Shown in pieces: positions 1 through 64,000 of a stretch of 64,000 bases of DNA (position 1 is the stretch's first letter; the number at the start of each line of letters is the position of its first letter). Under the pieces are notes generated by a model, which saw only the letters and a list, made by a program, of their open reading frames with translations, did no database searches and was not told where the DNA came from. The translations under genes were made by a program, and so were the position numbers. The DNA comes from Phycisphaerae bacterium (GTDB taxonomy: Bacteria > Planctomycetota > Phycisphaerae > Phycisphaerales > UBA5793): positions 3,046 to 67,045 of the forward strand of contig JBDIVQ010000003.1 in assembly GCA_039794345.1 (NCBI GenBank), read 5' to 3'.

Positions 1-243
1 GCATCGCGCGACGGTGGGGGTGGGTGGGTTCCTGTTGGCCGGACATGGGCTGCTCCTTTTTTCAGTGGTGCGGCGGACAGGTGCCGCCGGGACATCCCAG
101 TACTCGCAAAGCGGGGCGTCAAAGGCAACCACTCCCTCCGGAATGACCCTCGAACCAGCCCGGGAAGGTCCGGGAACGCGCCCTTCTCACATCAGTCCAA
201 TCGCCGCCGGCGGGGGATGTCCCTCCGGTCGATCCCCGAGTCA

Positions 244-432
244 GTGCGGAGCCTGAAGGCAACTTGCACCTCGTTCGCAACCTCGACGGGGTATTGTGCG
301 AAAGGACAAAACGTGCAGAATCCCCGCTCTCCTGCCCGAAATGATTCAACTCGCCGGTCCGACGCCCGATCTTCTGAGGGTCGGACCGGCACGTTGCTTG
401 CTGAGCCAGATCAGCAGAGCCGGCCCTCCGCG
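244..432 (+). ncRNA. candidate 6S RNA (ssrS-like); hand-folded only
   Basis: A non-coding stretch of about 190 nt ends 10 nt before the 5-FCL start, matching the classic ssrS-ygfA synteny. GCGGAG (246-251) can pair with CTCCGC (426-431), and GCAAC.TGC (259-268) with GCACGTTGC (389-397). An apical hairpin runs GGGG..TGTGCG / CGTGCA..CCCC (288-325). An extra 10-bp hairpin lies at 354-389. Confidence 0.3.
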
Positions 433-441
433 GCGGCGGAC

Positions 442-1077
442 ATGGAGGCCAGGCGCATGACCGGGCAGGACCGCACCATTCTCCAAGCCAAGCAGGCCCT
501 TCGCGACCAGGTTCGCGCACGACTGAGCGAGATCACTCCCTCGGAACTTTACGGCCTGTCGATCCTCGCCTGCGAGAGCGTCATTGCCTGCGAGGCCTTC
601 CGCCACGCCCGCACGCTCATGATGTATGCCCCGCTGGCGCAGGAAGTTGACGTCTCCCACATCGCCCTGCGCTGCTTTCAGCAGAATCGCACCGTCTGCC
701 TGCCCAAGATCGACTGGGAGCACCGACGCATGTGGCCGGTGCCGGTCAACAGTTTTGACGACTGCTCGCTGGTTCCCGACCGCCACGGCCTGCGGGTGCC
801 CGAGCGGGGCTGCCCGATGCCGATCGAACTGATCGACCTGGTGATCGTGCCGGGGGTGGCGTTCGATTCCGACGGGCATCGGCTCGGCCGGGGCGGGGGG
901 TACTACGACCGGTTTTTGGGCCAGGCGGGCTTCACCGGCCGATGTATGGCCCTGTGCTTTGACTGCCAGATCGTCGATGCCGTCCCGCGCGTCGCCCATG
1001 ATGTGGTCATGGACTACATCGCGACCGAGCGCCGGCTGATCCACGTCGATCCGGCCGTCAGGGGACACCGGTCCTGA
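442..1077 (+). CDS. 5-formyltetrahydrofolate cyclo-ligase
   Basis: Lies in ORF 217..1077. Carries the signature GRGGGYYDR and VPGVAFD. ATG 442 (MEARRM) was chosen because the upstream 75 codons are low-complexity and overlap the putative RNA. Confidence 0.85.
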   Translation: MEARRMTGQDRTILQAKQALRDQVRARLSEITPSELYGLSILACESVIACEAFRHARTLMMYAPLAQEVDVSHIALRCFQQNRTVCLPKIDWEHRRMWPVPVNSFDDCSLVPDRHGLRVPERGCPMPIELIDLVIVPGVAFDSDGHRLGRGGGYYDRFLGQAGFTGRCMALCFDCQIVDAVPRVAHDVVMDYIATERRLIHVDPAVRGHRS

Positions 1078-1188
1078 CCCGCGCCCGCCGCCCGCCTCCC
1101 TCCCAACTCTGACGATTGCGGCTCGGACGGCCCGCTCGGCGACGTACCATCCATCGCACGCCTTTCATCCCGCTTGACGGAGCAGGTC

Positions 1189-2550
1189 ATGGTTCTCGCA
1201 TCGCAGATGGCACGGCCCGGCACCACGCGATCCAACATGTATGCGCGCGGCGGCGCAAAGCGCAACCGCCTCATCGCCATCCTCGTCGGTTCCGCTGTGC
1301 TCGCGCTCGCCGCCTGGTGGTTCTGGCCGAATTCCTCCGGTGCAGGCGAGCGCACCGGCTCCGGCGTCGCGGAGGGGGCGGCTCTCGCGGGCGCCGACGG
1401 CGTGCCGACGGGCCCGGGCGGATTCGACACGCCCTCGCGTGCCGCCGGCGATCCGACAAGTGCGAGCAAAGACCCGCGCGGAAACGGCCGGCAGAACGAG
1501 ACCGCGATGCTGCCGGCGGGGGGCGATCAGGGCTTCGACGAGCCTGTCGAGGCGCCGGCGTCGGATGTCGGCCCCCGGACCGCCGGCGGGGGAGCGCCGC
1601 CCCTCACGATGGGCGAGTCGCCTGTAAAGGCGCCCGTGGAATCGACCACTCAGCCGGTGCAGGAGCCAAACCGGGATTCCGCCGTCGCGCCGGCTTCATC
1701 TCAGTCGCAGACGCAGACGCAGACGCCGTCGCAGTCGCAGACGCCGGCGTCCCCCGCAGCGCCCGTGAGCGAAGTGAATGCCGAAGTGGCGGCCCTGCTG
1801 GATCGGGCTGATCGGGAAATCAATGCCGGCCGCTTCGTCGAAGGCCGCGCCACGCTCAATGAGGCGTTGCAGCATCCGCGCGTCGGCATCGCGGCCGAGC
1901 AGGTCCGCACGCGCCTGGCGGAACTGAACGCGACGATGGTCTTCGGCAAGACGGTGGTGAAGGGCGACCCCTTCGCCGCGACGCACGTGATCAAGTCCGG
2001 CGACCGGCTTGTCTTCATCGCCCGCGATCACGCCGTCGATCACCGCTTCCTCGCGCGCATCAACGGCATGGCGAATCCGGACCAGATCCGCCTCGGCCAG
2101 AGCCTCAAGGTCATCCACGGCCCGTTCCACGTCGAGATCGACAAGAGCGACTTCCGACTGGACGTCTACCTCGGCGACGCGGGATCGAGCGGCCGGACGT
2201 ATGTGCGGTCCTTCTTCGTCGGCCTGGGGGAACTCGGCTCGACGCCGACGGGGCTGTTTCGCGTCAAGGCCAACGGGAAACTCGAAAACCCGGCGTGGAC
2301 CAATCCGCGCACCGGAGAGCACTTCAAGAGCGGCGATCCGAACAACCCCATCGGGAAGTTCTGGATCGGACTCGAAGGCATCGACGAACGAACGAAACTG
2401 CTCGACGGCTACGGCCTTCACGGCACCATCGAGCCCAAGTCGATCGGCCGGCAGATGTCCATGGGATGCGTGCGCCTCTACGACGATGACATCGCCCTGC
2501 TCTACGCGATGCTGGCGCCGGAGAAGAGCACGGTGGTGATTCGGGATTGA
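1189..2550 (+). CDS. LysM domain-containing L,D-transpeptidase (YkuD family)
   Basis: N-terminal TM segment followed by a Pro/Gln-rich linker. LysM-like HVIKSGDRLVFIARDH...LGQSLKV. YkuD catalytic motif HGT...SMGCVRL. GGAG lies 8 nt before ATG 1189; the track start at 1174 is TTG. Confidence 0.85.
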   Translation: MVLASQMARPGTTRSNMYARGGAKRNRLIAILVGSAVLALAAWWFWPNSSGAGERTGSGVAEGAALAGADGVPTGPGGFDTPSRAAGDPTSASKDPRGNGRQNETAMLPAGGDQGFDEPVEAPASDVGPRTAGGGAPPLTMGESPVKAPVESTTQPVQEPNRDSAVAPASSQSQTQTQTPSQSQTPASPAAPVSEVNAEVAALLDRADREINAGRFVEGRATLNEALQHPRVGIAAEQVRTRLAELNATMVFGKTVVKGDPFAATHVIKSGDRLVFIARDHAVDHRFLARINGMANPDQIRLGQSLKVIHGPFHVEIDKSDFRLDVYLGDAGSSGRTYVRSFFVGLGELGSTPTGLFRVKANGKLENPAWTNPRTGEHFKSGDPNNPIGKFWIGLEGIDERTKLLDGYGLHGTIEPKSIGRQMSMGCVRLYDDDIALLYAMLAPEKSTVVIRD

Positions 2551-2769
2551 TCGCGACGCGGGCTCGCGATCGACGAGCGGCGATTCGTTCGCAGAATGCA
2601 ATTACTCATCCCCGGCACGGGAGTGCCGGGGATTTGCGGCACGCAATGGCGTGTCTCCGAATCCCAGTGGAATGGACAAGTCGTGGTGCGCGCTCGCCGG
2701 TATACCCTATCAGTCCGGCGCGGCGCGCGCCGCGGGCGGGGCGGGGCGGATCTGCAAGGAGCGAATCCC

Positions 2770-3717
2770 TTGGACGCAGCGATCGAAATCCACGGCGTCA
2801 CCAAGACCTTCGGCGAGAAGACCGCCGTCGATGACCTTGACCTCGTCGTCCCCACGGGCAGCCTGTGCGGCTTCCTCGGGCCCAACGGCGCGGGAAAGTC
2901 CACCACCATCCGCATGGTGATGTCCATCTTCCTTCCCGATCGGGGGTCGATCTCCGTGCTCGGCCGGCCCTCGGCCGTCGAGAGCAAGGACCGCATCGGC
3001 TACCTCCCGGAGGAGCGCGGCGTGTACCGCAAGATGCGCGTCGGCGAGTTCCTCACCTACATGGCCCGCCTCAAGGGCGTGGACGCCGGCGAAGCCAGAC
3101 GCCGCGCCGAGAACTGGCTCGAGCGCGTCGATCTCTCCGACGTCTTCAGGAAGCGCTGCGAGGAACTCAGCAAGGGCATGAACCAGAAGGTGCAGGTTGT
3201 GGCCTCCATCATCCACAACCCCGACCTCATCATCCTCGACGAACCTTTCACCGGCCTCGACCCCGTCAACACAAAGATGGCGCGCGAACTGATTCACGAA
3301 CTGAACGGGCAGGGCAGGACGATCATCTTCTCGACGCACGTCCTCTTCCAGGCCGAGCAGATCTGCGACCGCATCTTCATGATCCACAAGGGCCGCAAGG
3401 TGCTCGACGACACGATCGAGAGCATCCGCCGGCGCTTCGACCCGCGGACGATTCTCGCGCGCCCGGCGGAGGGGGACGGCGCCTTCCGCCCGATGGACTT
3501 TGACGGCGTGGTGCGCGCCGAGAAGCGCCGCGACGAGTACGAGGTCTACCTGCGCGAGGACGCCGATCCGACGACGGTCATGCGGGCGATGATGAACGCG
3601 GCCGACCTGCGCAAGATCGAGTTGCGCCAGCCGAGCCTCGAGGACGTCTTCGTCCGCCTCGTCGAGGGGACGCGCATCAGCGAGTCGGGCGCGGTGGAAG
3701 TGGTCGAGGCGGCGTGA
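2770..3717 (+). CDS. ABC transporter ATP-binding protein
   Basis: Walker A GPNGAGKST, signature LSKGMNQK, Walker B LIILDEP. A TTG start at 2770 is preceded by AAGGAG. The longer track ORF from 2596 is Arg-rich and unlikely to be real. Confidence 0.8.
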   Translation: MDAAIEIHGVTKTFGEKTAVDDLDLVVPTGSLCGFLGPNGAGKSTTIRMVMSIFLPDRGSISVLGRPSAVESKDRIGYLPEERGVYRKMRVGEFLTYMARLKGVDAGEARRRAENWLERVDLSDVFRKRCEELSKGMNQKVQVVASIIHNPDLIILDEPFTGLDPVNTKMARELIHELNGQGRTIIFSTHVLFQAEQICDRIFMIHKGRKVLDDTIESIRRRFDPRTILARPAEGDGAFRPMDFDGVVRAEKRRDEYEVYLREDADPTTVMRAMMNAADLRKIELRQPSLEDVFVRLVEGTRISESGAVEVVEAA

Positions 3718-3768
3718 GTCGGCGGCGGGGCGGCGAACCAGCGGAACGCAAGCAGGGAACCAGATCAC

Positions 3769-5268
3769 ATGAACAGCAAGACCTTCCTCGTCGGACTTCG
3801 CGAATACCGGTCAACGGTGATGACCAAGGCCTTCATCCTCGGCGCCATCGTGCTGCCGCTGGTCATCTGGGGCCTGGCGATCGCGATTCCTCTGCTCATC
3901 AAGGACGAAATCCCCGTCATGGAGGGCAAGGTCGTCGTCGTGGACGAGACGGAGATGGTCGCGCCGATGTTCATCAGCCAGTTGACGCCCGAATTCCTGA
4001 AGACGCAGCAGGAGCAACTGGCGGATATCGACATTGACGCGTACCTCGAGAAGACCACCGCGGCGCTGGGATCCAAGGCCGAGTTCGCCCGGCCTCTCGT
4101 GCTGGCGCAGGGGCGGCGGGCCATCGAGAAGATGAAGAACCAGCCGCTGCATCAGTTGACCTTCGAGAACATCACGCCGCCATCCTCGGCAGACATCGAG
4201 CAACTCAAGGAGCAGGTGCGCGCCGGCGAGATTCTCGCCGTCATCCACGTCAAGGCCGATGCCCTCACGCACATCAGCCCCTGGCTTACGGGGTTCATCC
4301 GGGGCGCGGCCTCGGGCGCGATCGGCCGAGGCGCCGCCCCCGCCGAGGCGCCTTCCGGGGAAGCCCCCGAGGAAAAGACGAAGGAGGAGCCGCGCGCCGT
4401 CATCTACACCGGCCGGACCATGCACGTGGACAACTCCGGCCTGCTCAGCGAGCGCCTCGCCGGCGCCATCGTGGCGATGAGGATGATCACCCAGGAGGTC
4501 GATGCCCTCAAGGCGCAGGTGGCCATGACGCCCCCCGACATCTCGGTGCGCAACGTGACGGAGACGGGGGAGATCGAGTCCAGCGAAGTGTCGAACATGC
4601 TCGTCCCCCTCGCCTTCATGATGCTCCTGTGGATCAGCACCTTCACCGGCGGGCAGTACCTGCTCACCACCACGATCGAGGAGAAGTCGAGCAAAGTGAT
4701 CGAAGTGCTCCTCAGCGCCACGTCGCCCATGCAACTCATGACGGGCAAGATTCTCGGGCAGGGAGCGGTGGCGCTGACGATGCTGCTGTTCTACGCGGCG
4801 ATGGGAATCGGGGCCCTGCGGCAGTTCGATCTCGAGCATCTCATCGAGCCTGCGAAGATGCTGCTCGTCGCTCCCTACTTCATCATGGCGTTCTTCTTCA
4901 TCGCCTGCATGATGGCGTCGATCGGCTCGGCCGTCAACGAGATGCGCGAGGCGCAGGCGCTGATGGGGCCGGTCATGATGATCGTCATGCTCCCCCTGCT
5001 CGCGTGGATGCCGATCGTCAAAAGCCCGAACGGGTCCTTCGCCACGATCGCGAGTTTCGTCCCGCCCATCACCCCGTTCGTCATGGCCCTGCGCCTCGGG
5101 ACGAACCAGGTCATTCCCATCTGGCAGATCGCCGCGACGCTCGTGCTCGGCTTTGCGGCGATGCTTTTGTTCATCTGGCTCACCGCCAAGATCTTCCGCA
5201 TCGGCATCCTCATGCACGGCAAGGCGCCGAACTTCATGACGCTGATGCGCTGGGTGCGCCAGGCGTAA
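3769..5268 (+). CDS. ABC-2 type transporter permease
   Basis: Follows the ATPase gene by 51 nt. Has an N-terminal TM segment, a large extracytoplasmic loop and a C-terminal cluster of about 5 TM helices (ABC-2 architecture). Confidence 0.75.
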   Translation: MNSKTFLVGLREYRSTVMTKAFILGAIVLPLVIWGLAIAIPLLIKDEIPVMEGKVVVVDETEMVAPMFISQLTPEFLKTQQEQLADIDIDAYLEKTTAALGSKAEFARPLVLAQGRRAIEKMKNQPLHQLTFENITPPSSADIEQLKEQVRAGEILAVIHVKADALTHISPWLTGFIRGAASGAIGRGAAPAEAPSGEAPEEKTKEEPRAVIYTGRTMHVDNSGLLSERLAGAIVAMRMITQEVDALKAQVAMTPPDISVRNVTETGEIESSEVSNMLVPLAFMMLLWISTFTGGQYLLTTTIEEKSSKVIEVLLSATSPMQLMTGKILGQGAVALTMLLFYAAMGIGALRQFDLEHLIEPAKMLLVAPYFIMAFFFIACMMASIGSAVNEMREAQALMGPVMMIVMLPLLAWMPIVKSPNGSFATIASFVPPITPFVMALRLGTNQVIPIWQIAATLVLGFAAMLLFIWLTAKIFRIGILMHGKAPNFMTLMRWVRQA

Positions 5269-5295
5269 CGCCGCTTGCGGCATCGCGAGATCGCC

Positions 5296-6651
5296 TCACG
5301 ACTCCGCGTCCTCCGCCTCGTCTACTTCCGCATCCGTCTCCGCTTCGCGGGCGCGGCGGGTCATGGTGTGCAGCCGCCAGAACATCACGATCGCCGCGAT
5401 GGCGCTGAACGCCGCGCACACGAGAAACGACCGGTTCGCCTCCTCCATCAGCGCCCGCGAGATCCACGTGACCCCCGCGCCGACACTCATGAAGATGTTG
5501 GACATGGCATTGGCTGCTCCAAGGTACCTCCCGCGCGCCTCGTCCGGCGCCAACTCCTGGAGCAGCGCCTGGAGCGGCACGAGATACAGCCCCGCCGAAA
5601 TCCCCGCGCCGCCAAGGAAAAAGGCCACGTTGGACCTGTTCGGTGGGACGACCCCCAGCAGCAGCAGAAACACCGTCAGCCCCACTGCCCCCGCCGGCAC
5701 GAGTCGCGGCTCAATCCGATCGCCCGACAGCAGACCCGCCAGCGCGCTGCCCACCCCGATCGACACCGCCAGCACGCCCAGCAGATACGACGCCTCGGTG
5801 TAGGAGATGTTGAGCAGACCCTTGTACTCGGGCACGAGCAGGATCGACATCATCCCGATCAGATAAAAGTACGACCACGAAACCGCGACGAGCAGGATCG
5901 GGCCCTTGGCCATCTCGCGCACCGAGTGCCAGTAGGTCGTGAAGGGGTTGAAGTCGAAGCGCAGCCGCTCGTTCTGCGACTTCAGACGCGGCAGGAACAT
6001 GACCGCAACGACGCCCGCGAGGGCGAAGGCGACCATCACCGCAAAAGGCAGCCAGTGCACCGCCTCGGCCATCGTCCCATCCGCGCGCGGCTTGCTGGGA
6101 AAAAAGCGGTCGCTTACCGGGCCGGCGATCATTGTGCCCACGATGATCGCGATGTTGGTGAGCATGTTGATCATGCCGTTGGCGCGGCTGAGTTCCGCGG
6201 TCTTCACCAGTTCCGGGATCATCCCGTACTTCGCCGGGCTGAAGACGGTGCTCTGGATCGACATGAAGATGAAGGCGATGAGGGTGAGGTAGAGTTGCCC
6301 CATCCACAGCCCGATCCCCGCGATCGCGACGATGGGAATCTCCGCGATCTTCATCCATACCGCGACGCGCTGCTTGCTGATGCGGTCGTTGAGTTGGCCC
6401 GCGTAGCCCGAAAGGAGCACGAACGGCAGCGTCAGGCACAGGGCGATGATCGACTGCCCGCCGCGCCCCAGCGCCTCGCGCCACAGGCCCTCGGTGACCA
6501 TGAAGATGAGCACCTGCTTGAGGATGTTGTCGTTGGCCGCCCCGAGGAACTGGGTGGTGAGCAGAGAAGAGAAGCCCTGCCCGAGGAGGTTGCGCCCGTT
6601 GCGGCTTCTTCGGCCCGTGCGTTCACGAGGTTGCCCGCCACGTCCACCCAT
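5296..6651 (-). CDS. MFS transporter (LplT-like)
   Basis: Polytopic membrane protein. N-terminus FSSLLTTQFLGAANDNILKQ is typical of the LplT/MFS_1 type. Start taken at M31 (CAT 6649-6651), because the longer version overlaps a REP-like repeat. Confidence 0.7.
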   Translation of the reverse strand: MGGRGGQPRERTGRRSRNGRNLLGQGFSSLLTTQFLGAANDNILKQVLIFMVTEGLWREALGRGGQSIIALCLTLPFVLLSGYAGQLNDRISKQRVAVWMKIAEIPIVAIAGIGLWMGQLYLTLIAFIFMSIQSTVFSPAKYGMIPELVKTAELSRANGMINMLTNIAIIVGTMIAGPVSDRFFPSKPRADGTMAEAVHWLPFAVMVAFALAGVVAVMFLPRLKSQNERLRFDFNPFTTYWHSVREMAKGPILLVAVSWSYFYLIGMMSILLVPEYKGLLNISYTEASYLLGVLAVSIGVGSALAGLLSGDRIEPRLVPAGAVGLTVFLLLLGVVPPNRSNVAFFLGGAGISAGLYLVPLQALLQELAPDEARGRYLGAANAMSNIFMSVGAGVTWISRALMEEANRSFLVCAAFSAIAAIVMFWRLHTMTRRAREAETDAEVDEAEDAES

Positions 6652-6733
6652 GATGGCGTGAGGGTATGGGGGTGGATGGGTCGGGGCGCGGTTGCCGCCC
6701 GCCTCGCGAACACGTCGGGAATGCACTTGGGCC

Positions 6734-6934
6734 GGCCGCAAAGAGGCACAAAGGGCGCCAACCGGGTGCGGCGGCGAACGCCGCGGCGCGCGAGGTCAAT
6801 CCTGCCGACCACTCAGCGTGGACGGCGCACTCGCAACGATCGCTCGACTCAATCGGCGCCGAACGAATCAATCCTCACTCGGCAGCGCGACCGCACGAGG
6901 ATCCTGTCTGTGACTTGTGTGCCTCTTCGCGGCC
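6734..6934. repeat. REP-like inverted pair (GGCCGCAAAGAGGCACA...)
   Basis: 6734-6758 GGCCGCAAAGAGGCACAAAGGGCGC faces the reverse complement of 6910-6934 (GGCCGCGAAGAGGCACACAAGTCAC). The same motif family recurs at 60426-60564. Confidence 0.6.
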
Positions 6935-7131
6935 ATCCCATCCCGACCGCGCCGGGGGCGCGGGGGCTCAGAGCCTGGGTGCCGTGGTCCGGAGGGAGGC
7001 TCTGCGACCGGAGGGCCACGCTGTCGCGCGGACGGACGATCACACTGCTTCGATCATCGATCGCGCATCTGCGTGGCCCGCGCTCCCGGAGCGTCGCTCG
7101 ACCACGGCACCCTGAGTTGCCATGCCGCCTC

Positions 7132-7377
7132 TCAGAGCGTCGCGTCGGTGTAGGGGAGCAGGCCGAGGTAGCGGGCCCGCTTGATCGCCTGGGCGATCAT
7201 CCGCTGCTCGCGGGCGCCGACGCCGATGCGCTTGCGCGAATACACCTTGCCGTTGGGGCTCATGAGGCGTCGGAGTTCATCGACGTCCTTGTAGTCCACG
7301 TACATCTTGCCCTTGGCGGACTTCTTGGCGATCTTGCTGGTGCGGAGCGGGGGGGGCTGTTCGACGTTGCGGGCCAT
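7132..7377 (-). CDS. rpsR: 30S ribosomal protein S18
   Basis: The 81-aa C-terminal part of ORF 7132..7779 reads MARNVEQ...YVDYKDVDELRRLMSPNGKVYSRKRIGVGAREQRMIAQAIKRARYLGLLPY. CAT at 7375-7377. Confidence 0.9.
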   Translation of the reverse strand: MARNVEQPPPLRTSKIAKKSAKGKMYVDYKDVDELRRLMSPNGKVYSRKRIGVGAREQRMIAQAIKRARYLGLLPYTDATL

Positions 7378-7621
7378 GAAAGCGGATCCTCTCGTGTCTC
7401 GGGTACCGGCGGAAGCGGCCGCGCCGCGATCAGTCCGCCGAAGCAGCCCCGGACCGGGCCGGGGCGACACATGGACAGCGGGTAGTCTAGGACCGGCCGG
7501 GCCGGGCGGCAAGAACGCCGCATCACCGGCGGCGGCCGGCGTTGCTAGAGTGGGCTGGGCCGCAGCCGGCCGGCCGGACCAGTCGCCCGGCCCCCGGCGC
7601 GGCATCAAGGAGTGCGTGGCG

Positions 7622-10186
7622 ATGCAGGAAGTGTGGATGAACCGGAGTCGATTGAGTCTTCTCACCCTCACGGCCGCCATCCTCGTGGCGGCGGGCGCAG
7701 CGCGGGCAAGTTGCGCGTCGAATCGCGCCCACGGAGGCGCCGCGCCCGAGGAGGCCGCCTCTGCGAACGCCGACGTCACGACTCCCTCGCAGCACCTCGG
7801 CCGTCCCCTTGGCGCCGACTTCCATCTCGCCGACTGGAACGAAGTCAGTTCCTACTTCATCCGACTCGACGCCGAAAGCCCGAACGCGATCACGAAGAAG
7901 ATCGGCACGACGACGGAGGGTCGCGACTTTCTCATCACCATCATCTCGAGCGAGGCCAACCTCGCGCGCCTCGAGGAGATCAAGGCCCACGCGCAGACCC
8001 TCGCCGACCCGCGCGGCCGCAGCGAGGCGGAGATCGACGCCGCCGTCAACAACGGCCGTCTGATCCTCTTCATCTCCACCGCCATGCACTCGAACGAGTG
8101 CGCCGGCGCGCAGTTCGGCATGGAGTTCGCCCACACCCTTGCGACGTCGAATGAAGAGCCGTGGAAAAGCGCCCGCGAGAAGATGGTCGTCGTCCTCTAC
8201 GTGACGAATCCCGACGGCGTTGATCACGTGACGAACTGGTATCGGGAGACGGTCGGCACGCCGCACGAAGCCTCGGACCTGCTCAAGTTGTATCAGTACT
8301 ACAGCGGGCACGACAACAACCGCGACTGGTTCATGCTCACGCAGAAGGAGACGCGCCTCGTCACGCAGATGCTCTACACCGAGTGGTTCCCGCAGATCTA
8401 CTGGGATGTGCATCAGCAGGGCTCGAACACCGAGCGCCTCTTCGTGCCGCCGTACCGCGATCCGCTCAATCCGAATCTCGATCCGAACATCATCACGGGG
8501 ATTGACGCCCTCGGCAGCCGGGCGCTTCTCGACCTGACGCGCGCCGGCTTCACCGGCGTCTCATCCGGCGTCTCGTATGACATGTGGTGGAACGGGGGCA
8601 ACCGCAACGTGCCGGTGCGGCACAACATCATCGGCATCCTCACCGAGGCGGCCTCGGCCGACCTCGCCACGCCGATCTTCCTGCCGATCACGCGCCTGCG
8701 CTCGCCCACCGGCGCCGCGGAGTACATCGCGTCAAACCGCTTCCCGATGCCCTGGCCCGGCGGGTGGTGGCGCCTGCGCGACATCATCGATTACGAGATG
8801 GCCTTCGGGCGGTCATTGCTCGGCAGTCTCACGCGCGAGCCGGCGTTCTGGATGCGCAATGCCGCGGATGCCGCGCAGCGCACCATCGCCGCCCCCGTCG
8901 AGGGCGCGCCGCGCGCCTGGATCATTCCCAGCGACAACCGCGACCCCGACGCCGTGGCGCGCTTCGTCGATGTCCTTCTCGCCACCGGCGTCGAGATTCA
9001 CGTGAGCGATGAGGCGCTCGAAGCCGACGGCCGCACCTGGCCCGCCGGCTCGATCGTCATCCAGCGGCAGCAGCCCTACGGCACGCACGTCAAAGACCTC
9101 ATGGAGGTGCAGCGCTACCCCGAAGGCGATCCGCCCTACGACGTCGCAGGCTGGACGCTGCCCTATCTCCTCGGCGTGCGGCGCGTCGAGGTCATGCAGA
9201 CGATCGAATCCCCGCTGCGCCGGGTGAGCAAGGCGGGAGAAGCAACGCTGAAGTTCAGAGGCGATCCTCGCACATCACGCGGGGAGGGTCTGGCGTCCTC
9301 GCATCACAGCCGAACGTGGACAGCATTGGCGAAGTCCATCTCTCAGGGCCAGAAGTGGCAACTGATAACCAGCGGCGAAAATGCCGGCGTGTTCTGTGTG
9401 GACGACGGCTCGGGACTGGAGGGGGTGTCGTCAATCAAAATGGATCGTCTCCCGCGCCTCGGCCTCTACGCCCCGTGGTCGGGGAGCATGGATGAAGGCT
9501 GGATGCGCTGGGTGCTCGACACGTGGGAGATTCCCTACGTTTCCGTGCGCAACGAGATGATCCGCGCCGGCAACCTCCACGACTTTCTCGATGTGCTCAT
9601 CATCACCGACCTCGGCTCGCGCACACTCGACGACGGCCGCACGCCCGGCACGATTCCCGAGGAGTTCACGCGCGGCCTGGCGCCCGAGGGGGCCGTCGCG
9701 GTCGAAGAGTTCGTCCGTCGCGGGGGCACGCTCATCACCTTCGCGAGTTCCAGCCAGTGGGCCATCGACCTGATGAAACTGCCGGTCGTCGATGTGACGC
9801 GCGGCTCAGAGGCGCACAACTTCTCCTGCCCCGGAAGCGTCCTGCGCGGCATCGCCGAGCCGCACGACCTGACCGTCGGCCTGCCGGACTCGATCGCCCT
9901 CTTCTTCTCGCGCTCGGCCGCCTACCGCGTCATGACCGACAAGGAGCAGCGCGACGCCGGGGCCGTGACGATACCGCGCACGCATGTCCTTCTTCGTTAT
10001 GCGCCGACGCGCGTGCTGCTGTCGGGGTGGATCAGAGAGCCGAAGGTGATCGAGAACCAGGCGGCCTGGGTGCGCGTCGAGCACGGCGCCGGCCGCGTCC
10101 ATCTCTTCGGATTCCGCCCGCAGTACCGAGGCTGGTCGCAGGGGACCTTCCCGCTCATCTTCCGCGCAGCGCTGCTGGATCGGTGA
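7622..10186 (+). CDS. secreted M14-family zinc carboxypeptidase-like protein
   Basis: AAGGAG lies 9 nt upstream of ATG 7622. Signal peptide MNRSRLSLLTLTAAILVAAGAARA. Zn motif HSNE(C)AG and VTNPDGVDH. Confidence 0.75.
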   Translation: MQEVWMNRSRLSLLTLTAAILVAAGAARASCASNRAHGGAAPEEAASANADVTTPSQHLGRPLGADFHLADWNEVSSYFIRLDAESPNAITKKIGTTTEGRDFLITIISSEANLARLEEIKAHAQTLADPRGRSEAEIDAAVNNGRLILFISTAMHSNECAGAQFGMEFAHTLATSNEEPWKSAREKMVVVLYVTNPDGVDHVTNWYRETVGTPHEASDLLKLYQYYSGHDNNRDWFMLTQKETRLVTQMLYTEWFPQIYWDVHQQGSNTERLFVPPYRDPLNPNLDPNIITGIDALGSRALLDLTRAGFTGVSSGVSYDMWWNGGNRNVPVRHNIIGILTEAASADLATPIFLPITRLRSPTGAAEYIASNRFPMPWPGGWWRLRDIIDYEMAFGRSLLGSLTREPAFWMRNAADAAQRTIAAPVEGAPRAWIIPSDNRDPDAVARFVDVLLATGVEIHVSDEALEADGRTWPAGSIVIQRQQPYGTHVKDLMEVQRYPEGDPPYDVAGWTLPYLLGVRRVEVMQTIESPLRRVSKAGEATLKFRGDPRTSRGEGLASSHHSRTWTALAKSISQGQKWQLITSGENAGVFCVDDGSGLEGVSSIKMDRLPRLGLYAPWSGSMDEGWMRWVLDTWEIPYVSVRNEMIRAGNLHDFLDVLIITDLGSRTLDDGRTPGTIPEEFTRGLAPEGAVAVEEFVRRGGTLITFASSSQWAIDLMKLPVVDVTRGSEAHNFSCPGSVLRGIAEPHDLTVGLPDSIALFFSRSAAYRVMTDKEQRDAGAVTIPRTHVLLRYAPTRVLLSGWIREPKVIENQAAWVRVEHGAGRVHLFGFRPQYRGWSQGTFPLIFRAALLDR

Positions 10187-10409
10187 CAGGAGGCTGGCGT
10201 GTTCGTTCTTCCCGCGCAGGCGGGAGTCCACCTCTCCCTCCCCCGGCTCTGCGGGCGAAGGTCAGGGTGGGGGCCTTCCACGAGTGCCGCGCAGCTCCGC
10301 CCCCCGGCAAACGCGCGAGGCAGACTCTTCGCGGGCATGACGACGAGAACGTGATCGCCCCGGGGCCGGTGACGCCGCCGCTCCCGGCGCGTATACTGGA
10401 GACGGCGAT

Positions 10410-10488
<79 letters not shown>

Positions 10489-10602
10489 GCAAGTCCTACT
10501 GAGTCCGCCAGTTGCGGACACCCGCCGAAGGTCGGCGGTGCAGCCTGACTCGCCAAACCGCGCGGTTAACTACCGCGCTCCGCGACGAAAGGAGCACCGC
10601 CA

Positions 10603-12003
10603 ATGCACAAAACCCCATCGTATCGACAGCGCCCCGGCTACGCGCAAGCGCTCGTCACCCTCACCGACGCCCGCACAAAACGGCGACGGGACTACTGGCT
10701 GGGCGAGTTCGGCTCGAGCGAGAGCCGCGAGCTCTACCACCGCCTCATCGCCGAATGGGAAAGCAACGACCGCCGCCTGCCCGAGACCGCGCTGCACCGC
10801 GCACCCCAAGGCGATGCCCGCGATCGTGATGAGGGCGATGGGCCCACCGTGCGCGAGGTCATCAAGCTCTACTGGCGCTGGGCGAGGAAGTACTACCAGC
10901 CCAACGAGTCAGGCACACTCAAGGTGGCGCTGCGCCTCCTTCGCCAGTTCTACGGCAGCACGCAGGCGGGCCAGTTCGGCCCCAAGCGCCTGCGCGTGCT
11001 GCGCGAGTCCATGATCTGTGGCGACACGACCTCCGCCAAGCCGCGCCAGCCCTGGTCGCGCATCTACATCAATCAGCAGACGCGGCGCATCCGCCAGATG
11101 TTCCGGTGGGCCGCCTCGCACGAACTCATCCCCTCGTCGGTGCCGCACGCGCTGGCGACGGTCGAACCCCTCAAGCGAGGCCGGACCGCCGCGCGCGAGG
11201 GCAAGCGCGTGCGTCCCGTCGACGAGGCGATGATCGAGGCGATCAAGCCCTTCGTGAGCCGGCAGGTCTGGGCGCTCGTGCAACTCCAGCTCGTCACCGG
11301 CGCGCGGAGCGGCGAACTGCTCCCCATGAGAATGATCGACATCGACACCTCCGACCGCTCAGGCGTCTGGGCCTACCGGCCCGTCGAGCACAAGAACGCT
11401 TTCCGCGGCAAGGACCGCGTCATCTACCTCGGACCGGCGGCCAAGAGAATCATCGAGCTCTTCATGACCGACCGCTCGGTGGATGCCTGCCTCTTCAGCG
11501 CCGCCGAGGCCGAAGCCGAGCGCCGGGCCGAACTGCACGCTCAGCGCAAGACACCGCTTAGTTGCGGCAACCGGCCCGGCACGAACCGTCGCAATCAGCC
11601 GGCGCACACGCCCGGCGACTGCTACACCACGCCGAGCTACTACCGCGCCATCCAGCGCGCCTGCGATCTGGCGTTCCCGCACCCCGACCCTGTCTACCAG
11701 CCGGGCGAGATTGTGGCCGCCCCCGTCCGCAATGGCACGAAGCCTCGCAGCCGGCTTGAGACGGCCAGCGAAGTGAACGCTCGCCTGACCGGCGAGCAAC
11801 GCAAGGCGCTCAAGGAGTGGCGAAGGAAGCACCGCTGGCATCCGCACCGGCTTCGCCACAACGCCGGCACCGCCATCCGCCGCGAGTTCGGCCTCGAAGC
11901 AGCGCAGCTCGTCCTCGGCCACAGCAGCGCCCAGATCACCGACGCCGTCTATGCCGACCGCGACCATTCCAAGGTCGTCGAGATCATGAAGCGGATCGGA
12001 TAG
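10603..12003 (+). CDS. tyrosine-type site-specific integrase
   Basis: AAAGGAG RBS. C-terminal catalytic motifs: TGARSGELL, HRLRHNAGT, LGHSS..ITDAVYADRD (R-H-R-Y). Confidence 0.9.
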   Translation: MHKTPSYRQRPGYAQALVTLTDARTKRRRDYWLGEFGSSESRELYHRLIAEWESNDRRLPETALHRAPQGDARDRDEGDGPTVREVIKLYWRWARKYYQPNESGTLKVALRLLRQFYGSTQAGQFGPKRLRVLRESMICGDTTSAKPRQPWSRIYINQQTRRIRQMFRWAASHELIPSSVPHALATVEPLKRGRTAAREGKRVRPVDEAMIEAIKPFVSRQVWALVQLQLVTGARSGELLPMRMIDIDTSDRSGVWAYRPVEHKNAFRGKDRVIYLGPAAKRIIELFMTDRSVDACLFSAAEAEAERRAELHAQRKTPLSCGNRPGTNRRNQPAHTPGDCYTTPSYYRAIQRACDLAFPHPDPVYQPGEIVAAPVRNGTKPRSRLETASEVNARLTGEQRKALKEWRRKHRWHPHRLRHNAGTAIRREFGLEAAQLVLGHSSAQITDAVYADRDHSKVVEIMKRIG

Positions 12004-12016
12004 GGCATTCGAGGCT

Positions 12017-12150
12017 GGTTACAGGTTACCGTAACCGTTTTCCGCGCGAAAAAGTCAACATTCTTCCGCAGCGAAAACCCCCGAGCAATGGCGGGGGTTT
12101 TTGCTGCGCGATGAGACGGTTCGTGGTTACGAAGCAGCCCAAAAGGTTAC
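12017..12150. promoter_or_regulatory. cluster of GGTTAC/GTAACC sites between int and the HTH gene
   Basis: GGTTAC at 12017, 12024, 12125 and 12145, with inverted GTAACC at 12031. The last two form GGTTACGAA repeats 20 bp apart. Confidence 0.45.
12074..12102 (+). terminator. rho-independent-type terminator after int
   Basis: AAAACCCCCG-agcaatgg-CGGGGGTTTTT forms a perfect 10-bp stem followed by a T run. Confidence 0.6.
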
Positions 12151-12214
12151 GAAACAAATGAGCATCGAAAAACCCGCGTAGAACCAAGGAGCATTGCAAT
12201 ACACGGAGGACTGC

Positions 12215-12601
12215 ATGACCAAGGCAAGCGAAACACTCGATCACATCACACTCGGGGAGGCGAGTCACCTCGTCCCCGGTCGCCCGTCCACGAACTGCAT
12301 GTGGCGATGGTGTCGGAAGGGCGTCCTCGCCCGAAGCGGCGAGCGCATCCGTCTTGAGCACGTCCGTATCGGCGGGCGGATCTTCACCCGGCCGAACTGG
12401 GTGGATGAGTTCAGCCACCGGCTGACTGCGGCGGATGTTTCCTACTTCGACGCTCGGGAGGCGGCGGCGAAGGAACTGCCGGGCCGCGATCCGCGTTTCG
12501 ATCCGCCCAGGCGCCATCGCCGCCTGCGGCAGCCCGCTCGCGCGGCCACCACCCAACGCCAGGATGAGATCGATCGCGAGCTCGATGAGGAAGGCCTCTG
12601 A
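12215..12601 (+). CDS. small HTH DNA-binding protein (excisionase/regulator-like)
   Basis: GGAGGA RBS before ATG 12215. ITLGEASHLVPGRPSTNCMWRWCRKGVLARSGERIRLEHVRIGGRIFT resembles Xis/AlpA-type and planctomycete DUF1580-type HTH domains; this is from memory and unverified. Confidence 0.55.
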   Translation: MTKASETLDHITLGEASHLVPGRPSTNCMWRWCRKGVLARSGERIRLEHVRIGGRIFTRPNWVDEFSHRLTAADVSYFDAREAAAKELPGRDPRFDPPRRHRRLRQPARAATTQRQDEIDRELDEEGL

Positions 12602-12605
12602 CCAA

Positions 12606-15185
12606 GTGGCCTCCTCAGCGCCGCCCATCCTCGCCTCCGCCGCCCGGGCTGATCTCGTGGCTCCACCCGCAGCGGTGGCGCTCGATCCGACGCCCATCCC
12701 CGCCGCGCTGCGCGAGCGGCCGCAGTGGGTCGTCTGGAAGTACATCCTCCGCGAGGGCAAGTGGACCAAGGTTCCATTCAACGCCCGCACCGGCGAGCCC
12801 GCCAGCGCGACCGATCCGTCCACCTGGAGCACATTCGACGAGGCGGTGGCGGCATGCCGCAGTGACGATGGGTATGCGGGCATCGGGTTTGCCTTCAGCG
12901 AAGACGATCCGTTCGCCGGAATCGACCTCGACGACTGCATCGACGAGAATGGCAATCTCGTTCCTACCGCGCGTGAGATCGTGGACCAATTCAATTCGTG
13001 CACCGAAGTCTCGCCCAGCGGCAAGGGCGTCAAGATCTTCATTTGCGGTGTCAAGCCCGAAGGGTCAGGATGCAGGTCAAAGAAGATCGACGGCTTCAAG
13101 GAAACTGAGATCTACGACCGCGAGCGGTACTTCACTGTGACGGGCCAGCACCTCTCAGGCACACCGGTCTCCATCGAGCCGCGACAGGCCGAACTGGAGG
13201 CGCTATGCGAACGACTGTGGCCGACGCGGTCGCGTGGCGACTCCCCGCCCGACACCCCGCCCGCCACACCCGTTGAACTCGACGATGCCAATCTCATCGA
13301 ACGTGCATCCAACGCGAAGAACGGCAGCAAATTCAGACGCCTGTGGGCCGGTGACACCTCAACGCATGGTGGAGATGACAGTGCGGCCGACGTGGCGCTG
13401 TGCTGCATGCTCGCGTTCTGGACCGGCGGCGACGGCAATCGCATGGACGCACTCTTCCGACAGTCAGGCTTGTACCGGGAGAAGTGGGACAAGAGGCGAG
13501 GCAACACGACTTATGGACAGCGGACCATTGAATTCGCCATCGCGGGGACCAAGGACTTCTACGGACCCGGCAAGGGCAGCGACGCGTCGCCCGATACAAA
13601 CAGTGAACCGCCATCCGATGGCCGACCCCTCATCTTCCTCAGCGCCCGCGAAGACCTTTCGATCGACGAGGCGGTCGAGGCGCTGCGCGCCGAAGACAAC
13701 CTCTACCACCGCGGCTGCAAGCTCGTCCGCGTCGTTCGTGAGCCGCGACGACGCCAGCCGTCCGGCCGGCGAAGCGCCCGCGTGCGACGACCCGAGGGAG
13801 CCGCGTTCATCCAGTTGATGCCCGCCGAGAGCCTTCGAGAGCGATTGGCGCACCGAGCTCGCATCGTCCAATGCAACGCCAAGGGCGAATGGGTGAATGC
13901 CCATCCGACTCCCTGGCTCGTCTCCGGCACGATGGCCCGCGCTGTGTGGCCGGGACTTCGATCACTCTGCGGGATCTCCCACACCCCGATCCTGCGTCCA
14001 GATGGCACGATTCACCAGGAGCCGGGTTACGACTCCGAGACCGGCGTGCTGTTCCTGCCCGAGCCGGGCGTGTCGTTCCCGCCCATTCACCCCGATGTCG
14101 CCTACGACGAAGCCGACGTCGCGCGCGACGAACTGCTCGAGGTGGTCTGTGATTTTCCGTTTGCTTCCGATGCCCATCGCGCGGCGTGGCTGGCGTCGCT
14201 CCTGACTCCCCTGGCGCGGCACGCGTTCGACGGCCCGGCGCCCCTGTTCGCTGTCGATTCGAACATCCGAGGTTCAGGCAAGACGCTGCTCGTGCAGGCG
14301 ACCAGCCTCATCGCGATGGGCCGGCCGGTGTCGGTGAGCGCCTATGCCCACGACATCGCCGAAATGCAGAAGCGCATCACCGCCATCGCGATCGCAGGTG
14401 ATCCGATTGTCCTGCTCGACAATCTGAGCGGGACATTCGGAAATGCCGCGCTCGATCGCGCGCTGACCTGCGACCGGTGGCAGGACCGGATGCTCGGCCG
14501 CAACGAGAATGTCGATCTGCCGCTGCAGACGATCTGGTTCGCCAGCGGCAACAACATCATCCTCGCCGCCGACACGGCGCGTCGGGTGATTCACATCCGG
14601 CTGGACTGCCTCGAAGACGCTCCGGAGGAGCGAGGGGGCTTCAAGCACAGCGATCTCCTGGTGTGGGTGGCAGAGCACCGGCCGCGATTGGTGGTGGCGG
14701 GTCTCACGATCCTGAGGGCCTTTTTCAACGCAGGCTGCCCCCAGAGTGAGGTCCCGCCGTTCGGGTCGTATGAAGGGTGGTCACACATTGTGCGTCATGC
14801 CGTGATCTGGGTAAGTCTTCCCGATCCATGTCAGACCCGCGCGGCACTCGCCGAGACCTCGGACTCAACCGTTGATGGATTGCGGCAGTTCATCGCGGCC
14901 TGCATCGCCTGCGACCCTCAACAGAACGGCTGGACCGCCGCCGGCCTGCTCGGTCGCCTCTATCCGCCGCACCGCGACCAGATGCCCACCGACGCTGCAA
15001 GCATCGAATTGCGCGGGGCCATCGAAGCGTTCGTCGCCTGCCCGGCGGGCAAGACGCCGACCTCTCACTCGCTCGCCCGCCGCCTCACCGCTATGCGGCG
15101 TCGGCCTGTGAGCGGGCGCTACATCGACATGGTGCCCAACACGCCCAAGGGCAGTGCCGCTCGCTGGAGGGTGGTGACCCCATGA
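12606..15185 (+). CDS. bifunctional primase-polymerase (PrimPol) / P-loop NTPase replication protein
   Basis: PrimPol motifs AGIDLDDC and SPSGKGVKIF. PriCT-like region ADVALCCMLAFWTGGD...FRQSGLYREKW. Walker A GSGKTLL and Walker B IVLLDN. Start GTG 12606 or ATG 12585. Confidence 0.8.
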   Translation: MASSAPPILASAARADLVAPPAAVALDPTPIPAALRERPQWVVWKYILREGKWTKVPFNARTGEPASATDPSTWSTFDEAVAACRSDDGYAGIGFAFSEDDPFAGIDLDDCIDENGNLVPTAREIVDQFNSCTEVSPSGKGVKIFICGVKPEGSGCRSKKIDGFKETEIYDRERYFTVTGQHLSGTPVSIEPRQAELEALCERLWPTRSRGDSPPDTPPATPVELDDANLIERASNAKNGSKFRRLWAGDTSTHGGDDSAADVALCCMLAFWTGGDGNRMDALFRQSGLYREKWDKRRGNTTYGQRTIEFAIAGTKDFYGPGKGSDASPDTNSEPPSDGRPLIFLSAREDLSIDEAVEALRAEDNLYHRGCKLVRVVREPRRRQPSGRRSARVRRPEGAAFIQLMPAESLRERLAHRARIVQCNAKGEWVNAHPTPWLVSGTMARAVWPGLRSLCGISHTPILRPDGTIHQEPGYDSETGVLFLPEPGVSFPPIHPDVAYDEADVARDELLEVVCDFPFASDAHRAAWLASLLTPLARHAFDGPAPLFAVDSNIRGSGKTLLVQATSLIAMGRPVSVSAYAHDIAEMQKRITAIAIAGDPIVLLDNLSGTFGNAALDRALTCDRWQDRMLGRNENVDLPLQTIWFASGNNIILAADTARRVIHIRLDCLEDAPEERGGFKHSDLLVWVAEHRPRLVVAGLTILRAFFNAGCPQSEVPPFGSYEGWSHIVRHAVIWVSLPDPCQTRAALAETSDSTVDGLRQFIAACIACDPQQNGWTAAGLLGRLYPPHRDQMPTDAASIELRGAIEAFVACPAGKTPTSHSLARRLTAMRRRPVSGRYIDMVPNTPKGSAARWRVVTP

Positions 15186-15190
15186 CGAAA

Positions 15191-15310
15191 CTGATCCTGA
15201 TGATCGTACTGATCCTGTTCCAATACCTTTCGCGCGAAAGAAGGGGGTGGGAGGTATCAAAACAAAACAGAGAGAGCGGTAAACAGGATCAGCAGAATCA
15301 GCAGGATCAG
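15191..15310. repeat. GATC-rich imperfect inverted repeat
   Basis: 29-nt arms at 15191-15219 and 15282-15310 match at 25/29 positions. Five GATC sites and a purine-rich spacer. Confidence 0.6.
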
Positions 15311-15717
15311 CGCCGCCTGTGTTCCGCCACGTCGCGTGGGCAATGGTGGGCGGAACTCAAACGAGCGTCATGTGCCTCTTCGAGTCGTTGCCCCTCGTGC
15401 GGCCGGGGCTGCGGTGGCCCAACGCTTCGCCGCGCGCCTGCAGGACGCCACACGGCCCAACGTCGTGGCCCACGGGGCCAAGGGGCGGCAGGGCCGACCG
15501 GTGGCCGGTCAGAATCCTGTCGGGGCTTCAGACGGGGACCATCTCGCCTGCGTGCGCGGTTTTCCGCAGAATTCCGCAGGGGGGGTGGTCGCCGGAATCG
15601 GCGTTGGTGGCGCAGGAAGGCCGATTCTGGCCGATTTGGCGCGACACAGGACGGGTCAACTTTGGGCAAAGTCGAGCGCAACGGGCAGGTGCCTCGGCCA
15701 ATGACGGAGATTGACGA

Positions 15718-16227
15718 GTGAAACGCGGTCGGAAACCAACACCAACGGTGCTCAGGCAACTGCGAGGCAACCCCTCGAAGCGCGCGATCAACCACCGCGA
15801 GCCGCAGCCGCCTCCCGGCCTGCCTGCGTGCCCGCGCTGGCTGGACGCCGAGGGCAAAAAGGTCTGGCACGAGATCGTGCCGCAGTTGAAGGCGATGCGC
15901 CTGCTGGCGCGCATTGACAAAGGCGTGATCGCCAGGTATTGCGACGCATGGTCGCAATGGAAGCGGAACCGGGAGTTCCTGCGCACGAACGGCGACTGCT
16001 ATCCGATCAAGGACGACAGCGGCCGCGTGACCTACCTGCAGCCCTTCCCCCAACTCGCGCAGTTGAACCGGCTCGTTCAGCAGATGACCAACTTCGAGAG
16101 CGCCTTCGGCCTGTCGCCCAGTTCGCGCAGCACGATCCGGGTCAACGAAGGTGGCGGCGAACTGGATGCCTTCGAGCAAATGAGAATGGAAGCGCCGGTG
16201 ATCGGCAGAATTGGAACCGCATCATGA
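15718..16227 (+). CDS. phage terminase small subunit (P27 family-like)
   Basis: KRGRKPTPT..LRGNPSKR N-terminus, then W..IVP.L..M.LL...D, then FGLSPSSR. Confidence 0.75.
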   Translation: MKRGRKPTPTVLRQLRGNPSKRAINHREPQPPPGLPACPRWLDAEGKKVWHEIVPQLKAMRLLARIDKGVIARYCDAWSQWKRNREFLRTNGDCYPIKDDSGRVTYLQPFPQLAQLNRLVQQMTNFESAFGLSPSSRSTIRVNEGGGELDAFEQMRMEAPVIGRIGTAS

Positions 16228-17660
16228 ACGTCGTCGATCTCAAAGTTGAACTCCGGGCGATTGACTCGATCAGGCCGTTCGAACGGAACCCCCGCGTGAA
16301 TGACCGAGCGGTCGATGCGGTCGCGCACTCGGTTGCTTCGTACGGCTTCAAGCAGCCGATCGTGGTGGACGGCGACGGCGTCATCGTTGTCGGGCACACG
16401 AGATGGAAGGCCGCGTGCAAACTCGGCCTCGCGCAAGTCCCGGTTCATGTCGCGCACGATCTCACGCCCGAGCAGGCGCGAGCCTACCGCATCGCCGACA
16501 ACCAGACGAGCAATCTCTCGACGTGGGATCTTGAACTTCTGCCGCTCGAACTGCGCGACCTGAGCGCACTCGGCGTCGATCTCTCGTCGCTCGGCTTCAC
16601 GCTCGACGACCTCGCGCAACTGCTCGACCCGAATGGGAAGCAGGGTGAGTGCGACGCCGACGACATTCCTGAGCCACCCGACGATCCAGTCACGAAGCCA
16701 GGCGACCTATGGGTGTTGGGCGAGCATCGGTTGCTCTGCGGCGACTCTTCCAGCGCCGCCGATGTCGATCGGCTGCTCGATGGCCAGCCGATTCATCTTG
16801 CGAATTGCGATCCGCCTTATAACGTCCGCGTCGAACCGCGCAGCAACAACGCGATTGCGGCGGGCGTCACCTCGTTCGCGCGGCGCGCCGATCTCCAGTG
16901 CGATCACTCCACGACTGAGCGCGGCAAGAAGGATCGCGCGCGCAAGGCGAAGCGCATGCATCACCAGTCATTCGATCTCGCGCGACAAGGACCGAAGAAG
17001 CGAACGACGCGGCAGATGCGCGCGAAGGACAGGCCGCTTGAGAACGACTTCGTCAGTGACGAGGCGTTCGAGCAGATGCTCCTCGCGTGGTTCGGCAACA
17101 TCTCGCGCGTGCTGTTGCCGGGCCGGGCATTCTATTGCTGGGGCGGATACGCGAACGTCGCCAACTACCCGCCGGCACTCAAGGCGTGCGGCCTCTACTT
17201 CAGCCAGACGATCATCTGGCACAAGCAGCACCCGGTCCTCACACGCAAGGACTTCATGGGAGACCACGAATGGTGTTTCTACAGTTGGCGTGAAGGCGCC
17301 GCACACGTCTTCCTCGGCCCCAACAACGTGCCGGATGTGTGGTCGATCAAGAAGGTCAACCCAGCGTCGATGATCCACTTGACGGAGAAGCCTGTGGAAC
17401 TCGCCGTGCGCGCCATGCAGTACTCGTCGCGCGTCGGCGAGAACGTGATTGACTTGTTCGGGGGATCGGGTTCGACACTCATCGCCGCCGAGCAGACCGG
17501 TCGCCACGCATTCCTCATGGAGATCGACCCTGCGTACTGCGATGTCATCGTCCGAAGATACGAGGCGTTTTCAGGGAAGACGGCGGAACTTGGGGGCGCT
17601 CGTTCGGCGGATGCTTCCGGATCGATACCCGCTGCAATTGTCAAAGAGGAGCCACGATGA
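16224..17660 (+). CDS. ParB-like nuclease domain fused to N4/N6 DNA methyltransferase
   Basis: ATG 16224 overlaps the TerS stop. ParB box VVDGDGVIVVGHTRWKAA. Methylase motifs CDPPYN and TEKPVEL...DLFGGSGSTLIAAE. Confidence 0.85.
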   Translation: MNVVDLKVELRAIDSIRPFERNPRVNDRAVDAVAHSVASYGFKQPIVVDGDGVIVVGHTRWKAACKLGLAQVPVHVAHDLTPEQARAYRIADNQTSNLSTWDLELLPLELRDLSALGVDLSSLGFTLDDLAQLLDPNGKQGECDADDIPEPPDDPVTKPGDLWVLGEHRLLCGDSSSAADVDRLLDGQPIHLANCDPPYNVRVEPRSNNAIAAGVTSFARRADLQCDHSTTERGKKDRARKAKRMHHQSFDLARQGPKKRTTRQMRAKDRPLENDFVSDEAFEQMLLAWFGNISRVLLPGRAFYCWGGYANVANYPPALKACGLYFSQTIIWHKQHPVLTRKDFMGDHEWCFYSWREGAAHVFLGPNNVPDVWSIKKVNPASMIHLTEKPVELAVRAMQYSSRVGENVIDLFGGSGSTLIAAEQTGRHAFLMEIDPAYCDVIVRRYEAFSGKTAELGGARSADASGSIPAAIVKEEPR

Positions 17661-17731
17661 TCGCAGCCCACTGCTATCGTCCACGTCAAACCATCCACAG
17701 CCACGTATTGATTCCGGTAGAGGGTGATACG

Positions 17732-18676
17732 ATGTTCACCACACGGAGTCAAACCATGCCGGTTATCGATCCAAAGTGTCTCGACTGCGTAGTCTATCTC
17801 TACTACTCCCGAGACCAGGCCGAACGAGGTATCGACGTAGGTGGAACGGGGTTCTTTGTCGGCATGAACTTCGAGGATGGCAGGCCATTTCTACACGCCT
17901 ACATCGTCACCAACGCGCACATTGTGAGTGACGCTGGCCCCGACGGTCCCATCGTCGTGCGAATCAATACTCTCGATGGTCATAGGAGGTGCATCGAATC
18001 CAGGGGGAGCGATTGGGAATGCCATCCCGCGGGGGACGATTTGGCAGTGCTGTCCTTGCGAGGCGCCCCTTCGTCCTTACGGATCGCCACTATGAACGTC
18101 GAGTCGTTTGTCACACGAGAGGCAATCCAGAGGGACGGGTTTGGCATCGGCGATGATGTGTTCATGGTCGGTCGGTATGTTGATCACCAGGGGACTCAGA
18201 GGAATCTGCCGACAGTTCGCTTCGGGAATATTGCCCAAATGCCGGACGAGCCCATTGTTCATCCGGATGGCCACGAACAAGAGAGCTTTCTCGTTGACAT
18301 GCGGTCCATTGGGGGTTTCAGCGGCGCACCGGTGTTTCTGTACACATTGGCAACTGGGCCGAAGACGATTCCAACGCGGTATCGTGCACGGGCTGAAGGC
18401 AGGCATCCGTATGTAGGGCCGCTGCTCCTTGGCGTTGATTGGGCCCACATGCCCGTTAGCGGCACCGGTGAAATCCGGGAGAAGGGCGCGCCGCCCAAGA
18501 AGGTGTCCGTCTGGTTAGACTCGTCAATGGCGTGTGTGATACCGGCGTGGCGGCTGTTGGACTTCTTGCAAGATGAACGATTCGTGCAACAACGGAGCAT
18601 GGATGAACGCAACGATGGTGATCGAGAACCTCGTGTCGTTCTTGACACGTCACCTGATCAGGATGTTGAACAGTGA
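17732..18676 (+). CDS. trypsin-like serine peptidase domain protein
   Basis: TNAHIV (His), DLAVLSL (Asp) and GGFSGAPVF (Ser) occur in the canonical order. Confidence 0.55.
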   Translation: MFTTRSQTMPVIDPKCLDCVVYLYYSRDQAERGIDVGGTGFFVGMNFEDGRPFLHAYIVTNAHIVSDAGPDGPIVVRINTLDGHRRCIESRGSDWECHPAGDDLAVLSLRGAPSSLRIATMNVESFVTREAIQRDGFGIGDDVFMVGRYVDHQGTQRNLPTVRFGNIAQMPDEPIVHPDGHEQESFLVDMRSIGGFSGAPVFLYTLATGPKTIPTRYRARAEGRHPYVGPLLLGVDWAHMPVSGTGEIREKGAPPKKVSVWLDSSMACVIPAWRLLDFLQDERFVQQRSMDERNDGDREPRVVLDTSPDQDVEQ

Positions 18677-18780
18677 CGCCTGACCGGAAGTCGCTGGTTC
18701 TTCCCACATCTGGTGGCTCCAGCCGCAGACACAGCCGCGACCTTGGCCACGGCTATGAATGCTCGACGGAGATGGGCCCG

Positions 18781-19170
18781 CTACTCGCTCGCTGGCTCCG
18801 GCCCTTTCTCGCGCAAGGCGTGGTATTCGATCAGCGCATCCTCGTAGACAAAGTCGCTCGCGGCGATGTGCTTGCGGTTGCGGGCGGGCACGATGCACGA
18901 CCGCTCCTTGAGGAACGCGATGGCGACGGCGACCTGCGACCACGGCGGCATGATCGATTCGTCGCCGCCGCCAGCCTTGGCGCGGATGTCCTCCATCGTG
19001 AAGGACGCGTTGCCGAGTTGCTCGATGGCGTAGGCCACGTCGTCGTACACGGCCTTGGTGCAGGCATGCTCGTAGGGAGTGCCGCGCCTGGGCACGACGC
19101 GGCGCAGCAGCGCGCCGCTCGGGCCATCGACGACGAACGACTCATTGAGTTGGCGCGGCATGGTCATCAC
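18781..19170 (-). CDS. hypothetical protein
   Basis: Last gene of a tightly packed minus-strand run of 8 ORFs. No recognisable motif. Confidence 0.45.
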   Translation of the reverse strand: MMTMPRQLNESFVVDGPSGALLRRVVPRRGTPYEHACTKAVYDDVAYAIEQLGNASFTMEDIRAKAGGGDESIMPPWSQVAVAIAFLKERSCIVPARNRKHIAASDFVYEDALIEYHALREKGPEPASE

Positions 19171-19336
19171 CTCCTTCCTGCTTCGTGCGCGGCGGCGTGT
19201 AGACGTTCAGGCAGGTGGCGCAGCGGACGCGCTGGCCGTCTTCGATCCAGACGAGCCGGTCAACGCAGCGCTCCGCGCAGCGCGGGCAGGCGTCTTCGAT
19301 CGCGACGAGGTGGTCGCTGGGGGGTTCGTGGTTCAT
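19142..19336 (-). CDS. small zinc-ribbon protein
   Basis: CPRC...(18 aa)...CATC pair in 64 aa. Overlaps the downstream gene. Confidence 0.45.
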   Translation of the reverse strand: MNHEPPSDHLVAIEDACPRCAERCVDRLVWIEDGQRVRCATCLNVYTPPRTKQEGGDDHAAPTQ

Positions 19337-19353
19337 GGGTGGATGGTCCTTTC

Positions 19354-19557
19354 CTACAGCGCCAGCCGGGTGATGACGTCGTCAATGCGTTCATCCGCCG
19401 GCGTGGCGAGGGCGATGAGTCTGGTGATGACCTCGGCGCTGAGCATGACCAGCGCTTCGGCGTCGTTGATCTCCACGACCGGCCCCATGTCGGTGACGGC
19501 ATGCTCACTCAGGGCGTGGAGCGTGGACTTCTTTACGAGGACGACGAACTTCATCAT
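19354..19557 (-). CDS. hypothetical protein
   Basis: 67 aa. Starts 3 nt downstream of the stop of the upstream gene in the same run. Confidence 0.4.
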   Translation of the reverse strand: MMKFVVLVKKSTLHALSEHAVTDMGPVVEINDAEALVMLSAEVITRLIALATPADERIDDVITRLAL

Positions 19558-19560
19558 CGC

Positions 19561-20643
19561 TCACGCTCCCTTTCCGGCCGCCGTGAAGCGGCCTTTGTCG
19601 ACCTTGGCGAAGCGTGCTTCCTTGCCCTTGGCGGCAATCTCGCGGATCATCGCGGCGTAGAGCGTCGCGTGCGGCGTGGCGCCGTTGGTCTTCCAGCCCG
19701 CTGCGATGGCGCGCTCGGCGATCGTCTTCGCGTCGAGCGGTTCTTTGGCTCGGCCCAGCACCTGCGCTGCGGCGTCGAGGCCGCTCAAGCCATCGCGCTT
19801 CTTGCGCGGCTTGGCCTCGGCGGTGCCATCCTTGCCGCCGGTAGTCTTCGCGCTGCTGGTGCGAGCCTTCGGTGCGCCGCGATCGGGCGGCATGGTGATG
19901 CCCAGTTGCGCTGGCGATTTGCCGGTGAGCTGCTTGATCGACTGCTTGATGTGGAAGACGCCGGTGACATTGCCGACGGCGTCCACCTCGCGGCAGCCGG
20001 TCTTCTCATCGATGGGCGAGTCGGCGGGCACCCGGTAGAGCAGCGGCGTGCGGCCGTCGATGCGGAAGAAGAGTTCGTACAGTTTGCCGTTGCGCTTCCA
20101 GCAGACATGGTTGCGGCTGGTGGCCAGGTCCTGCACCTGTTTGGCGATCTCGGCGTGGTCGGGCTTGTTGACCAGCGCGATGCGCGGCGGCGTGCGTCGG
20201 CCTTTGCGTTTCTCGGCCGGCGGCGTCGTGGGCGTCGTGCCTTGGTTCGCCGCCGCTTCCGCAGCCTTCTTCACCCACCGCGAGCGTTCCTTGCCATCGA
20301 CGATCACCGTGTGCATGACGAGGCCCTTGGCCGCCGCCTTGGCGTCGCGCTCGGCGATGCGTGCGGCGTCCCTGTCAACAACGCGGCCCCCGGGTTTCAC
20401 GCCGGAGGCCGGTTTGGCATCCTTCTTGTCGCCCGCCGCTGGTGGCGGCGTCGCGGCCGACTTCGGCGGCCCCGCCTCAGTCCGCAACCGCTGGGCGCTC
20501 TTGATCCTCACCTTCTTCTTCGTGCCCAGGTTCGTCGCGTCCCAGCCGCCGTTGCGGTTTTCGGCGTCGATGCGCACCTTGGCGATGGTGCCGCTCACCT
20601 TCGCGGTGTAGGTGTTTCCGATCTTGATCTCGTTCTTCTTCAT
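19561..20643 (-). CDS. DNA-binding protein with C-terminal HARE-HTH-like domain
   Basis: C-terminus [46 protein letters not shown]...[12 protein letters not shown] fits the HARE-HTH pattern. Lys/Pro-rich linkers. Confidence 0.55.
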
Positions 20644-20691
20644 GCTCGTTCTCCTTTCGTGAGTCGAGCGGTTGGTGGAAATGAACCGCCA

Positions 20692-21000
20692 TCACGCGAT
20701 GGCGAGTTCTTCAATGACCTGAAAGTTCGGCGAGATGGTCCAGCGCGGCCGGCCGCTGGCGTCGGTGGCGATGATGCGACTGCTCACGTTCGACGCGTCG
20801 GCGAAGGCGGCGAACATGCGCTGCGTCGCGCGACGTGCGGCGGCCACGATGCCCTCGGGCGTGCCGTCGTGGCTGGCGACGAGATGGTCGAGGACGATGC
20901 CGTCGCGGTCGCAGGCCTCGCGGATGACGACGTTGGGCGCGGCGGCGGCGCTTCGTCGGGCGGCGCGGTGGCGTTCGATCTGAATGGTGCTGGTGTTCAT
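20692..21000 (-). CDS. hypothetical protein
   Basis: 102 aa. Part of the minus-strand run. Confidence 0.45.
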   Translation of the reverse strand: MNTSTIQIERHRAARRSAAAAPNVVIREACDRDGIVLDHLVASHDGTPEGIVAAARRATQRMFAAFADASNVSSRIIATDASGRPRWTISPNFQVIEELAIA

Positions 21001-21012
21001 GGCGCTCCTCCT

Positions 21013-21267
21013 TCACTTGCCCGTCGGCACCGGCGTGATTTCGATCTCGCGGCCGCATGCGGGGCACACGGCCTTGGTCGGCCGCGCTGCCTGCCGTCCC
21101 GCCTCGTAGGCTCGCTCCAGCGCTTCTTTGACGCACCACACCGCGAGGTCGTGGAAGTCGAGGCGGTCGCTCTTGCGGGTCTCCAAGGTCTCAAGGCCGA
21201 GGGCCTCGCGGGCGATGGTGTTCAGGGTGTTGTCGCGTGTGATGCTCATGGCGTCTCCGTTTCGCAT
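21013..21267 (-). CDS. hypothetical protein (C-terminal CxxC)
   Basis: 84 aa. Part of the minus-strand run. Confidence 0.45.
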   Translation of the reverse strand: MRNGDAMSITRDNTLNTIAREALGLETLETRKSDRLDFHDLAVWCVKEALERAYEAGRQAARPTKAVCPACGREIEITPVPTGK

Positions 21268-21276
21268 TGTGGTGGT

Positions 21277-21531
21277 TCAGCAGCCCGCGATGCGTTCGAT
21301 CTCGGTCTGCACCGCGTGGATCATCGAGTTGGTGGCGGCCGCGCGGCCCTTGCGGTCGACGCCGTAGATGGCCATCGCCGCCGCCCGCGCTGCGGTCCAG
21401 CGCTGCTCGTCGCTGCTATGGCGCGGCAGTTCGATGCACGTCTGCCCGAAGAGAATCTGCGCCCCGTAGTCGGCGTCTCGAATCTCGACGTCGCCGTCGA
21501 CGCCCTTGATGGTCATTCGTTTGATGGTCAT
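21277..21531 (-). CDS. hypothetical protein
   Basis: 84 aa. Part of the minus-strand run. Confidence 0.45.
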   Translation of the reverse strand: MTIKRMTIKGVDGDVEIRDADYGAQILFGQTCIELPRHSSDEQRWTAARAAAMAIYGVDRKGRAAATNSMIHAVQTEIERIAGC

Positions 21532-21573
21532 GGTCGTGGTCCTTTCGCGTTTGCTGGTGGTGGTTGGTGTGGT

Positions 21574-21879
21574 TCAGATCGCGCTGACGTTGGCGACGAG
21601 CATCGCCGCGCGAACGACGGCGTCGAGTTCGCTTCGCTGCTCGGCCGTGAGTTCCTCGACCTTCTTCTCGAAGAGGCGGTGCGCGATCGAGCGGCGCGTG
21701 GTGTCGATTGCCTTGGGCATGAAGCCGTACGTCGGTGCGTACATGTCGCCGACAGAGACGTTGGCCTGCCCATCCTGAAAGTCATTCCACCCGCCGCCGC
21801 TGCGGTGCGCCGCGCTGGCGGTCACCTGAACGTCGGCGCTGTGGACCCGGATGGTGATGGTTTCGATTCGCGTGCTCAT
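21574..21879 (-). CDS. hypothetical protein (first gene of the minus-strand run)
   Basis: Starts MSTRIETITI, with CAT at 21877-21879. The longer track ORF up to 22044 is Cys/Arg-rich leader. Confidence 0.45.
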   Translation of the reverse strand: MSTRIETITIRVHSADVQVTASAAHRSGGGWNDFQDGQANVSVGDMYAPTYGFMPKAIDTTRRSIAHRLFEKKVEELTAEQRSELDAVVRAAMLVANVSAI

Positions 21880-22207
21880 GTTGATGCGTCCTTTCGCTGT
21901 TGTTCGCGGGCGGCGTATTCCGCCTCGCATTGCACACATGAGGGCATGCAAAGCGCGAAGATGCAAGGGCAATCGCCGAGGATTCCAGCACATTTCGCAG
22001 ATTGTGGGCAACTCCGCCAAACATGTGGGCAAGTCGCTAGGCATGTGCTAGGTAAGGCCGAACCTCGCGCCAGGTTCGCCCGTGTCGGCGAGCCGCAGCG
22101 CCTGGCCCAACGCCTCGGCCCGGGCGCGCCCATCGCCGCCAGCGGCAACGTCGCCGCCCACGGCTCGCCCTGGCGCACCACGCCGCTCCATTCGGAAAGG
22201 ACCGCCA

Positions 22208-22591
22208 ATGCCACGCACCACGCTGGCCCAACTCGCCAAGGCGCGCTTCGCCGCCCTGCGCGCCAAGGTGAGCAGCGCCACCCCCCAGCGACCATCCGCC
22301 TCCGCGCGCGGTTACGACGCGCGGTGGCGCAGGCGACGGCTCATTCAGTTGCGACGCGAACCGTTGTGCCGCATCTGCAAAGCGCAGGGACGCCTCACAC
22401 CCGCTACCGAGGTCGATCACATCATCCCGCTCAACGCGGGCGGGCCCGACACCTTCGCCAACTACCAATCCGCCTGCACCTCATGCCACTCCAAAAAGAC
22501 CGCGCGCGAGGATGGCGGCTTCGGACACGCGCCCCGCAGGAGAGACCGACAGGAGTTGCCCGGCGATGACGCACCCGATCTTCCTGGCTGA
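22208..22591 (+). CDS. phage-type HNH endonuclease
   Basis: CRIC...EVDHIIPLNAGGPDTFANYQSACTSCHSKKT. Lies immediately upstream of and overlaps TerL. Confidence 0.8.
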   Translation: MPRTTLAQLAKARFAALRAKVSSATPQRPSASARGYDARWRRRRLIQLRREPLCRICKAQGRLTPATEVDHIIPLNAGGPDTFANYQSACTSCHSKKTAREDGGFGHAPRRRDRQELPGDDAPDLPG

Positions 22592-24203
22592 GCCCGCCGT
22601 CGATATCACCGTCGAGCCGGAGATCATCTGCGCCGCCGATGAGGTGGCGCTGAGCCAGGGCTGCACCTACGACCCGGCCCGGGGCCTGCACGTAGTGAAC
22701 TTCATCCAGACCTTCTGCCGCCACAGCAAGGGGCAGTACGCCGGGCAGCCCTTCATCCTCCTGCCCTGGCAGTACCGATTCGTCATGCGGCTGTACTCGT
22801 GGGTGCGGTCCGACGCGACGCGGCGCTTCCGCCGCGCCTACATCGAGGCGCCAAAAAAAGGAGGCAAATCCCTCTGGGCCAGCGCCCTCTCGCTCTACCA
22901 CCTGTGCATGGATGGCGAAGATGGCGCCGAGGTCTACAACGCCGCCTGCGACCGCTCCCAGGCCAGCATCGTGTGGAACGAAGCCGCCAACATGGTCAGC
23001 CAATCGCCTCAACTGGCGCGCCGCCTCAACCCCATCCGCTCGACCAAGCGCATTACCTTCGAGGCGACGCACTCGGTCTACCAGGCGCTCTCGGCCGATG
23101 CGCCCACCAAGGAGGGTCTCAACGCCTCCTTCACCCTCTTCGATGAACTCCATGCTCAGAAGGACCGAGACCTGTGGGACCGCCTCTATTATGCCGGGCG
23201 GGTCCGCCGCCAGCCCCTGCACATGGTCATCACCACGGCCGGCACCGACCGCGAATCTCTGTGCTGGGAGCAGCACCAGGCGGCGCAGGCGGTCATCGAC
23301 GGGACTTCGACCGACACCAGCCTGTGCGCCGTCATCTACTGCGCCGACGAGGATGATGACTGGACCGATCCCAAGGTCTGGGCCAAGGCCAACCCTTCCT
23401 ACGGCACGCTCATCACCGAAGAGAGCATGCGCGAAGAGTGCGATGAGGCGAAGCGCTCGCCCACCAGCGAGGCGCGTTTCCAGCGCTACTGCCTCAACAT
23501 CTGGACGCGCCCCGACACCAAGGCGATTCGCGACACCGACTGGCGCGCCTGCAAGGTCGATCTTGATCCCGAGTCCCTCAAGGGCAAGTGGTGCTTCGTG
23601 GGCCTTGACCTCGCCTCGGTCCGCGACATGGCGGCGATGACCTTCGTCTTCCCGGAAGAGGATGGCACGTACACGATCTGGCCGCACCTCTTCGTGCCCC
23701 TCATCGGCCTCGATCAGAAGGAGCGTCACGATCGCGTGCCCTACCGCCAGTGGACGCAGGATGGCCATCTGCTCACCACGCCGGGCAAGACCTTGGACTA
23801 CTCCTTCATCCGCCAGCGGCTCATCGACCTGCGCGAAGAGGGCTACAAGGTGCAGTCCGTCGGCTACGACCCGTGGAACGCCGACCAGACGGCCCACATC
23901 CTCTCAGGCGAAGGGTTCAGCATGGTCGAGGTCCGGCAGGGGTACCGCAGCATGTCAGAGCCGAGCAAGGTCTTCGAGCGACTGGTCATCGAGCACAAGT
24001 TCCGCCACGGCGGCAACCCGGCGATGGACTGGATGACGGGAAACCTCATGTGGATGAGCGATCCCAAGGGCAATCGCTACCCGACGAAGGAGAACGAGAT
24101 GTCCAAGGTCGACGGGCCGGTCGCGGCGATCATCGGGCTCGCCGTGGCGCTGCTCAGCGACCCGCCGCCGCAGGATCCGCCGGTGTACATCAGTGTGTGG
24201 TAG
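22566..24203 (+). CDS. phage terminase large subunit
   Basis: Walker A-like EAPKKGGKS, Walker B LFDELH, and a C-terminal nuclease region (VGLDLAS...GYDPWNA). Typical Terminase_1 layout. Confidence 0.9.
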   Translation: MTHPIFLAEPAVDITVEPEIICAADEVALSQGCTYDPARGLHVVNFIQTFCRHSKGQYAGQPFILLPWQYRFVMRLYSWVRSDATRRFRRAYIEAPKKGGKSLWASALSLYHLCMDGEDGAEVYNAACDRSQASIVWNEAANMVSQSPQLARRLNPIRSTKRITFEATHSVYQALSADAPTKEGLNASFTLFDELHAQKDRDLWDRLYYAGRVRRQPLHMVITTAGTDRESLCWEQHQAAQAVIDGTSTDTSLCAVIYCADEDDDWTDPKVWAKANPSYGTLITEESMREECDEAKRSPTSEARFQRYCLNIWTRPDTKAIRDTDWRACKVDLDPESLKGKWCFVGLDLASVRDMAAMTFVFPEEDGTYTIWPHLFVPLIGLDQKERHDRVPYRQWTQDGHLLTTPGKTLDYSFIRQRLIDLREEGYKVQSVGYDPWNADQTAHILSGEGFSMVEVRQGYRSMSEPSKVFERLVIEHKFRHGGNPAMDWMTGNLMWMSDPKGNRYPTKENEMSKVDGPVAAIIGLAVALLSDPPPQDPPVYISVW

Positions 24204-24328
24204 CGCAGCGTGTCGGCACGCCCTCCAATCAACACCGGAAGTGTGTACCTGCTGGAAATCTTCCGGATTCCCCTTGGCAACGTATTTCCAGTAGGTATCA
24301 TAATTGTAGGTACCGAAAGGGGAATCAG

Positions 24329-25285
24329 ATGCCTCGCAAGAAGCCCGGCAAAGTCGGTGAGAACAAGTTCGAAGTGATCCGAAACATCCCCCACCCCTGC
24401 GCGAACGAGCGGGCGGCGGTGGAGTTCATAGAGTCCCAGCGCTGGGAAGATACGCCCTGTTGCCCCCATTGCGGGGATACTGACGTTTACCAGATGAAGG
24501 GCCGCGACGGGGAGCGGGAGAAGAACTACCGTTGGAGGTGCAAGGGCTGTGGTGAACGGTACACCGTTCGGACGGGGACGGTCATGGCAGAGACCCGAAT
24601 GCCGCTTCGGTACTGGTGTCACGCCTTCTGGCGCGTCTGCGCCAGCAAGAAGGGCGTCAGTGCCAAGCAGATTCAGCGAGAGACCGGACTGTCCTATAAG
24701 TCCGCCCTGTTCCTTCTCCACCGGGTTCGCTTTGCGATGGCCGATATGGACGGAGTGAAACTCTCCGGAACCGTTGAGGTTGACGAGACGTACACCGGCG
24801 GCAAGCTACGGTTCAGGGGGCCGCACAACAAGCGAGGGCGGGGAACCAGCAAGCAGCCCGTTATGGCGATGGTCGAACGCGGCGGACGGGTGAAGTCTCG
24901 GGTAATCGCCGACGTGACTGCCGCCACTCTCCGCGCTGCGGTAAATGAACACGTTGAACGACCTGCGCACCTGATGAGTGACGAGAACCCGTGCTACGTC
25001 GGTCTCGCGGCCGAGTACGCAAGCCACCAGTCCACAAAGCACAGCGCGAAAGAGTACGTTCGCGGCGACGTTCACAGCAACACCGCCGAGAGCGTCTTCG
25101 CTGTGTTCAAGCGTGGCGTCTACGGCGTGTACCACAACATCAGCAAGAAGCACCTGCACCGATACCTCGCCGAGTTTGACTTTCGCTGGAACACCAGAAA
25201 GGATGATGACGGAGAACGGACGGCGAAAGCGATCCAATCCGCTGTCGGCAAGCGCCTTATGTACCAAGGTCCGTGTGCAGCATGA
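24329..25285 (+). CDS. IS1595-family transposase
   Basis: N-terminal Zn ribbon CCPHCG...CKGCG. DDE region VEVDETY, LMSDENPCY, NTAESVFAVFKR. IS ends were not resolved. Confidence 0.85.
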   Translation: MPRKKPGKVGENKFEVIRNIPHPCANERAAVEFIESQRWEDTPCCPHCGDTDVYQMKGRDGEREKNYRWRCKGCGERYTVRTGTVMAETRMPLRYWCHAFWRVCASKKGVSAKQIQRETGLSYKSALFLLHRVRFAMADMDGVKLSGTVEVDETYTGGKLRFRGPHNKRGRGTSKQPVMAMVERGGRVKSRVIADVTAATLRAAVNEHVERPAHLMSDENPCYVGLAAEYASHQSTKHSAKEYVRGDVHSNTAESVFAVFKRGVYGVYHNISKKHLHRYLAEFDFRWNTRKDDDGERTAKAIQSAVGKRLMYQGPCAA

Positions 25286-25327
25286 GGATGAATCGCTGAT
25301 CGTCGAATGTCTGATTGATCGCAACGA

Positions 25328-26092
25328 ATGACCTGGCAGCGCCTCACCATCACGGTAGATGGCAACGACGGTAGGCTACCCGCCCGCGCGTTGATAAAGG
25401 TGCTACGCGCCGCAATGAATCTGGTCGAATCAATACACGATGAATCTGAGTCCGATGAGTCCGAAGGGCGAATCCAGTGGACGATTGAGAAGATGACCAA
25501 GATCAATCCGGGTGTGGTGACGGTTGCCGCCGACCTGGACGACGAAATTGATTTGGCGGTGCGTGGACTTCGCAGGATAAATGAAGTCGCAGAAATGCCA
25601 CGTCGATTCACAATGCGATCCTTAAGATATGCCAAAGACCTTGTATCCGTTTTGGATCATGGTGTGCAAGAAGTGGTCATTCAGAACGGACATGAAGCGG
25701 TTGTCCCGACACAGCACGTCTCCGCGAATGCAGATGAATTGATCGGGGCCAAGTTCTACTACGCCACCGCATCTCTGGTTGGTCGGCTATCTGTTATTAA
25801 TGTGCGCCGGGAACTTCGCATCAGTATCGAGGACGAGGCGTACACGCGTTCGGTCGAGTGCGAATGCGCACCGGAGTTTTTTGAGCGCGCTAAGATGTAC
25901 CTAAACTCGCGGGTCATAGTGACTGGTGAAGTGCGTTACAGGCGTTTGGACGATACGCCTGTCTCTATCGTTGCGCAGGATATTGAACCATTGTCCGAAG
26001 ACCATCGCGGCTTCGATGAACTGAAGCCCATCGACATCACGGGCGGGTTGTCTTCGGAAGAATACGTCAGGCGGATGCGCGATGGGGCGTAG
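25328..26092 (+). CDS. hypothetical protein, putative partner of the PIN gene
   Basis: 254 aa in a lower-GC patch. Overlaps the PIN start by 11 nt. No motif recognised. Confidence 0.55.
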   Translation: MTWQRLTITVDGNDGRLPARALIKVLRAAMNLVESIHDESESDESEGRIQWTIEKMTKINPGVVTVAADLDDEIDLAVRGLRRINEVAEMPRRFTMRSLRYAKDLVSVLDHGVQEVVIQNGHEAVVPTQHVSANADELIGAKFYYATASLVGRLSVINVRRELRISIEDEAYTRSVECECAPEFFERAKMYLNSRVIVTGEVRYRRLDDTPVSIVAQDIEPLSEDHRGFDELKPIDITGGLSSEEYVRRMRDGA

Positions 26093-26579
26093 AACTCCGG
26101 TAGTTTGTTGGGATACTTGTGTGTTCATCGACGCGCATCAGCAGACGACGAAGCGCATCGAAGACATCCTTGAAGTCGAGAGACACGCCAAGGCGCAGAA
26201 GATACGCATTGTCTGCTCGGCGATGGCGGTTGCGGAATGTGTAAAACTCTGCAAAGATGCGCCACCTACCGATGAGGAAATCCAGCAGATTCGTGACTAC
26301 TTTGATCGATCTTGGGTTACGGTGATTCCCGTTGACCGACCCGTAGCAAAGCGTGCCGCTGATCTTGTAAGACAGCATGACCTGAAACCGCCGGATGCGA
26401 TCCACTTGGCGACAGCACTACGACAACCAGACGTACAGTGCCTGATGACCTACGATGCCAGCAGTGGGCTGCTTGAACTCGACAAGAAGATCGAAAGCCT
26501 GCGCATCATTCCAGCGAGCCGCTACCATGAAATCACCGGAGAAGGAGAGTTATACCAACGAGATGAGCAAGAAGCATAA
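26082..26579 (+). CDS. PIN domain nuclease (VapC-like)
   Basis: Acidic residues at the expected spacing: CWDTCVFID, AVAECV, PPDAIHLATA, LMTYD. Confidence 0.8.
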   Translation: MGRRTPVVCWDTCVFIDAHQQTTKRIEDILEVERHAKAQKIRIVCSAMAVAECVKLCKDAPPTDEEIQQIRDYFDRSWVTVIPVDRPVAKRAADLVRQHDLKPPDAIHLATALRQPDVQCLMTYDASSGLLELDKKIESLRIIPASRYHEITGEGELYQRDEQEA

Positions 26580-26840
26580 GCCAAAGCAACCCGGCCCAAA
26601 GCCAGAGACATTTAAGGCTGAAGGTGTTGACTGGAAGGACGCGATCCGTCATGCCCTCGGCAAGAAGAAGCCGGAGAAGGGCCAGTAATCCGAAAAACCG
26701 CCAGACCAGAAAATGAAGTAACCGTCGCCATCGGCACACAGATTCGATCTGGAGCAAGGGTCGGCGACGGTTTGGACTACAAGAGTGCTTTCAATCGCGT
26801 CTTGGCGCGCAGGCGGCACCTCATTTCGTGATGGACCAAT

Positions 26841-26946
26841 GGGCTGGGAGGGACTCGAACCCTCATGAGCGTGCTCGGCGGGTTGCTCAATGGCCCTCAT
26901 GGGGCGACTGAAAGCCCGCTGCGTCTGCCGATTCCGCCACCAGCCC
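26841..26946 (-). other. tRNA-like element with aberrant anticodon region (type-II/Leu-like body)
   Basis: The reverse complement gives acceptor GGGCTGG/CCAGCCC (A73), D arm GCGGAATCGGCAGACGC and T arm GAGGG-TTCGAGT-CCCTC. Total length is 106 nt. GCGGG...CCCGC encloses 32 nt instead of a 7-nt loop. CATGAGGG is duplicated 34 nt apart. Confidence 0.4.
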
Positions 26947-27727
26947 AGTTTCAGGATCGTAGGCCGAATCGTGGCCCGTGATCCGGGTTTCCAACAGGTA
27001 CACACTTCCGATCAACTCTCGTCTGGTGCGTCGTCCTGCCCGACGCCGTCATTGATGCGACACAGTACGCCAACTCCAACTGCACCGGCACGGCCAACAC
27101 CTTCAACGTGGCGATCGCCAGCGCCGTGCTCAACTACCGGGTCATCGGGACGACGCGGCGCTTCGTCCTCTGGGTCATCGCCTTGCCCGGCGGCGGCATC
27201 TCGATCCACATCTTCTTCGGAGTCGCGGCCTTCGACGCGCGGCAGTGCCCGAACTACTCGACCTGGCCGCTGGTCTTCAACAACGGCCTGACGAGCACCG
27301 CCTGCCTCTGCGGCGGCTCGGGGCACCGCGATGCATCCGGCTGCAACAGGCGGTACGGCGACGCTCACGATGGCGAGCGATACGAACTGCGACGGATCTG
27401 AGAGCGGTGCCGGGCTGACGATGCACGTGGCTTCCGGTCCGTCGATCGCCCCGCACCGGCAAGCCGAATCGGCGGAGCTGGATGTGGCCGATGCGCGGGA
27501 TAAACGTCACCGCAGGTGCAGCGGCTGCCGCAACCAGCACGTGTCGGTCAGAAGGCGCGCCAATAAAACTCATCGGCGCTGGTCGGACGATTGACTGTGC
27601 TGGCGCGGGGTATCGCAATGAGTTGTTCGAAATATCGGGATCGCTCGGTTTTTCGGCAGGGATTGACGGACCTAGGATGCCCTCGCGAGGTGGAGTGTCG
27701 TCGTCATCGGGCAGTCGGACTGACACT

Positions 27728-30700
27728 ATGACTGATCATCAAGTTATCCCACCTGTCGAGGTTAGACTCTCGTGTCGCCTGGCCATCGAGTATTGCGACC
27801 GTGTCAACTTCGCGATGCAGCAGAATGGCGTGCCGCTCGTCGAGGCGGTCAAGATCACCTGTGACGGCGAATCGCCCATTTATGACTGCGTCGTGACGCT
27901 CTCGATTGAGAATGGGGACGCGGAGCCTTGGACCGGACGGATCGCGCGGATTGAACCCGGAGCGACGGTGTCTCTAGCTCCCAGTGAGTTCGCGCTTTCC
28001 GCGCAGCGCCTGGCCACGCGGACGGAGGCTGAGCGGACCAGCATCATCGCGACGGTTCGCGCGGGCAGCGCGGAGAAGCGATCGACATTTCCAATTGATC
28101 TGCTTGCGTTCGACCAGTGGCCTGGCGTTGGCCACTACCCTGAACTTACCGCAGCCTTTGTCACGCCGAACCATCCGACGATCGCAGACTTGCTCAATGC
28201 GGCGCGCACTGCTCTGCGAGGAATCGGCGTTCCAGACGCGCTCGATGGCTACCAGTCCGGCAGCCGGCAGCGATCGGTGCACATTGCCGAGTCGTGCTTT
28301 AATGCCATTGCAGCTCGCGACATCGGATACATCAATCCTCCGGCAAGTTTCGAGACCGCGGGTCAGCGAGTGCGGCTCGTTGACCGAATTGCGCGCGAGC
28401 GCCTCGGCACCTGCCTCGATCTCTCGCTCCTCATGATGGGCCTCTGGGAACAGTGCGGCCTGCATCCGTTGTTGCTGCTACCTGAGGGCCACGCCATGCC
28501 GGCTCTCTGGACGCACGAGGCCCATCTGCCTGAAGCGGCGATCGATGAACCTGCCAGGATCAGAAACCTGATCGAACTCGGCGAAATCGTGCCGGTGGAA
28601 TCCACGCATGTCACCCAATCAGGCGCGCAGTTCGGCCGGGCCGTCGCAGCAGCCAAGCAACACATGGGCAACCCAGGCGGGAACTTCTGTGCCATCGACA
28701 TCAGGGCGGGGCGAAAGCGCAGCATTCGTCCGCTTCCGCTGCGCCATACCGAAGTCGCTGAGGTTGACCTGACGACTGCGGGCGGGACCGAGACGGCCAA
28801 GGCGACAGTCAGCACGATTGACCCCGTGGCGCTTGCCGAGCGAGCCGAGGGTCAATCACCCGCCACGCCGGTCGCGGCTGAGAAGGAGAGTGGTTCGTCG
28901 AGGATCAGTCGCTGGCAGACGCGGCTGCTCGATCTCTCGCTGCGAAACCGGCTTCTCAACTTCCGCGTGACGGGTCGAACACTGCCGCTCGCCGTGCCCG
29001 ATCTGGCCAGGCTCGAAGATCGGCTTGCCGAACAGCAGAAGTTTTCGATCCATCCCAAATCTGACGGTGATGAGGCATATCTGCGGCAGGAGATCGACGC
29101 CTACCACCTCTTCGCGACCGAGCCACCCGCTGAGACTCAGAAGCGACTCCTCACGCTGTGGCGAACCGCCAAATCGAGCATCGAAGAGACCGGAGCCAAT
29201 GTGCTCTACCTCGCGCTGGGCCTTCTCAGGTGGTACGAGACTGATACTTCGGAACAGCCCAGGCACGCCCCGCTGATCCTGTTGCCAATTGAACTGCACC
29301 GGGTGTCGACCGGTTCGGGCTACCTGTACAACTTCAATCTGCTCGATGAGCCGTGCCGCCCGAATGTCACGCTGCTCGAGAAGCTCCGTACTCAGTTCGG
29401 CATCGAGACGGACGGCCTCGAGAACCTCCCGGAGGACGAATCGGGCCTCGATGTACCCCTGATCCTGCGAAATTTCCGCTCCGCCATCCGCGAGTCGAAG
29501 CGCTGGGAAGTCGTCGAGTCTGCCTGCCTCGGCCTTTTCTCCTTCAACAAGTTCTTGATGTGGCGCGATCTTCAGGACAACCTTCAGCGGCTGAAGGACA
29601 ACCGGCTCGTCGCTCATCTGGTTGATCGTCCAGGTGAGGACTTCGATGCAGAGCCGTTTCCCACGGCTGAAGAACTCGACGACAAAGTGACGCCCGCCGA
29701 TCTGCTGTGCACGCGCGATGCGGATTCATCCCAACTCGCTGCGGTTCGTGCAGCCGCAGACCGTCGCACCTTTGTGCTCGAAGGTCCTCCGGGGACCGGC
29801 AAGAGCCAGACGATTGCGAACATCATCGCCGACGGCTTGGCCCGAGGCCATCGCGTTCTCTTTGTCGCCGAGAAGATGGCGGCACTCTCCGTGGTGCGCA
29901 AGCGTCTCGAAGAAGACGGGCTCGGGCCATTCTGTCTCGAACTGCACTCCGCGAAGGCGTCCAAGAAGGAAGTACTCGCCCAATTGCAGGAGGGACTCAA
30001 TGCACCCGGCGGCGTTGAGCCTGCGGAGTGGAACACTCTGTGCCGAAGTATTGCCGACACGCGAGTACAGCTCAACGGATATGTTCGGGAGATGCACCGC
30101 CCTCGGAGCACCGGCGAAAGCCTGTATCGCGTTCTCGGCAGATTGAGCCAGCTGGGAGAAGGACCGAATGTCGATCCTCCCACCACGGCAGTGGCTGAGA
30201 CGACCGCCGAGCAACTTAGCACATGGCGAATTCACATCGCGGACCTGCAATCGCGTGCCGCTCCGATCGATCCCCCAAGTGCTCACCCGTTGCGAGGAAT
30301 CGGACAATCGGCCTGGAGTTTTACCCTCTCCGACAGTGCGCGAGCGGCGCTGGAGGCGGGCAACCGAGCAATGGACCGGCTCTGCGTGGCTGCAGGGCAG
30401 TATGTCGCATCCTTCGGCTCATCGGCGTCGCCTACCGAGTTGGGACGCGATGCCCTGAAGGCGCTGGTTGTCATGGGATCGCAGTTCCAGCAGTGCCCCG
30501 TCCCAAATCGTCGCCTGATTCTCGGAAGTGATGCCTCGTCCCTTCGCCAGGCGATCGCTGCCGTCGGCGAAACCGGTCGCAAGGCAAATGCACTGCGCGA
30601 CGAGTTGCTCTCCCGATACCGCGAGGAGTTCTTCGGTCTTGATCTGCTGGTGCACATTGATGCGATTCAGCGGTCGCTGAAGCAGCCCGCTCTCATTCGC

Positions 30701-33646
30701 TTCTTTACCGCCAGGGGGATCCGCAAGCGGCTGCGCGTCTACTGCAAGAGCAGCCCTGCCGCACTTCAGGAAGTGCTCGCGGACCTCGAAGCGGCGCGTG
30801 AGTGCAACAGACTGAGTGATCAGATAACCAGCCGCTCGGACATCGCCGAACTGCTCGGCGCCCGGTGGAACGGCGGCAATCCCAACTGGGACGAGATTCA
30901 GAGCCTGCTCGGGTGGTGTGAACAGTTTGCCAAGGCGACCACGATTCTCGACGCCGATCCTGCCGCAACGGGGCTCGTAGAGCGCCTGGCCGATGCAGCG
31001 TGCGATGCCGGAGCGGTCGAACGAGCAAAGGCGTCGGGACGAACGCTCGTGGAGTGCTGGAACCAGTGGGCCAAGGCATGGTCCACCATTGGCAATGTGC
31101 TCGTCACGACGAGTGAGTCAGCCTTCTACGACGCAACCGGCGGATGGCTCACAGTTGTTGCTGGCGTTCTCCAGCGGTGGCTGGGTTCGCTCGAAGAACT
31201 CAACGTCTGGTGCACCTGGCGACGGTCGAGAGATGCGGCGGTGCTGGCCGGCCTTGGCGATCTCATCACGCTGTACGAGCATGGCGAATGTCGCCGCGAA
31301 GAGCTCGGCAGTGTCTTTGAGCGCAGTTTCGGGCTCAAGTGGTTCAATGCCGTCGCTAATGGCGTCGATGTGGTCCGAAACTTCAACGCCGAGGCGCACA
31401 CCGACACGATTACGCGATTCAAGGAGATGGATGGGCGATCCATCCGTTTGTCCCGCAGTGTAGTTTCTGCGAGGTTGCGGGCAGCAGCACCCACGACCCC
31501 GACGCAAGCATCATCGCAATCCGAGATAGGCATCCTGAGACGCGAACTTGAGAAGAAGCGCCGACACCTGCCCACGCGCCGGCTGATCGAGGCGATGCCG
31601 ACCCTTCTGCCTCGCCTCAAGCCTTGCTTCCTGATGAGTCCGCTTTCGGTTGCCCAATTCCTCGACACGAGACTCCCGCAGTTCGACATTGTGGTCTTCG
31701 ACGAAGCCTCGCAGATCCCGGTGTGGGATGCAATCGGGGCCATCGCACGCGGGACGGAAGTCATTGTCGTTGGCGACTCGAAGCAGCTCCCGCCGACCAA
31801 CTTCTTCAATACGCTCGACGGAGAGGAGGAATCCGAATCAGATGACATCGGCATCGAGGATATGGAGTCCATCCTCAATGAGTGCAACGCTTCGGGCATT
31901 CCCGGCATGCGATTGCGATGGCACTACCGCAGCCGGCACGAGTCGCTCATCGCATTCTCAAACCACCACTACTACCAGAACGAGCTCCACACTTTCCCAT
32001 CGCCCGAACAGCGCTCGGATCGCCTCGGAGTCACGTTCCGTCACGTCGCCAATGGCGTCTACGACCGGGGCGGCTCGCGAACGAACCGCATCGAGGCTGA
32101 GCAGGTCGTTGATGAAGTCATCCGCATGCTTCGCGATCCATTATCCAGCGATTCGATTGGAGTCGTGACGTTCAATCAGGCTCAGCAGAATTTGATCGAA
32201 GATCTCATGGACACCAAGCGACGCGCCATGCCCGAGATCGAGCCGTACTTCACCAACGAAGTGCTTGAGCCTGTATTCATCAAGAACCTCGAAAATGTTC
32301 AGGGCGATGAGCGCGACGCCATCATCTTTTCCGTCGCCTACGGGCCCGATCAGACCGGCAAACCATCGATGAACTTCGGGCCGCTCAATAAGGACGGCGG
32401 CGAGCGGCGACTCAACGTCGCAGTAACCCGCGCCAGACGGCGACTGATCGTCTTCTCCTCTCTCACCAGCGATCAGATCGATCTCAAACGAACCCGGGCT
32501 GTGGGCGTGCGGCACTTCAAGACATTCCTTGATTACGCAAATCGCGGGCCGCAAGCGATCGCAGAGGCCGTGGTCCACAGCGGTGACCGAGAGTTTGAAT
32601 CGGGATTCGAGCAGGCCGTGTGGAGCGCGCTGACGGGAAAGGGCTGGGAGGTCGACACGCAGGTTGGTTGCGCCGGCTATCGCATCGACCTTGCCGTGAA
32701 GCACCCTGAACTGCCGGGCAAGTACCTCGTCGGCATCGAGTGCGACGGCGCCGCCTACCACAGCGCCAGGACAGCGCGAGATCGCGATCGCCTGCGCCAG
32801 TCAGTGCTGGAAGGATTGGGTTGGACCATCGAGCGCGTCTGGTCTACGGAGTGGCGAGTCAGCCCAGCCCGATGCCTCGCAAAGATAGAGCGATGCATTG
32901 AATTGGCTCTGAACGCCCCGACGACACCCGAGCGTCCTGATGATGGTCATCGTCCGACTGGCACCAACTCGAGACCTGCCGATCCGGGGTTCGAGTCCGA
33001 CCGATCCGAGAACGAGGCGCAACGTAGCGAGCCGCTGGCTGCGAGGGATGATGTTGGGACCACCGGCGACGCCTATGCCCTTCCAAATTACGTTGTCGCA
33101 TCGCTGTCGCGAAGGCGTCTGAATCACCTCGACATCTACGATAACGCCGTGTCCACTCGCGCTGTCGGCGCGATCGTTGAGATCGTCAAAGCGGAGGCGC
33201 CGATTGTCGCGGAACTCGCCATGCGTCGACTTGCTGAAGCCTTTGGCGTCGAGCGAATCCGTGAACGATTTCGTGAGCGATTCAATGAACTGCTCCGCAA
33301 GTGCCTGCAGTCGGGAGATGTCGTGGAACTTGACGGAGCACTGTGGAGCGGGGAGGCCGATCCCAAGTCATTCAGCACCGTTCGGCTTCCGTCCTCAGCA
33401 GACCCAAGGACAGTGCGAGATCTGGAAGCGATTCCTCTGGCCGAACTGACAAACGCCGTGGTTCACACGCTGCGCGTGCAGTTCGGCATGCCGCGCGACG
33501 AACTGATGCGCGAGGTGGCGCGGCTGTTCGGTTTGCAGCGGATGACCACCCGCGTCGTCGAGACCATCGGCCAGGCCATCGACGCCGCGATCCGCCGGGG
33601 GCTGGCTTGCGAGCGCGACGGCCGTGTTACAGTGGCGGAGCGATGA
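27728..33646 (+). CDS. 1972-aa multidomain protein: transglutaminase/papain-like core + SF1 (Upf1-like) helicase + Vsr/DUF559-like endonuclease + DUF3320-like tail
   Basis: Protease-like core: RLGTCLDLS..EGHAMPALW..VPVEST. Helicase motifs: GPPGTGKSQT, VVFDEASQ, LRWHYRSRHESL, NVAVTRAR. Endonuclease fold: GYRIDLAV..GIECDGAAYH..ERVWSTEW. ATG at 27728. Confidence 0.85.
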   Translation: MTDHQVIPPVEVRLSCRLAIEYCDRVNFAMQQNGVPLVEAVKITCDGESPIYDCVVTLSIENGDAEPWTGRIARIEPGATVSLAPSEFALSAQRLATRTEAERTSIIATVRAGSAEKRSTFPIDLLAFDQWPGVGHYPELTAAFVTPNHPTIADLLNAARTALRGIGVPDALDGYQSGSRQRSVHIAESCFNAIAARDIGYINPPASFETAGQRVRLVDRIARERLGTCLDLSLLMMGLWEQCGLHPLLLLPEGHAMPALWTHEAHLPEAAIDEPARIRNLIELGEIVPVESTHVTQSGAQFGRAVAAAKQHMGNPGGNFCAIDIRAGRKRSIRPLPLRHTEVAEVDLTTAGGTETAKATVSTIDPVALAERAEGQSPATPVAAEKESGSSRISRWQTRLLDLSLRNRLLNFRVTGRTLPLAVPDLARLEDRLAEQQKFSIHPKSDGDEAYLRQEIDAYHLFATEPPAETQKRLLTLWRTAKSSIEETGANVLYLALGLLRWYETDTSEQPRHAPLILLPIELHRVSTGSGYLYNFNLLDEPCRPNVTLLEKLRTQFGIETDGLENLPEDESGLDVPLILRNFRSAIRESKRWEVVESACLGLFSFNKFLMWRDLQDNLQRLKDNRLVAHLVDRPGEDFDAEPFPTAEELDDKVTPADLLCTRDADSSQLAAVRAAADRRTFVLEGPPGTGKSQTIANIIADGLARGHRVLFVAEKMAALSVVRKRLEEDGLGPFCLELHSAKASKKEVLAQLQEGLNAPGGVEPAEWNTLCRSIADTRVQLNGYVREMHRPRSTGESLYRVLGRLSQLGEGPNVDPPTTAVAETTAEQLSTWRIHIADLQSRAAPIDPPSAHPLRGIGQSAWSFTLSDSARAALEAGNRAMDRLCVAAGQYVASFGSSASPTELGRDALKALVVMGSQFQQCPVPNRRLILGSDASSLRQAIAAVGETGRKANALRDELLSRYREEFFGLDLLVHIDAIQRSLKQPALIRFFTARGIRKRLRVYCKSSPAALQEVLADLEAARECNRLSDQITSRSDIAELLGARWNGGNPNWDEIQSLLGWCEQFAKATTILDADPAATGLVERLADAACDAGAVERAKASGRTLVECWNQWAKAWSTIGNVLVTTSESAFYDATGGWLTVVAGVLQRWLGSLEELNVWCTWRRSRDAAVLAGLGDLITLYEHGECRREELGSVFERSFGLKWFNAVANGVDVVRNFNAEAHTDTITRFKEMDGRSIRLSRSVVSARLRAAAPTTPTQASSQSEIGILRRELEKKRRHLPTRRLIEAMPTLLPRLKPCFLMSPLSVAQFLDTRLPQFDIVVFDEASQIPVWDAIGAIARGTEVIVVGDSKQLPPTNFFNTLDGEEESESDDIGIEDMESILNECNASGIPGMRLRWHYRSRHESLIAFSNHHYYQNELHTFPSPEQRSDRLGVTFRHVANGVYDRGGSRTNRIEAEQVVDEVIRMLRDPLSSDSIGVVTFNQAQQNLIEDLMDTKRRAMPEIEPYFTNEVLEPVFIKNLENVQGDERDAIIFSVAYGPDQTGKPSMNFGPLNKDGGERRLNVAVTRARRRLIVFSSLTSDQIDLKRTRAVGVRHFKTFLDYANRGPQAIAEAVVHSGDREFESGFEQAVWSALTGKGWEVDTQVGCAGYRIDLAVKHPELPGKYLVGIECDGAAYHSARTARDRDRLRQSVLEGLGWTIERVWSTEWRVSPARCLAKIERCIELALNAPTTPERPDDGHRPTGTNSRPADPGFESDRSENEAQRSEPLAARDDVGTTGDAYALPNYVVASLSRRRLNHLDIYDNAVSTRAVGAIVEIVKAEAPIVAELAMRRLAEAFGVERIRERFRERFNELLRKCLQSGDVVELDGALWSGEADPKSFSTVRLPSSADPRTVRDLEAIPLAELTNAVVHTLRVQFGMPRDELMREVARLFGLQRMTTRVVETIGQAIDAAIRRGLACERDGRVTVAER

Positions 33647-33792
33647 GGCAGCCATGAACGCGCGGACGCTCCTGAGAGATCGGACATCGGGTCAAGTAAA
33701 GCCGCCGCCGGCGGGAACAATGGAGTTCCGCGCTTCAGGCGCGCGAGTGTCGGAACTGCTTGGGCGGTTGATGGCAGGCGCGGGAGGCTGAG

Positions 33793-36573
33793 TTGGATAG
33801 AGCCAAGAGAGCCAAGATTGTTGTTCGACGTTGGGTGAGTGTTGTCGCATGCGGTGCCTGCGCCGCGCTACTCCTGTTTCTCGGGCTACCGCTCATTCAC
33901 ACTCCCTTGAATTCGGTCAGTTCACGGCTGGGATCTCTGCCGGAACCGATGCTTGTCGCAAGTGTCGCTGTCGCTTCAGTCCTACTGGGGTGGCGTCACG
34001 GTCGCGGGCGCTGGCGAGCATTCTCCGGCATGCGCCATCCAATTGCCTATCCCTCGCTCGGGCTCGCGGTTCTGACCGGGCTCGTTGTTCTCGCTTGGCT
34101 GATTGGCGCATCCCACGACGAACACGAATTGGAGTGGGTCTCGGTAGCATGGCATGACGCACGCGACGCCGTCGGGTGGTACTTGATCGCCGCGATCGCG
34201 CCGTGCATCGTGATGGGTGTCAGCGAGCGGATGCTCACCTCGCTGCGGCAGATTCGACACTCAAGCGAACGATCTGAGGCGCCCGATTTCAAGCGAGTCC
34301 TGTCCGATGCCGAGTGCTTGATCGAGTGGAGCCGGACAGACGACGAGATCGCGCATCCTTCTCAAGCGCTGTTCGACCATGACAGGGTGGCACAGCGAAT
34401 CGCGAAGAGACTACAGTCGCCGACTCCGCCGACGATGGCGGTGGTCGGCCCTGTGGGCGCCGGCAAGTCGAGTATCCGACGTCTTGTCACACATCACTGC
34501 GCACAGAACCACCGCATTGAGATCGTGCCTGTGAGCCTGTGGCCGTTCAATAATGCCGAAGCGGCCGTGGCGGGCATCCTCTCGGCCCTGGTGGAACGAA
34601 TTCGCCAGCATGTTGGCTGCATTTCTGTGACGGGACTTCCCGATGCGTACATTGACGCTGCGGCGCATGTCGCGGGCAAGTATGGTGTCCTTGCGCGTTT
34701 TCTCAGCGGTGATCACGAGCCCGCTGCTGTCCTGAGGCGCCTCGGCGAGATCGCTACGGCAGTCGGCGTGCGTTTCGTCGTGTGGGTTGAGGACCTCGAG
34801 AGATTTGCGGGCACCTCCGAGTTCTCCCGGGAGGAGGCGCTCCCCATCCGAGAGGCTGACCGCCTCAATCCGGTCCGTTCGCTTCTGTACCTTCTGGATC
34901 GTACCGAATACCTCTCCGTTGTCGTGTCCGATGTGTCCTCGACATCCTGCTTTGACCTGGACAAACTGGCAAGGTACATTGAGCGCACGCCGCCTCTGGA
35001 CGCAGACGAGGTTGCCAAGGCGATCGACCTCCTCCGCGCGCACTGCCTCTCCGGGCATCCAAAGGAGATCATCGATCCGGCTGCGCCAAACGTCAGGGGC
35101 AAGTTCTACAAACCTGAACATGCCTCACAACTCTACCTCTACTTCCAGATGGCGAGGGATGCCGTCGATACGCCGGAGACGGCGATCTGCCTTCTCGTAG
35201 AGACGCCGCGTTCATTCAAGACTGCGCTGCGGCTCACATGGGAATCGTGGGAAGCGCTATGCGGGGAGATCGACGTTGATGACCTGCTGCTTGCATGCGT
35301 TCTCAAGGTCACTCGGCCGCGAGTTTTTGCATTGATCGACGACAACATCCTGCAGTTTCGATTGGGCTTCCGGCGAGACAGCGTGCTGGATGCCGGCAAG
35401 AAGGTCGAGGATCACTCGGTCATGCAGGAACTCGATCGCCTGCTGAGCGAGGAGCCGAGCGATCGACATCGGCAGGCCATCAAGGGAATCATCAGCGGTT
35501 TGTTCCCAGCGTTCCATGAGAACCGTGGAGACTCTCGATCACTGCTCGAGAAGCCGCAGGGTATAGCAGTTGAGTTCCATACGGAATACTGGCGCCGATT
35601 CTGCAATAGCGAAGCCATCCCCGAAGTGCAGAGCGATCAGGCACTGCTGCGCACCATTCAGCAGTGGAAGAAGCAAAAGCCAAACGACTTGATCGCGCGT
35701 CTGCTGGATGAGAATCTCTCTCGTCAGGTGGAGTGCTTCGGGGGTCAATTCTCTGGATCAGAACTCCTGCGATTGCTTTCAGAGTGCGTGGAAGCGGTCA
35801 GAGGCATGTCCGCGACTGAGTGGACTGATGGGGATCATCCGCCTGGTATCACCTCTGTATGGCGCATGTGTCACCGGCGCAATCCCAAGCGAGCGGATCT
35901 CGCTGCGACAATCACGGAGTTGGTGTCGCGCGTGGCCGCGGACAACTTGCCACTGGCTCACGATCTGGTCTACTTCTTCGCCAACCAGAGCGGCAGCACT
36001 CCGGCTCTCATGGACCCGGAGCAGTCTGCCTCCGTAGAAGCAAGCTTGCAGGCAGCACTCGGGTCAATTGCACGTGGCGGGCCGGGAGCCATGAAGAAGG
36101 CACTCAATAAAGGTTCGACATACACGTTCTACTGGGCGAGTTGGGGGCTCGACAGGATTCGGAAGAAGCAGTTTGACGACCTGCCGTTTCCAGCATGGAG
36201 CGACATGGCCGATGGCCTCCTTAAGTGGATCGAGAGTGACCCGGGCCTTGGATCGCAGGTCGTCGCACCATTCGTTACGCAGTCCAACTATGTCATCGAG
36301 CCAGATCCAGATACTGAGGGGCTGCCTGGCAGGACGCGAACATGGCAATCGAAGTTCGACGAGCCGACGGCGAGACGCCTCTTCGATTTCGAGCCGCTGG
36401 TCCGTGCATTGGCCAGCGTCGAGATGGATGATCAGCCGAGTGGTGAGCTGGCGACCGCGGTCACCGCCGCCGTTGAGGCGGCTCGCTCGCTTCTGAGGGG
36501 ATTGCCGACGCAACAGAAGGGTACTTCAGGTGCTGGGGAGACGATTGACCAGGCACGACCCGACTCTGGGTGA
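33793..36573 (+). CDS. membrane-anchored KAP-type P-loop NTPase
   Basis: GGGAGG RBS before TTG 33793. About 4 N-terminal hydrophobic helices, then DHDRVAQRIAKRL...VVGPVGAGKSS (Walker A) and FVVWVEDLERF (Walker B). Confidence 0.7.
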   Translation: MDRAKRAKIVVRRWVSVVACGACAALLLFLGLPLIHTPLNSVSSRLGSLPEPMLVASVAVASVLLGWRHGRGRWRAFSGMRHPIAYPSLGLAVLTGLVVLAWLIGASHDEHELEWVSVAWHDARDAVGWYLIAAIAPCIVMGVSERMLTSLRQIRHSSERSEAPDFKRVLSDAECLIEWSRTDDEIAHPSQALFDHDRVAQRIAKRLQSPTPPTMAVVGPVGAGKSSIRRLVTHHCAQNHRIEIVPVSLWPFNNAEAAVAGILSALVERIRQHVGCISVTGLPDAYIDAAAHVAGKYGVLARFLSGDHEPAAVLRRLGEIATAVGVRFVVWVEDLERFAGTSEFSREEALPIREADRLNPVRSLLYLLDRTEYLSVVVSDVSSTSCFDLDKLARYIERTPPLDADEVAKAIDLLRAHCLSGHPKEIIDPAAPNVRGKFYKPEHASQLYLYFQMARDAVDTPETAICLLVETPRSFKTALRLTWESWEALCGEIDVDDLLLACVLKVTRPRVFALIDDNILQFRLGFRRDSVLDAGKKVEDHSVMQELDRLLSEEPSDRHRQAIKGIISGLFPAFHENRGDSRSLLEKPQGIAVEFHTEYWRRFCNSEAIPEVQSDQALLRTIQQWKKQKPNDLIARLLDENLSRQVECFGGQFSGSELLRLLSECVEAVRGMSATEWTDGDHPPGITSVWRMCHRRNPKRADLAATITELVSRVAADNLPLAHDLVYFFANQSGSTPALMDPEQSASVEASLQAALGSIARGGPGAMKKALNKGSTYTFYWASWGLDRIRKKQFDDLPFPAWSDMADGLLKWIESDPGLGSQVVAPFVTQSNYVIEPDPDTEGLPGRTRTWQSKFDEPTARRLFDFEPLVRALASVEMDDQPSGELATAVTAAVEAARSLLRGLPTQQKGTSGAGETIDQARPDSG

Positions 36574-36709
36574 CCCGTCCAATCGCCATCGTGAGTGCGA
36601 TCGTTTAGGGCAGCGGCGTTTCTCGGCCCCTTCGGCAGGGCATAATGTACCCAGGCCCGCCGCCTTGTGCGGGGAGGGATGGCCGGGCGATCGAGGGAGC
36701 AGCGTACAC

Positions 36710-39700
36710 GTGGCCAAACGACGCAAAGCGAAGACCGGCGGAAGTTCGGGCGCGACGGACCGCTCGTCGCGGAAGACCACCCGGCCGCGCGGCGGCGGCG
36801 CCGCCGCCCGCGGGTCGGCGGGAAAGGCCGCTGGCGACGGTGAACTGCCCCTCGCTGCGTCCAACCCCTCCCCGGCCTCAGGCGGTTCATCTCTCCCTGC
36901 CGCCGACTACCGGCACAAGACCTCGACGCGCAAGAACAATCCGCCGGCCAAGATCGCGGCTGAAGGGACGGTGCCGGCCGTTGCCAAGGCCCGGTACGCC
37001 TACTCGCCTCACTTGGCGCCGGTGCTGCGGTTTGATCCGGCCGCCGATGCCGATCGGGCCGCGGCCGCCATCGCCGCGCTCATCGACAAGGCCGCCCGTG
37101 AGCCGCTCAACGCCGACGAGGCCGCCATCCTCCGCGAGGCGCTTGACGATCGCGAGCCCTGGCTCGAGTGGGCGAGCAAGCGCGAGCAGCACGAGCGCGG
37201 CCACCTCGAGGTCGATCCCGTCGCCCTGCACATCCACGAGCGTGTCAGCGCCCAGGCCATTCTCAGAATCGCCGCGCGGCAGGATGTGGAGCGCAGCCTC
37301 TTCGCCGATCCCGAGCAGGAGTACCACGAGGCGGTGCAGTTCTACCGCCACGACATCGACTGGACGAACCGCCTGATCCTCGGCGACTCGCTGGCGGTGA
37401 TGTCATCGCTGGCCCGCCGCGAGGATCTCGCCGGCAAGGTGCAGATGATCTACATGGACCCGCCCTACGGGATCAGATTCGCCAGCAATTTCCAATCGCA
37501 AGTCGGCAATCGCAGTGTCAGCGAGAAGGAAAGCGATCTCACTCGTGAGCCGGAGATGGTCCGCGCCTACCGCGACGCGTGGCACCTGGGCATTCACTCA
37601 TACCTGTCGTACCTGAGCGACCGGCTGATCGTCGCTCGCGAGCTGCTGGCGGACACGGGCAGCATCTTTGTGCAGATCGGAGACCAGAATGAACACCTAC
37701 TCCGATCGTTGCTTGACGAGGTAATGGGCGGCGAGAATCACGTCGCGACGATCACGTTCAAGACCTCGGTCGGACTCGGGGCCGAGTTCGTCGATCGGGT
37801 TTGTGATCACATCGTCTGGTTCGCCCGCGACAAATCGAGAATGAAGTATTGCCCGCTGTTCAAGCTGCTGGAGCGCGGCGAGAAGGGCGCGACGCGATAC
37901 AACTACGCGTTGCTTCCAGACGGCGTCATGCGCCCGCTAAACGCGGAGGAGCGCGACAAAGATTCCACGCTGCCCGAGGGTTGCCGTTATTTCACGGATC
38001 AAGGACTCACGTCGAGGCGAACCGGCACTCCGGCCGAGCGGTACGCAATCGAGTTTGAGGGACGAGAATATCCGCCCTCCGTAGGAACCTGGCGAACTAA
38101 TCGTGTCGGCATGGCGCGGGTGCTCGGTTCAGATCGGGTCATGCAGACCGGTAGTCAGATTCGATTTCGCAAGTTCTTCGACGACTTCGGTGCCGTCGCC
38201 ATCACGAATTTCTGGGAAGACGTTGGTGGCGGTATCCAGAGTCGCGTCGATCCGAAGGTCTATGTCGTTCAGACCAATACTTCGGTCATCGAGCGCTGCA
38301 TGCTCATGACCACCGATCCCGGCGACTTGGTTCTCGATCCGACGTGCGGGAGCGGGACGACGGCGTTCGTGGCCGAGCAGTGGGGCCGGCGATGGATCAC
38401 GATCGACACGAGCCGCGTCGCCCTTGCCATCGCGCGCCAGCGACTTCTCACCGCCCGGTTCGACTACCACCAGTTGCGGTCGATCAACGATGAAGATCAG
38501 AAGCGCAACCCGGGCGGCCCGTGGCTGAGCAATGGGGCCAGCGGCGTGCAAGGGCCATGCACATTCAAGTGCAGGACGGTGCCGCACATCACGCTGAGGA
38601 GCATCGCGCAGAGGTCCGAACTCGATCCGATCTTCGCCCGGCACGAGCCGATCCTCGATGATCGTCTTGCCCGCTGCAATGCAGCGCTGGCCCAGGTGAC
38701 GGACAAACAGCGGGCAGCGCTCGCGGGGAAACTGGCCGCGAAGATCGCCGCCGATGGCTGGAGGGCGTCGACGGACGCCGACCATCGCCGCTGGCTTCTG
38801 CCCGGAACGACGCGGGCGATGGTCGAGTCGGCCCTCGCTGCGGCTTTCGCCGGCACGAAGAAGAGCGCGAACCGCAAGCAGGTCGCAGCTCTCGCCGAGC
38901 GCATCCCGACGCGGGCGCAGGTCGGACCGAGCAGTGTGCCCGAGGGGACGATCGGCTGGGAGCACTGGCAGGTTCCCTTCGACACCGATCCCGACTGGCC
39001 GACGGCGCTCTCGGAAGCGGTCAGCGCGTACCGGCGGGCGTGGCGGGCGAAGATGGATGAAGTGAACGCCTGCATCGCCGCCAACGCCGATCAGGAGGAA
39101 CTCGTCGATCAGCCGGAGGTCGTCCGGGGTGTGACGCGGGTGAGCGGGCCGTTCACTGTGGAGGCGGTGCAGCCGCCGGAGATGAGCCTGGGCGAGGTGG
39201 CGGCGCGGACGGATGATCCGGAGTTCGCCGGCGCGCCGAAGGAACTCGAGTCGTTCCACGAGGACGGCGAGCCGGCGCGGGTCATGCGGATCGTCGAAGG
39301 GCGCGATGATGTCGAGGCTCGCAACGCGGCGGCCTACCTCAAGCAGATGTTCGACCACCTGCGCCGCGACGGCGTGCGCTTCCTCGGCAACCGGCAAATG
39401 GTCTGGTCGCGCCTCGACCCGCTCTACGAGAGCGGCTCGGGCGAGATGTTCCACGCCGAGGGGCGCTGGACCATCGAGGGCGAGGACGACAGCGACCCGC
39501 AGGGCAAGGCGAATGTCGTCGTGGTCTTCGGGCCGCAGTACGGGCCGGTGACGGCGAAGATGGTCGAGCAGTGTCTGCGGGCGGCAGCGCGGGCGCAGTA
39601 CGACGATCTCGTGATCGCGGGATTCTCCTTCGACGGCGCGGCGACCTCCGTCATTGACGAAATCGGCGGCGAGAAGGGAATGCGCACGGCTGGCGGGCAC

Positions 39701-40213
39701 CGCCTGCGAGTCCATATGGCCAACATCAGGCCCGATGTGAATCCGGGAATGAACGGCCTGCTCAAGGAGCAGCCGGGCAGCCAGCTGTTTACCGTGTTCG
39801 GCCAGCCGCGGGTGCGCGTGAACGGACCGGGCCGGGCAGGGTCGTTCGGCGACCTGGCGACGGGCGAGCCGCCTGAAGGCGAGTTCACAGTGACGATGGA
39901 GGGCGTGGACCTGTACGATCCGGTGAGCAACGAGGTCGTCCCGACCAACGCCGACAAGGTGGCGGCATGGTTCCTCGACAGCGACTACGACGGCCGGACT
40001 TTCTGCGTCAGCCAGGCGTTCTTCCCCGATCGCTCGGCGTGGGAAAAGTTGAGCCGGGCGCTCAACGGCCCGGGCGGCCCGATCGACGCGGAGCGCTTCG
40101 AGGCGTTCTCAGGGATGACGAGCCTGCCATTCCCGAAGGGCAAGCATGGGACGGTTGCGGTGAAGGTGATTGACCCGAGGGGGAATGAAGTGATGAGGGT
40201 GGTGACACTATGA
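36710..40213 (+). CDS. type III-like DNA methyltransferase (Mod), unusually long
   Basis: NRLILGDSL, IYMDPPYG (motif IV), LDPTCGSGTTAFVAE (motif I). A C-terminal region of about 450 aa is unassigned. GTG 36710 is a tentative start. Confidence 0.8.
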   Translation: MAKRRKAKTGGSSGATDRSSRKTTRPRGGGAAARGSAGKAAGDGELPLAASNPSPASGGSSLPAADYRHKTSTRKNNPPAKIAAEGTVPAVAKARYAYSPHLAPVLRFDPAADADRAAAAIAALIDKAAREPLNADEAAILREALDDREPWLEWASKREQHERGHLEVDPVALHIHERVSAQAILRIAARQDVERSLFADPEQEYHEAVQFYRHDIDWTNRLILGDSLAVMSSLARREDLAGKVQMIYMDPPYGIRFASNFQSQVGNRSVSEKESDLTREPEMVRAYRDAWHLGIHSYLSYLSDRLIVARELLADTGSIFVQIGDQNEHLLRSLLDEVMGGENHVATITFKTSVGLGAEFVDRVCDHIVWFARDKSRMKYCPLFKLLERGEKGATRYNYALLPDGVMRPLNAEERDKDSTLPEGCRYFTDQGLTSRRTGTPAERYAIEFEGREYPPSVGTWRTNRVGMARVLGSDRVMQTGSQIRFRKFFDDFGAVAITNFWEDVGGGIQSRVDPKVYVVQTNTSVIERCMLMTTDPGDLVLDPTCGSGTTAFVAEQWGRRWITIDTSRVALAIARQRLLTARFDYHQLRSINDEDQKRNPGGPWLSNGASGVQGPCTFKCRTVPHITLRSIAQRSELDPIFARHEPILDDRLARCNAALAQVTDKQRAALAGKLAAKIAADGWRASTDADHRRWLLPGTTRAMVESALAAAFAGTKKSANRKQVAALAERIPTRAQVGPSSVPEGTIGWEHWQVPFDTDPDWPTALSEAVSAYRRAWRAKMDEVNACIAANADQEELVDQPEVVRGVTRVSGPFTVEAVQPPEMSLGEVAARTDDPEFAGAPKELESFHEDGEPARVMRIVEGRDDVEARNAAAYLKQMFDHLRRDGVRFLGNRQMVWSRLDPLYESGSGEMFHAEGRWTIEGEDDSDPQGKANVVVVFGPQYGPVTAKMVEQCLRAAARAQYDDLVIAGFSFDGAATSVIDEIGGEKGMRTAGGHRLRVHMANIRPDVNPGMNGLLKEQPGSQLFTVFGQPRVRVNGPGRAGSFGDLATGEPPEGEFTVTMEGVDLYDPVSNEVVPTNADKVAAWFLDSDYDGRTFCVSQAFFPDRSAWEKLSRALNGPGGPIDAERFEAFSGMTSLPFPKGKHGTVAVKVIDPRGNEVMRVVTL

Positions 40214-40833
40214 CACGGAGGCGCCAAAACCGGAGCCGTTTCGGCCGGGACTCACATCCGCTGATCGGGGAGGATACTTTTGTACAACTCAAGTGGATTT
40301 CCGATAAGTATCGCCATCTGCATGACGAACGGCGCAGGTACGAGATCAAATTCCTGTTTGCCGCGTTGACCCTCTTGGTCCTCACCGCGGGAGCGTTCCT
40401 CACAGGCCAAGCGAATGTACACGTGCCGCAGTCATTCGCTTGGACTCTTGTCTGGCTTGTTGTCGTCTGGTTCAGCCACTTATCGCTAGCGGCGCTGACG
40501 TGGCTATATCTCTTGTGCCTACACGAGTCCAATCGCAAGGACATGCGCATTGCGAAGGATGCCGAGGATCGTGTGCTTGTCGCACACCGCATAGACCCTC
40601 GTGAGTGCATACGCAGTTACTCTCGGTACTTTCAGATGGCGGCGCTCTTTCTCGTGGCGATCATAGGGGCGAGTGTTGTAACACTTCAGCTCCTATCGCC
40701 ATCGCTGCCTCGGTCAGAGGAATTGAAGCAGCAGGATCTGAATGGGAATAGTGCGGATGCCGGCGGCGATCAGGGGCCGTCCAATTGGCGCCGTTCACTT
40801 GTAGGCAGCGAGGTACAATTCGCATCTGGCTAG
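40210..40833 (+). CDS. small 3-TM membrane protein embedded in the R-M operon
   Basis: The ATG overlaps the Mod stop (ATGA), and the ORF ends 8 nt before Res. Hydrophobic segments: FLFAALTLLVLTAGAFL, FAWTLVWLVVVWF..LAALTWLYLLCL, MAALFLVAIIGASVV. Lower GC. Confidence 0.6.
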   Translation: MTRRRQNRSRFGRDSHPLIGEDTFVQLKWISDKYRHLHDERRRYEIKFLFAALTLLVLTAGAFLTGQANVHVPQSFAWTLVWLVVVWFSHLSLAALTWLYLLCLHESNRKDMRIAKDAEDRVLVAHRIDPRECIRSYSRYFQMAALFLVAIIGASVVTLQLLSPSLPRSEELKQQDLNGNSADAGGDQGPSNWRRSLVGSEVQFASG

Positions 40834-40840
40834 GCACTTC

Positions 40841-43800
40841 ATGGCTGAAGGACCGGCATTGACTGAATCTGAACTTCCCATCCAGCCAGTTCCGCAGCCC
40901 ATCCTCTGCAATCCCTATGAGGAGCCGGAGGATCACTGGCTGTACGACCGCGAGACGGGTGTGCCGAAGCGGGCGGGGCATCGGCGGCCGGCCGGGTACT
41001 TCTACAAGACGGAGCGCACCGGCTCGACGCAGCAGCGGCTCTTCGCCGATGAGCAGTTCGACGACTTGCCGCTCGTCAACGCGCTGCGCGAGGATGTGAA
41101 GCGATGGCGAGCGGCAGAGTACCGCGGCGCCAGCACTGTCACGAAGGATCTGCTGCGCCACTGGGCGCGGACCGACCGGACGCGGCGGCTGTTCTTCTGC
41201 CAGCGCGAGGCGGTCGAGACGGTAATCTACCTTTCGGAGATGCGATTCACAGGGAGAGGCCGGTCGCTGGGGTTCAACCCGCAACTGACGGACGAGGATC
41301 TGACGAAACTCCTCGCCGGCGAGCGGCCCTCATTCAAGGCGACTGGAGGCTCGAAGGACTGGTATCCGAGGCTCATCGATCAGGCGGGCGATGCGAATCT
41401 GCTCGGCCTGCGGCGCATCGGCTGCAAGATGGCGACGGGCTCGGGCAAGACGGTCGTCATGTCGATGCTCATCGCCTGGGCGTTCTGCAATCGCGGCCGC
41501 AATCCGCGCAGCGCGGAGTTTCCCAACGCGGTGCTCGTGTGCTGCCCAAACCTGACGATCAAGGAGCGGCTCCAGGTGCTGCGGCCGGAGCACGCGGAGA
41601 ACTACTACGCCGAGTTCGACATCGTGCCGGCACGATACCGCGACCTGATGGGCTGCGGCAAGGTGCTCGTAACGAACTGGCACGCGCTGACGCTGGCGTC
41701 GGAGCACTCTGAGAGCGGATCGACCTACCGCGTCGTGGACAAAGGGGAGGAAGACGGCCGCTCCTTCACCGAGCGCGTGCTCAAGGAACTCGGCGGGCTG
41801 GATCGCCTGCCGATCATGGTGCTCAACGATGAAGGGCACCACTGCTATCGCCAGCGGCCGGATGATGCGGCCGAAGAGGCAGATGATGACTCCGCGACGG
41901 ACGAGGCGACGGAGGAGGACGTCGAAGAGGCCCGCATCTGGCTCGGCGCACTGGACCGCATCAACAACTGCGGCGCCGTGGGCGGGGAGGGGCGCGGCGT
42001 GTCTGTGTGCGTCGACCTGTCAGCGACACCCTTCTACATCAAGGGCAGCGGTCATCCCGAGGGCTCGCCATTCCCGTGGATCGTGAGCGATTTCGGACTG
42101 GTGGACGCGATCGAGAGCGGGATCGTCAAGATCCCGCGGCTGCCGGTATCGGACACGACAGGGCGGCCGGACCCGCAGTACTTCCGCCTGTGGGAGAACA
42201 TCACGCATGAACTCCAACCCGGCGAGCGGCTTCCGGGCAAGCGCAAGGGCAAGCCGAAGCCCGAGGTCGTCTACCGCAAGGCTCAGGGCGCACTGGCACA
42301 ACTGGCCGGGCAGTGGCTGGAGCGATTCCAGTTGATCCAGGGGGCGACGCCGGGCAAGGAGCGCGAGCCTCCGGTGCTGATCGTCGTCTGCGACAACACC
42401 GATATCGCCGAGGAGTTCTTCCGGCGCATCAGCGGCGAGCGGGAAGAGGAGATCGTGACCGAGGAGGATGTCGAGGAAGTTCTCGGCGATGACGGTGGGG
42501 AGGAAGAGGAGCAGCCCCGGCGGCGCGGAAGGTCGAACAAGCCGAAGAAGCGGACGGTGTACGGGCGCGGCGACGTCTTCCCCGAGTACTTCTCGAACAC
42601 GGCGGAGCGGAAGTTCACGATCCGCATCGACTCGAAACTGCTCGCGGAGGCGGAGAGCGATGTTCCCGGCAAGAAGCGCAGCGACGCCGCTGATGAACTT
42701 CGGCGCGTGGTTTCGACCGTTGGCAAGCGCGGCCAGCCCGGAGAGCATGTGCGCTGCGTCGTGTCGGTGGCGATGCTGACCGAGGGGTGGGATGCGAACA
42801 ACGTGACGAACATCCTCGGCCTGCGCGCCTTCGGCAGCCAGTTGCTCTGCGAGCAGGTGGTCGGGCGCGGCCTGCGGCGCATGGACTACAAGCCGGACCC
42901 TGAGACGGGTCTTCTGCACCCCGAGTATGTCGATGTCTACGGCATTCCCTTCAGCGTGATTCCCTTCAAGGGACGGCCGACGAAGGCCACGGCAGGCGAG
43001 GACCGGCCGAAGAACCACGTTCGGGCGCTCCCGGAACGGGCGCGCATGCGGATGGAGTTCCCGGTCGTCGAGGGGTACGTCTTCGCCCTGCGGCGGAATC
43101 TCATCCGCTGCGACATCGAGAGCATGGAGCCGCTTGCGCTGGAACCGAACATCGAGCCGACTGAGACCGTGGCGGCGATGGTCGTCGGTTACGCCGAAGG
43201 GCACACCACGAGCCTTGCCACGCCCTTCCCGACGACTCGCCAGACGCGCTCAACGTACTACGAGCACAATCACATCGAGACGATCAAGTTCGAGATTGCG
43301 CGCCGCGTGATGGAATGCCTGCTGGTCGGCGCGGCCGGATCGGGCGAAGCGGACCGGCGGGCGCGCGTGCTGAGATTGCAGTCGCGGCACCAGTTGTTCC
43401 CGCAGGTGTACCGGTGCGTCGATGAGTACATCCGCTGCAAGGTCGATGACCGGGGCTGCCCTTTGCAGGAAATCGGGCTTGAGCGATACGCCCGGCCCAT
43501 CATCGAGCGGCTCGTCGATCGGATCGAACCCGACGAAGATCAGGGAGAGCCGCCTCTGCTGCCCGTACTGAACCGGACGAAGCCGGTCGGATCGACCGAC
43601 GATGTTGACTTCAAGACGGTGAGGCCCTGCCGTGCGACGCAGGCGAGCCACATCGACCAGGTCGTGCTCGACACGGAGACGTGGGAGGCGTCGGTCGCAT
43701 TTCGGCTTGAGTCAGCGGTCGAAGCAGGCCTCGTGAAGTTCTACGCGCGCAACGAAGGCATGGCGTTCTCGATTCCCTACGACTATCTGGGCCTCAATCA

Positions 43801-44053
43801 CGGGTATGAGCCGGACTTCCTCGTCCGGCTGGCCGACGGCACGACGCTGATTCTGGAGGTCAAGGGCTTCGAAGACAACGAGACACGGGCCAAGCACGAC
43901 GCGGCGAGGCGATGGATCAGCGCCGTGAACATCTGGGGCCAATTGGGCCAGTGGCGGTTCCATGTGTGCCGCGATCCGGCCCGGATCGCGGCAGAGCTGA
44001 GATCGCTCCTGGCCGAGTCCGCTGAGCGAGTGCCCAGCGCCGTCGGACCATGA
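40841..44053 (+). CDS. type III restriction enzyme Res-like helicase-nuclease
   Basis: MATGSGKT (motif I), LNDEGHHC (motif II), MLTEGWDANNV, VVGRGLRR. C-terminal PD-ExK: YEPDFLV...LILEVKG. Confidence 0.85.
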   Translation: MAEGPALTESELPIQPVPQPILCNPYEEPEDHWLYDRETGVPKRAGHRRPAGYFYKTERTGSTQQRLFADEQFDDLPLVNALREDVKRWRAAEYRGASTVTKDLLRHWARTDRTRRLFFCQREAVETVIYLSEMRFTGRGRSLGFNPQLTDEDLTKLLAGERPSFKATGGSKDWYPRLIDQAGDANLLGLRRIGCKMATGSGKTVVMSMLIAWAFCNRGRNPRSAEFPNAVLVCCPNLTIKERLQVLRPEHAENYYAEFDIVPARYRDLMGCGKVLVTNWHALTLASEHSESGSTYRVVDKGEEDGRSFTERVLKELGGLDRLPIMVLNDEGHHCYRQRPDDAAEEADDDSATDEATEEDVEEARIWLGALDRINNCGAVGGEGRGVSVCVDLSATPFYIKGSGHPEGSPFPWIVSDFGLVDAIESGIVKIPRLPVSDTTGRPDPQYFRLWENITHELQPGERLPGKRKGKPKPEVVYRKAQGALAQLAGQWLERFQLIQGATPGKEREPPVLIVVCDNTDIAEEFFRRISGEREEEIVTEEDVEEVLGDDGGEEEEQPRRRGRSNKPKKRTVYGRGDVFPEYFSNTAERKFTIRIDSKLLAEAESDVPGKKRSDAADELRRVVSTVGKRGQPGEHVRCVVSVAMLTEGWDANNVTNILGLRAFGSQLLCEQVVGRGLRRMDYKPDPETGLLHPEYVDVYGIPFSVIPFKGRPTKATAGEDRPKNHVRALPERARMRMEFPVVEGYVFALRRNLIRCDIESMEPLALEPNIEPTETVAAMVVGYAEGHTTSLATPFPTTRQTRSTYYEHNHIETIKFEIARRVMECLLVGAAGSGEADRRARVLRLQSRHQLFPQVYRCVDEYIRCKVDDRGCPLQEIGLERYARPIIERLVDRIEPDEDQGEPPLLPVLNRTKPVGSTDDVDFKTVRPCRATQASHIDQVVLDTETWEASVAFRLESAVEAGLVKFYARNEGMAFSIPYDYLGLNHGYEPDFLVRLADGTTLILEVKGFEDNETRAKHDAARRWISAVNIWGQLGQWRFHVCRDPARIAAELRSLLAESAERVPSAVGP

Positions 44054-44098
44054 TGCGTGAGATCTTCGGCTGCTTGGACTTGGGAGAAGGAGAGAACG

Positions 44099-45079
44099 AT
44101 GCCGCAGGAACCCATGGGACGACTGGAACCGGTTGATCTTCGCAAGGCGTGGGAGAGCGAATCGGGCGACTTCACGCCGTGGCTGGCGCGGGAGGAGAAT
44201 CTCAAACTCCTCGGCGAGACGATCGGCATCGAACTTGAACTTGAGGCTCAGGAGAAGGACGTCGGCCCGTTTCGAGCCGACATCCTCTGCAAGGACACCT
44301 CCAACGGCACATGGGTGCTCATCGAGAATCAACTCGCAAAGACAGATCACTGCCACCTCGGCCAGTTGCTGACCTACGCCGCAGGGCTGGACGCCGTGAC
44401 CATCGTCTGGATCGCGAGGCAATTCACCGAGGAGCATCGCGCTGCGCTCGACTGGCTCAACCGCGAGACGAGCGACCACGTAAATCTCTTCGGGCTGGAG
44501 ATCGAGGTGTGGCGTATCGGCAACTCGCCGGCGGCGCCGAAGTTCAACATCGTCGCCAAGCCCAACGAGTGGACGCGCACCGGCCCCGTCGCTATTGGTG
44601 AGATGACTGAGACGCAGCGCCTCTACCTTGAGTACTGGACGGCGTTCCGCGGATACCTCGAGGAGAAGGGTACAGGCGTTCGCATGGGCAAGCCGCCTGC
44701 CGCGTCGTGGACGAACTTCTCGCTCGGCCGAACCGGCTTCGCCCTGTCGGCGGTAGTCAGCGCATGGTACAAGAACATGGTGGTGCAACTCGTGCTGATG
44801 GGCCGCGACCGCTTGGCACACTTCCACCTGCTCAAGCAGGATCAGCAGGCGATCGAGGAGCGGCTCGGCCGCGACCTGGAGTGGCGCGAACTGCCCGAGA
44901 AGAAAGAGAGCCACATCCGGCGAACCTTCGAGAACCGCGACCCGGCGGATCGAAGCCAGTGGCCGAACATGCGCGAGACGATGCGCCAGACGCTGGAGGC
45001 GTTTCAAGAAGTGTTCCGCGAACGAGTGAAGGCACTGGATGCGTCGGAGTACGCGCCAGCGGCTGAGGATGCCCCTTGA
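44099..45079 (+). CDS. DUF4268-like protein with N-terminal PD-(D/E)xK-like core
   Basis: GAAGGAG RBS. FRADILCKD..WVLIENQLAKTDHCHLGQLLTYAA, then YLEYWTAF. Confidence 0.7.
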   Translation: MPQEPMGRLEPVDLRKAWESESGDFTPWLAREENLKLLGETIGIELELEAQEKDVGPFRADILCKDTSNGTWVLIENQLAKTDHCHLGQLLTYAAGLDAVTIVWIARQFTEEHRAALDWLNRETSDHVNLFGLEIEVWRIGNSPAAPKFNIVAKPNEWTRTGPVAIGEMTETQRLYLEYWTAFRGYLEEKGTGVRMGKPPAASWTNFSLGRTGFALSAVVSAWYKNMVVQLVLMGRDRLAHFHLLKQDQQAIEERLGRDLEWRELPEKKESHIRRTFENRDPADRSQWPNMRETMRQTLEAFQEVFRERVKALDASEYAPAAEDAP

Positions 45080-45145
45080 TCGCCGTTGGTGGCGACACGG
45101 GATTCCGGGTATGCTTGCAGTCGGCGTGGCGGAAGGAGAAGTGCG

Positions 45146-45973
45146 ATGCGATGTTCGAAGCGATGTGCCGAGTTCCTGGCGGCGGCGGCTCTCGGCGTCG
45201 GGGGTATGGTCGTCCCGACGAATGGTGACGAACTGATCTCTGAGAACCTTCCGCCCAACCGGTATTTGGCCAGCACCGTCTACGACTACCACGTTCCGGC
45301 GCTCGCATTCGATGGCGGTGGGCTGGTCTTCGAGTCCACATGGGTCGCAACCGACCATTTCGGCTGGATCGAAGTCGATCTTGGCGAAATTCGTGACCTT
45401 GTCCGCATCCGTCTCGTGCTTCACATGTCTCCCCCCGGTCAGGCAACGTATCGAATCTGGTTCTCGGATGAACCCATGCAGGGTGACTTCTCTTCTGCGG
45501 CTCTCGTGGAGTCATATCCCGGCAATCACTTTGACGGTCAGGTCATGGAGAAGGTACTGGCGCAGCCGACGCCTGCTCGCTACGTCGCGGTCGAAACATC
45601 GGACTCGGCCGCATGGGCAGCATGGTACGAGATTCAGATCTTCGCGCCTAACTCCCCGTTCCTCGAAGTTTCCGCGACCTGCCCGAGCGGCGGTCCGATC
45701 GAGGTCGAATGGAATCGCGCGACGCCTGAGGGCCAATGTGCTCTCATCTTCGCACTCGATGAGGGCCAGTTTCTGATCCCGGCCCGCTACCCGTGCCAGG
45801 GCACGCGCCTCGGATTGGGATCGAGTCAGATCCAGCTGGTCGGCACATTCCGATCGGATGGCCAGGGCAATCGAACGATTCGCGGCTTCGCGGGAAACGG
45901 AGCGTGCGGCGCGTTCCTGCAATTGCTTGACCTGACCAACTGCGACACCAGCAATGTCGCTCGGATTCAGTGA
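45146..45973 (+). CDS. secreted discoidin/F5-8 type C-like domain protein
   Basis: GGAAGGAG RBS and a signal-like N-terminus. WIEVDLGEIRDLVRIRL...ARYVAVETS...WYEIQIF pattern. Confidence 0.55.
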   Translation: MRCSKRCAEFLAAAALGVGGMVVPTNGDELISENLPPNRYLASTVYDYHVPALAFDGGGLVFESTWVATDHFGWIEVDLGEIRDLVRIRLVLHMSPPGQATYRIWFSDEPMQGDFSSAALVESYPGNHFDGQVMEKVLAQPTPARYVAVETSDSAAWAAWYEIQIFAPNSPFLEVSATCPSGGPIEVEWNRATPEGQCALIFALDEGQFLIPARYPCQGTRLGLGSSQIQLVGTFRSDGQGNRTIRGFAGNGACGAFLQLLDLTNCDTSNVARIQ

Positions 45974-46031
45974 ACGCGATCGCGATCGGTTGATCCCCCA
46001 TTGAGGGAAGCGGCAAATCGGAGAGGGCGAC

Positions 46032-46892
46032 ATGGCCCGTCGTTCACAGCACCAGTCTACGGCAATCGACGATCTCTTCGCTCTCCTCAGCAATTCGCCG
46101 ATTTGGGCCGGGCCGATCGTGGCGGCATTCGTCTACGCGATGAGCCGCTGGGTGGTCCCGTGGCTCTTTCGGGTCATGCTGAGTGGGAACAAGTTCGGCG
46201 AGGGGATGAGCCAGCCGTTCATCATCTTCGCTGAGCGTGTCGCTCCGTACTTGGCGGCGGGTGTGCTGATCATCTGGGTGGTGGCGGAAGTCAAGAAGCG
46301 GATCGACCGGCGGCGCTTCGACCATGTGTCGGGATCGGCGAGCATCAATGAACTGCACTGGCGCGAGTTCGAGTCGCTTCTGTCCGAAGCGTTCCGGCGC
46401 CAGGGATTCGCAATTGAGCATACGGGCAGAGATGGTCCTGACGGAGGCATCGACATCCGCCTGGACAAGGCTGGCTCCGTGACGCTCGTGCAGTGCAAGC
46501 ACTGGAAGCGGCAGCAGGTCGGAGTACAGATCGTCCGCGAGTTGCTCGGCGTGGTGACCAGCGAGGGAGCTCAGTCCGGAATCGTCGTCACCTCCGGCCA
46601 GTTCTCGCATGCGGCAATCGAGTTCGCGGAGAAGAATCCCATCCGCTTGATCGACGGCCGCGAACTCGTTCAGATGGTCAGCGAGGTGCAGACATCGGGG
46701 CGCATCGAGGAACAGAGAGCCAATGATGCCGGTCCGGTCGCACTGGCGGCACATGCATCCGCGCCGACGTGCCCACAGTGCGGCGCCGTACTGGTTCAGA
46801 GAACCGCGAAGCGTGGCGCTCGGGCAGGCTCGAACTTCCTTGGCTGCTCGCAGTTCCCCAAGTGCAACTACACGCGCGACATGGTGACGTGA
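46032..46892 (+). CDS. membrane-anchored Mrr-like restriction endonuclease with C-terminal topoisomerase-type zinc finger
   Basis: Two N-terminal TM helices. WREFESLL..GPDGGIDIRL..VTLVQCKHW (D..QxK). CPQCG...LGCSQFPKCNY. Confidence 0.75.
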   Translation: MARRSQHQSTAIDDLFALLSNSPIWAGPIVAAFVYAMSRWVVPWLFRVMLSGNKFGEGMSQPFIIFAERVAPYLAAGVLIIWVVAEVKKRIDRRRFDHVSGSASINELHWREFESLLSEAFRRQGFAIEHTGRDGPDGGIDIRLDKAGSVTLVQCKHWKRQQVGVQIVRELLGVVTSEGAQSGIVVTSGQFSHAAIEFAEKNPIRLIDGRELVQMVSEVQTSGRIEEQRANDAGPVALAAHASAPTCPQCGAVLVQRTAKRGARAGSNFLGCSQFPKCNYTRDMVT

Positions 46893-46968
46893 CGGCTGCA
46901 TTCTGGTCACCTGCGATCGAGTCAGCAGCGGCTCATCGTCCGCATCCAAAAGTCAAGATGATCCGCGA

Positions 46969-47715
46969 TCACGGCTGCGGCCAGTTGACCAGAATTCTCG
47001 CAGCCTGAACTCGCGGCCCATTTGGCAATGTGAAGGACTTTTCGATGACTCGCAGGCTCTCGATCAGCGCTGCCGTGGGGATTAGCGGTTCCCCTTCGAT
47101 CTGGACGCCATCGTACTTGCCACGAGGATCTTCGTCGGTCATCAGCCACGTGATGCCGAAGAAGCGGAGAAGGACCACAAAGTATCCCGAGTTGCTCGTC
47201 CCAGAGGCGAAGTGGAAGTTGTCTCGCTCATGCCCGGGTTTGTCCCCAACCTGGTTCGCCCCGAAGAGGAACACCGGTTTATCGGTCGGAAGGCCAAAGG
47301 CGCATTGCACCAGGTGGATGGGGAGGGGCTTGCCGTCCATCGTGAAGAGATTGCAGGCAGTCTTCGCCGCCCACCGTTTGATTAGCGGGCCCTCGATGCT
47401 GGACGTCAGCCAAGGATGATGAAGTGGCGAGGCGCCAGGCGGGATCTCGTAGTTGAGTATATCGATCAGCGCAGCTCTGAGTTTGCCAGCCTCGTGATCT
47501 GCCGGCGACATTCCGCTGTTATGTGACTCACAGAGGATGTTGGCGACCGCTCCGCCGATCGGAATCTCGACGAAGTCCTGGCGGCAGAATGAGAGCCCCT
47601 TGATGTGCAGACTTCGACCGGTCAACGTCGATTTGCTGACGTAGTGCTCCCCAGTAATCCGTCCTCCACACCCGCCAAGCGGATGCGCCCAGCACTTTGG
47701 ATTCTTGCAGTTCAT
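46969..47715 (-). CDS. hypothetical Cys/His-rich protein (possible HNH-like fold)
   Basis: CKNPKC..GEHYVSKS...NILCESHNS near the N-terminus. Divergent from the GmrSD-like gene. Confidence 0.45.
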   Translation of the reverse strand: MNCKNPKCWAHPLGGCGGRITGEHYVSKSTLTGRSLHIKGLSFCRQDFVEIPIGGAVANILCESHNSGMSPADHEAGKLRAALIDILNYEIPPGASPLHHPWLTSSIEGPLIKRWAAKTACNLFTMDGKPLPIHLVQCAFGLPTDKPVFLFGANQVGDKPGHERDNFHFASGTSNSGYFVVLLRFFGITWLMTDEDPRGKYDGVQIEGEPLIPTAALIESLRVIEKSFTLPNGPRVQAARILVNWPQP

Positions 47716-47955
47716 TCAATGCCTCGATAGGCAACCTGATCGACCATGTACCTCGCCAAATGTCCTGGGCCGCGTGAGTGTACTTACGATGGGGCGCTTC
47801 TCACTGTTCGGGGCTGGCAGTGCGAATCCACCACAGGGTGAACCTGCCGATGCACACCTGCCATACTGCAGGAAGGCAAGTACGCCACGACCACGGTGAC
47901 CGACCACCACCTCCCCCATAGACTTCGTTCCCCCCCCGTCGTCGAGGCCAGCCGC

Positions 47956-49644
47956 ATGAGGTTCGAAACGACAACGCGTTCGCTTCGAGAGGTAGTCCGG
48001 GACTTCCACACCGGAGCGATTCTGCTGCCCCAGTTCCAACGTGACTACGTTTGGAAGCCGATCAGGATCCGAAACCTGCTTGACTCACTGCTGCGAGGCT
48101 TTCCCATCGGCGGCTTCTACTTGTGGAGACCGCAGAGCGGGGCAATTGACCCAAAGCCAAAGGGAGTGGGTGAGCAGCACATTGAGGCGGTGTTTGTCGG
48201 ATACCTGATTGACGGCCAGCAACGCCTCACCAGCCTTGAGGCGGCGTACGACCTTTTCACCGCCGATGACAAGTACGGCGCCGAGTTGCGGTGCTTCTTG
48301 GATCTGGCCGCGGCCGACGGAGCTCGCAGGCGGGACACGCGGCTCTTCGTCACCTACGCGGGTCATCGATCGGTTGCAAGGCGAGTCGAGGCGGGAGACT
48401 CAACGCTCATATCCGTCTCGCAACTCTTCGATGGGTTGGACCACGACTTGCGCAAGGAAACAGAGAGCGCTCTGAGAACGATGGTGGGGTGGAGCGCAAA
48501 GCGCACCGAAGGGGCGCTCGCTCGCTTTGATCACGCCTGCAGGATGCTCGATCAGATGGTCCCTTGCACCACCATCAGCGAGGTTTCTGACGCGGAAGCC
48601 GTCGAAGTCTTCGCCCGGTTGAACAAGGGTGGTAGCGCTCTGCGGCAGGGAGATGTACGAGCTGCTGAACTGGCGCGAGGCCGAGCGGTCGATGTCCTCA
48701 AGCGAATGCGCGAGTATGTGTCGGAAGAGCGACCCAAGCGGTTGGGATTTGGGTTCTCCTTCGCATTCCGATCGCTGGTGGTTTTCCATCGCCAGACAGC
48801 TCAGTTCAGTTCGCTCAAGCCCGACTGGATGGATGCACCGGGTCCTCATGGCCGGACCCTAGCCCAATCCTGGGCGAAGACTGAACGTGCCATCGCGGCC
48901 GCGTTGGCGTTCGTTGATGAGGACATGGGCTGGTCTCGTCGGGCGCTGCTGCCGTCCAACAACGCCGTCATCGCGCTGGCGGTGGCGATGGACAAGTCCG
49001 ATGCGAAGATCAGCGAGGAGTCCAAGCAGCTCTACAGACGGTGGCTCTGCCTTACGACCTTGCGGAATGTCTTCCAAGGCTCCGTGGAGACCACGCTCAA
49101 TCGACTCTGTCGTGCCGTCCGCGAATCAAAGCACGACGCCGCTCGTGCATTGGTGGAGTCGCTCAAGCGCGACGAAGGGCGACGGATCAGGCCGGAGGAG
49201 TTCAACCGTTACGCTCAACCTTGGGGGCCTGCGACGCAGGTCATGCACGCTTGGCTCGTAAGCAGAGCGGCAACGGATTGGCTGTCGGGCGACAGTTTGG
49301 ATGTCCTTGCCCGTTCGGGGAATTCGAGCCTTCCGGGAGGCGACCTGACGGTGCATCACATCTTCGCGCGGAAGGTGCTTGCGGACATGGGATTCGAGCC
49401 CGATGAGGCCAACAGCCCGGCGAACTTCGCCCTCCTGAGTCGCGCAACCAACAGCGAGTTCTGGGATAGGCCCGCGGATGAGGTGCATGCCACGCTTACA
49501 CCGGACCAGCGGCACGCTGCAGGTAGCCAGTTCTTCGGCGATGCTGCCGGTGATAGGCTGAGAATAGACCGATACGAGGAGTTTTGCCAGTGGCGGGCCG
49601 ATCGATTAGCCGAGTCTCTCAATGAGTGGATCGGCATGGACTGA
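47956..49644 (+). CDS. DUF262/DUF1524 (GmrSD-like) type IV restriction-type enzyme
   Basis: LPQFQRDYVW and IDGQQRLTSL (DUF262). C-terminal TVHHIFARK...NFALLSRATNSEF (His-Me finger). Confidence 0.8.
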   Translation: MRFETTTRSLREVVRDFHTGAILLPQFQRDYVWKPIRIRNLLDSLLRGFPIGGFYLWRPQSGAIDPKPKGVGEQHIEAVFVGYLIDGQQRLTSLEAAYDLFTADDKYGAELRCFLDLAAADGARRRDTRLFVTYAGHRSVARRVEAGDSTLISVSQLFDGLDHDLRKETESALRTMVGWSAKRTEGALARFDHACRMLDQMVPCTTISEVSDAEAVEVFARLNKGGSALRQGDVRAAELARGRAVDVLKRMREYVSEERPKRLGFGFSFAFRSLVVFHRQTAQFSSLKPDWMDAPGPHGRTLAQSWAKTERAIAAALAFVDEDMGWSRRALLPSNNAVIALAVAMDKSDAKISEESKQLYRRWLCLTTLRNVFQGSVETTLNRLCRAVRESKHDAARALVESLKRDEGRRIRPEEFNRYAQPWGPATQVMHAWLVSRAATDWLSGDSLDVLARSGNSSLPGGDLTVHHIFARKVLADMGFEPDEANSPANFALLSRATNSEFWDRPADEVHATLTPDQRHAAGSQFFGDAAGDRLRIDRYEEFCQWRADRLAESLNEWIGMD

Positions 49645-49990
49645 AGCGGGAGCCCGCACCGCGCTAACGGAAGGGCCCAATCGCTCGATGATGTGCGCCG
49701 GGAGTACCTGGCCGGCGGTGGGCGACCGTAACCAGCAACGGAGAGTTCACCACTGACTCATCCTCGGGTCTCGCCGCCTGCGCCACAGAGTGTTCAGTAG
49801 TCTTGCCGGGGGCGAACTGGTCGCCTGCCTTCATTCAACTTCCAGGGCATGAACTGCCGCAACAGCGACCAGTCGGCGTCGAGCGGCAGACCATCGCGTG
49901 CGTCAGGCAGTTCTCGGGTTGCGTGTATTGATCGAGAGTGATTAGCCATTTGGTGCAGCAGGGAATGGCCCGTAGAACAACTTGGAGAGG

Positions 49991-50995
49991 TCAACTAAGC
50001 GTCTTGATCAGGCGATCTACGGCAGTCCTGTACCGCTCAAGCGGTTCGTCATTCACCTGCGGGTTCTCGTCGTGGACTGGGTACTGTCCGGATTTGATGC
50101 TATAGAGCGGGAGGCCCAAGTGCGAACAGACGATTGCGACAGAGTGACTATCCGGCACGTCAAGGAAGTGCATCTTCGGATTCACGAACGCTGTCGGTTC
50201 TGCGGCCGCCAACTCATTTGTGCGCTCTTTTATCGACTCGAACATTGCGCGAAACGCTTTGCTCGCTTTGTTGCTGTATTGCGTCGAGCGATTCAGGAGG
50301 ACCGAGTGAATCTTCGGAAGCGGGAGTTCGTTGGCCTTCGCCTTGGCGGGGAAACTTGCCGGGCCGTAGTCCTTGCCCTTTGTGTGTCCATAGACCAGCG
50401 CGCCAACATTGTCGATCGCTCTGGCAGACGATCCATCGCTTGAGCAAGGGATAATCAGGCGATCGGCAGCAAGGATTGATAGTTCCGTGTATGCCGCAAA
50501 GGACGGATTGCAGTCAATAAAGACCGCGGTGTCCTTGCCCAACTTCGTAGTGCATGCTTCGATAATGTCCCACAGCCACAGGTGGACGTTGCGCCACGCT
50601 TCGACTGGAAGTGCTTGACCGCCGATCTGGTTGATGACCTGCGCTTGAATCTCAAGGCTTGGATCACCGGGGATCAGGAATAGTGTGCGGGGAAGGTTCT
50701 TGTTGATCGAATAACCTTGGACGAGGTACTCAGTCTCTCTTCCCGTGGGACCATGCGGCGAAGCAATGCGCGTGTCGAAGTAGCCGCCGATTGTCTTCCT
50801 CGCATTGATCAGACCTTCCAGCACCTTCGACCCATCGCCGTTCCCGCCGAGCACGATCTCGGAGAGATTTGCCTGTGGGCACATGTCCACCAGCACGACG
50901 GGCTTCTCTGTCCGATTCGCCCACTCGGTGCTGAGGATGAACGACAGGAAGGTCTTACCGACTCCGCCCTTGTTGTTCCAAACCGCATATCGCAT
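49991..50995 (-). CDS. ParA/MinD-family ATPase with C-terminal extension
   Basis: Deviant Walker A NNKGGVGKT, VLVDMCPQANL, VFIDCNP. Confidence 0.75.
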   Translation of the reverse strand: MRYAVWNNKGGVGKTFLSFILSTEWANRTEKPVVLVDMCPQANLSEIVLGGNGDGSKVLEGLINARKTIGGYFDTRIASPHGPTGRETEYLVQGYSINKNLPRTLFLIPGDPSLEIQAQVINQIGGQALPVEAWRNVHLWLWDIIEACTTKLGKDTAVFIDCNPSFAAYTELSILAADRLIIPCSSDGSSARAIDNVGALVYGHTKGKDYGPASFPAKAKANELPLPKIHSVLLNRSTQYSNKASKAFRAMFESIKERTNELAAAEPTAFVNPKMHFLDVPDSHSVAIVCSHLGLPLYSIKSGQYPVHDENPQVNDEPLERYRTAVDRLIKTLS

Positions 50996-51204
50996 GAGTA
51001 AGCCCTTGCCTCACGAAGGACGCCAAAGAGACGAGTCGCGCACCTTGTGGAACTCTAGCGCGCCCATTCCAATTCCGCTATGCCAAATGTGGACTCACCG
51101 CACCAACAGCCAGTTCAGAATACCTCAGTCGCTTGCCGACTACCAGCTGCATCGTAGCGTCGAATCGCTCCCACTCGGTCACATCCCTGGGGTATTGAAC
51201 AAGA

Positions 51205-52701
51205 ATGGTGCCTCAAGGGCAGCAGCATTTGGGCGCGCCGTATGATGGCGATGCGCCATTCTACGACTCCGCAAGCCCGCCACCCCCGGCCCCCCCCCGG
51301 CGCCTCCGCGACGACCGCCTCGATCCACCGGCAGGGTCAGTTGCCAGCGACGGGTTCGTAGTCACGGTGCCGCCTGGTCTGGCACCGCAAAGGTCGGCGC
51401 GGGCTCAACCAACCTTCGGCACCCGTCGCGGCGATGCCGTCGACGCGATACGATCGGTTATGGCCGTCCCCTACTGGCACCCCTGCGACGACTGCCTTGA
51501 CCCGCTGGCGAAAGCGCTTCGCGAGTTCGGCTGGAAGGGTGGGCGCGGTCTGGCCGAGAGGCTGACCGATACCGGCACACGCTGGTCCTTCGACATCGAG
51601 CGGTCTCCGCGTCGCGTACGAGCCACTCCAGGCATCGAGGTCTGCCGGAGGTGGTTGGAACAGCATATCTCAGTCGAGTACTCAAAGGTCTTCCATGAGC
51701 GGGTTGCGACGTTCTTCCAGAAGTTGCGGGCATGGGAGCAGGAGGCAGCCCGAGACCCAGGTCGCGATGAAGACGAACTGAGCAGGGAGACAGGTTTCTG
51801 CCAGCACCTTCGCGATGGATTTGACGACGTCAAGGCCGATGCGCTGGAACTCGCTGACTACCTGCAGCAGATGGCGGCAATGATCACAGCGGGGGAGGGA
51901 TGGATGGCGTCTGGCGCGACTCCCCGCAACTCTGTGCTATCGATCAGCGGCTCGGCGTCAAATGCCCCTTCAAGGGCCTGGAACCCCTGTGTTGACTGTC
52001 TGGACCCGCTCGCGGACGCGCTGCAACGGTTCCAGCGCTGCAAGGTGTGGGATTTGCCAGAGCGCCTTAAGCGCCCGATCACGCATTGGTCACACGAGAT
52101 TGGAGAGGCCGCCCCATGGTACGCCGGGCAGAGCGGAATCGAAGTGTGTCGCGGCTGGCTGGAGCTCAACATCTCCGTTGATTACGCCAAGGTCTTTGTT
52201 GATCGAATCCAGGCCTTCTTGCGGGGCCTGCGCGACTGGGAACGAGAGGCACGCTCGACCCCCTTGGAGTACGGCGACGACGCATTGAACGGCGAGGGTC
52301 GCTTCTGTCAGCGGCTTCGTGAACGCTTCGACGAGCTCTGCGGCGAGGCGATTAGGCTCGCGCTCTACCTGCGGCAGATGTCGGCGATGCTCAAGCCCAA
52401 GCTGCGCACCGGTCGATCGTCGGCCAACAACGCGCCGACGAATGGTCCTCCCGACGCCTCAAGTGTCCCGGCTGGTGGCGAAGGGAGCATGATCACCGTG
52501 AAGGAGGCGGCCATTCGATTGTTGCGCGCTGATGAGTCGATCACCAAACCCAAGCATGCGATGAGACTCGTGTCCGGTGCGGCGTCGGATGAGAAGATCA
52601 GATCGAATGGGTTGAGGGGGAAGGGCAAGCGCCTGCTCGTCGAGGAGAGTTTTGAATCGTGGTTGCTGCGCCGCCTGCAGCCTCAATCCGCGAAGCGGTG
52701 A
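51205..52701 (+). CDS. hypothetical protein with internal ~168-aa tandem duplication and C-terminal HTH-like tail
   Basis: W(H/N)PC.DCLDPLA.AL...GIEVCR.WLE..ISV.Y.KVF...FCQ.LR..FD occurs twice, with units starting about 51475 and 51979. Tail reads ITVKEAAIRLL...SFESWLL. Confidence 0.5.
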   Translation: MVPQGQQHLGAPYDGDAPFYDSASPPPPAPPRRLRDDRLDPPAGSVASDGFVVTVPPGLAPQRSARAQPTFGTRRGDAVDAIRSVMAVPYWHPCDDCLDPLAKALREFGWKGGRGLAERLTDTGTRWSFDIERSPRRVRATPGIEVCRRWLEQHISVEYSKVFHERVATFFQKLRAWEQEAARDPGRDEDELSRETGFCQHLRDGFDDVKADALELADYLQQMAAMITAGEGWMASGATPRNSVLSISGSASNAPSRAWNPCVDCLDPLADALQRFQRCKVWDLPERLKRPITHWSHEIGEAAPWYAGQSGIEVCRGWLELNISVDYAKVFVDRIQAFLRGLRDWEREARSTPLEYGDDALNGEGRFCQRLRERFDELCGEAIRLALYLRQMSAMLKPKLRTGRSSANNAPTNGPPDASSVPAGGEGSMITVKEAAIRLLRADESITKPKHAMRLVSGAASDEKIRSNGLRGKGKRLLVEESFESWLLRRLQPQSAKR

Positions 52702-52911
52702 CTGCCGTCGCGTAGACAAGCGGTGGTCGACGCTGTGCAAGCGGCGTGTCGATGAACCCCGCGCAGTAGGATGGAGTCGCGCGGTGCCGCGCGGTAGTGA
52801 CCGCGCTTGGCGGCGAAAACTCGCCAAAACCGCGCCAATCCTGGCAACGCTTGCAATCCGTAACCATTGGTCCTAGCGTCGTTTGCGAGATCGGGTTGCC
52901 TCTTGGAGGCG

Positions 52912-52959
52912 TTCCCAAGCTGAATGTCGAGGGTTCGAGTCCCTTTGCCCGCTTTGGAC
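52912..52959 (+). repeat. attR core (displaced 3' fragment of tRNA-Gly)
   Basis: 47/48 identity to 10441-10488. The upstream sequence cannot form the 5' half of a tRNA. Confidence 0.85.
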
Positions 52960-53122
52960 TCGTACTTTGAACCAGGCGGCGACGCCGGAGTTCGTGACTG
53001 CTGCTCCGTTGAAGCAGCAGGCTTTCTTTTCTGGAATCGCACAGCGGGTCCGCGACCTCCGGGCGCGTCAGGCTGGACTGCCCGGCCCGAGCGGCTGTTC
53101 TTCTGCACCAACCTCCCATCGT

Positions 53123-54730
53123 TCAGCGCCCCGCGCCGGGGCGCCCGAGACGGATGCGATACAGCCCCGTGCGGGCGGCGAGGTAGAGTGTCCGGCCGTC
53201 GGCGTCGCCCCAGGCGAAGTTCGCGGGCAGTTCCGGGCCGACGATCGTGCCGAGGTACCTGCCTTCGGCCGAGATGACCCACACGCCGCCGGGACCGGAG
53301 ACGAAGACGTTGCCGCGCTGATCGACCTTCACGCCGTCGAGCGCCTCTTCGCCCGGCGCGGCCGTCATGTCAAAGAAGACGCGGCCGTTGCGAACTGATC
53401 CATCCGCGCCAAGGTCGTAGCGCATGACGATCTTGCGCTGCTCATCCCAGTTGGCGACGTAGAGGTGCTTCTCGTCGGGAGAGAGGGCGATGCCGTTCGG
53501 GCCTTTGAGATCAGTGCTGACGAGACTGAGCCGACCCTCGCGCAGGCAGTAGACGCCGAAGTGCTCCTGCTCGCGCCGCGGATCGTCGTAGACGCGCGGC
53601 AGGCCGAAGGGCGGATCAGTAAAGAAGAGCGTGCCGTCGGATCGGTAGACGAGGTCGTTGGGGCTGTTGAGGCGCCGGCCGTTGTAGCGGTCGGCGAGGA
53701 CAGTGACCGAGCCGTCGGGTTCGAGGCGCGAGACGCGGCGGTTGCCGTGTTCGCAGATGGTCAGGCGACCCTCCGCATCGAGCGCGAGTCCATTGGAGCC
53801 GGGTTGGCGGTATTCAGCGACATCGGCCCCCGCGTACCCGCTGTTCTCGCGGAAGACGCTCACGCCGCCGCTCGGCGACCAGCGGTAGACGCGATTCGCA
53901 TTGGGATCGCTGAAGAGCAGTTCCCCGGATGGAAGCCAGACCGGGCCTTCGGTGAAGATGAAGCCCTCGGCGATCTTCTCGATCTGCGTGCCGGGCGCGA
54001 TGATCGCATCGAGCGCCGGGTCGTTGCGGATGATCGTCGTCTCCACGAAGCGCGGCGCGATCGCGTGCGGCTCGGCGTGGAAGGAGAGCGTCGCGCTGCG
54101 CATCCAGATGTAGTTGGGCGGGGGATCGGAGATCGGGCCGTTCATGCCGAAGATCGCCAGTTGAATGGTCTGACCCGGCCGGACGTTGCGCCCGACGACG
54201 AGCCGGTTGGGGACGTTGAATCCCGCCACCATCGAGCCGCCGGACTGCCCGAGTTCGCGGCTGAGCACGCCGTCAACCCAGACTTCGGCATAGTCATCAA
54301 CCGTCGTGTCGAGGACAATGGTGCAGCCGGTGGGATCGACGCCGTTGACCAGCGCCGGCACAGTGAAGCGCAGGCGGTACCAGTTGAAGCAGAGGCGCCC
54401 GCTGCCGCGCCGATCCTGGAGCGAGGTCGGGCTGATGACCTCCCACGATGAATCGTCGAAGTCGAGTCCGCCGGCGCGCGGCTCGATGTCATAGGTGCGA
54501 TTCGGCGGGCCGCTGGGCTTGCGATCGGGCCCGGCGGCGCGGAAGTCAACCTCGATGATGCGCGCATCGCGGTAGCGCCACTCCGCGCCGACCGCGGCGA
54601 GGCCATCGTGCGTCATCAGATCGACGGAGGCGAGGGGCGCGCCGGTCGGAAGAGAGTCGGCCGCAGCGGGCGCACCAGCGAGCGCGAGCGCGGCAAGCGC
54701 GAAGAGTGAGTTGATTCGATTCGTCTTCAT
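53123..54730 (-). CDS. secreted SMP-30/gluconolactonase/LRE-like protein with N-terminal galactose-binding-like domain
   Basis: Signal peptide MKTNRINSLFALAALALAGAPAAA. FTEGPVW, NGLALD, NSPNDLV, FFTDPPFG. Confidence 0.8.
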   Translation of the reverse strand: MKTNRINSLFALAALALAGAPAAADSLPTGAPLASVDLMTHDGLAAVGAEWRYRDARIIEVDFRAAGPDRKPSGPPNRTYDIEPRAGGLDFDDSSWEVISPTSLQDRRGSGRLCFNWYRLRFTVPALVNGVDPTGCTIVLDTTVDDYAEVWVDGVLSRELGQSGGSMVAGFNVPNRLVVGRNVRPGQTIQLAIFGMNGPISDPPPNYIWMRSATLSFHAEPHAIAPRFVETTIIRNDPALDAIIAPGTQIEKIAEGFIFTEGPVWLPSGELLFSDPNANRVYRWSPSGGVSVFRENSGYAGADVAEYRQPGSNGLALDAEGRLTICEHGNRRVSRLEPDGSVTVLADRYNGRRLNSPNDLVYRSDGTLFFTDPPFGLPRVYDDPRREQEHFGVYCLREGRLSLVSTDLKGPNGIALSPDEKHLYVANWDEQRKIVMRYDLGADGSVRNGRVFFDMTAAPGEEALDGVKVDQRGNVFVSGPGGVWVISAEGRYLGTIVGPELPANFAWGDADGRTLYLAARTGLYRIRLGRPGAGR

Positions 54731-54738
54731 GTGCAATC

Positions 54739-55632
54739 TCACTTGCGAAGGGGAACCTTGACGACGTAGTAGAGCATGGGGCCGCCGGGGGCGATCTCCT
54801 TGAACCAGTGCGGCGTGCCGGCGGGGACGACGAGGACATCGCCCCTGGCGAGGCGGTGCGTCTCGCCGCCGATGATGGAGTCGCCGCGCACTTCGTCCGG
54901 GCCGGTGGTGCGGCCGTTCTCGACACTTCCGCCCGTGACGAAGGTGGCGCCGCCTTCGAGAACGTAGATGATGTCCGCTTCGCCGCTGTGGACCTCGGCC
55001 TGGCCGGGCGCTTCGCGGCGGCTGGCGTGGACCTTGAACTGGTCATTCTCGATGAGCGGCACGCCGCGCGCGAATGCGGAGGCGACCTGCGGGCCGGGGA
55101 TTCGCATCACCTGCCCCGTCGAGAGCATCGACTCGCCTCCGGCGGCGCGGGAGGCGACGGCCTCGGCCGCGGCGATCGCGAGTTCATCATCGTGGTCGGC
55201 GCTTTTGGCGCCGCTCACGCCGACGGCGCCGACGACACGGCCGTCGATCACGATCGGCACGCCTCCCTTGAGGGGCGTGAAGTCGTCGAGGGCGATCATC
55301 GGCGTGCGGCCGCTGCGGATGATCTCCTCAAAGACGCGCGTGGGTTTCTGAAAGAGTGCGGCAGTGCGGGCCTTGCCGATCGAGATGTCGGCGCCCGCGG
55401 CAAAGGTGCCGTCGAGGCGGTCGAGGGCGATGAGGTTGCCGCCCTGATCGACGACGGCGATCGCCCCGCCCGCGCCGTCGGCGCGGGCCTTGGCCGCCGC
55501 GGCGTCGATGGCGATCCGCGCTCCCTCAAGCGTCAGGGAGGGTGCTTCGATGATCGTCTGTGCGGCGGCCGACGGCGTGAGCAGCGCGATGCCGAGCAGC
55601 GCGCCCATCGCCTGGTGTGCAAAGCCTTTCAT
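54739..55632 (-). CDS. GlcG/DUF336 (heme-binding-like) plus cupin fusion protein
   Basis: Signal peptide. AIAVVDQGGNLIAL.R.DG....ISIGKARTAA, GGVPI..DG.VVGAVGVSG. C-terminal cupin: DIIYVLEG...GDVLVVPAGTPHWF. Confidence 0.7.
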   Translation of the reverse strand: MKGFAHQAMGALLGIALLTPSAAAQTIIEAPSLTLEGARIAIDAAAAKARADGAGGAIAVVDQGGNLIALDRLDGTFAAGADISIGKARTAALFQKPTRVFEEIIRSGRTPMIALDDFTPLKGGVPIVIDGRVVGAVGVSGAKSADHDDELAIAAAEAVASRAAGGESMLSTGQVMRIPGPQVASAFARGVPLIENDQFKVHASRREAPGQAEVHSGEADIIYVLEGGATFVTGGSVENGRTTGPDEVRGDSIIGGETHRLARGDVLVVPAGTPHWFKEIAPGGPMLYYVVKVPLRK

Positions 55633-55751
55633 GGTGTGTCCTCTCGGAGTCGTGTCGTCTGGAAAGATGCAGCGCCGCTGCGAGTGGATACGCATCAGCC
55701 CGCAACGGCGCGCACCTGTGGCGTTTGAGATGAAGGAAGGGACAGGAGGAT

Positions 55752-56510
55752 TCAGCGCACCGGCTCGAAGACCGCCTCGCCGAGAAGCACCTCGGCCCAG
55801 GCGCACCAGATCTGCACCTTCGCCACGTCGGGCACGTACGCCGGCACGACGATCATGCGGTTGACCTTGCCGTCCTTGATGTCGAGACGGTTGAGGAGGT
55901 AGGTGTTGCCGCGGCTGTCCACGACCTGCCAGTGCGGCGCGGGAGCGTCGGGCACCTTGAAATCATTCGACAGAGTCAGCGTCCGCCGGCCGTCCACGTA
56001 AGAGAGCGTGGCGCGGCCGGTGTTGGCCTTGACGCCGATGAACTGCGAACTGGTGCGCGTCGATTGATCGGCGGGCATGGCGCAGCACTCGGTGGTGATG
56101 ATCGAGTCAAAGGTCGTCTCGCCGAGCAGCGCTTCGGCCCAGGCGCACCAGATCTGCACCTTCGCCACGTCGGGCACGTACGCCGGCACGACGATCGCGC
56201 GGTTGAGTTTCTCCTTGTTGCCGTCCTTGACCATGAGGCGCTGGAGGAGATAGACGTTGCCGCGGCTGTCCACGATCTGCCAGTGCGGGGCGGGGGCGTC
56301 GGGCACCTTGAAATCGCTGGAGAGAGTCAGGACGTGCCGGCCATCCTTGTTCGTCGAGTGCATGACGAATCCGGTGTTGGCTTTCACGCCCATGAAGGGG
56401 CGGCTGTTGTGATCGAGCGAAACTCCCGCGGCCGGCGCAGCGGCAAGGGCCGACGCGGCGGCAGCGCCGAGCGCGATGAGGAAACAGAGTGATCGATGAA
56501 GACGCGACAT
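55752..56510 (-). CDS. secreted protein with two DM13-like domains
   Basis: Two copies of F.GVKANTG...LTLS.DFKVPDAPAPHWQ.VDSRGN.YLL.RL...VPAYVPDVAKVQIWCAWAE.LLGE. Confidence 0.65.
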   Translation of the reverse strand: MSRLHRSLCFLIALGAAAASALAAAPAAGVSLDHNSRPFMGVKANTGFVMHSTNKDGRHVLTLSSDFKVPDAPAPHWQIVDSRGNVYLLQRLMVKDGNKEKLNRAIVVPAYVPDVAKVQIWCAWAEALLGETTFDSIITTECCAMPADQSTRTSSQFIGVKANTGRATLSYVDGRRTLTLSNDFKVPDAPAPHWQVVDSRGNTYLLNRLDIKDGKVNRMIVVPAYVPDVAKVQIWCAWAEVLLGEAVFEPVR

Positions 56511-56582
56511 GTCGAGTGCTCCTTTGAGTGTGTGGCGGGTCGGGGATCGCGGCGCCGGCAACGCGCCGGCGGCGCGGATGAG

Positions 56583-56906
56583 TCAGATTGGATGCCCGGC
56601 GGCGGCCGCGGATTCGCGATCGCACTCCAGGCCGGCGAGAAGGGCGTGGATGAGCAGGCGCTCCGCCTCGATCCAGTTGAGCACGTCGTTGCCGCCGCGC
56701 AGCCGCCACAGTTCCGAGGCGATGACGCCGACGACGCCCTGGGTGACGTCGATGCCCTCGGCCGGCCCTTCCTCGGGGTGGATGACGATTCGCCCGGGAA
56801 GGGCGGCGGCACGAGTGGCATTGGGGGAACGCGATGGCTCGCCGCGCTTCGGAAAGATGATGGAAGGCCGGGCGAGGCGCGATGGAGTCGGTGCGGTCTG
56901 GATCAT
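56583..56906 (-). CDS. small DUF2934-like protein
   Basis: C-terminal IASELWRLRGGNDVLNWIEAERLL resembles the DUF2934 motif. Start at MIQTAP (CAT 56904-56906). Weak call. Confidence 0.35.
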   Translation of the reverse strand: MIQTAPTPSRLARPSIIFPKRGEPSRSPNATRAAALPGRIVIHPEEGPAEGIDVTQGVVGVIASELWRLRGGNDVLNWIEAERLLIHALLAGLECDRESAAAAGHPI

Positions 56907-57261
56907 GCGGACTGTGATGCACCGTGCAGAGGCGCGGTTACGGGGGAGCGGGGCGGACATCGATGGTCCGCGACCCACGAAAGGCGTCCTCGCTCTTCGC
57001 CCCTCCGGGGCGAAGGCGCGCCGCTTCGATACGTTGACGAACGTGCGCCAAACAGGGTGGAGAGACACGCCTGCGATAAACTCATGCCGGGCTGGAGGGA
57101 CCGATGGCGCACCTTTCCGCACGACATCGACGCGACTCATGACGGCGCTCGCCGCCCGGCGCCTGCTGGCTGCGCGACGTAACCACCCCCGTGCCGCGTG
57201 CATCTGAATGCCGCGTCGAACCCCGCTTGCGCCCGAATCCCGCCCGCAGGAGATCACTCAC

Positions 57262-58380
57262 GTGAAAGCCGTCGCCGTTTTCCCGGAAGTCAAGGACATT
57301 CGCGTCATCAACCACGATGAGCCGCGCCTCACCAGCCCGACGCAGGTGAAACTGCGCGTGCTCGAGATCGGCATCTGCGGGACCGACCGCGAGATCTGCT
57401 CGTTTCACTACGGCACGCCGCCGCGCGGCCTGCGGCACCTGGTCATCGGCCACGAAATGCTCGGCGAAGTCATCGAGGTCGGCTCGCAGGTGCGCACACT
57501 GCGACGGGGCGATCTCGTCATCCCGATGGTGCGCCGGCCGTGTCCGCATGAGCACTGCGTCGCCTGCCGCAGCGGCCGGCAGGACTTCTGCTACACCGGC
57601 GACTTCGTCGAGCGCGGCATCAAGGAGATGCACGGCTACATGGGCGAGTACGTCGTCGATGAGGAGCAGTTCATGGTCAAGGTGCCGCGCGAACTGCGCG
57701 AGGTGGCCGTGCTTGTCGAGCCGCTCACGATCGCCGAGAAGGCGCTCATCCAGATTCATGACGTGCAGAACCGCCTGCCGTGGACCTGCCCAGTGCGATC
57801 GAAGGAGATGGGGCTGAACCACCAGTGCCACCGCGCGGTGGTGCTCGGAGCCGGACCGGTGGGGCTGCTGGGCGCGATGGCGCTGCGGGCGGCCGGGTTC
57901 GCCACGTGGGTCTACTCGCGCGAGACCGCGCCGAACGCCAAGGCCGACATCGTCGCCGCCATCGGCGCCACCTATGTCTCCTCGACGACGACGAACGTCA
58001 AGCAACTCGCCGAGATGGTCGGCAACATTGATCTCGTCTACGAGGCCGTAGGCGCTTCGTCACTGGCCTTCGAAGTGCTCGAATCCCTCGGGACCAACGG
58101 GGTGTTCATCTTCACCGGCGTGCCGGGGCGCAAGGCGCCGATCCAGATCGATACCGACCTGCTCATGCGCAACCTCGTTCTGAAGAACCAGGTGCTCTTC
58201 GGCACAGTGAACGCGGGGCGCGACGCCTTCGAGGCGGCGATCCGCGACCTCGGCGTCTTCATGCAGCGCTGGCCCCAGGCCGTGCGGGCGCTCTTCACGA
58301 ATCGTCTCGACCTCGACTCGGCGCCCGCGAAGCTGCGCGACGGGCGGGGGAGCATCAAGGATGTGATCTGCCATGTCTGA
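57262..58380 (+). CDS. zinc-dependent MDR-family dehydrogenase (glucose/threonine dehydrogenase-like)
   Basis: GCAGGAG RBS before GTG 57262. GICGTDRE, GHEMLGEV, and Rossmann motif VLGAGPVGLLG. Confidence 0.8.
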   Translation: MKAVAVFPEVKDIRVINHDEPRLTSPTQVKLRVLEIGICGTDREICSFHYGTPPRGLRHLVIGHEMLGEVIEVGSQVRTLRRGDLVIPMVRRPCPHEHCVACRSGRQDFCYTGDFVERGIKEMHGYMGEYVVDEEQFMVKVPRELREVAVLVEPLTIAEKALIQIHDVQNRLPWTCPVRSKEMGLNHQCHRAVVLGAGPVGLLGAMALRAAGFATWVYSRETAPNAKADIVAAIGATYVSSTTTNVKQLAEMVGNIDLVYEAVGASSLAFEVLESLGTNGVFIFTGVPGRKAPIQIDTDLLMRNLVLKNQVLFGTVNAGRDAFEAAIRDLGVFMQRWPQAVRALFTNRLDLDSAPAKLRDGRGSIKDVICHV

Positions 58381-60502
58381 CGGCGCTGCTCTCTCATCCA
58401 CCGCACCACCCAGGCCGCCGAGCATACGCATGCAGACCAGCTCTGATCGCGACCTCGCCTCCGTGCTTCCCGGCGGCGCGTGCGAATGGATCGAGACCGA
58501 CGGCCTTGGCGGCTTCGCCTGCGGAACGGTCAGCGGCATCCGCACGCGGCGCTACCACGGCCTGCTCATCGCGGCGACGACGCCGCCCGCGGGCCGCACG
58601 ATGCTCGTCAACGGCGTCGATGCGTGGGTGGAGACGGCGCGGGGGCGCCTCTCGCTCGCGCCGCATCGCTACGCGCCGGGCGTCGTGCATCCCGAGCGGT
58701 GCGCCGAAATCGTCTCGTTCACGACGGAGCCTTGGCCGCGCTGGATCTGGCGCCTGCCGGACGGCGCGCGCCTCGAGCACGAGATATTCGTTCCGCACGG
58801 CGCGGCCCAGTGTGCGATGGCGTGGCGGCTGCGGTCCGGCGCGGGGCAGGCGACACTTCACGTGCGCCCGCTCATCTCCGGCCGCGACTATCACGCGCTG
58901 CACCACGAGAACCCTGACCTGCGCTTCGAGGCGGAGATGACCGGGCAGGGAGTGCGCTGGCGGCCCTACGCCGTGCATCCGCCCATCGATGCGTATACCA
59001 ACGGCGAGTACCGCCACGACCCGGTCTGGTACCGGCGCTTCCTCTACGAAGTGGAGCGGCAGCGCGGATTCGATTGCATCGAAGACCTCGCCTCGCCGGG
59101 TGTATTCTCCTTCGATCTCGCGCGCGGCGAGGCGGTGCTCATCCTCTCGACCGGAGAAGCCGCAGGGGGAGAGTCAAGGCGAGCCGCCCGCTCGTCGGCC
59201 GAGTTGCTGCGCGGCCTGGCGGCGGTGGAGCGGCTGCGGCGCTCGCGCTTCGCCACACCCCTCGATCGCGCGGCCGACGCCTATCTCGTCGATCGCGGGC
59301 CGCATCGCACCATCATCGCCGGTTATCCCTGGTTTGCCGACTGGGGGCGCGACACCTTCATCGCGATGCGCGGCCTGTGCATCGCCTCGGGCCGGCTCGA
59401 AGAGGCCGAGTCGATTCTGCTCGGCTGGGCCGGCGCCGTTTCGCAGGGCATGTTGCCCAATCGCTTCCCGGACTCATCATCGAGCAGCGCGGAGGGGCCA
59501 CCGGAGTTCAACGCCGTCGATGCTTCGTTGTGGTACGTCATCGCCGTGCATGAGTTTCTTGAGGCGGCGCGGCAGAACGGGTATCGACTCGAGCCCGCCC
59601 ACGTGCAGCGATTGCGCAGCGCCGTACTGGAGATCGTGAGCGGCTACGCCCGCGGCACGCGCTACGGCATCCGCGCCGATGACGACGGCCTGCTCGCGGC
59701 CGGCGAGCGCGGGCAGCAACTCACCTGGATGGATGCGCGCGTCGGCGACCGCGAGATTACGCCGCGCATCGGCAAGCCGGTCGAGGTGCAGGCGCTGTGG
59801 ATCAACGCCCTGTGGATTGCGGCGCAGGTGAATGATCAGTGGGTGTCTCACTTCGAGAAGGCTCGCGCCGCCTTCGAGCCTCGCTTCTGGAATGAACAGC
59901 GCGGCTGCCTGTATGACGTCGTTGACGTCGATCACATGGCCGGAACCGTCGATGCGACCGTGCGACCGAACCAGATCCTCGCCGTCGGTGGTCTGCCGCT
60001 GCAACTCATCGAGGGCGAGCGGGCGCGGCGGATCGTCGATCGCGTCGAGCGAGATTTGCTCACACCCGTGGGTTTGCGTTCGCTGTCGGCCCACGAGCCG
60101 GCCTACACGCCGCGCTATGAAGGCGGGCCGCACGAGCGCGACGCCGCGTATCACCAGGGAACGGTCTGGCCCTGGCTCATCGGACCCTTCGTCGAGGCGT
60201 GGGTGCGGGTGCATGGAGATGACGACGCGGCGCGCCGTCAGGCGCGGCAGCGGTTCCTCGGGCCGCTCATGGTCCACCTCAACACCGCCGGCCTGGGACA
60301 CATCTCCGAAATTGCCGACGGCGAAGCGCCGCACGAGCCGCGCGGCTGTCCCTTCCAGGCGTGGTCGCTGGGCGAACTGCTGCGGTTGCAGCGCGCTGTG
60401 CTGGCGGAGACCGGAGACGAAGAGAATGGCCGCAAAAAGGCACAGAAGGCGCAAAGGGAAGAGAAGCCGATTGCGTCGCGGCCCGGAGTCTACTCGTGGT
60501 GA
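58373..60502 (+). CDS. glycogen debranching enzyme (amylo-alpha-1,6-glucosidase family)
   Basis: N-terminus EWIETDGLGGFACGTVSGIRTRRYHGLL. C-terminal GDE_C-like region GYPWFADWGRDTFI, QGTVWPWLIGPF. The last ~25 codons run into a REP-like repeat. Confidence 0.85.
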   Translation: MSDGAALSSTAPPRPPSIRMQTSSDRDLASVLPGGACEWIETDGLGGFACGTVSGIRTRRYHGLLIAATTPPAGRTMLVNGVDAWVETARGRLSLAPHRYAPGVVHPERCAEIVSFTTEPWPRWIWRLPDGARLEHEIFVPHGAAQCAMAWRLRSGAGQATLHVRPLISGRDYHALHHENPDLRFEAEMTGQGVRWRPYAVHPPIDAYTNGEYRHDPVWYRRFLYEVERQRGFDCIEDLASPGVFSFDLARGEAVLILSTGEAAGGESRRAARSSAELLRGLAAVERLRRSRFATPLDRAADAYLVDRGPHRTIIAGYPWFADWGRDTFIAMRGLCIASGRLEEAESILLGWAGAVSQGMLPNRFPDSSSSSAEGPPEFNAVDASLWYVIAVHEFLEAARQNGYRLEPAHVQRLRSAVLEIVSGYARGTRYGIRADDDGLLAAGERGQQLTWMDARVGDREITPRIGKPVEVQALWINALWIAAQVNDQWVSHFEKARAAFEPRFWNEQRGCLYDVVDVDHMAGTVDATVRPNQILAVGGLPLQLIEGERARRIVDRVERDLLTPVGLRSLSAHEPAYTPRYEGGPHERDAAYHQGTVWPWLIGPFVEAWVRVHGDDDAARRQARQRFLGPLMVHLNTAGLGHISEIADGEAPHEPRGCPFQAWSLGELLRLQRAVLAETGDEENGRKKAQKAQREEKPIASRPGVYSW

Positions 60503-60564
60503 CAGCGCCTGTTGACTCTTTCATCTCTGCATCTTCTGCGCCTTCTGTGCCCTTTTGCGGCCAT
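60426..60564. repeat. REP-like inverted pair (27-bp arms, 26/27 identical)
   Basis: 60426-60452 ATGGCCGCAAAAAGGCACAGAAGGCGC faces the reverse complement of 60538-60564. Same motif family as 6734-6934. Spans the GDE stop codon. Confidence 0.65.
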
Positions 60565-60579
60565 CTGTGTTCTCGCGGC

Positions 60580-61452
60580 ATGGCGGCCCTGCGCGCGCAC
60601 TGGCCGGAGTACCTCTGCGAGGCGGTGCTGCTCGGCGCCTTCATGGTTTCGGCCTGCGTCTTCGCCATCGTGCTCTTTCATCCGGACTTGCCGGCGGCGC
60701 GCGCGATTGAATCGCCGCTGCTGCGCCGCGCACTGATGGGTCTGGCGATGGGGCTGACGGCCGTCGCCCTTATCCACTCGCCCGCCGGCCAGCGGAGCGG
60801 GGCGCACATGAATCCCGCGGTCACGCTGACCTTCTGGCGCCTCGGCAAGGTGAGGGGTTTCGATGCCCTCTTCTACATTGTCGCGCAGTTCATCGGCGGC
60901 CTTGCCGGCGTGATGCTCGTTCGCGCGGCGACGCCCACACTCCTGGCCGCGCCGCAGGTGGGATACGTCGCGACGCTGCCCGGGCCCTACGGCCCGATCG
61001 CGGCCTGGCTCGGTGAGTTCGCCATCGCCCTGCTGCTCATGCTCGTGGTTCTGATCGCGTCGAACCATCGCTCGCTCACTCGCGCCACCGGGCTGCTGGC
61101 CGGACTGCTCGTCATGCTCTACATCACCTTCGAGTCGCCGATCTCGGGCATGAGCATGAACCCGGCGCGGACCTTCGGCTCGGCCCTGTGGGCGGGAGCG
61201 TGGACGCACTGGTGGATCTACTTCACCGCGCCTCCCCTGGCGATGCTCGCCGGCGCGCAGGTCTATGTGGCGCTGCGCAGCCGGCGGGCCGTCCACTGCG
61301 CCAAACTGCACCACGTCAACGGGCACCGCTGCATCTTCCGCTGCGAGTTCGATCGTCTCATGGCCGCAGAGCCGCCGGCGGACGCAGCGCCGCCCGTGAA
61401 TCCTCCGCCGCCGATGCGGCATCAGAGTGAGCAGACGCTCTACTACGGATAA
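60580..61452 (+). CDS. MIP/aquaporin family channel
   Basis: Two NPA boxes (GAHMNPAVT, GMSMNPART) and six hydrophobic segments. Confidence 0.85.
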   Translation: MAALRAHWPEYLCEAVLLGAFMVSACVFAIVLFHPDLPAARAIESPLLRRALMGLAMGLTAVALIHSPAGQRSGAHMNPAVTLTFWRLGKVRGFDALFYIVAQFIGGLAGVMLVRAATPTLLAAPQVGYVATLPGPYGPIAAWLGEFAIALLLMLVVLIASNHRSLTRATGLLAGLLVMLYITFESPISGMSMNPARTFGSALWAGAWTHWWIYFTAPPLAMLAGAQVYVALRSRRAVHCAKLHHVNGHRCIFRCEFDRLMAAEPPADAAPPVNPPPPMRHQSEQTLYYG

Positions 61453-61457
61453 ACCTC

Positions 61458-63047
61458 ATGCCGGCCATCGAGCACTACGACGTCATCATCATCGGAACCG
61501 GCGCCGGCGGCGGGACGCTGGCCTATCACCTCGCCCCCTCGGGCAAGCGGATTCTGCTTCTGGAGCGCGGCGGCTTCGTCCCGCGCGAAGCGGAGAACTG
61601 GAGTTCGCGCGCCGCCGTCCGCGAAGAGAAGTACCACGCGCCGGAGAAGTGGCTCGACGGCCGCGGCCGCGAGTTCCAGCCGGGCACGCACTACAACGTC
61701 GGCGGCAACACCAAGTTCTACGGGGCAGCGCTCTTCCGCATGCGCGAGGCGGACTTCGGCGAGATTCGCCATTACGGAGGCCTCTCGCCCGCCTGGCCCA
61801 TCACCTATGACGATCTGGAGCCTTACTACACGCAGGCGGAGTACCTCTACGAAGTGCGCGGCCGGCGCGGCGAGGATCCGACCGAGCCGTGGAGCAGCGC
61901 CCCTTACGCGTTTCCCGCCGTCTCCCACGAGCCGCGCATGCAGGAACTGCACGATCACTTGCAGCGCTGCGGCCTGCATCCCTTCCACGTCCCGCTGGGC
62001 ATCCGCCTCAACGAGAAGACGCTTGATTCAAGCCCCTGCGTGCGCTGCAAGACCTGCGACGGCTATCCCTGCCTCGTCGGCGGCAAGGCCGATGCGCAGA
62101 CGATGTGTGTGCAGCCGGCGATGCGCTACGGCAACGTGACGCTGCTGACCGAGGCGAAGGCGCTGCGCCTAGTCACCCCGACCGATGGGCGCAGCGTGAA
62201 AGGCGTGATCGTCGAGCGCCGCGGCGAGGTCGAGGAGTACTCGGCCGATATCGTCGTGAGTGCGTGCGGGGCGGTCAACTCGGCGGCGCTGCTCCTGCGC
62301 TCGGCGACGGGCAAGCACCCGGCCGGGCTGGGCAACGGCTCGGGGCTGGTGGGCCGCAACTACATGGCCCACAACAACTCAGTGCTCTTCTACTTCTGCG
62401 CCAAGGCGAATCCGACGCTCTTCCAGAAGACGCTTGCGGTCAATGATTTCTACTTCAGCGGTCCGGACTCCGATCTGCCGCTGGGGCACATCTCGATGGT
62501 CGGCAAGTTCGACGGTCAGATGTTCAAGGCCGGCGCGCCGCCGCTGGCGCCGCTGCCCCTGCTCGAAGCGATGGGCAAGCGGTCGATCGACTTCTGGATC
62601 ACCTCTGAAGACCTGCCTGACCCCGAGAATCGCCTGACTCTCAGCGCCGACGGCCGCATTGAACTGCACTACAAGGAAAACAACCTCGAAGCACACCGGC
62701 GGCTCATCGCGAATCTCAAGCACGTGATGCGCACCTTCGACGGCGGGAAGTGCCTCACTAGAGGAGGCAAGATCCCCCTCGCCGGCGTGGCACACCAGTG
62801 CGGGACGCTGCGCTTCGGCCGCGATCCGCGCACCAGCGTCCTCGACGTCAACTGCAAGGCGCACGAACTGGACAACCTCTACGTCGTGGACGCTTCGTTC
62901 TTCTGTTCCTCCAGCGCGGTCAATCCGGCGCTGACCATCATCGCCAACGCCATCCGCGTCGGCGACCATCTGCTCGACCGTCTCGGCGTCACCAGGGAAC
63001 ACCGACATGAATACGCCCCGGCCCACCGGCTCGCGGTCCTGGCCTGA
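61458..63047 (+). CDS. GMC family FAD-dependent oxidoreductase
   Basis: YDVIIIGTGAGGGTLA dinucleotide fold. C-terminal HQCGTLRFG...LYVVDASF. Confidence 0.85.
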   Translation: MPAIEHYDVIIIGTGAGGGTLAYHLAPSGKRILLLERGGFVPREAENWSSRAAVREEKYHAPEKWLDGRGREFQPGTHYNVGGNTKFYGAALFRMREADFGEIRHYGGLSPAWPITYDDLEPYYTQAEYLYEVRGRRGEDPTEPWSSAPYAFPAVSHEPRMQELHDHLQRCGLHPFHVPLGIRLNEKTLDSSPCVRCKTCDGYPCLVGGKADAQTMCVQPAMRYGNVTLLTEAKALRLVTPTDGRSVKGVIVERRGEVEEYSADIVVSACGAVNSAALLLRSATGKHPAGLGNGSGLVGRNYMAHNNSVLFYFCAKANPTLFQKTLAVNDFYFSGPDSDLPLGHISMVGKFDGQMFKAGAPPLAPLPLLEAMGKRSIDFWITSEDLPDPENRLTLSADGRIELHYKENNLEAHRRLIANLKHVMRTFDGGKCLTRGGKIPLAGVAHQCGTLRFGRDPRTSVLDVNCKAHELDNLYVVDASFFCSSSAVNPALTIIANAIRVGDHLLDRLGVTREHRHEYAPAHRLAVLA

Positions 63048-64000
63048 ACCGACGCGGATCTCGATCGCGGCGACGGCGCTGCTCGCGGCGCTGCTCGCGG
63101 TGCTGTTGACGCTGCCGGCGCGGAGCGCGGAGGCGGGCGCTCAAGTGCTGCGCACTTCAGTCGCGAAGCCGCAAGCGGCTGAGGCGAAGACGCAAGCGGG
63201 GCAGACGCGCGACGAAGCGCCGCTCGCGCAGCGCGTTCTCTCCGTCGGTCTCACCGTCGCCGACATGGAGCGCGCGATCGACTTCTACACCCGCGTGCTC
63301 GACTTTCAACTGGAATCCGATGTCGAAATGGCGGGAGGGGACTGGGAGCGCCTCCAGGGCGTCTTCGGCGCGCGGATGCGCCTGTGCACTCTGCGCCTCG
63401 GCGAAGAGCGCCTCGAACTCACCGAGTACCTCGCGCCGACCGGCCGGCCGATTCCCCTCGATTCGCGCAGCAACGACGGCTGGTTTCAGCACGTCGCCAT
63501 CATCACCAGCGACATGGACGCCGCCTACTCGCGCCTGCGCGAGCACAAGGTCCGCCACGCTTCGACGGGGCCGCAGACGCTGCCCTCCTGGAACCCGAAT
63601 GCCGGCGGCATCCGGGCCTTCTACTTCCGCGATCCTGAGGATCACGTGCTCGAGATCCTCCAGTTCCCTCCCGACAAGGGGCAACCGAGGTGGCAGAGCA
63701 GCCGGGCGCTCTTCCTCGGCATCGACCACACAGCGATCGTCGTGCGCGACACGGACGCCAGCCTGGCCTTTTACCGCGATCGGCTCGGCATGATCGTCGC
63801 GGGCGGCGCGGAGAACTACGGGACCGAGCAGGAGCATCTCAACAACGTCTTCGGCGCGCGGCTGCGCATCACGGCCCTGCGCTGGCCCGGCGAGGCCGAA
63901 CGCGTCGGCCCGGCGATCGAACTGCTCGAATACCTCGCTCCGCGCGACGGGCGGCCCTATCCCGCCGACACGCGCGGCAACGACCTCTGGCACTGGCAGA
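63007..64000 (+). CDS. VOC/glyoxalase-family protein, two domains, signal peptide (3' end outside window)
   Basis: Not in the ORF track because there is no stop in the window; I translated it by hand from ATG 63007. Reads LSVGLTVADMERAIDFYTRVLDF..., WFQHVAI and GIDHTAIVVRD. The minus ORF 63157..63993 is its shadow. Confidence 0.6.
   Translation, partial: MNTPRPTGSRSWPEPTRISIAATALLAALLAVLLTLPARSAEAGAQVLRTSVAKPQAAEAKTQAGQTRDEAPLAQRVLSVGLTVADMERAIDFYTRVLDFQLESDVEMAGGDWERLQGVFGARMRLCTLRLGEERLELTEYLAPTGRPIPLDSRSNDGWFQHVAIITSDMDAAYSRLREHKVRHASTGPQTLPSWNPNAGGIRAFYFRDPEDHVLEILQFPPDKGQPRWQSSRALFLGIDHTAIVVRDTDASLAFYRDRLGMIVAGGAENYGTEQEHLNNVFGARLRITALRWPGEAERVGPAIELLEYLAPRDGRPYPADTRGNDLWHWQ

Follow-up and report, generated by a model that had tools for sequence, protein, structure and literature searches.

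A 42.5-kb planctomycete island with replication and packaging genes and no virion genes: a probable satellite carrying its own packaging motor

The window analysed here, a 64,000-nt stretch of a planctomycete genome, contains a 42,519-bp island that forms a complete mobile element, with a replication and packaging module (12215–24203) inside its left 13.8 kb. The island lies between two copies of a 48-nt direct repeat, the left of which covers the 3' part of a tRNA-Gly gene. When the window was searched with a 24-mer from this repeat, two matches were found against 0.00 expected, and there is no internal copy of the repeat within the island. The G+C content is back at the chromosomal level past attR, and within the island that of the cargo is below that of the core; the conserved core alone measures 13.8 kb. 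In a search for the junction of an excised circle, every Logan contig with the window's replicase was found to stop at the att repeat, and such contigs carry no information on excision. A tyrosine integrase and flanking 48-nt att repeats at the tRNA-Gly gene give the island integration functions of its own, and as a discrete mobile unit it is what one expects of a satellite. Its features, in window positions, are:

10410–10482, plus strand: tRNA-Gly(CCC) (ARAGORN, Rfam)
10441–10488, plus strand: attL, 48-nt direct repeat covering the 3' part of the tRNA (repeat search)
10603–12003, plus strand: tyrosine integrase, 466 aa (Pfam Phage_integrase, 1.3e-11)
12215–12601, plus strand: small HTH protein, DUF1580-like (Pfam DUF1580, 23 bits, just under the 24.4-bit cut-off)
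12585–15185, plus strand: replicase, 866 aa, with PrimPol, NrS-1-type helix-bundle domain and P-loop helicase
15191–15310, no strand assigned: 29-nt inverted repeat immediately downstream of the replicase gene, its CTGATCCTG and CAGGATCAG units separated by an A-rich spacer
15413–15480, plus strand: conserved ~65-nt cis-element, copy 1, upstream of terS (alignment)
15718–16227, plus strand: TerS, P27/Terminase_4 family (Pfam 1.9e-22, profile positions 1–95 of 98; phrog_83, 2.3e-39)
16224–17660, plus strand: fusion of ParB_N and N6/N4 DNA methyltransferase (Pfam N6_N4 methylase)
17657–18676, plus strand: trypsin-like serine peptidase (Pfam Trypsin_2; PADLOC PDC-S45)
18781–22044, minus strand: conserved block of seven small genes (GC3 gene calling; Pfam HARE-HTH, DUF6900)
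22103–22163, plus strand: conserved ~65-nt cis-element, copy 2, ~45 nt upstream of the HNH start (blastn, alignment)
22208–22591, plus strand: HNH endonuclease of the terminase-accompanying type (Pfam HNH, 1.3e-14, profile positions 1–47 of 47)
22566–24203, plus strand: TerL, 545 aa, HK97-like, intact (Pfam TerL_ATPase and TerL_nuclease; phrog_9, 2e-161)
24329–25285, plus strand: IS1595-family transposase gene (Pfam DDE_Tnp_IS1595 and Zn_ribbon_IS1595)
25328–52701, no strand assigned: variable cargo region (Pfam, PADLOC, PHROGs)
52912–52959, plus strand: attR, second copy of the 48-nt repeat, 47/48 identical to attL

The left arm begins with integrase, HTH protein and PrimPol; in classical PICIs the order is int, regulator, primase-replicase and origin, and the repeats downstream of the island's replicase could be such an origin or encode small peptides. 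From its position between integrase and primase, the HTH protein (128 aa, its gene also called on Logan contigs) is a candidate excisionase or AlpA-type regulator; DUF1580 is a planctomycete family, and this match and the taxonomy of the closest relatives are the grounds for placing the element in Planctomycetota. The replicase matches Pfam NrS1-1_pol-like_HBD (2.5e-30) and the PHROG families of DNA primases and primase/helicases, and a GSGKT Walker A motif is present in its translation. Downstream, the ParB-methylase gene adjoins the terminase genes in nearly all relatives. The peptidase slot is variable, and a tblastn search with the Trypsin_2 peptidase gave no match in L001, the closest relative. 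The products of the minus-strand block are of 129 aa, 67 aa, 360 aa (HARE-HTH), 102 aa, 84 aa (DUF6900), 84 aa and 156 aa; five of the seven genes have homologues in L001, at 37–90% identity, and HARE-HTH and DUF6900 are found in a real phage (L179) too. A 1298-aa plus-strand ORF (18673–22569) lying over these minus-strand genes was rejected as a GC-rich artefact by GC3 analysis. Searches of PDB sequences with the HARE-HTH and HTH proteins and with a 498-aa cargo protein gave nothing useful. A preliminary description of the locus had listed the HTH protein, PrimPol/P-loop primase, TerS, ParB-methylase, HNH and TerL; Pfam and PHROGs recovered all six where it had placed them, and added the Trypsin_2 peptidase and the seven minus-strand genes, which it had missed.

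Two kinds of cis-acting sequence accompany these genes. The inverted repeat directly 3' of the replicase gene has an equivalent in L001 (repeat search and alignment) and is a candidate replication origin, the alternative being tiny hydrophobic peptides. Both packaging operons have the same ~65-nt element upstream. A 13-mer within it, CGTCGYSGCCCAC, is matched in the window solely in copy 1 and at 22149 (two matches, against 0.04 expected), and among the loci compared below it occurs in those of clade A only. We treated the ~65-nt motif as a DNA site rather than as RNA, because the covariation term of RNAalifold was unfavourable (+2) and the Rfam scan matched the tRNA alone.

Virion genes were sought throughout the island. 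Pfam and/or PHROGs profiles were run on the ~31 called genes, as was PADLOC, and 115 extra six-frame ORFs of at least 100 aa were compared with PHROGs. No island ORF matched a portal, capsid, protease, tail or lysis family; the only head-and-packaging matches were TerS and TerL, and portal, capsid and protease HMMs built locally gave no match. The same methods revealed head, tail and lysis modules in the phage controls L083 and L179. Those island ORFs that lack annotation are too few and too small for building a virion. The island is thus devoid of virion-building genes, as a satellite would be, and has none of the complete head, tail and lysis modules of an intact temperate prophage. The absence of portal, protease, capsid, tail and lysis genes had been asserted in the preliminary description, which had proposed a profile search of the island ORFs for capsid and portal folds; the Pfam, PHROGs and local HMM scans returned none.

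The transposase gene starts exactly 125 nt past the TerL stop codon, the distance already reported. Round it we found no terminal inverted repeats above chance (best inverted match 14, shuffle mean 15.5), so that an intact insertion sequence is not demonstrated; an IS1595 insertion sequence would show the gene between terminal inverted repeats and a target duplication, and the repeat searches gave nothing convincing of that kind. The cargo behind it encodes a 254-aa protein, a PIN protein, a DUF4011 helicase-nuclease (PDC-S37/Hhe-like), an AAA_16/KAP NTPase, a type III methylase and restriction enzyme, a DUF4268 protein (PDC-S11), an F5/8 type C domain protein, an Mrr nuclease, a GmrSD-like protein (HEC-05), a ParA-like ATPase and a 498-aa protein with an internal duplication. 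PADLOC assigns this cargo to defence systems, in agreement with the preliminary description.

The module comprising PrimPol, ParB-methylase, HARE-HTH, HNH, TerS and TerL is common to ten distinct portal-less loci, mostly from Planctomycetota: the window's element, L001, L081, L085, L086, L088, L089, L101, L105 (identical with L183) and L114. None of the ten has a portal after TerL, the nine relatives having been viewed up to 10 kb past TerL and the window's element end to end, whereas a portal is present in 215 of the 221 other loci with this TerL family (Fisher p = 8e-14). In a neighbour-joining TerL tree, which carries no support values, the ten form two clades and so represent about two independent events, not ten. 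Real phages adjoin each clade (L083 and L099), and in these the portal directly follows TerL. Six further portal-less loci (L002, L063, L064, L149, L156 and L162) lie outside the two clades and are heterogeneous, their contents including a weak tape-measure match, a Mu-like transposase with RnlA, and an AAA ATPase; these were not counted as members.

The closest relative, L001/L177, has a TerL 84% identical to the window's. The window's element, L001 and L081 are homologous as far as the TerL stop codon and no further, and at this point neither L001 nor L081 has an insertion sequence. L001/L177 is integrated at tRNA-Met, not tRNA-Gly, and its integrase (that of L177) is 39% identical to the window's, a sign that the core without head genes has been mobile, changing both site and genome. 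An integrase gene comes immediately after TerL in L183. L001 shows no att repeat within 10 kb past TerL, and a protein far downstream in it had a best match of 48% in the protein collection. No close relative of TerL or PrimPol was found in IMG/VR. Across 11 portal-less loci, no remnants of portal, capsid, protease or tail genes were detected at E ≤ 0.01.

The terminase genes are full length and their catalytic motifs are kept. In TerL, the ATPase and nuclease domains are both full length and all invariant columns of a 14-sequence alignment are retained, including PKKxGKS and DELH. TerL dN/dS is 0.13–0.17 in clade A (dS 0.5–0.8) and 0.07–0.18 in clade B (dS > 1), as compared with 0.05–0.18 for TerL of the phage controls; purifying selection on TerL in the portal-less clades equals that in real phages. 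HNH is 77–78% identical in L001 and L081, with a dN/dS of 0.21–0.39. TerS diverges fast, its identity being 48% while that of TerL is 84%. A set of integrase, replicase, TerS, HNH and TerL, in which TerS diverges faster than TerL, is as expected for the packaging of self-DNA.

An uncultured phage, L179 (JGI metagenome 3300082588), bears on the origin of such elements. It shares its left arm with the portal-less L178 at 45–71% identity, the common genes being SerRec, DUF2924, PrimPol, ParB-methylase, HARE-HTH, DUF6900 and TerL, and its portal and capsid genes follow after TerL. An AbiE pair lies between TerL and portal, showing that insertions at the TerL–portal junction do occur. The likeness to the island's kind extends over recombinase, DUF2924, sigma-like protein, PrimPol (51%), ParB-methylase, HARE-HTH, DUF6900, TerS and TerL in the same order; L179 differs in its portal and capsid genes and in a TerL of the lambda gpA type. 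A temperate phage like L179 is likely to be the kind of ancestor involved, and not the same thing as the island. Because true prophages sharing the left arm exist, descent by deletion is certain.

We conclude that the island most likely parasitizes a helper phage rather than being a broken prophage, because the replication and packaging genes have been kept, virion genes are absent, and nine relatives show no shell genes in the stretch of up to 10 kb seen after TerL. Specifically, we think it probable that it is a satellite with TerS, HNH and TerL of its own, dependent on its helper for procapsids, tails and lysis. The preliminary description had offered a parasitic element with its own integrase, primase and terminase as one of two readings, and this fits both the ten portal-less loci in two TerL clades and the selection on their TerL. 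Its other reading was a prophage truncated or replaced at the insertion sequence. In a more general form, the morphogenesis and lysis module would have been lost by deletion or cargo replacement, perhaps at an insertion sequence, with the rest undecayed; syntenic true prophages do exist (L179 as against the portal-less L178), a transposase gene does lie just past TerL, and the cargo is lower in G+C than the core. However, L001 and L081 end at the same TerL stop without an insertion sequence, the transposase gene has no recognizable IS ends, structural pseudogene fragments are lacking in all 11 loci, and TerL dN/dS equals that of real phages in both portal-less clades, over dS values from 0.5 to more than 2. 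The core, moreover, sits at different tRNA sites with different integrases and has thus stayed mobile. A defective prophage is for these reasons an unlikely account. The preliminary description would have yielded to a simple deletion derivative had related intact prophages been found along with degraded terminase genes; the intact relatives are there (L179), but the degradation is not. Nor did we find the pseudogenes, fragments, relaxed selection and purely vertical inheritance of a decaying prophage. Ten loci, TerL dN/dS, the lack of remnants and the different att sites together indicate that the head-less state is maintained and is not one of transient decay.

Conservation of a terminase without linked head genes could also be explained if the structural genes lay elsewhere in the chromosome, as in a GTA-like or bipartite prophage system making particles under host control, and head genes may lie beyond the 64 kb of the genome in view. 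We nevertheless think such a split or domesticated system very unlikely: the island forms a separate mobile unit at a tRNA gene with an integrase at its edge, it has its own replicase and variable defence cargo, and its sister at another site with another integrase behaves as selfish elements typically do and domesticated loci do not. Least probable of these accounts is a role chiefly in interference, the terminase set sabotaging infecting phage by procapsid competition or concatemer cutting while the island itself is transferred rarely or not at all. The packing of the island with defence systems would suit it, and known satellites disturb helper packaging via TerS or terminase-targeting proteins (PMC11417361, PMC10690885). 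The complete set of integrase, replicase, TerS, HNH and TerL, and the divergence of TerS relative to TerL, argue against it, although interference and self-transfer are not mutually exclusive.

If the island is a satellite, its cycle may be envisaged as follows. The tyrosine integrase, probably aided by the adjacent small HTH protein, would excise the whole island between the 48-nt repeats, and the resulting circle would be replicated by the PrimPol-helicase, with the inverted-repeat region downstream of the replicase gene as the probable starting site. TerS, HNH and TerL would be expressed from two operons, the shared ~65-nt upstream element suggesting that these are co-regulated. The three proteins would pick out the DNA of the satellite itself, cleave it and drive it into procapsids, which, like tails and lysis, would come from a co-resident or infecting HK97-like siphovirus. 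As a length of 42.5 kb is close to that of an entire phage genome, helper capsids would not need to shrink. The stretch past TerL would be a cargo slot, occupied here by anti-phage defence systems.

The best reading of the group is as previously undescribed satellites, seen mostly in Planctomycetota. We regard the chances as about evenly balanced for a wider proposal: that a class of head-less satellites of phage-genome length exists in Planctomycetota and possibly also in other phyla. Such satellites would have a full motor (TerS, HNH and TerL) and a replicase, would need nothing from helpers but empty procapsids, tails and lysis, would have originated on two or three occasions at the least from temperate phages that have this left arm in common, and would have at the TerL 3' end a hot spot for defence cargo. 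Genomes can be searched for such elements by the signature of recombinase, PrimPol, ParB-methylase, HNH, TerS and TerL without a portal, and there are cultured carriers suitable for testing, such as Symmachiella dynata (CP036276). Other genomes with clade-B elements are OW818684 and the Pirellulaceae assembly GCA_002967765.1, and L001 belongs to the MAG GCA_040255465.1. As a defence-gene hot spot, the slot after TerL would be useful for mining new defence systems.

The island may be compared with several described kinds of satellite. Like cf-PICIs it is integrative, of HK97-like phage origin, and has its own TerS, TerL and HNH beside integrase and primase-replicase; cf-PICIs also arose several times from phages, as the island's kind probably did. 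The island is several times larger than cf-PICIs, and these differ in encoding a major capsid protein, portal, protease and head-tail adaptor/connector, none of which was found in the island, and in borrowing tails only. TerL sets cf-PICIs apart from ordinary PICIs, and among described satellites TerL together with HNH occurs solely in capsid-forming kinds (PMC10085698, PMC10690885).

Classical PICIs and SaPIs, including the cos-type SaPIbov5 and the Gram-negative int-alpA-pri PICIs, share with the island the layout of integrase, small HTH protein and primase-replicase, with a putative origin directly 3' of the replicase and packaging genes thereafter; they likewise lack structural and lysis genes, integrate site-specifically and carry accessory and defence cargo, a likeness the island has to known satellites more generally. 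Classical PICIs rely on the helper's TerL (and HNH), their own contribution being no more than TerS, Rpp or a cos site (PMC10690885). PICIs are of ~10–15 kb and usually remodel capsids, whereas the island is of 42.5 kb and, with TerL and HNH of its own, departs from them in both size and dependence on helper TerL. The term 'PICI-like' used in the preliminary description therefore holds for the probable mode of working, but not for identity.

P4-like satellites resemble the island in tRNA-associated integration, integrase, large primase-helicase and packaging into helper heads. They too carry defence hot spots. P4, in contrast, is without terminase genes, its cos site being served by the P2 terminase, and its products include Sid, Psu and Delta; for these and for an alpha-type primase there was no PHROG or Pfam match in the island, whose replicase is of the NrS-1 PrimPol type. 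Tycheposons and marine VEIMEs are likewise integrative elements from the environment, frequently located at tRNA genes. They have tyrosine recombinases, primase/helicase modules and variable cargo, but are much smaller. Some carry TerS and HNH, and only small-subunit terminases have been reported in them, the large subunit being expected from the helper (PMC9618062). The Streptomyces satellites MulchRoom and MiniFlayer do carry an HNH gene beside genes for the large and small terminase subunits (PMC10690885), together with portal, major capsid and scaffold genes and without replication genes, which is the opposite division of labour.

In the literature searched, a division with the motor on the satellite and the shell from the helper is described for no satellite family, and no description of satellites in Planctomycetota was found. 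Described satellites either borrow the helper's TerL, as do P4, PICIs, PLEs and VEIMEs, or bring a whole head, as do cf-PICIs and the Streptomyces satellites. If the reading favoured here is true, a motor-only element would occupy a vacant position in this scheme, would show that the terminase of a satellite can dock onto a portal not its own, and would extend satellites to Planctomycetota.

A 42,519-bp island at tRNA-Gly is bounded by two 48-nt repeats, its attL and attR, and a 24-mer taken from them has exactly two matches, at attL and attR, against 0.00 expected. The flanks have a G+C content of ∼67% (67.2%), the left 13.8 kb of the island up to the TerL stop codon (the core) 64.8%, and the remainder (the cargo) 61.7%. 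Because the window is G+C-rich, six-frame ORF lists are crowded with artefacts; genes were called by third-position G+C and then checked with Pfam and PHROGs.

Features of the island (window coordinates)
10410-10482, tRNA-Gly(CCC), single
10441-10488, attL, 48 nt, starting in the 3' part of tRNA-Gly
10603-12003, plus strand, tyrosine integrase
12215-12601, plus strand, small HTH protein (DUF1580, just below threshold)
12585-15185, plus strand, replicase: PrimPol, NrS-1 helix-bundle domain and P-loop helicase
15718-16227, plus strand, TerS (Terminase_4)
16224-17660, plus strand, ParB_N with N6/N4 methylase
17657-18676, plus strand, Trypsin_2 peptidase
18781-22044, minus strand, seven-gene block including HARE-HTH and DUF6900 proteins
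22208-22591, plus strand, HNH
22566-24203, plus strand, TerL, ATPase and nuclease domains both complete
24329-25285, plus strand, IS1595-family transposase gene
52912-52959, attR, 48 nt, second copy, 47/48 identical to attL

Gene calling, Pfam and PHROGs agree with the genes named in the preliminary description and with its 125-nt spacing between TerL and transposase, but its list had left out the peptidase and the minus-strand block. After the transposase gene lie 27 kb of cargo, in which PADLOC and Pfam recognize a PDC-S37/Hhe-like helicase-nuclease, a type III restriction-modification pair, PDC-S11, Mrr, a GmrSD-like protein, a PIN protein and a ParA-like ATPase. A 498-aa protein adjoining attR (51205-52701) is made up of two internal repeats of ∼170 aa, whose motif is PCxDCLDPLA...IEVCRxWLE, and an HTH-like tail at the C-terminus; searches returned neither a family nor a PDB match for it. 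The trypsin-like peptidase (17657-18676) matches candidate defence family PDC-S45 and has no counterpart in the sister element; the interval from the methylase to the minus-strand block thus seems to be another small variable slot, the second in the island. A 1298-aa plus-strand ORF (18673-22569) runs antisense to the seven real genes of that block (18781-22044) and was ruled out as a gene, since AT skew and third-position G+C put coding on the minus strand; the ORF is a pitfall for automatic annotation of this G+C-rich genome.

About 31 called island genes were searched with Pfam and/or PHROGs profiles, and all 115 other six-frame island ORFs of at least 100 aa gave zero matches to PHROGs. 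Portal, major-capsid and protease HMMs, built iteratively from the collected phage loci, matched 138 of these loci and nothing in the island. Across Pfam, PHROGs and these local HMMs, TerS and TerL were the only head-and-packaging matches, and the unannotated ORFs left (254, 207, 248 and 498 aa, plus small minus-strand proteins) are too few and too small for a virion. Profile searches of called and extra ORFs thus bear out the claim that the island holds no virion structural genes, and the preliminary observation as a whole is confirmed.

A TerL scan of one genome per species yielded one close relative, L001, a Planctomycetaceae MAG whose TerL is 84% identical to that of the window. Gene order is the same in both (PrimPol, TerS, ParB-methylase, minus-strand block, HNH, TerL); right after TerL, L001 has YaaC, FG-GAP, Kelch, HNH and non-specific endonuclease genes, and neither portal nor IS. 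Its upstream part, L177, is integrated beside tRNA-Met(CAT) and encodes an integrase only 39% identical to the window integrase. Between the sister replicases (window 12585-15185, L177 10001-12766) the C-terminal helicase part is 72% identical, and the N-terminal primase domains differ in type, NrS-1 (PF22763) for the window replicase and Prim-Pol (PF09250) for that of L177; judged from sequence, this difference is a domain swap within one gene. The window element is the only one visible end to end. Further loci came from protein searches and context look-ups.

Further loci: TerL identity to the window, and what follows TerL
L081, 86%, DUF2924 and RHS protein
L085 (Symmachiella dynata), about 50%, SIR2 protein
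L086 (Pirellulaceae), about 50%, glycosyltransferase and RHS
L088, about 50%, DUF1937, HARE-HTH, an IS and a peptidase
L089, about 50%, ECF sigma factor and kinases

The last four each carry a recombinase and/or PrimPol, ParB-methylase, HNH, TerS and TerL, with HARE-HTH nearby. L083 (P0005; TerL 61% identical to the window's) is an ordinary siphovirus with HNH, TerS, TerL, portal, S49 protease, capsid, connector and tail. In L183 (IMG/VR UViG_3300041809_003457) a tyrosine integrase directly follows TerL. This locus has two TerL genes 3 kb apart, of lambda gpA type (629-2674) and HK97 type (5700-7469), with ParB-methylase, HARE-HTH, HNH and TerS between them and the integrase after the second; it may represent two tandem elements.

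Loci from genome, metagenome and IMG/VR scans were pooled and each was scored for a portal after TerL, L105 and L183 being the same sequence and taken as one locus. Of the distinct loci in the two element-bearing clades whose downstream sequence extends for 2.5 kb or more, 0/10 have a portal, as compared with 215/221 of all other loci (Fisher p = 8e-14, a value that treats the ten loci as more independent than they are, since they fall into two clades). A neighbour-joining tree of TerL places clade A (the window element, L081 and L001) as sister to phage L083 and clade B (L085, L086, L088, L089, L101, L105 and L114) as sister to phage L099. L178 may be a third portal-less case: it keeps synteny with the true prophage L179 (45-71% identity) as far as a lambda-type TerL, beyond which it lacks the portal and capsid present in L179. 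L179 itself, with the same left arm, has an AbiEi/AbiEii pair between TerL and portal (18714-20242), indicating that this junction takes cargo even in complete phages. Three non-planctomycete metagenome and MAG loci (L156, L162, L002) have ParB-methylase, TerS and TerL followed by no portal; one has a serine recombinase and DUF2924, another a Mu-like transposase and RnlA toxin after TerL. Head-less loci of this kind may extend beyond Planctomycetota.

The missing genes had been attributed, as one possibility, to truncation of a prophage at the IS. This is not supported, because relatives without the window's IS also lack them and terminal repeats flanking the transposase gene do not exceed chance; this copy of the gene may be degenerate or domesticated. 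A sigma-70-like promoter match lies at 24274-24301 within the transposase region (24204-25327). DNA homology among the window element, L001 and L081 ends at the TerL stop codon. A tblastn comparison of 127 ORFs lying 3' of TerL in eight related phages with 11 portal-less loci revealed no structural-gene remnants at E ≤ 0.01; the sole matches were frame overlaps within TerL and one stray 29-bit match in the minus-strand block of L178. In a 14-sequence alignment with a real phage among its members, the window TerL conforms at all invariant columns. Pairwise TerL dN/dS was 0.13-0.17 in clade A (dS 0.5-0.8) and 0.07-0.18 in clade B (dS > 1), as compared with 0.05-0.18 in portal-bearing phages; constraint is likewise seen in HNH, the C-terminus of PrimPol, HARE-HTH and DUF6900. 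TerS diverged far faster (48% identity versus 84% for TerL), as expected of the subunit that determines DNA specificity. Taken with the differing att sites and integrases of the window element and L001, the selection, remnant and homology data show that a head-less core has persisted, diversified and moved.

Directly 3' of the replicase gene, within 15191-15310, a 29-nt inverted repeat consists of CTGATCCTG units flanking an A-rich spacer, with an equivalent in L001 (1018-1134). Origins of PICIs such as the SaPIs lie at this position. The repeat may be an origin, or the region may encode a pair of short hydrophobic peptides, with which its substitutions are also compatible. A conserved non-coding element of ∼65 nt lies upstream of terS (15413-15480) and ∼45 nt upstream of HNH (22103-22163), and in relatives at L001 1224-1290 and 9592-9648 and L081 76-138, with two copies per clade-A element. 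The window contains the 13-mer core of this element, CGTCGYSGCCCAC, at exactly two places against 0.04 expected, and among 262 loci searched none outside clade A has it. Stretches of 17-21 nt remain identical beside a TerS of only 48% identity; covariation gave no support for an RNA. On the simplest reading the element is probably a shared promoter/operator for two packaging operons, the alternative being a terminase recognition site. The putative late promoter/operator possibly responds to a helper signal.

The best-supported reading, drawn entirely from genome comparisons, is that the window element is, on balance, a phage satellite. That an element unable to make head, tail or lysis functions has a replicase and a complete, selected terminase with HNH is best accounted for if its DNA is packaged into a helper's procapsids. 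An HNH partner is a typical feature of cos-type HK97-like terminases (Kala et al. 2014, cited in PMC9618062). At 42.5 kb the element approaches the 38-44 kb of longer IMG/VR contigs with this TerL family, a weak argument, as these contigs may be partial, that a normal-size capsid would fit. Our literature search found no description of a terminase-carrying head-less satellite, or of satellites in Planctomycetota. PICIs, P4 and VEIMEs depend on the helper's TerL (PMC10690885 and PMC9618062), whereas the window element has its own. cf-PICIs are marked by TerL (PMC10085698), which Streptomyces satellites carry too (PMC10690885); both kinds encode capsid and portal as well, while the window element has TerL without them.
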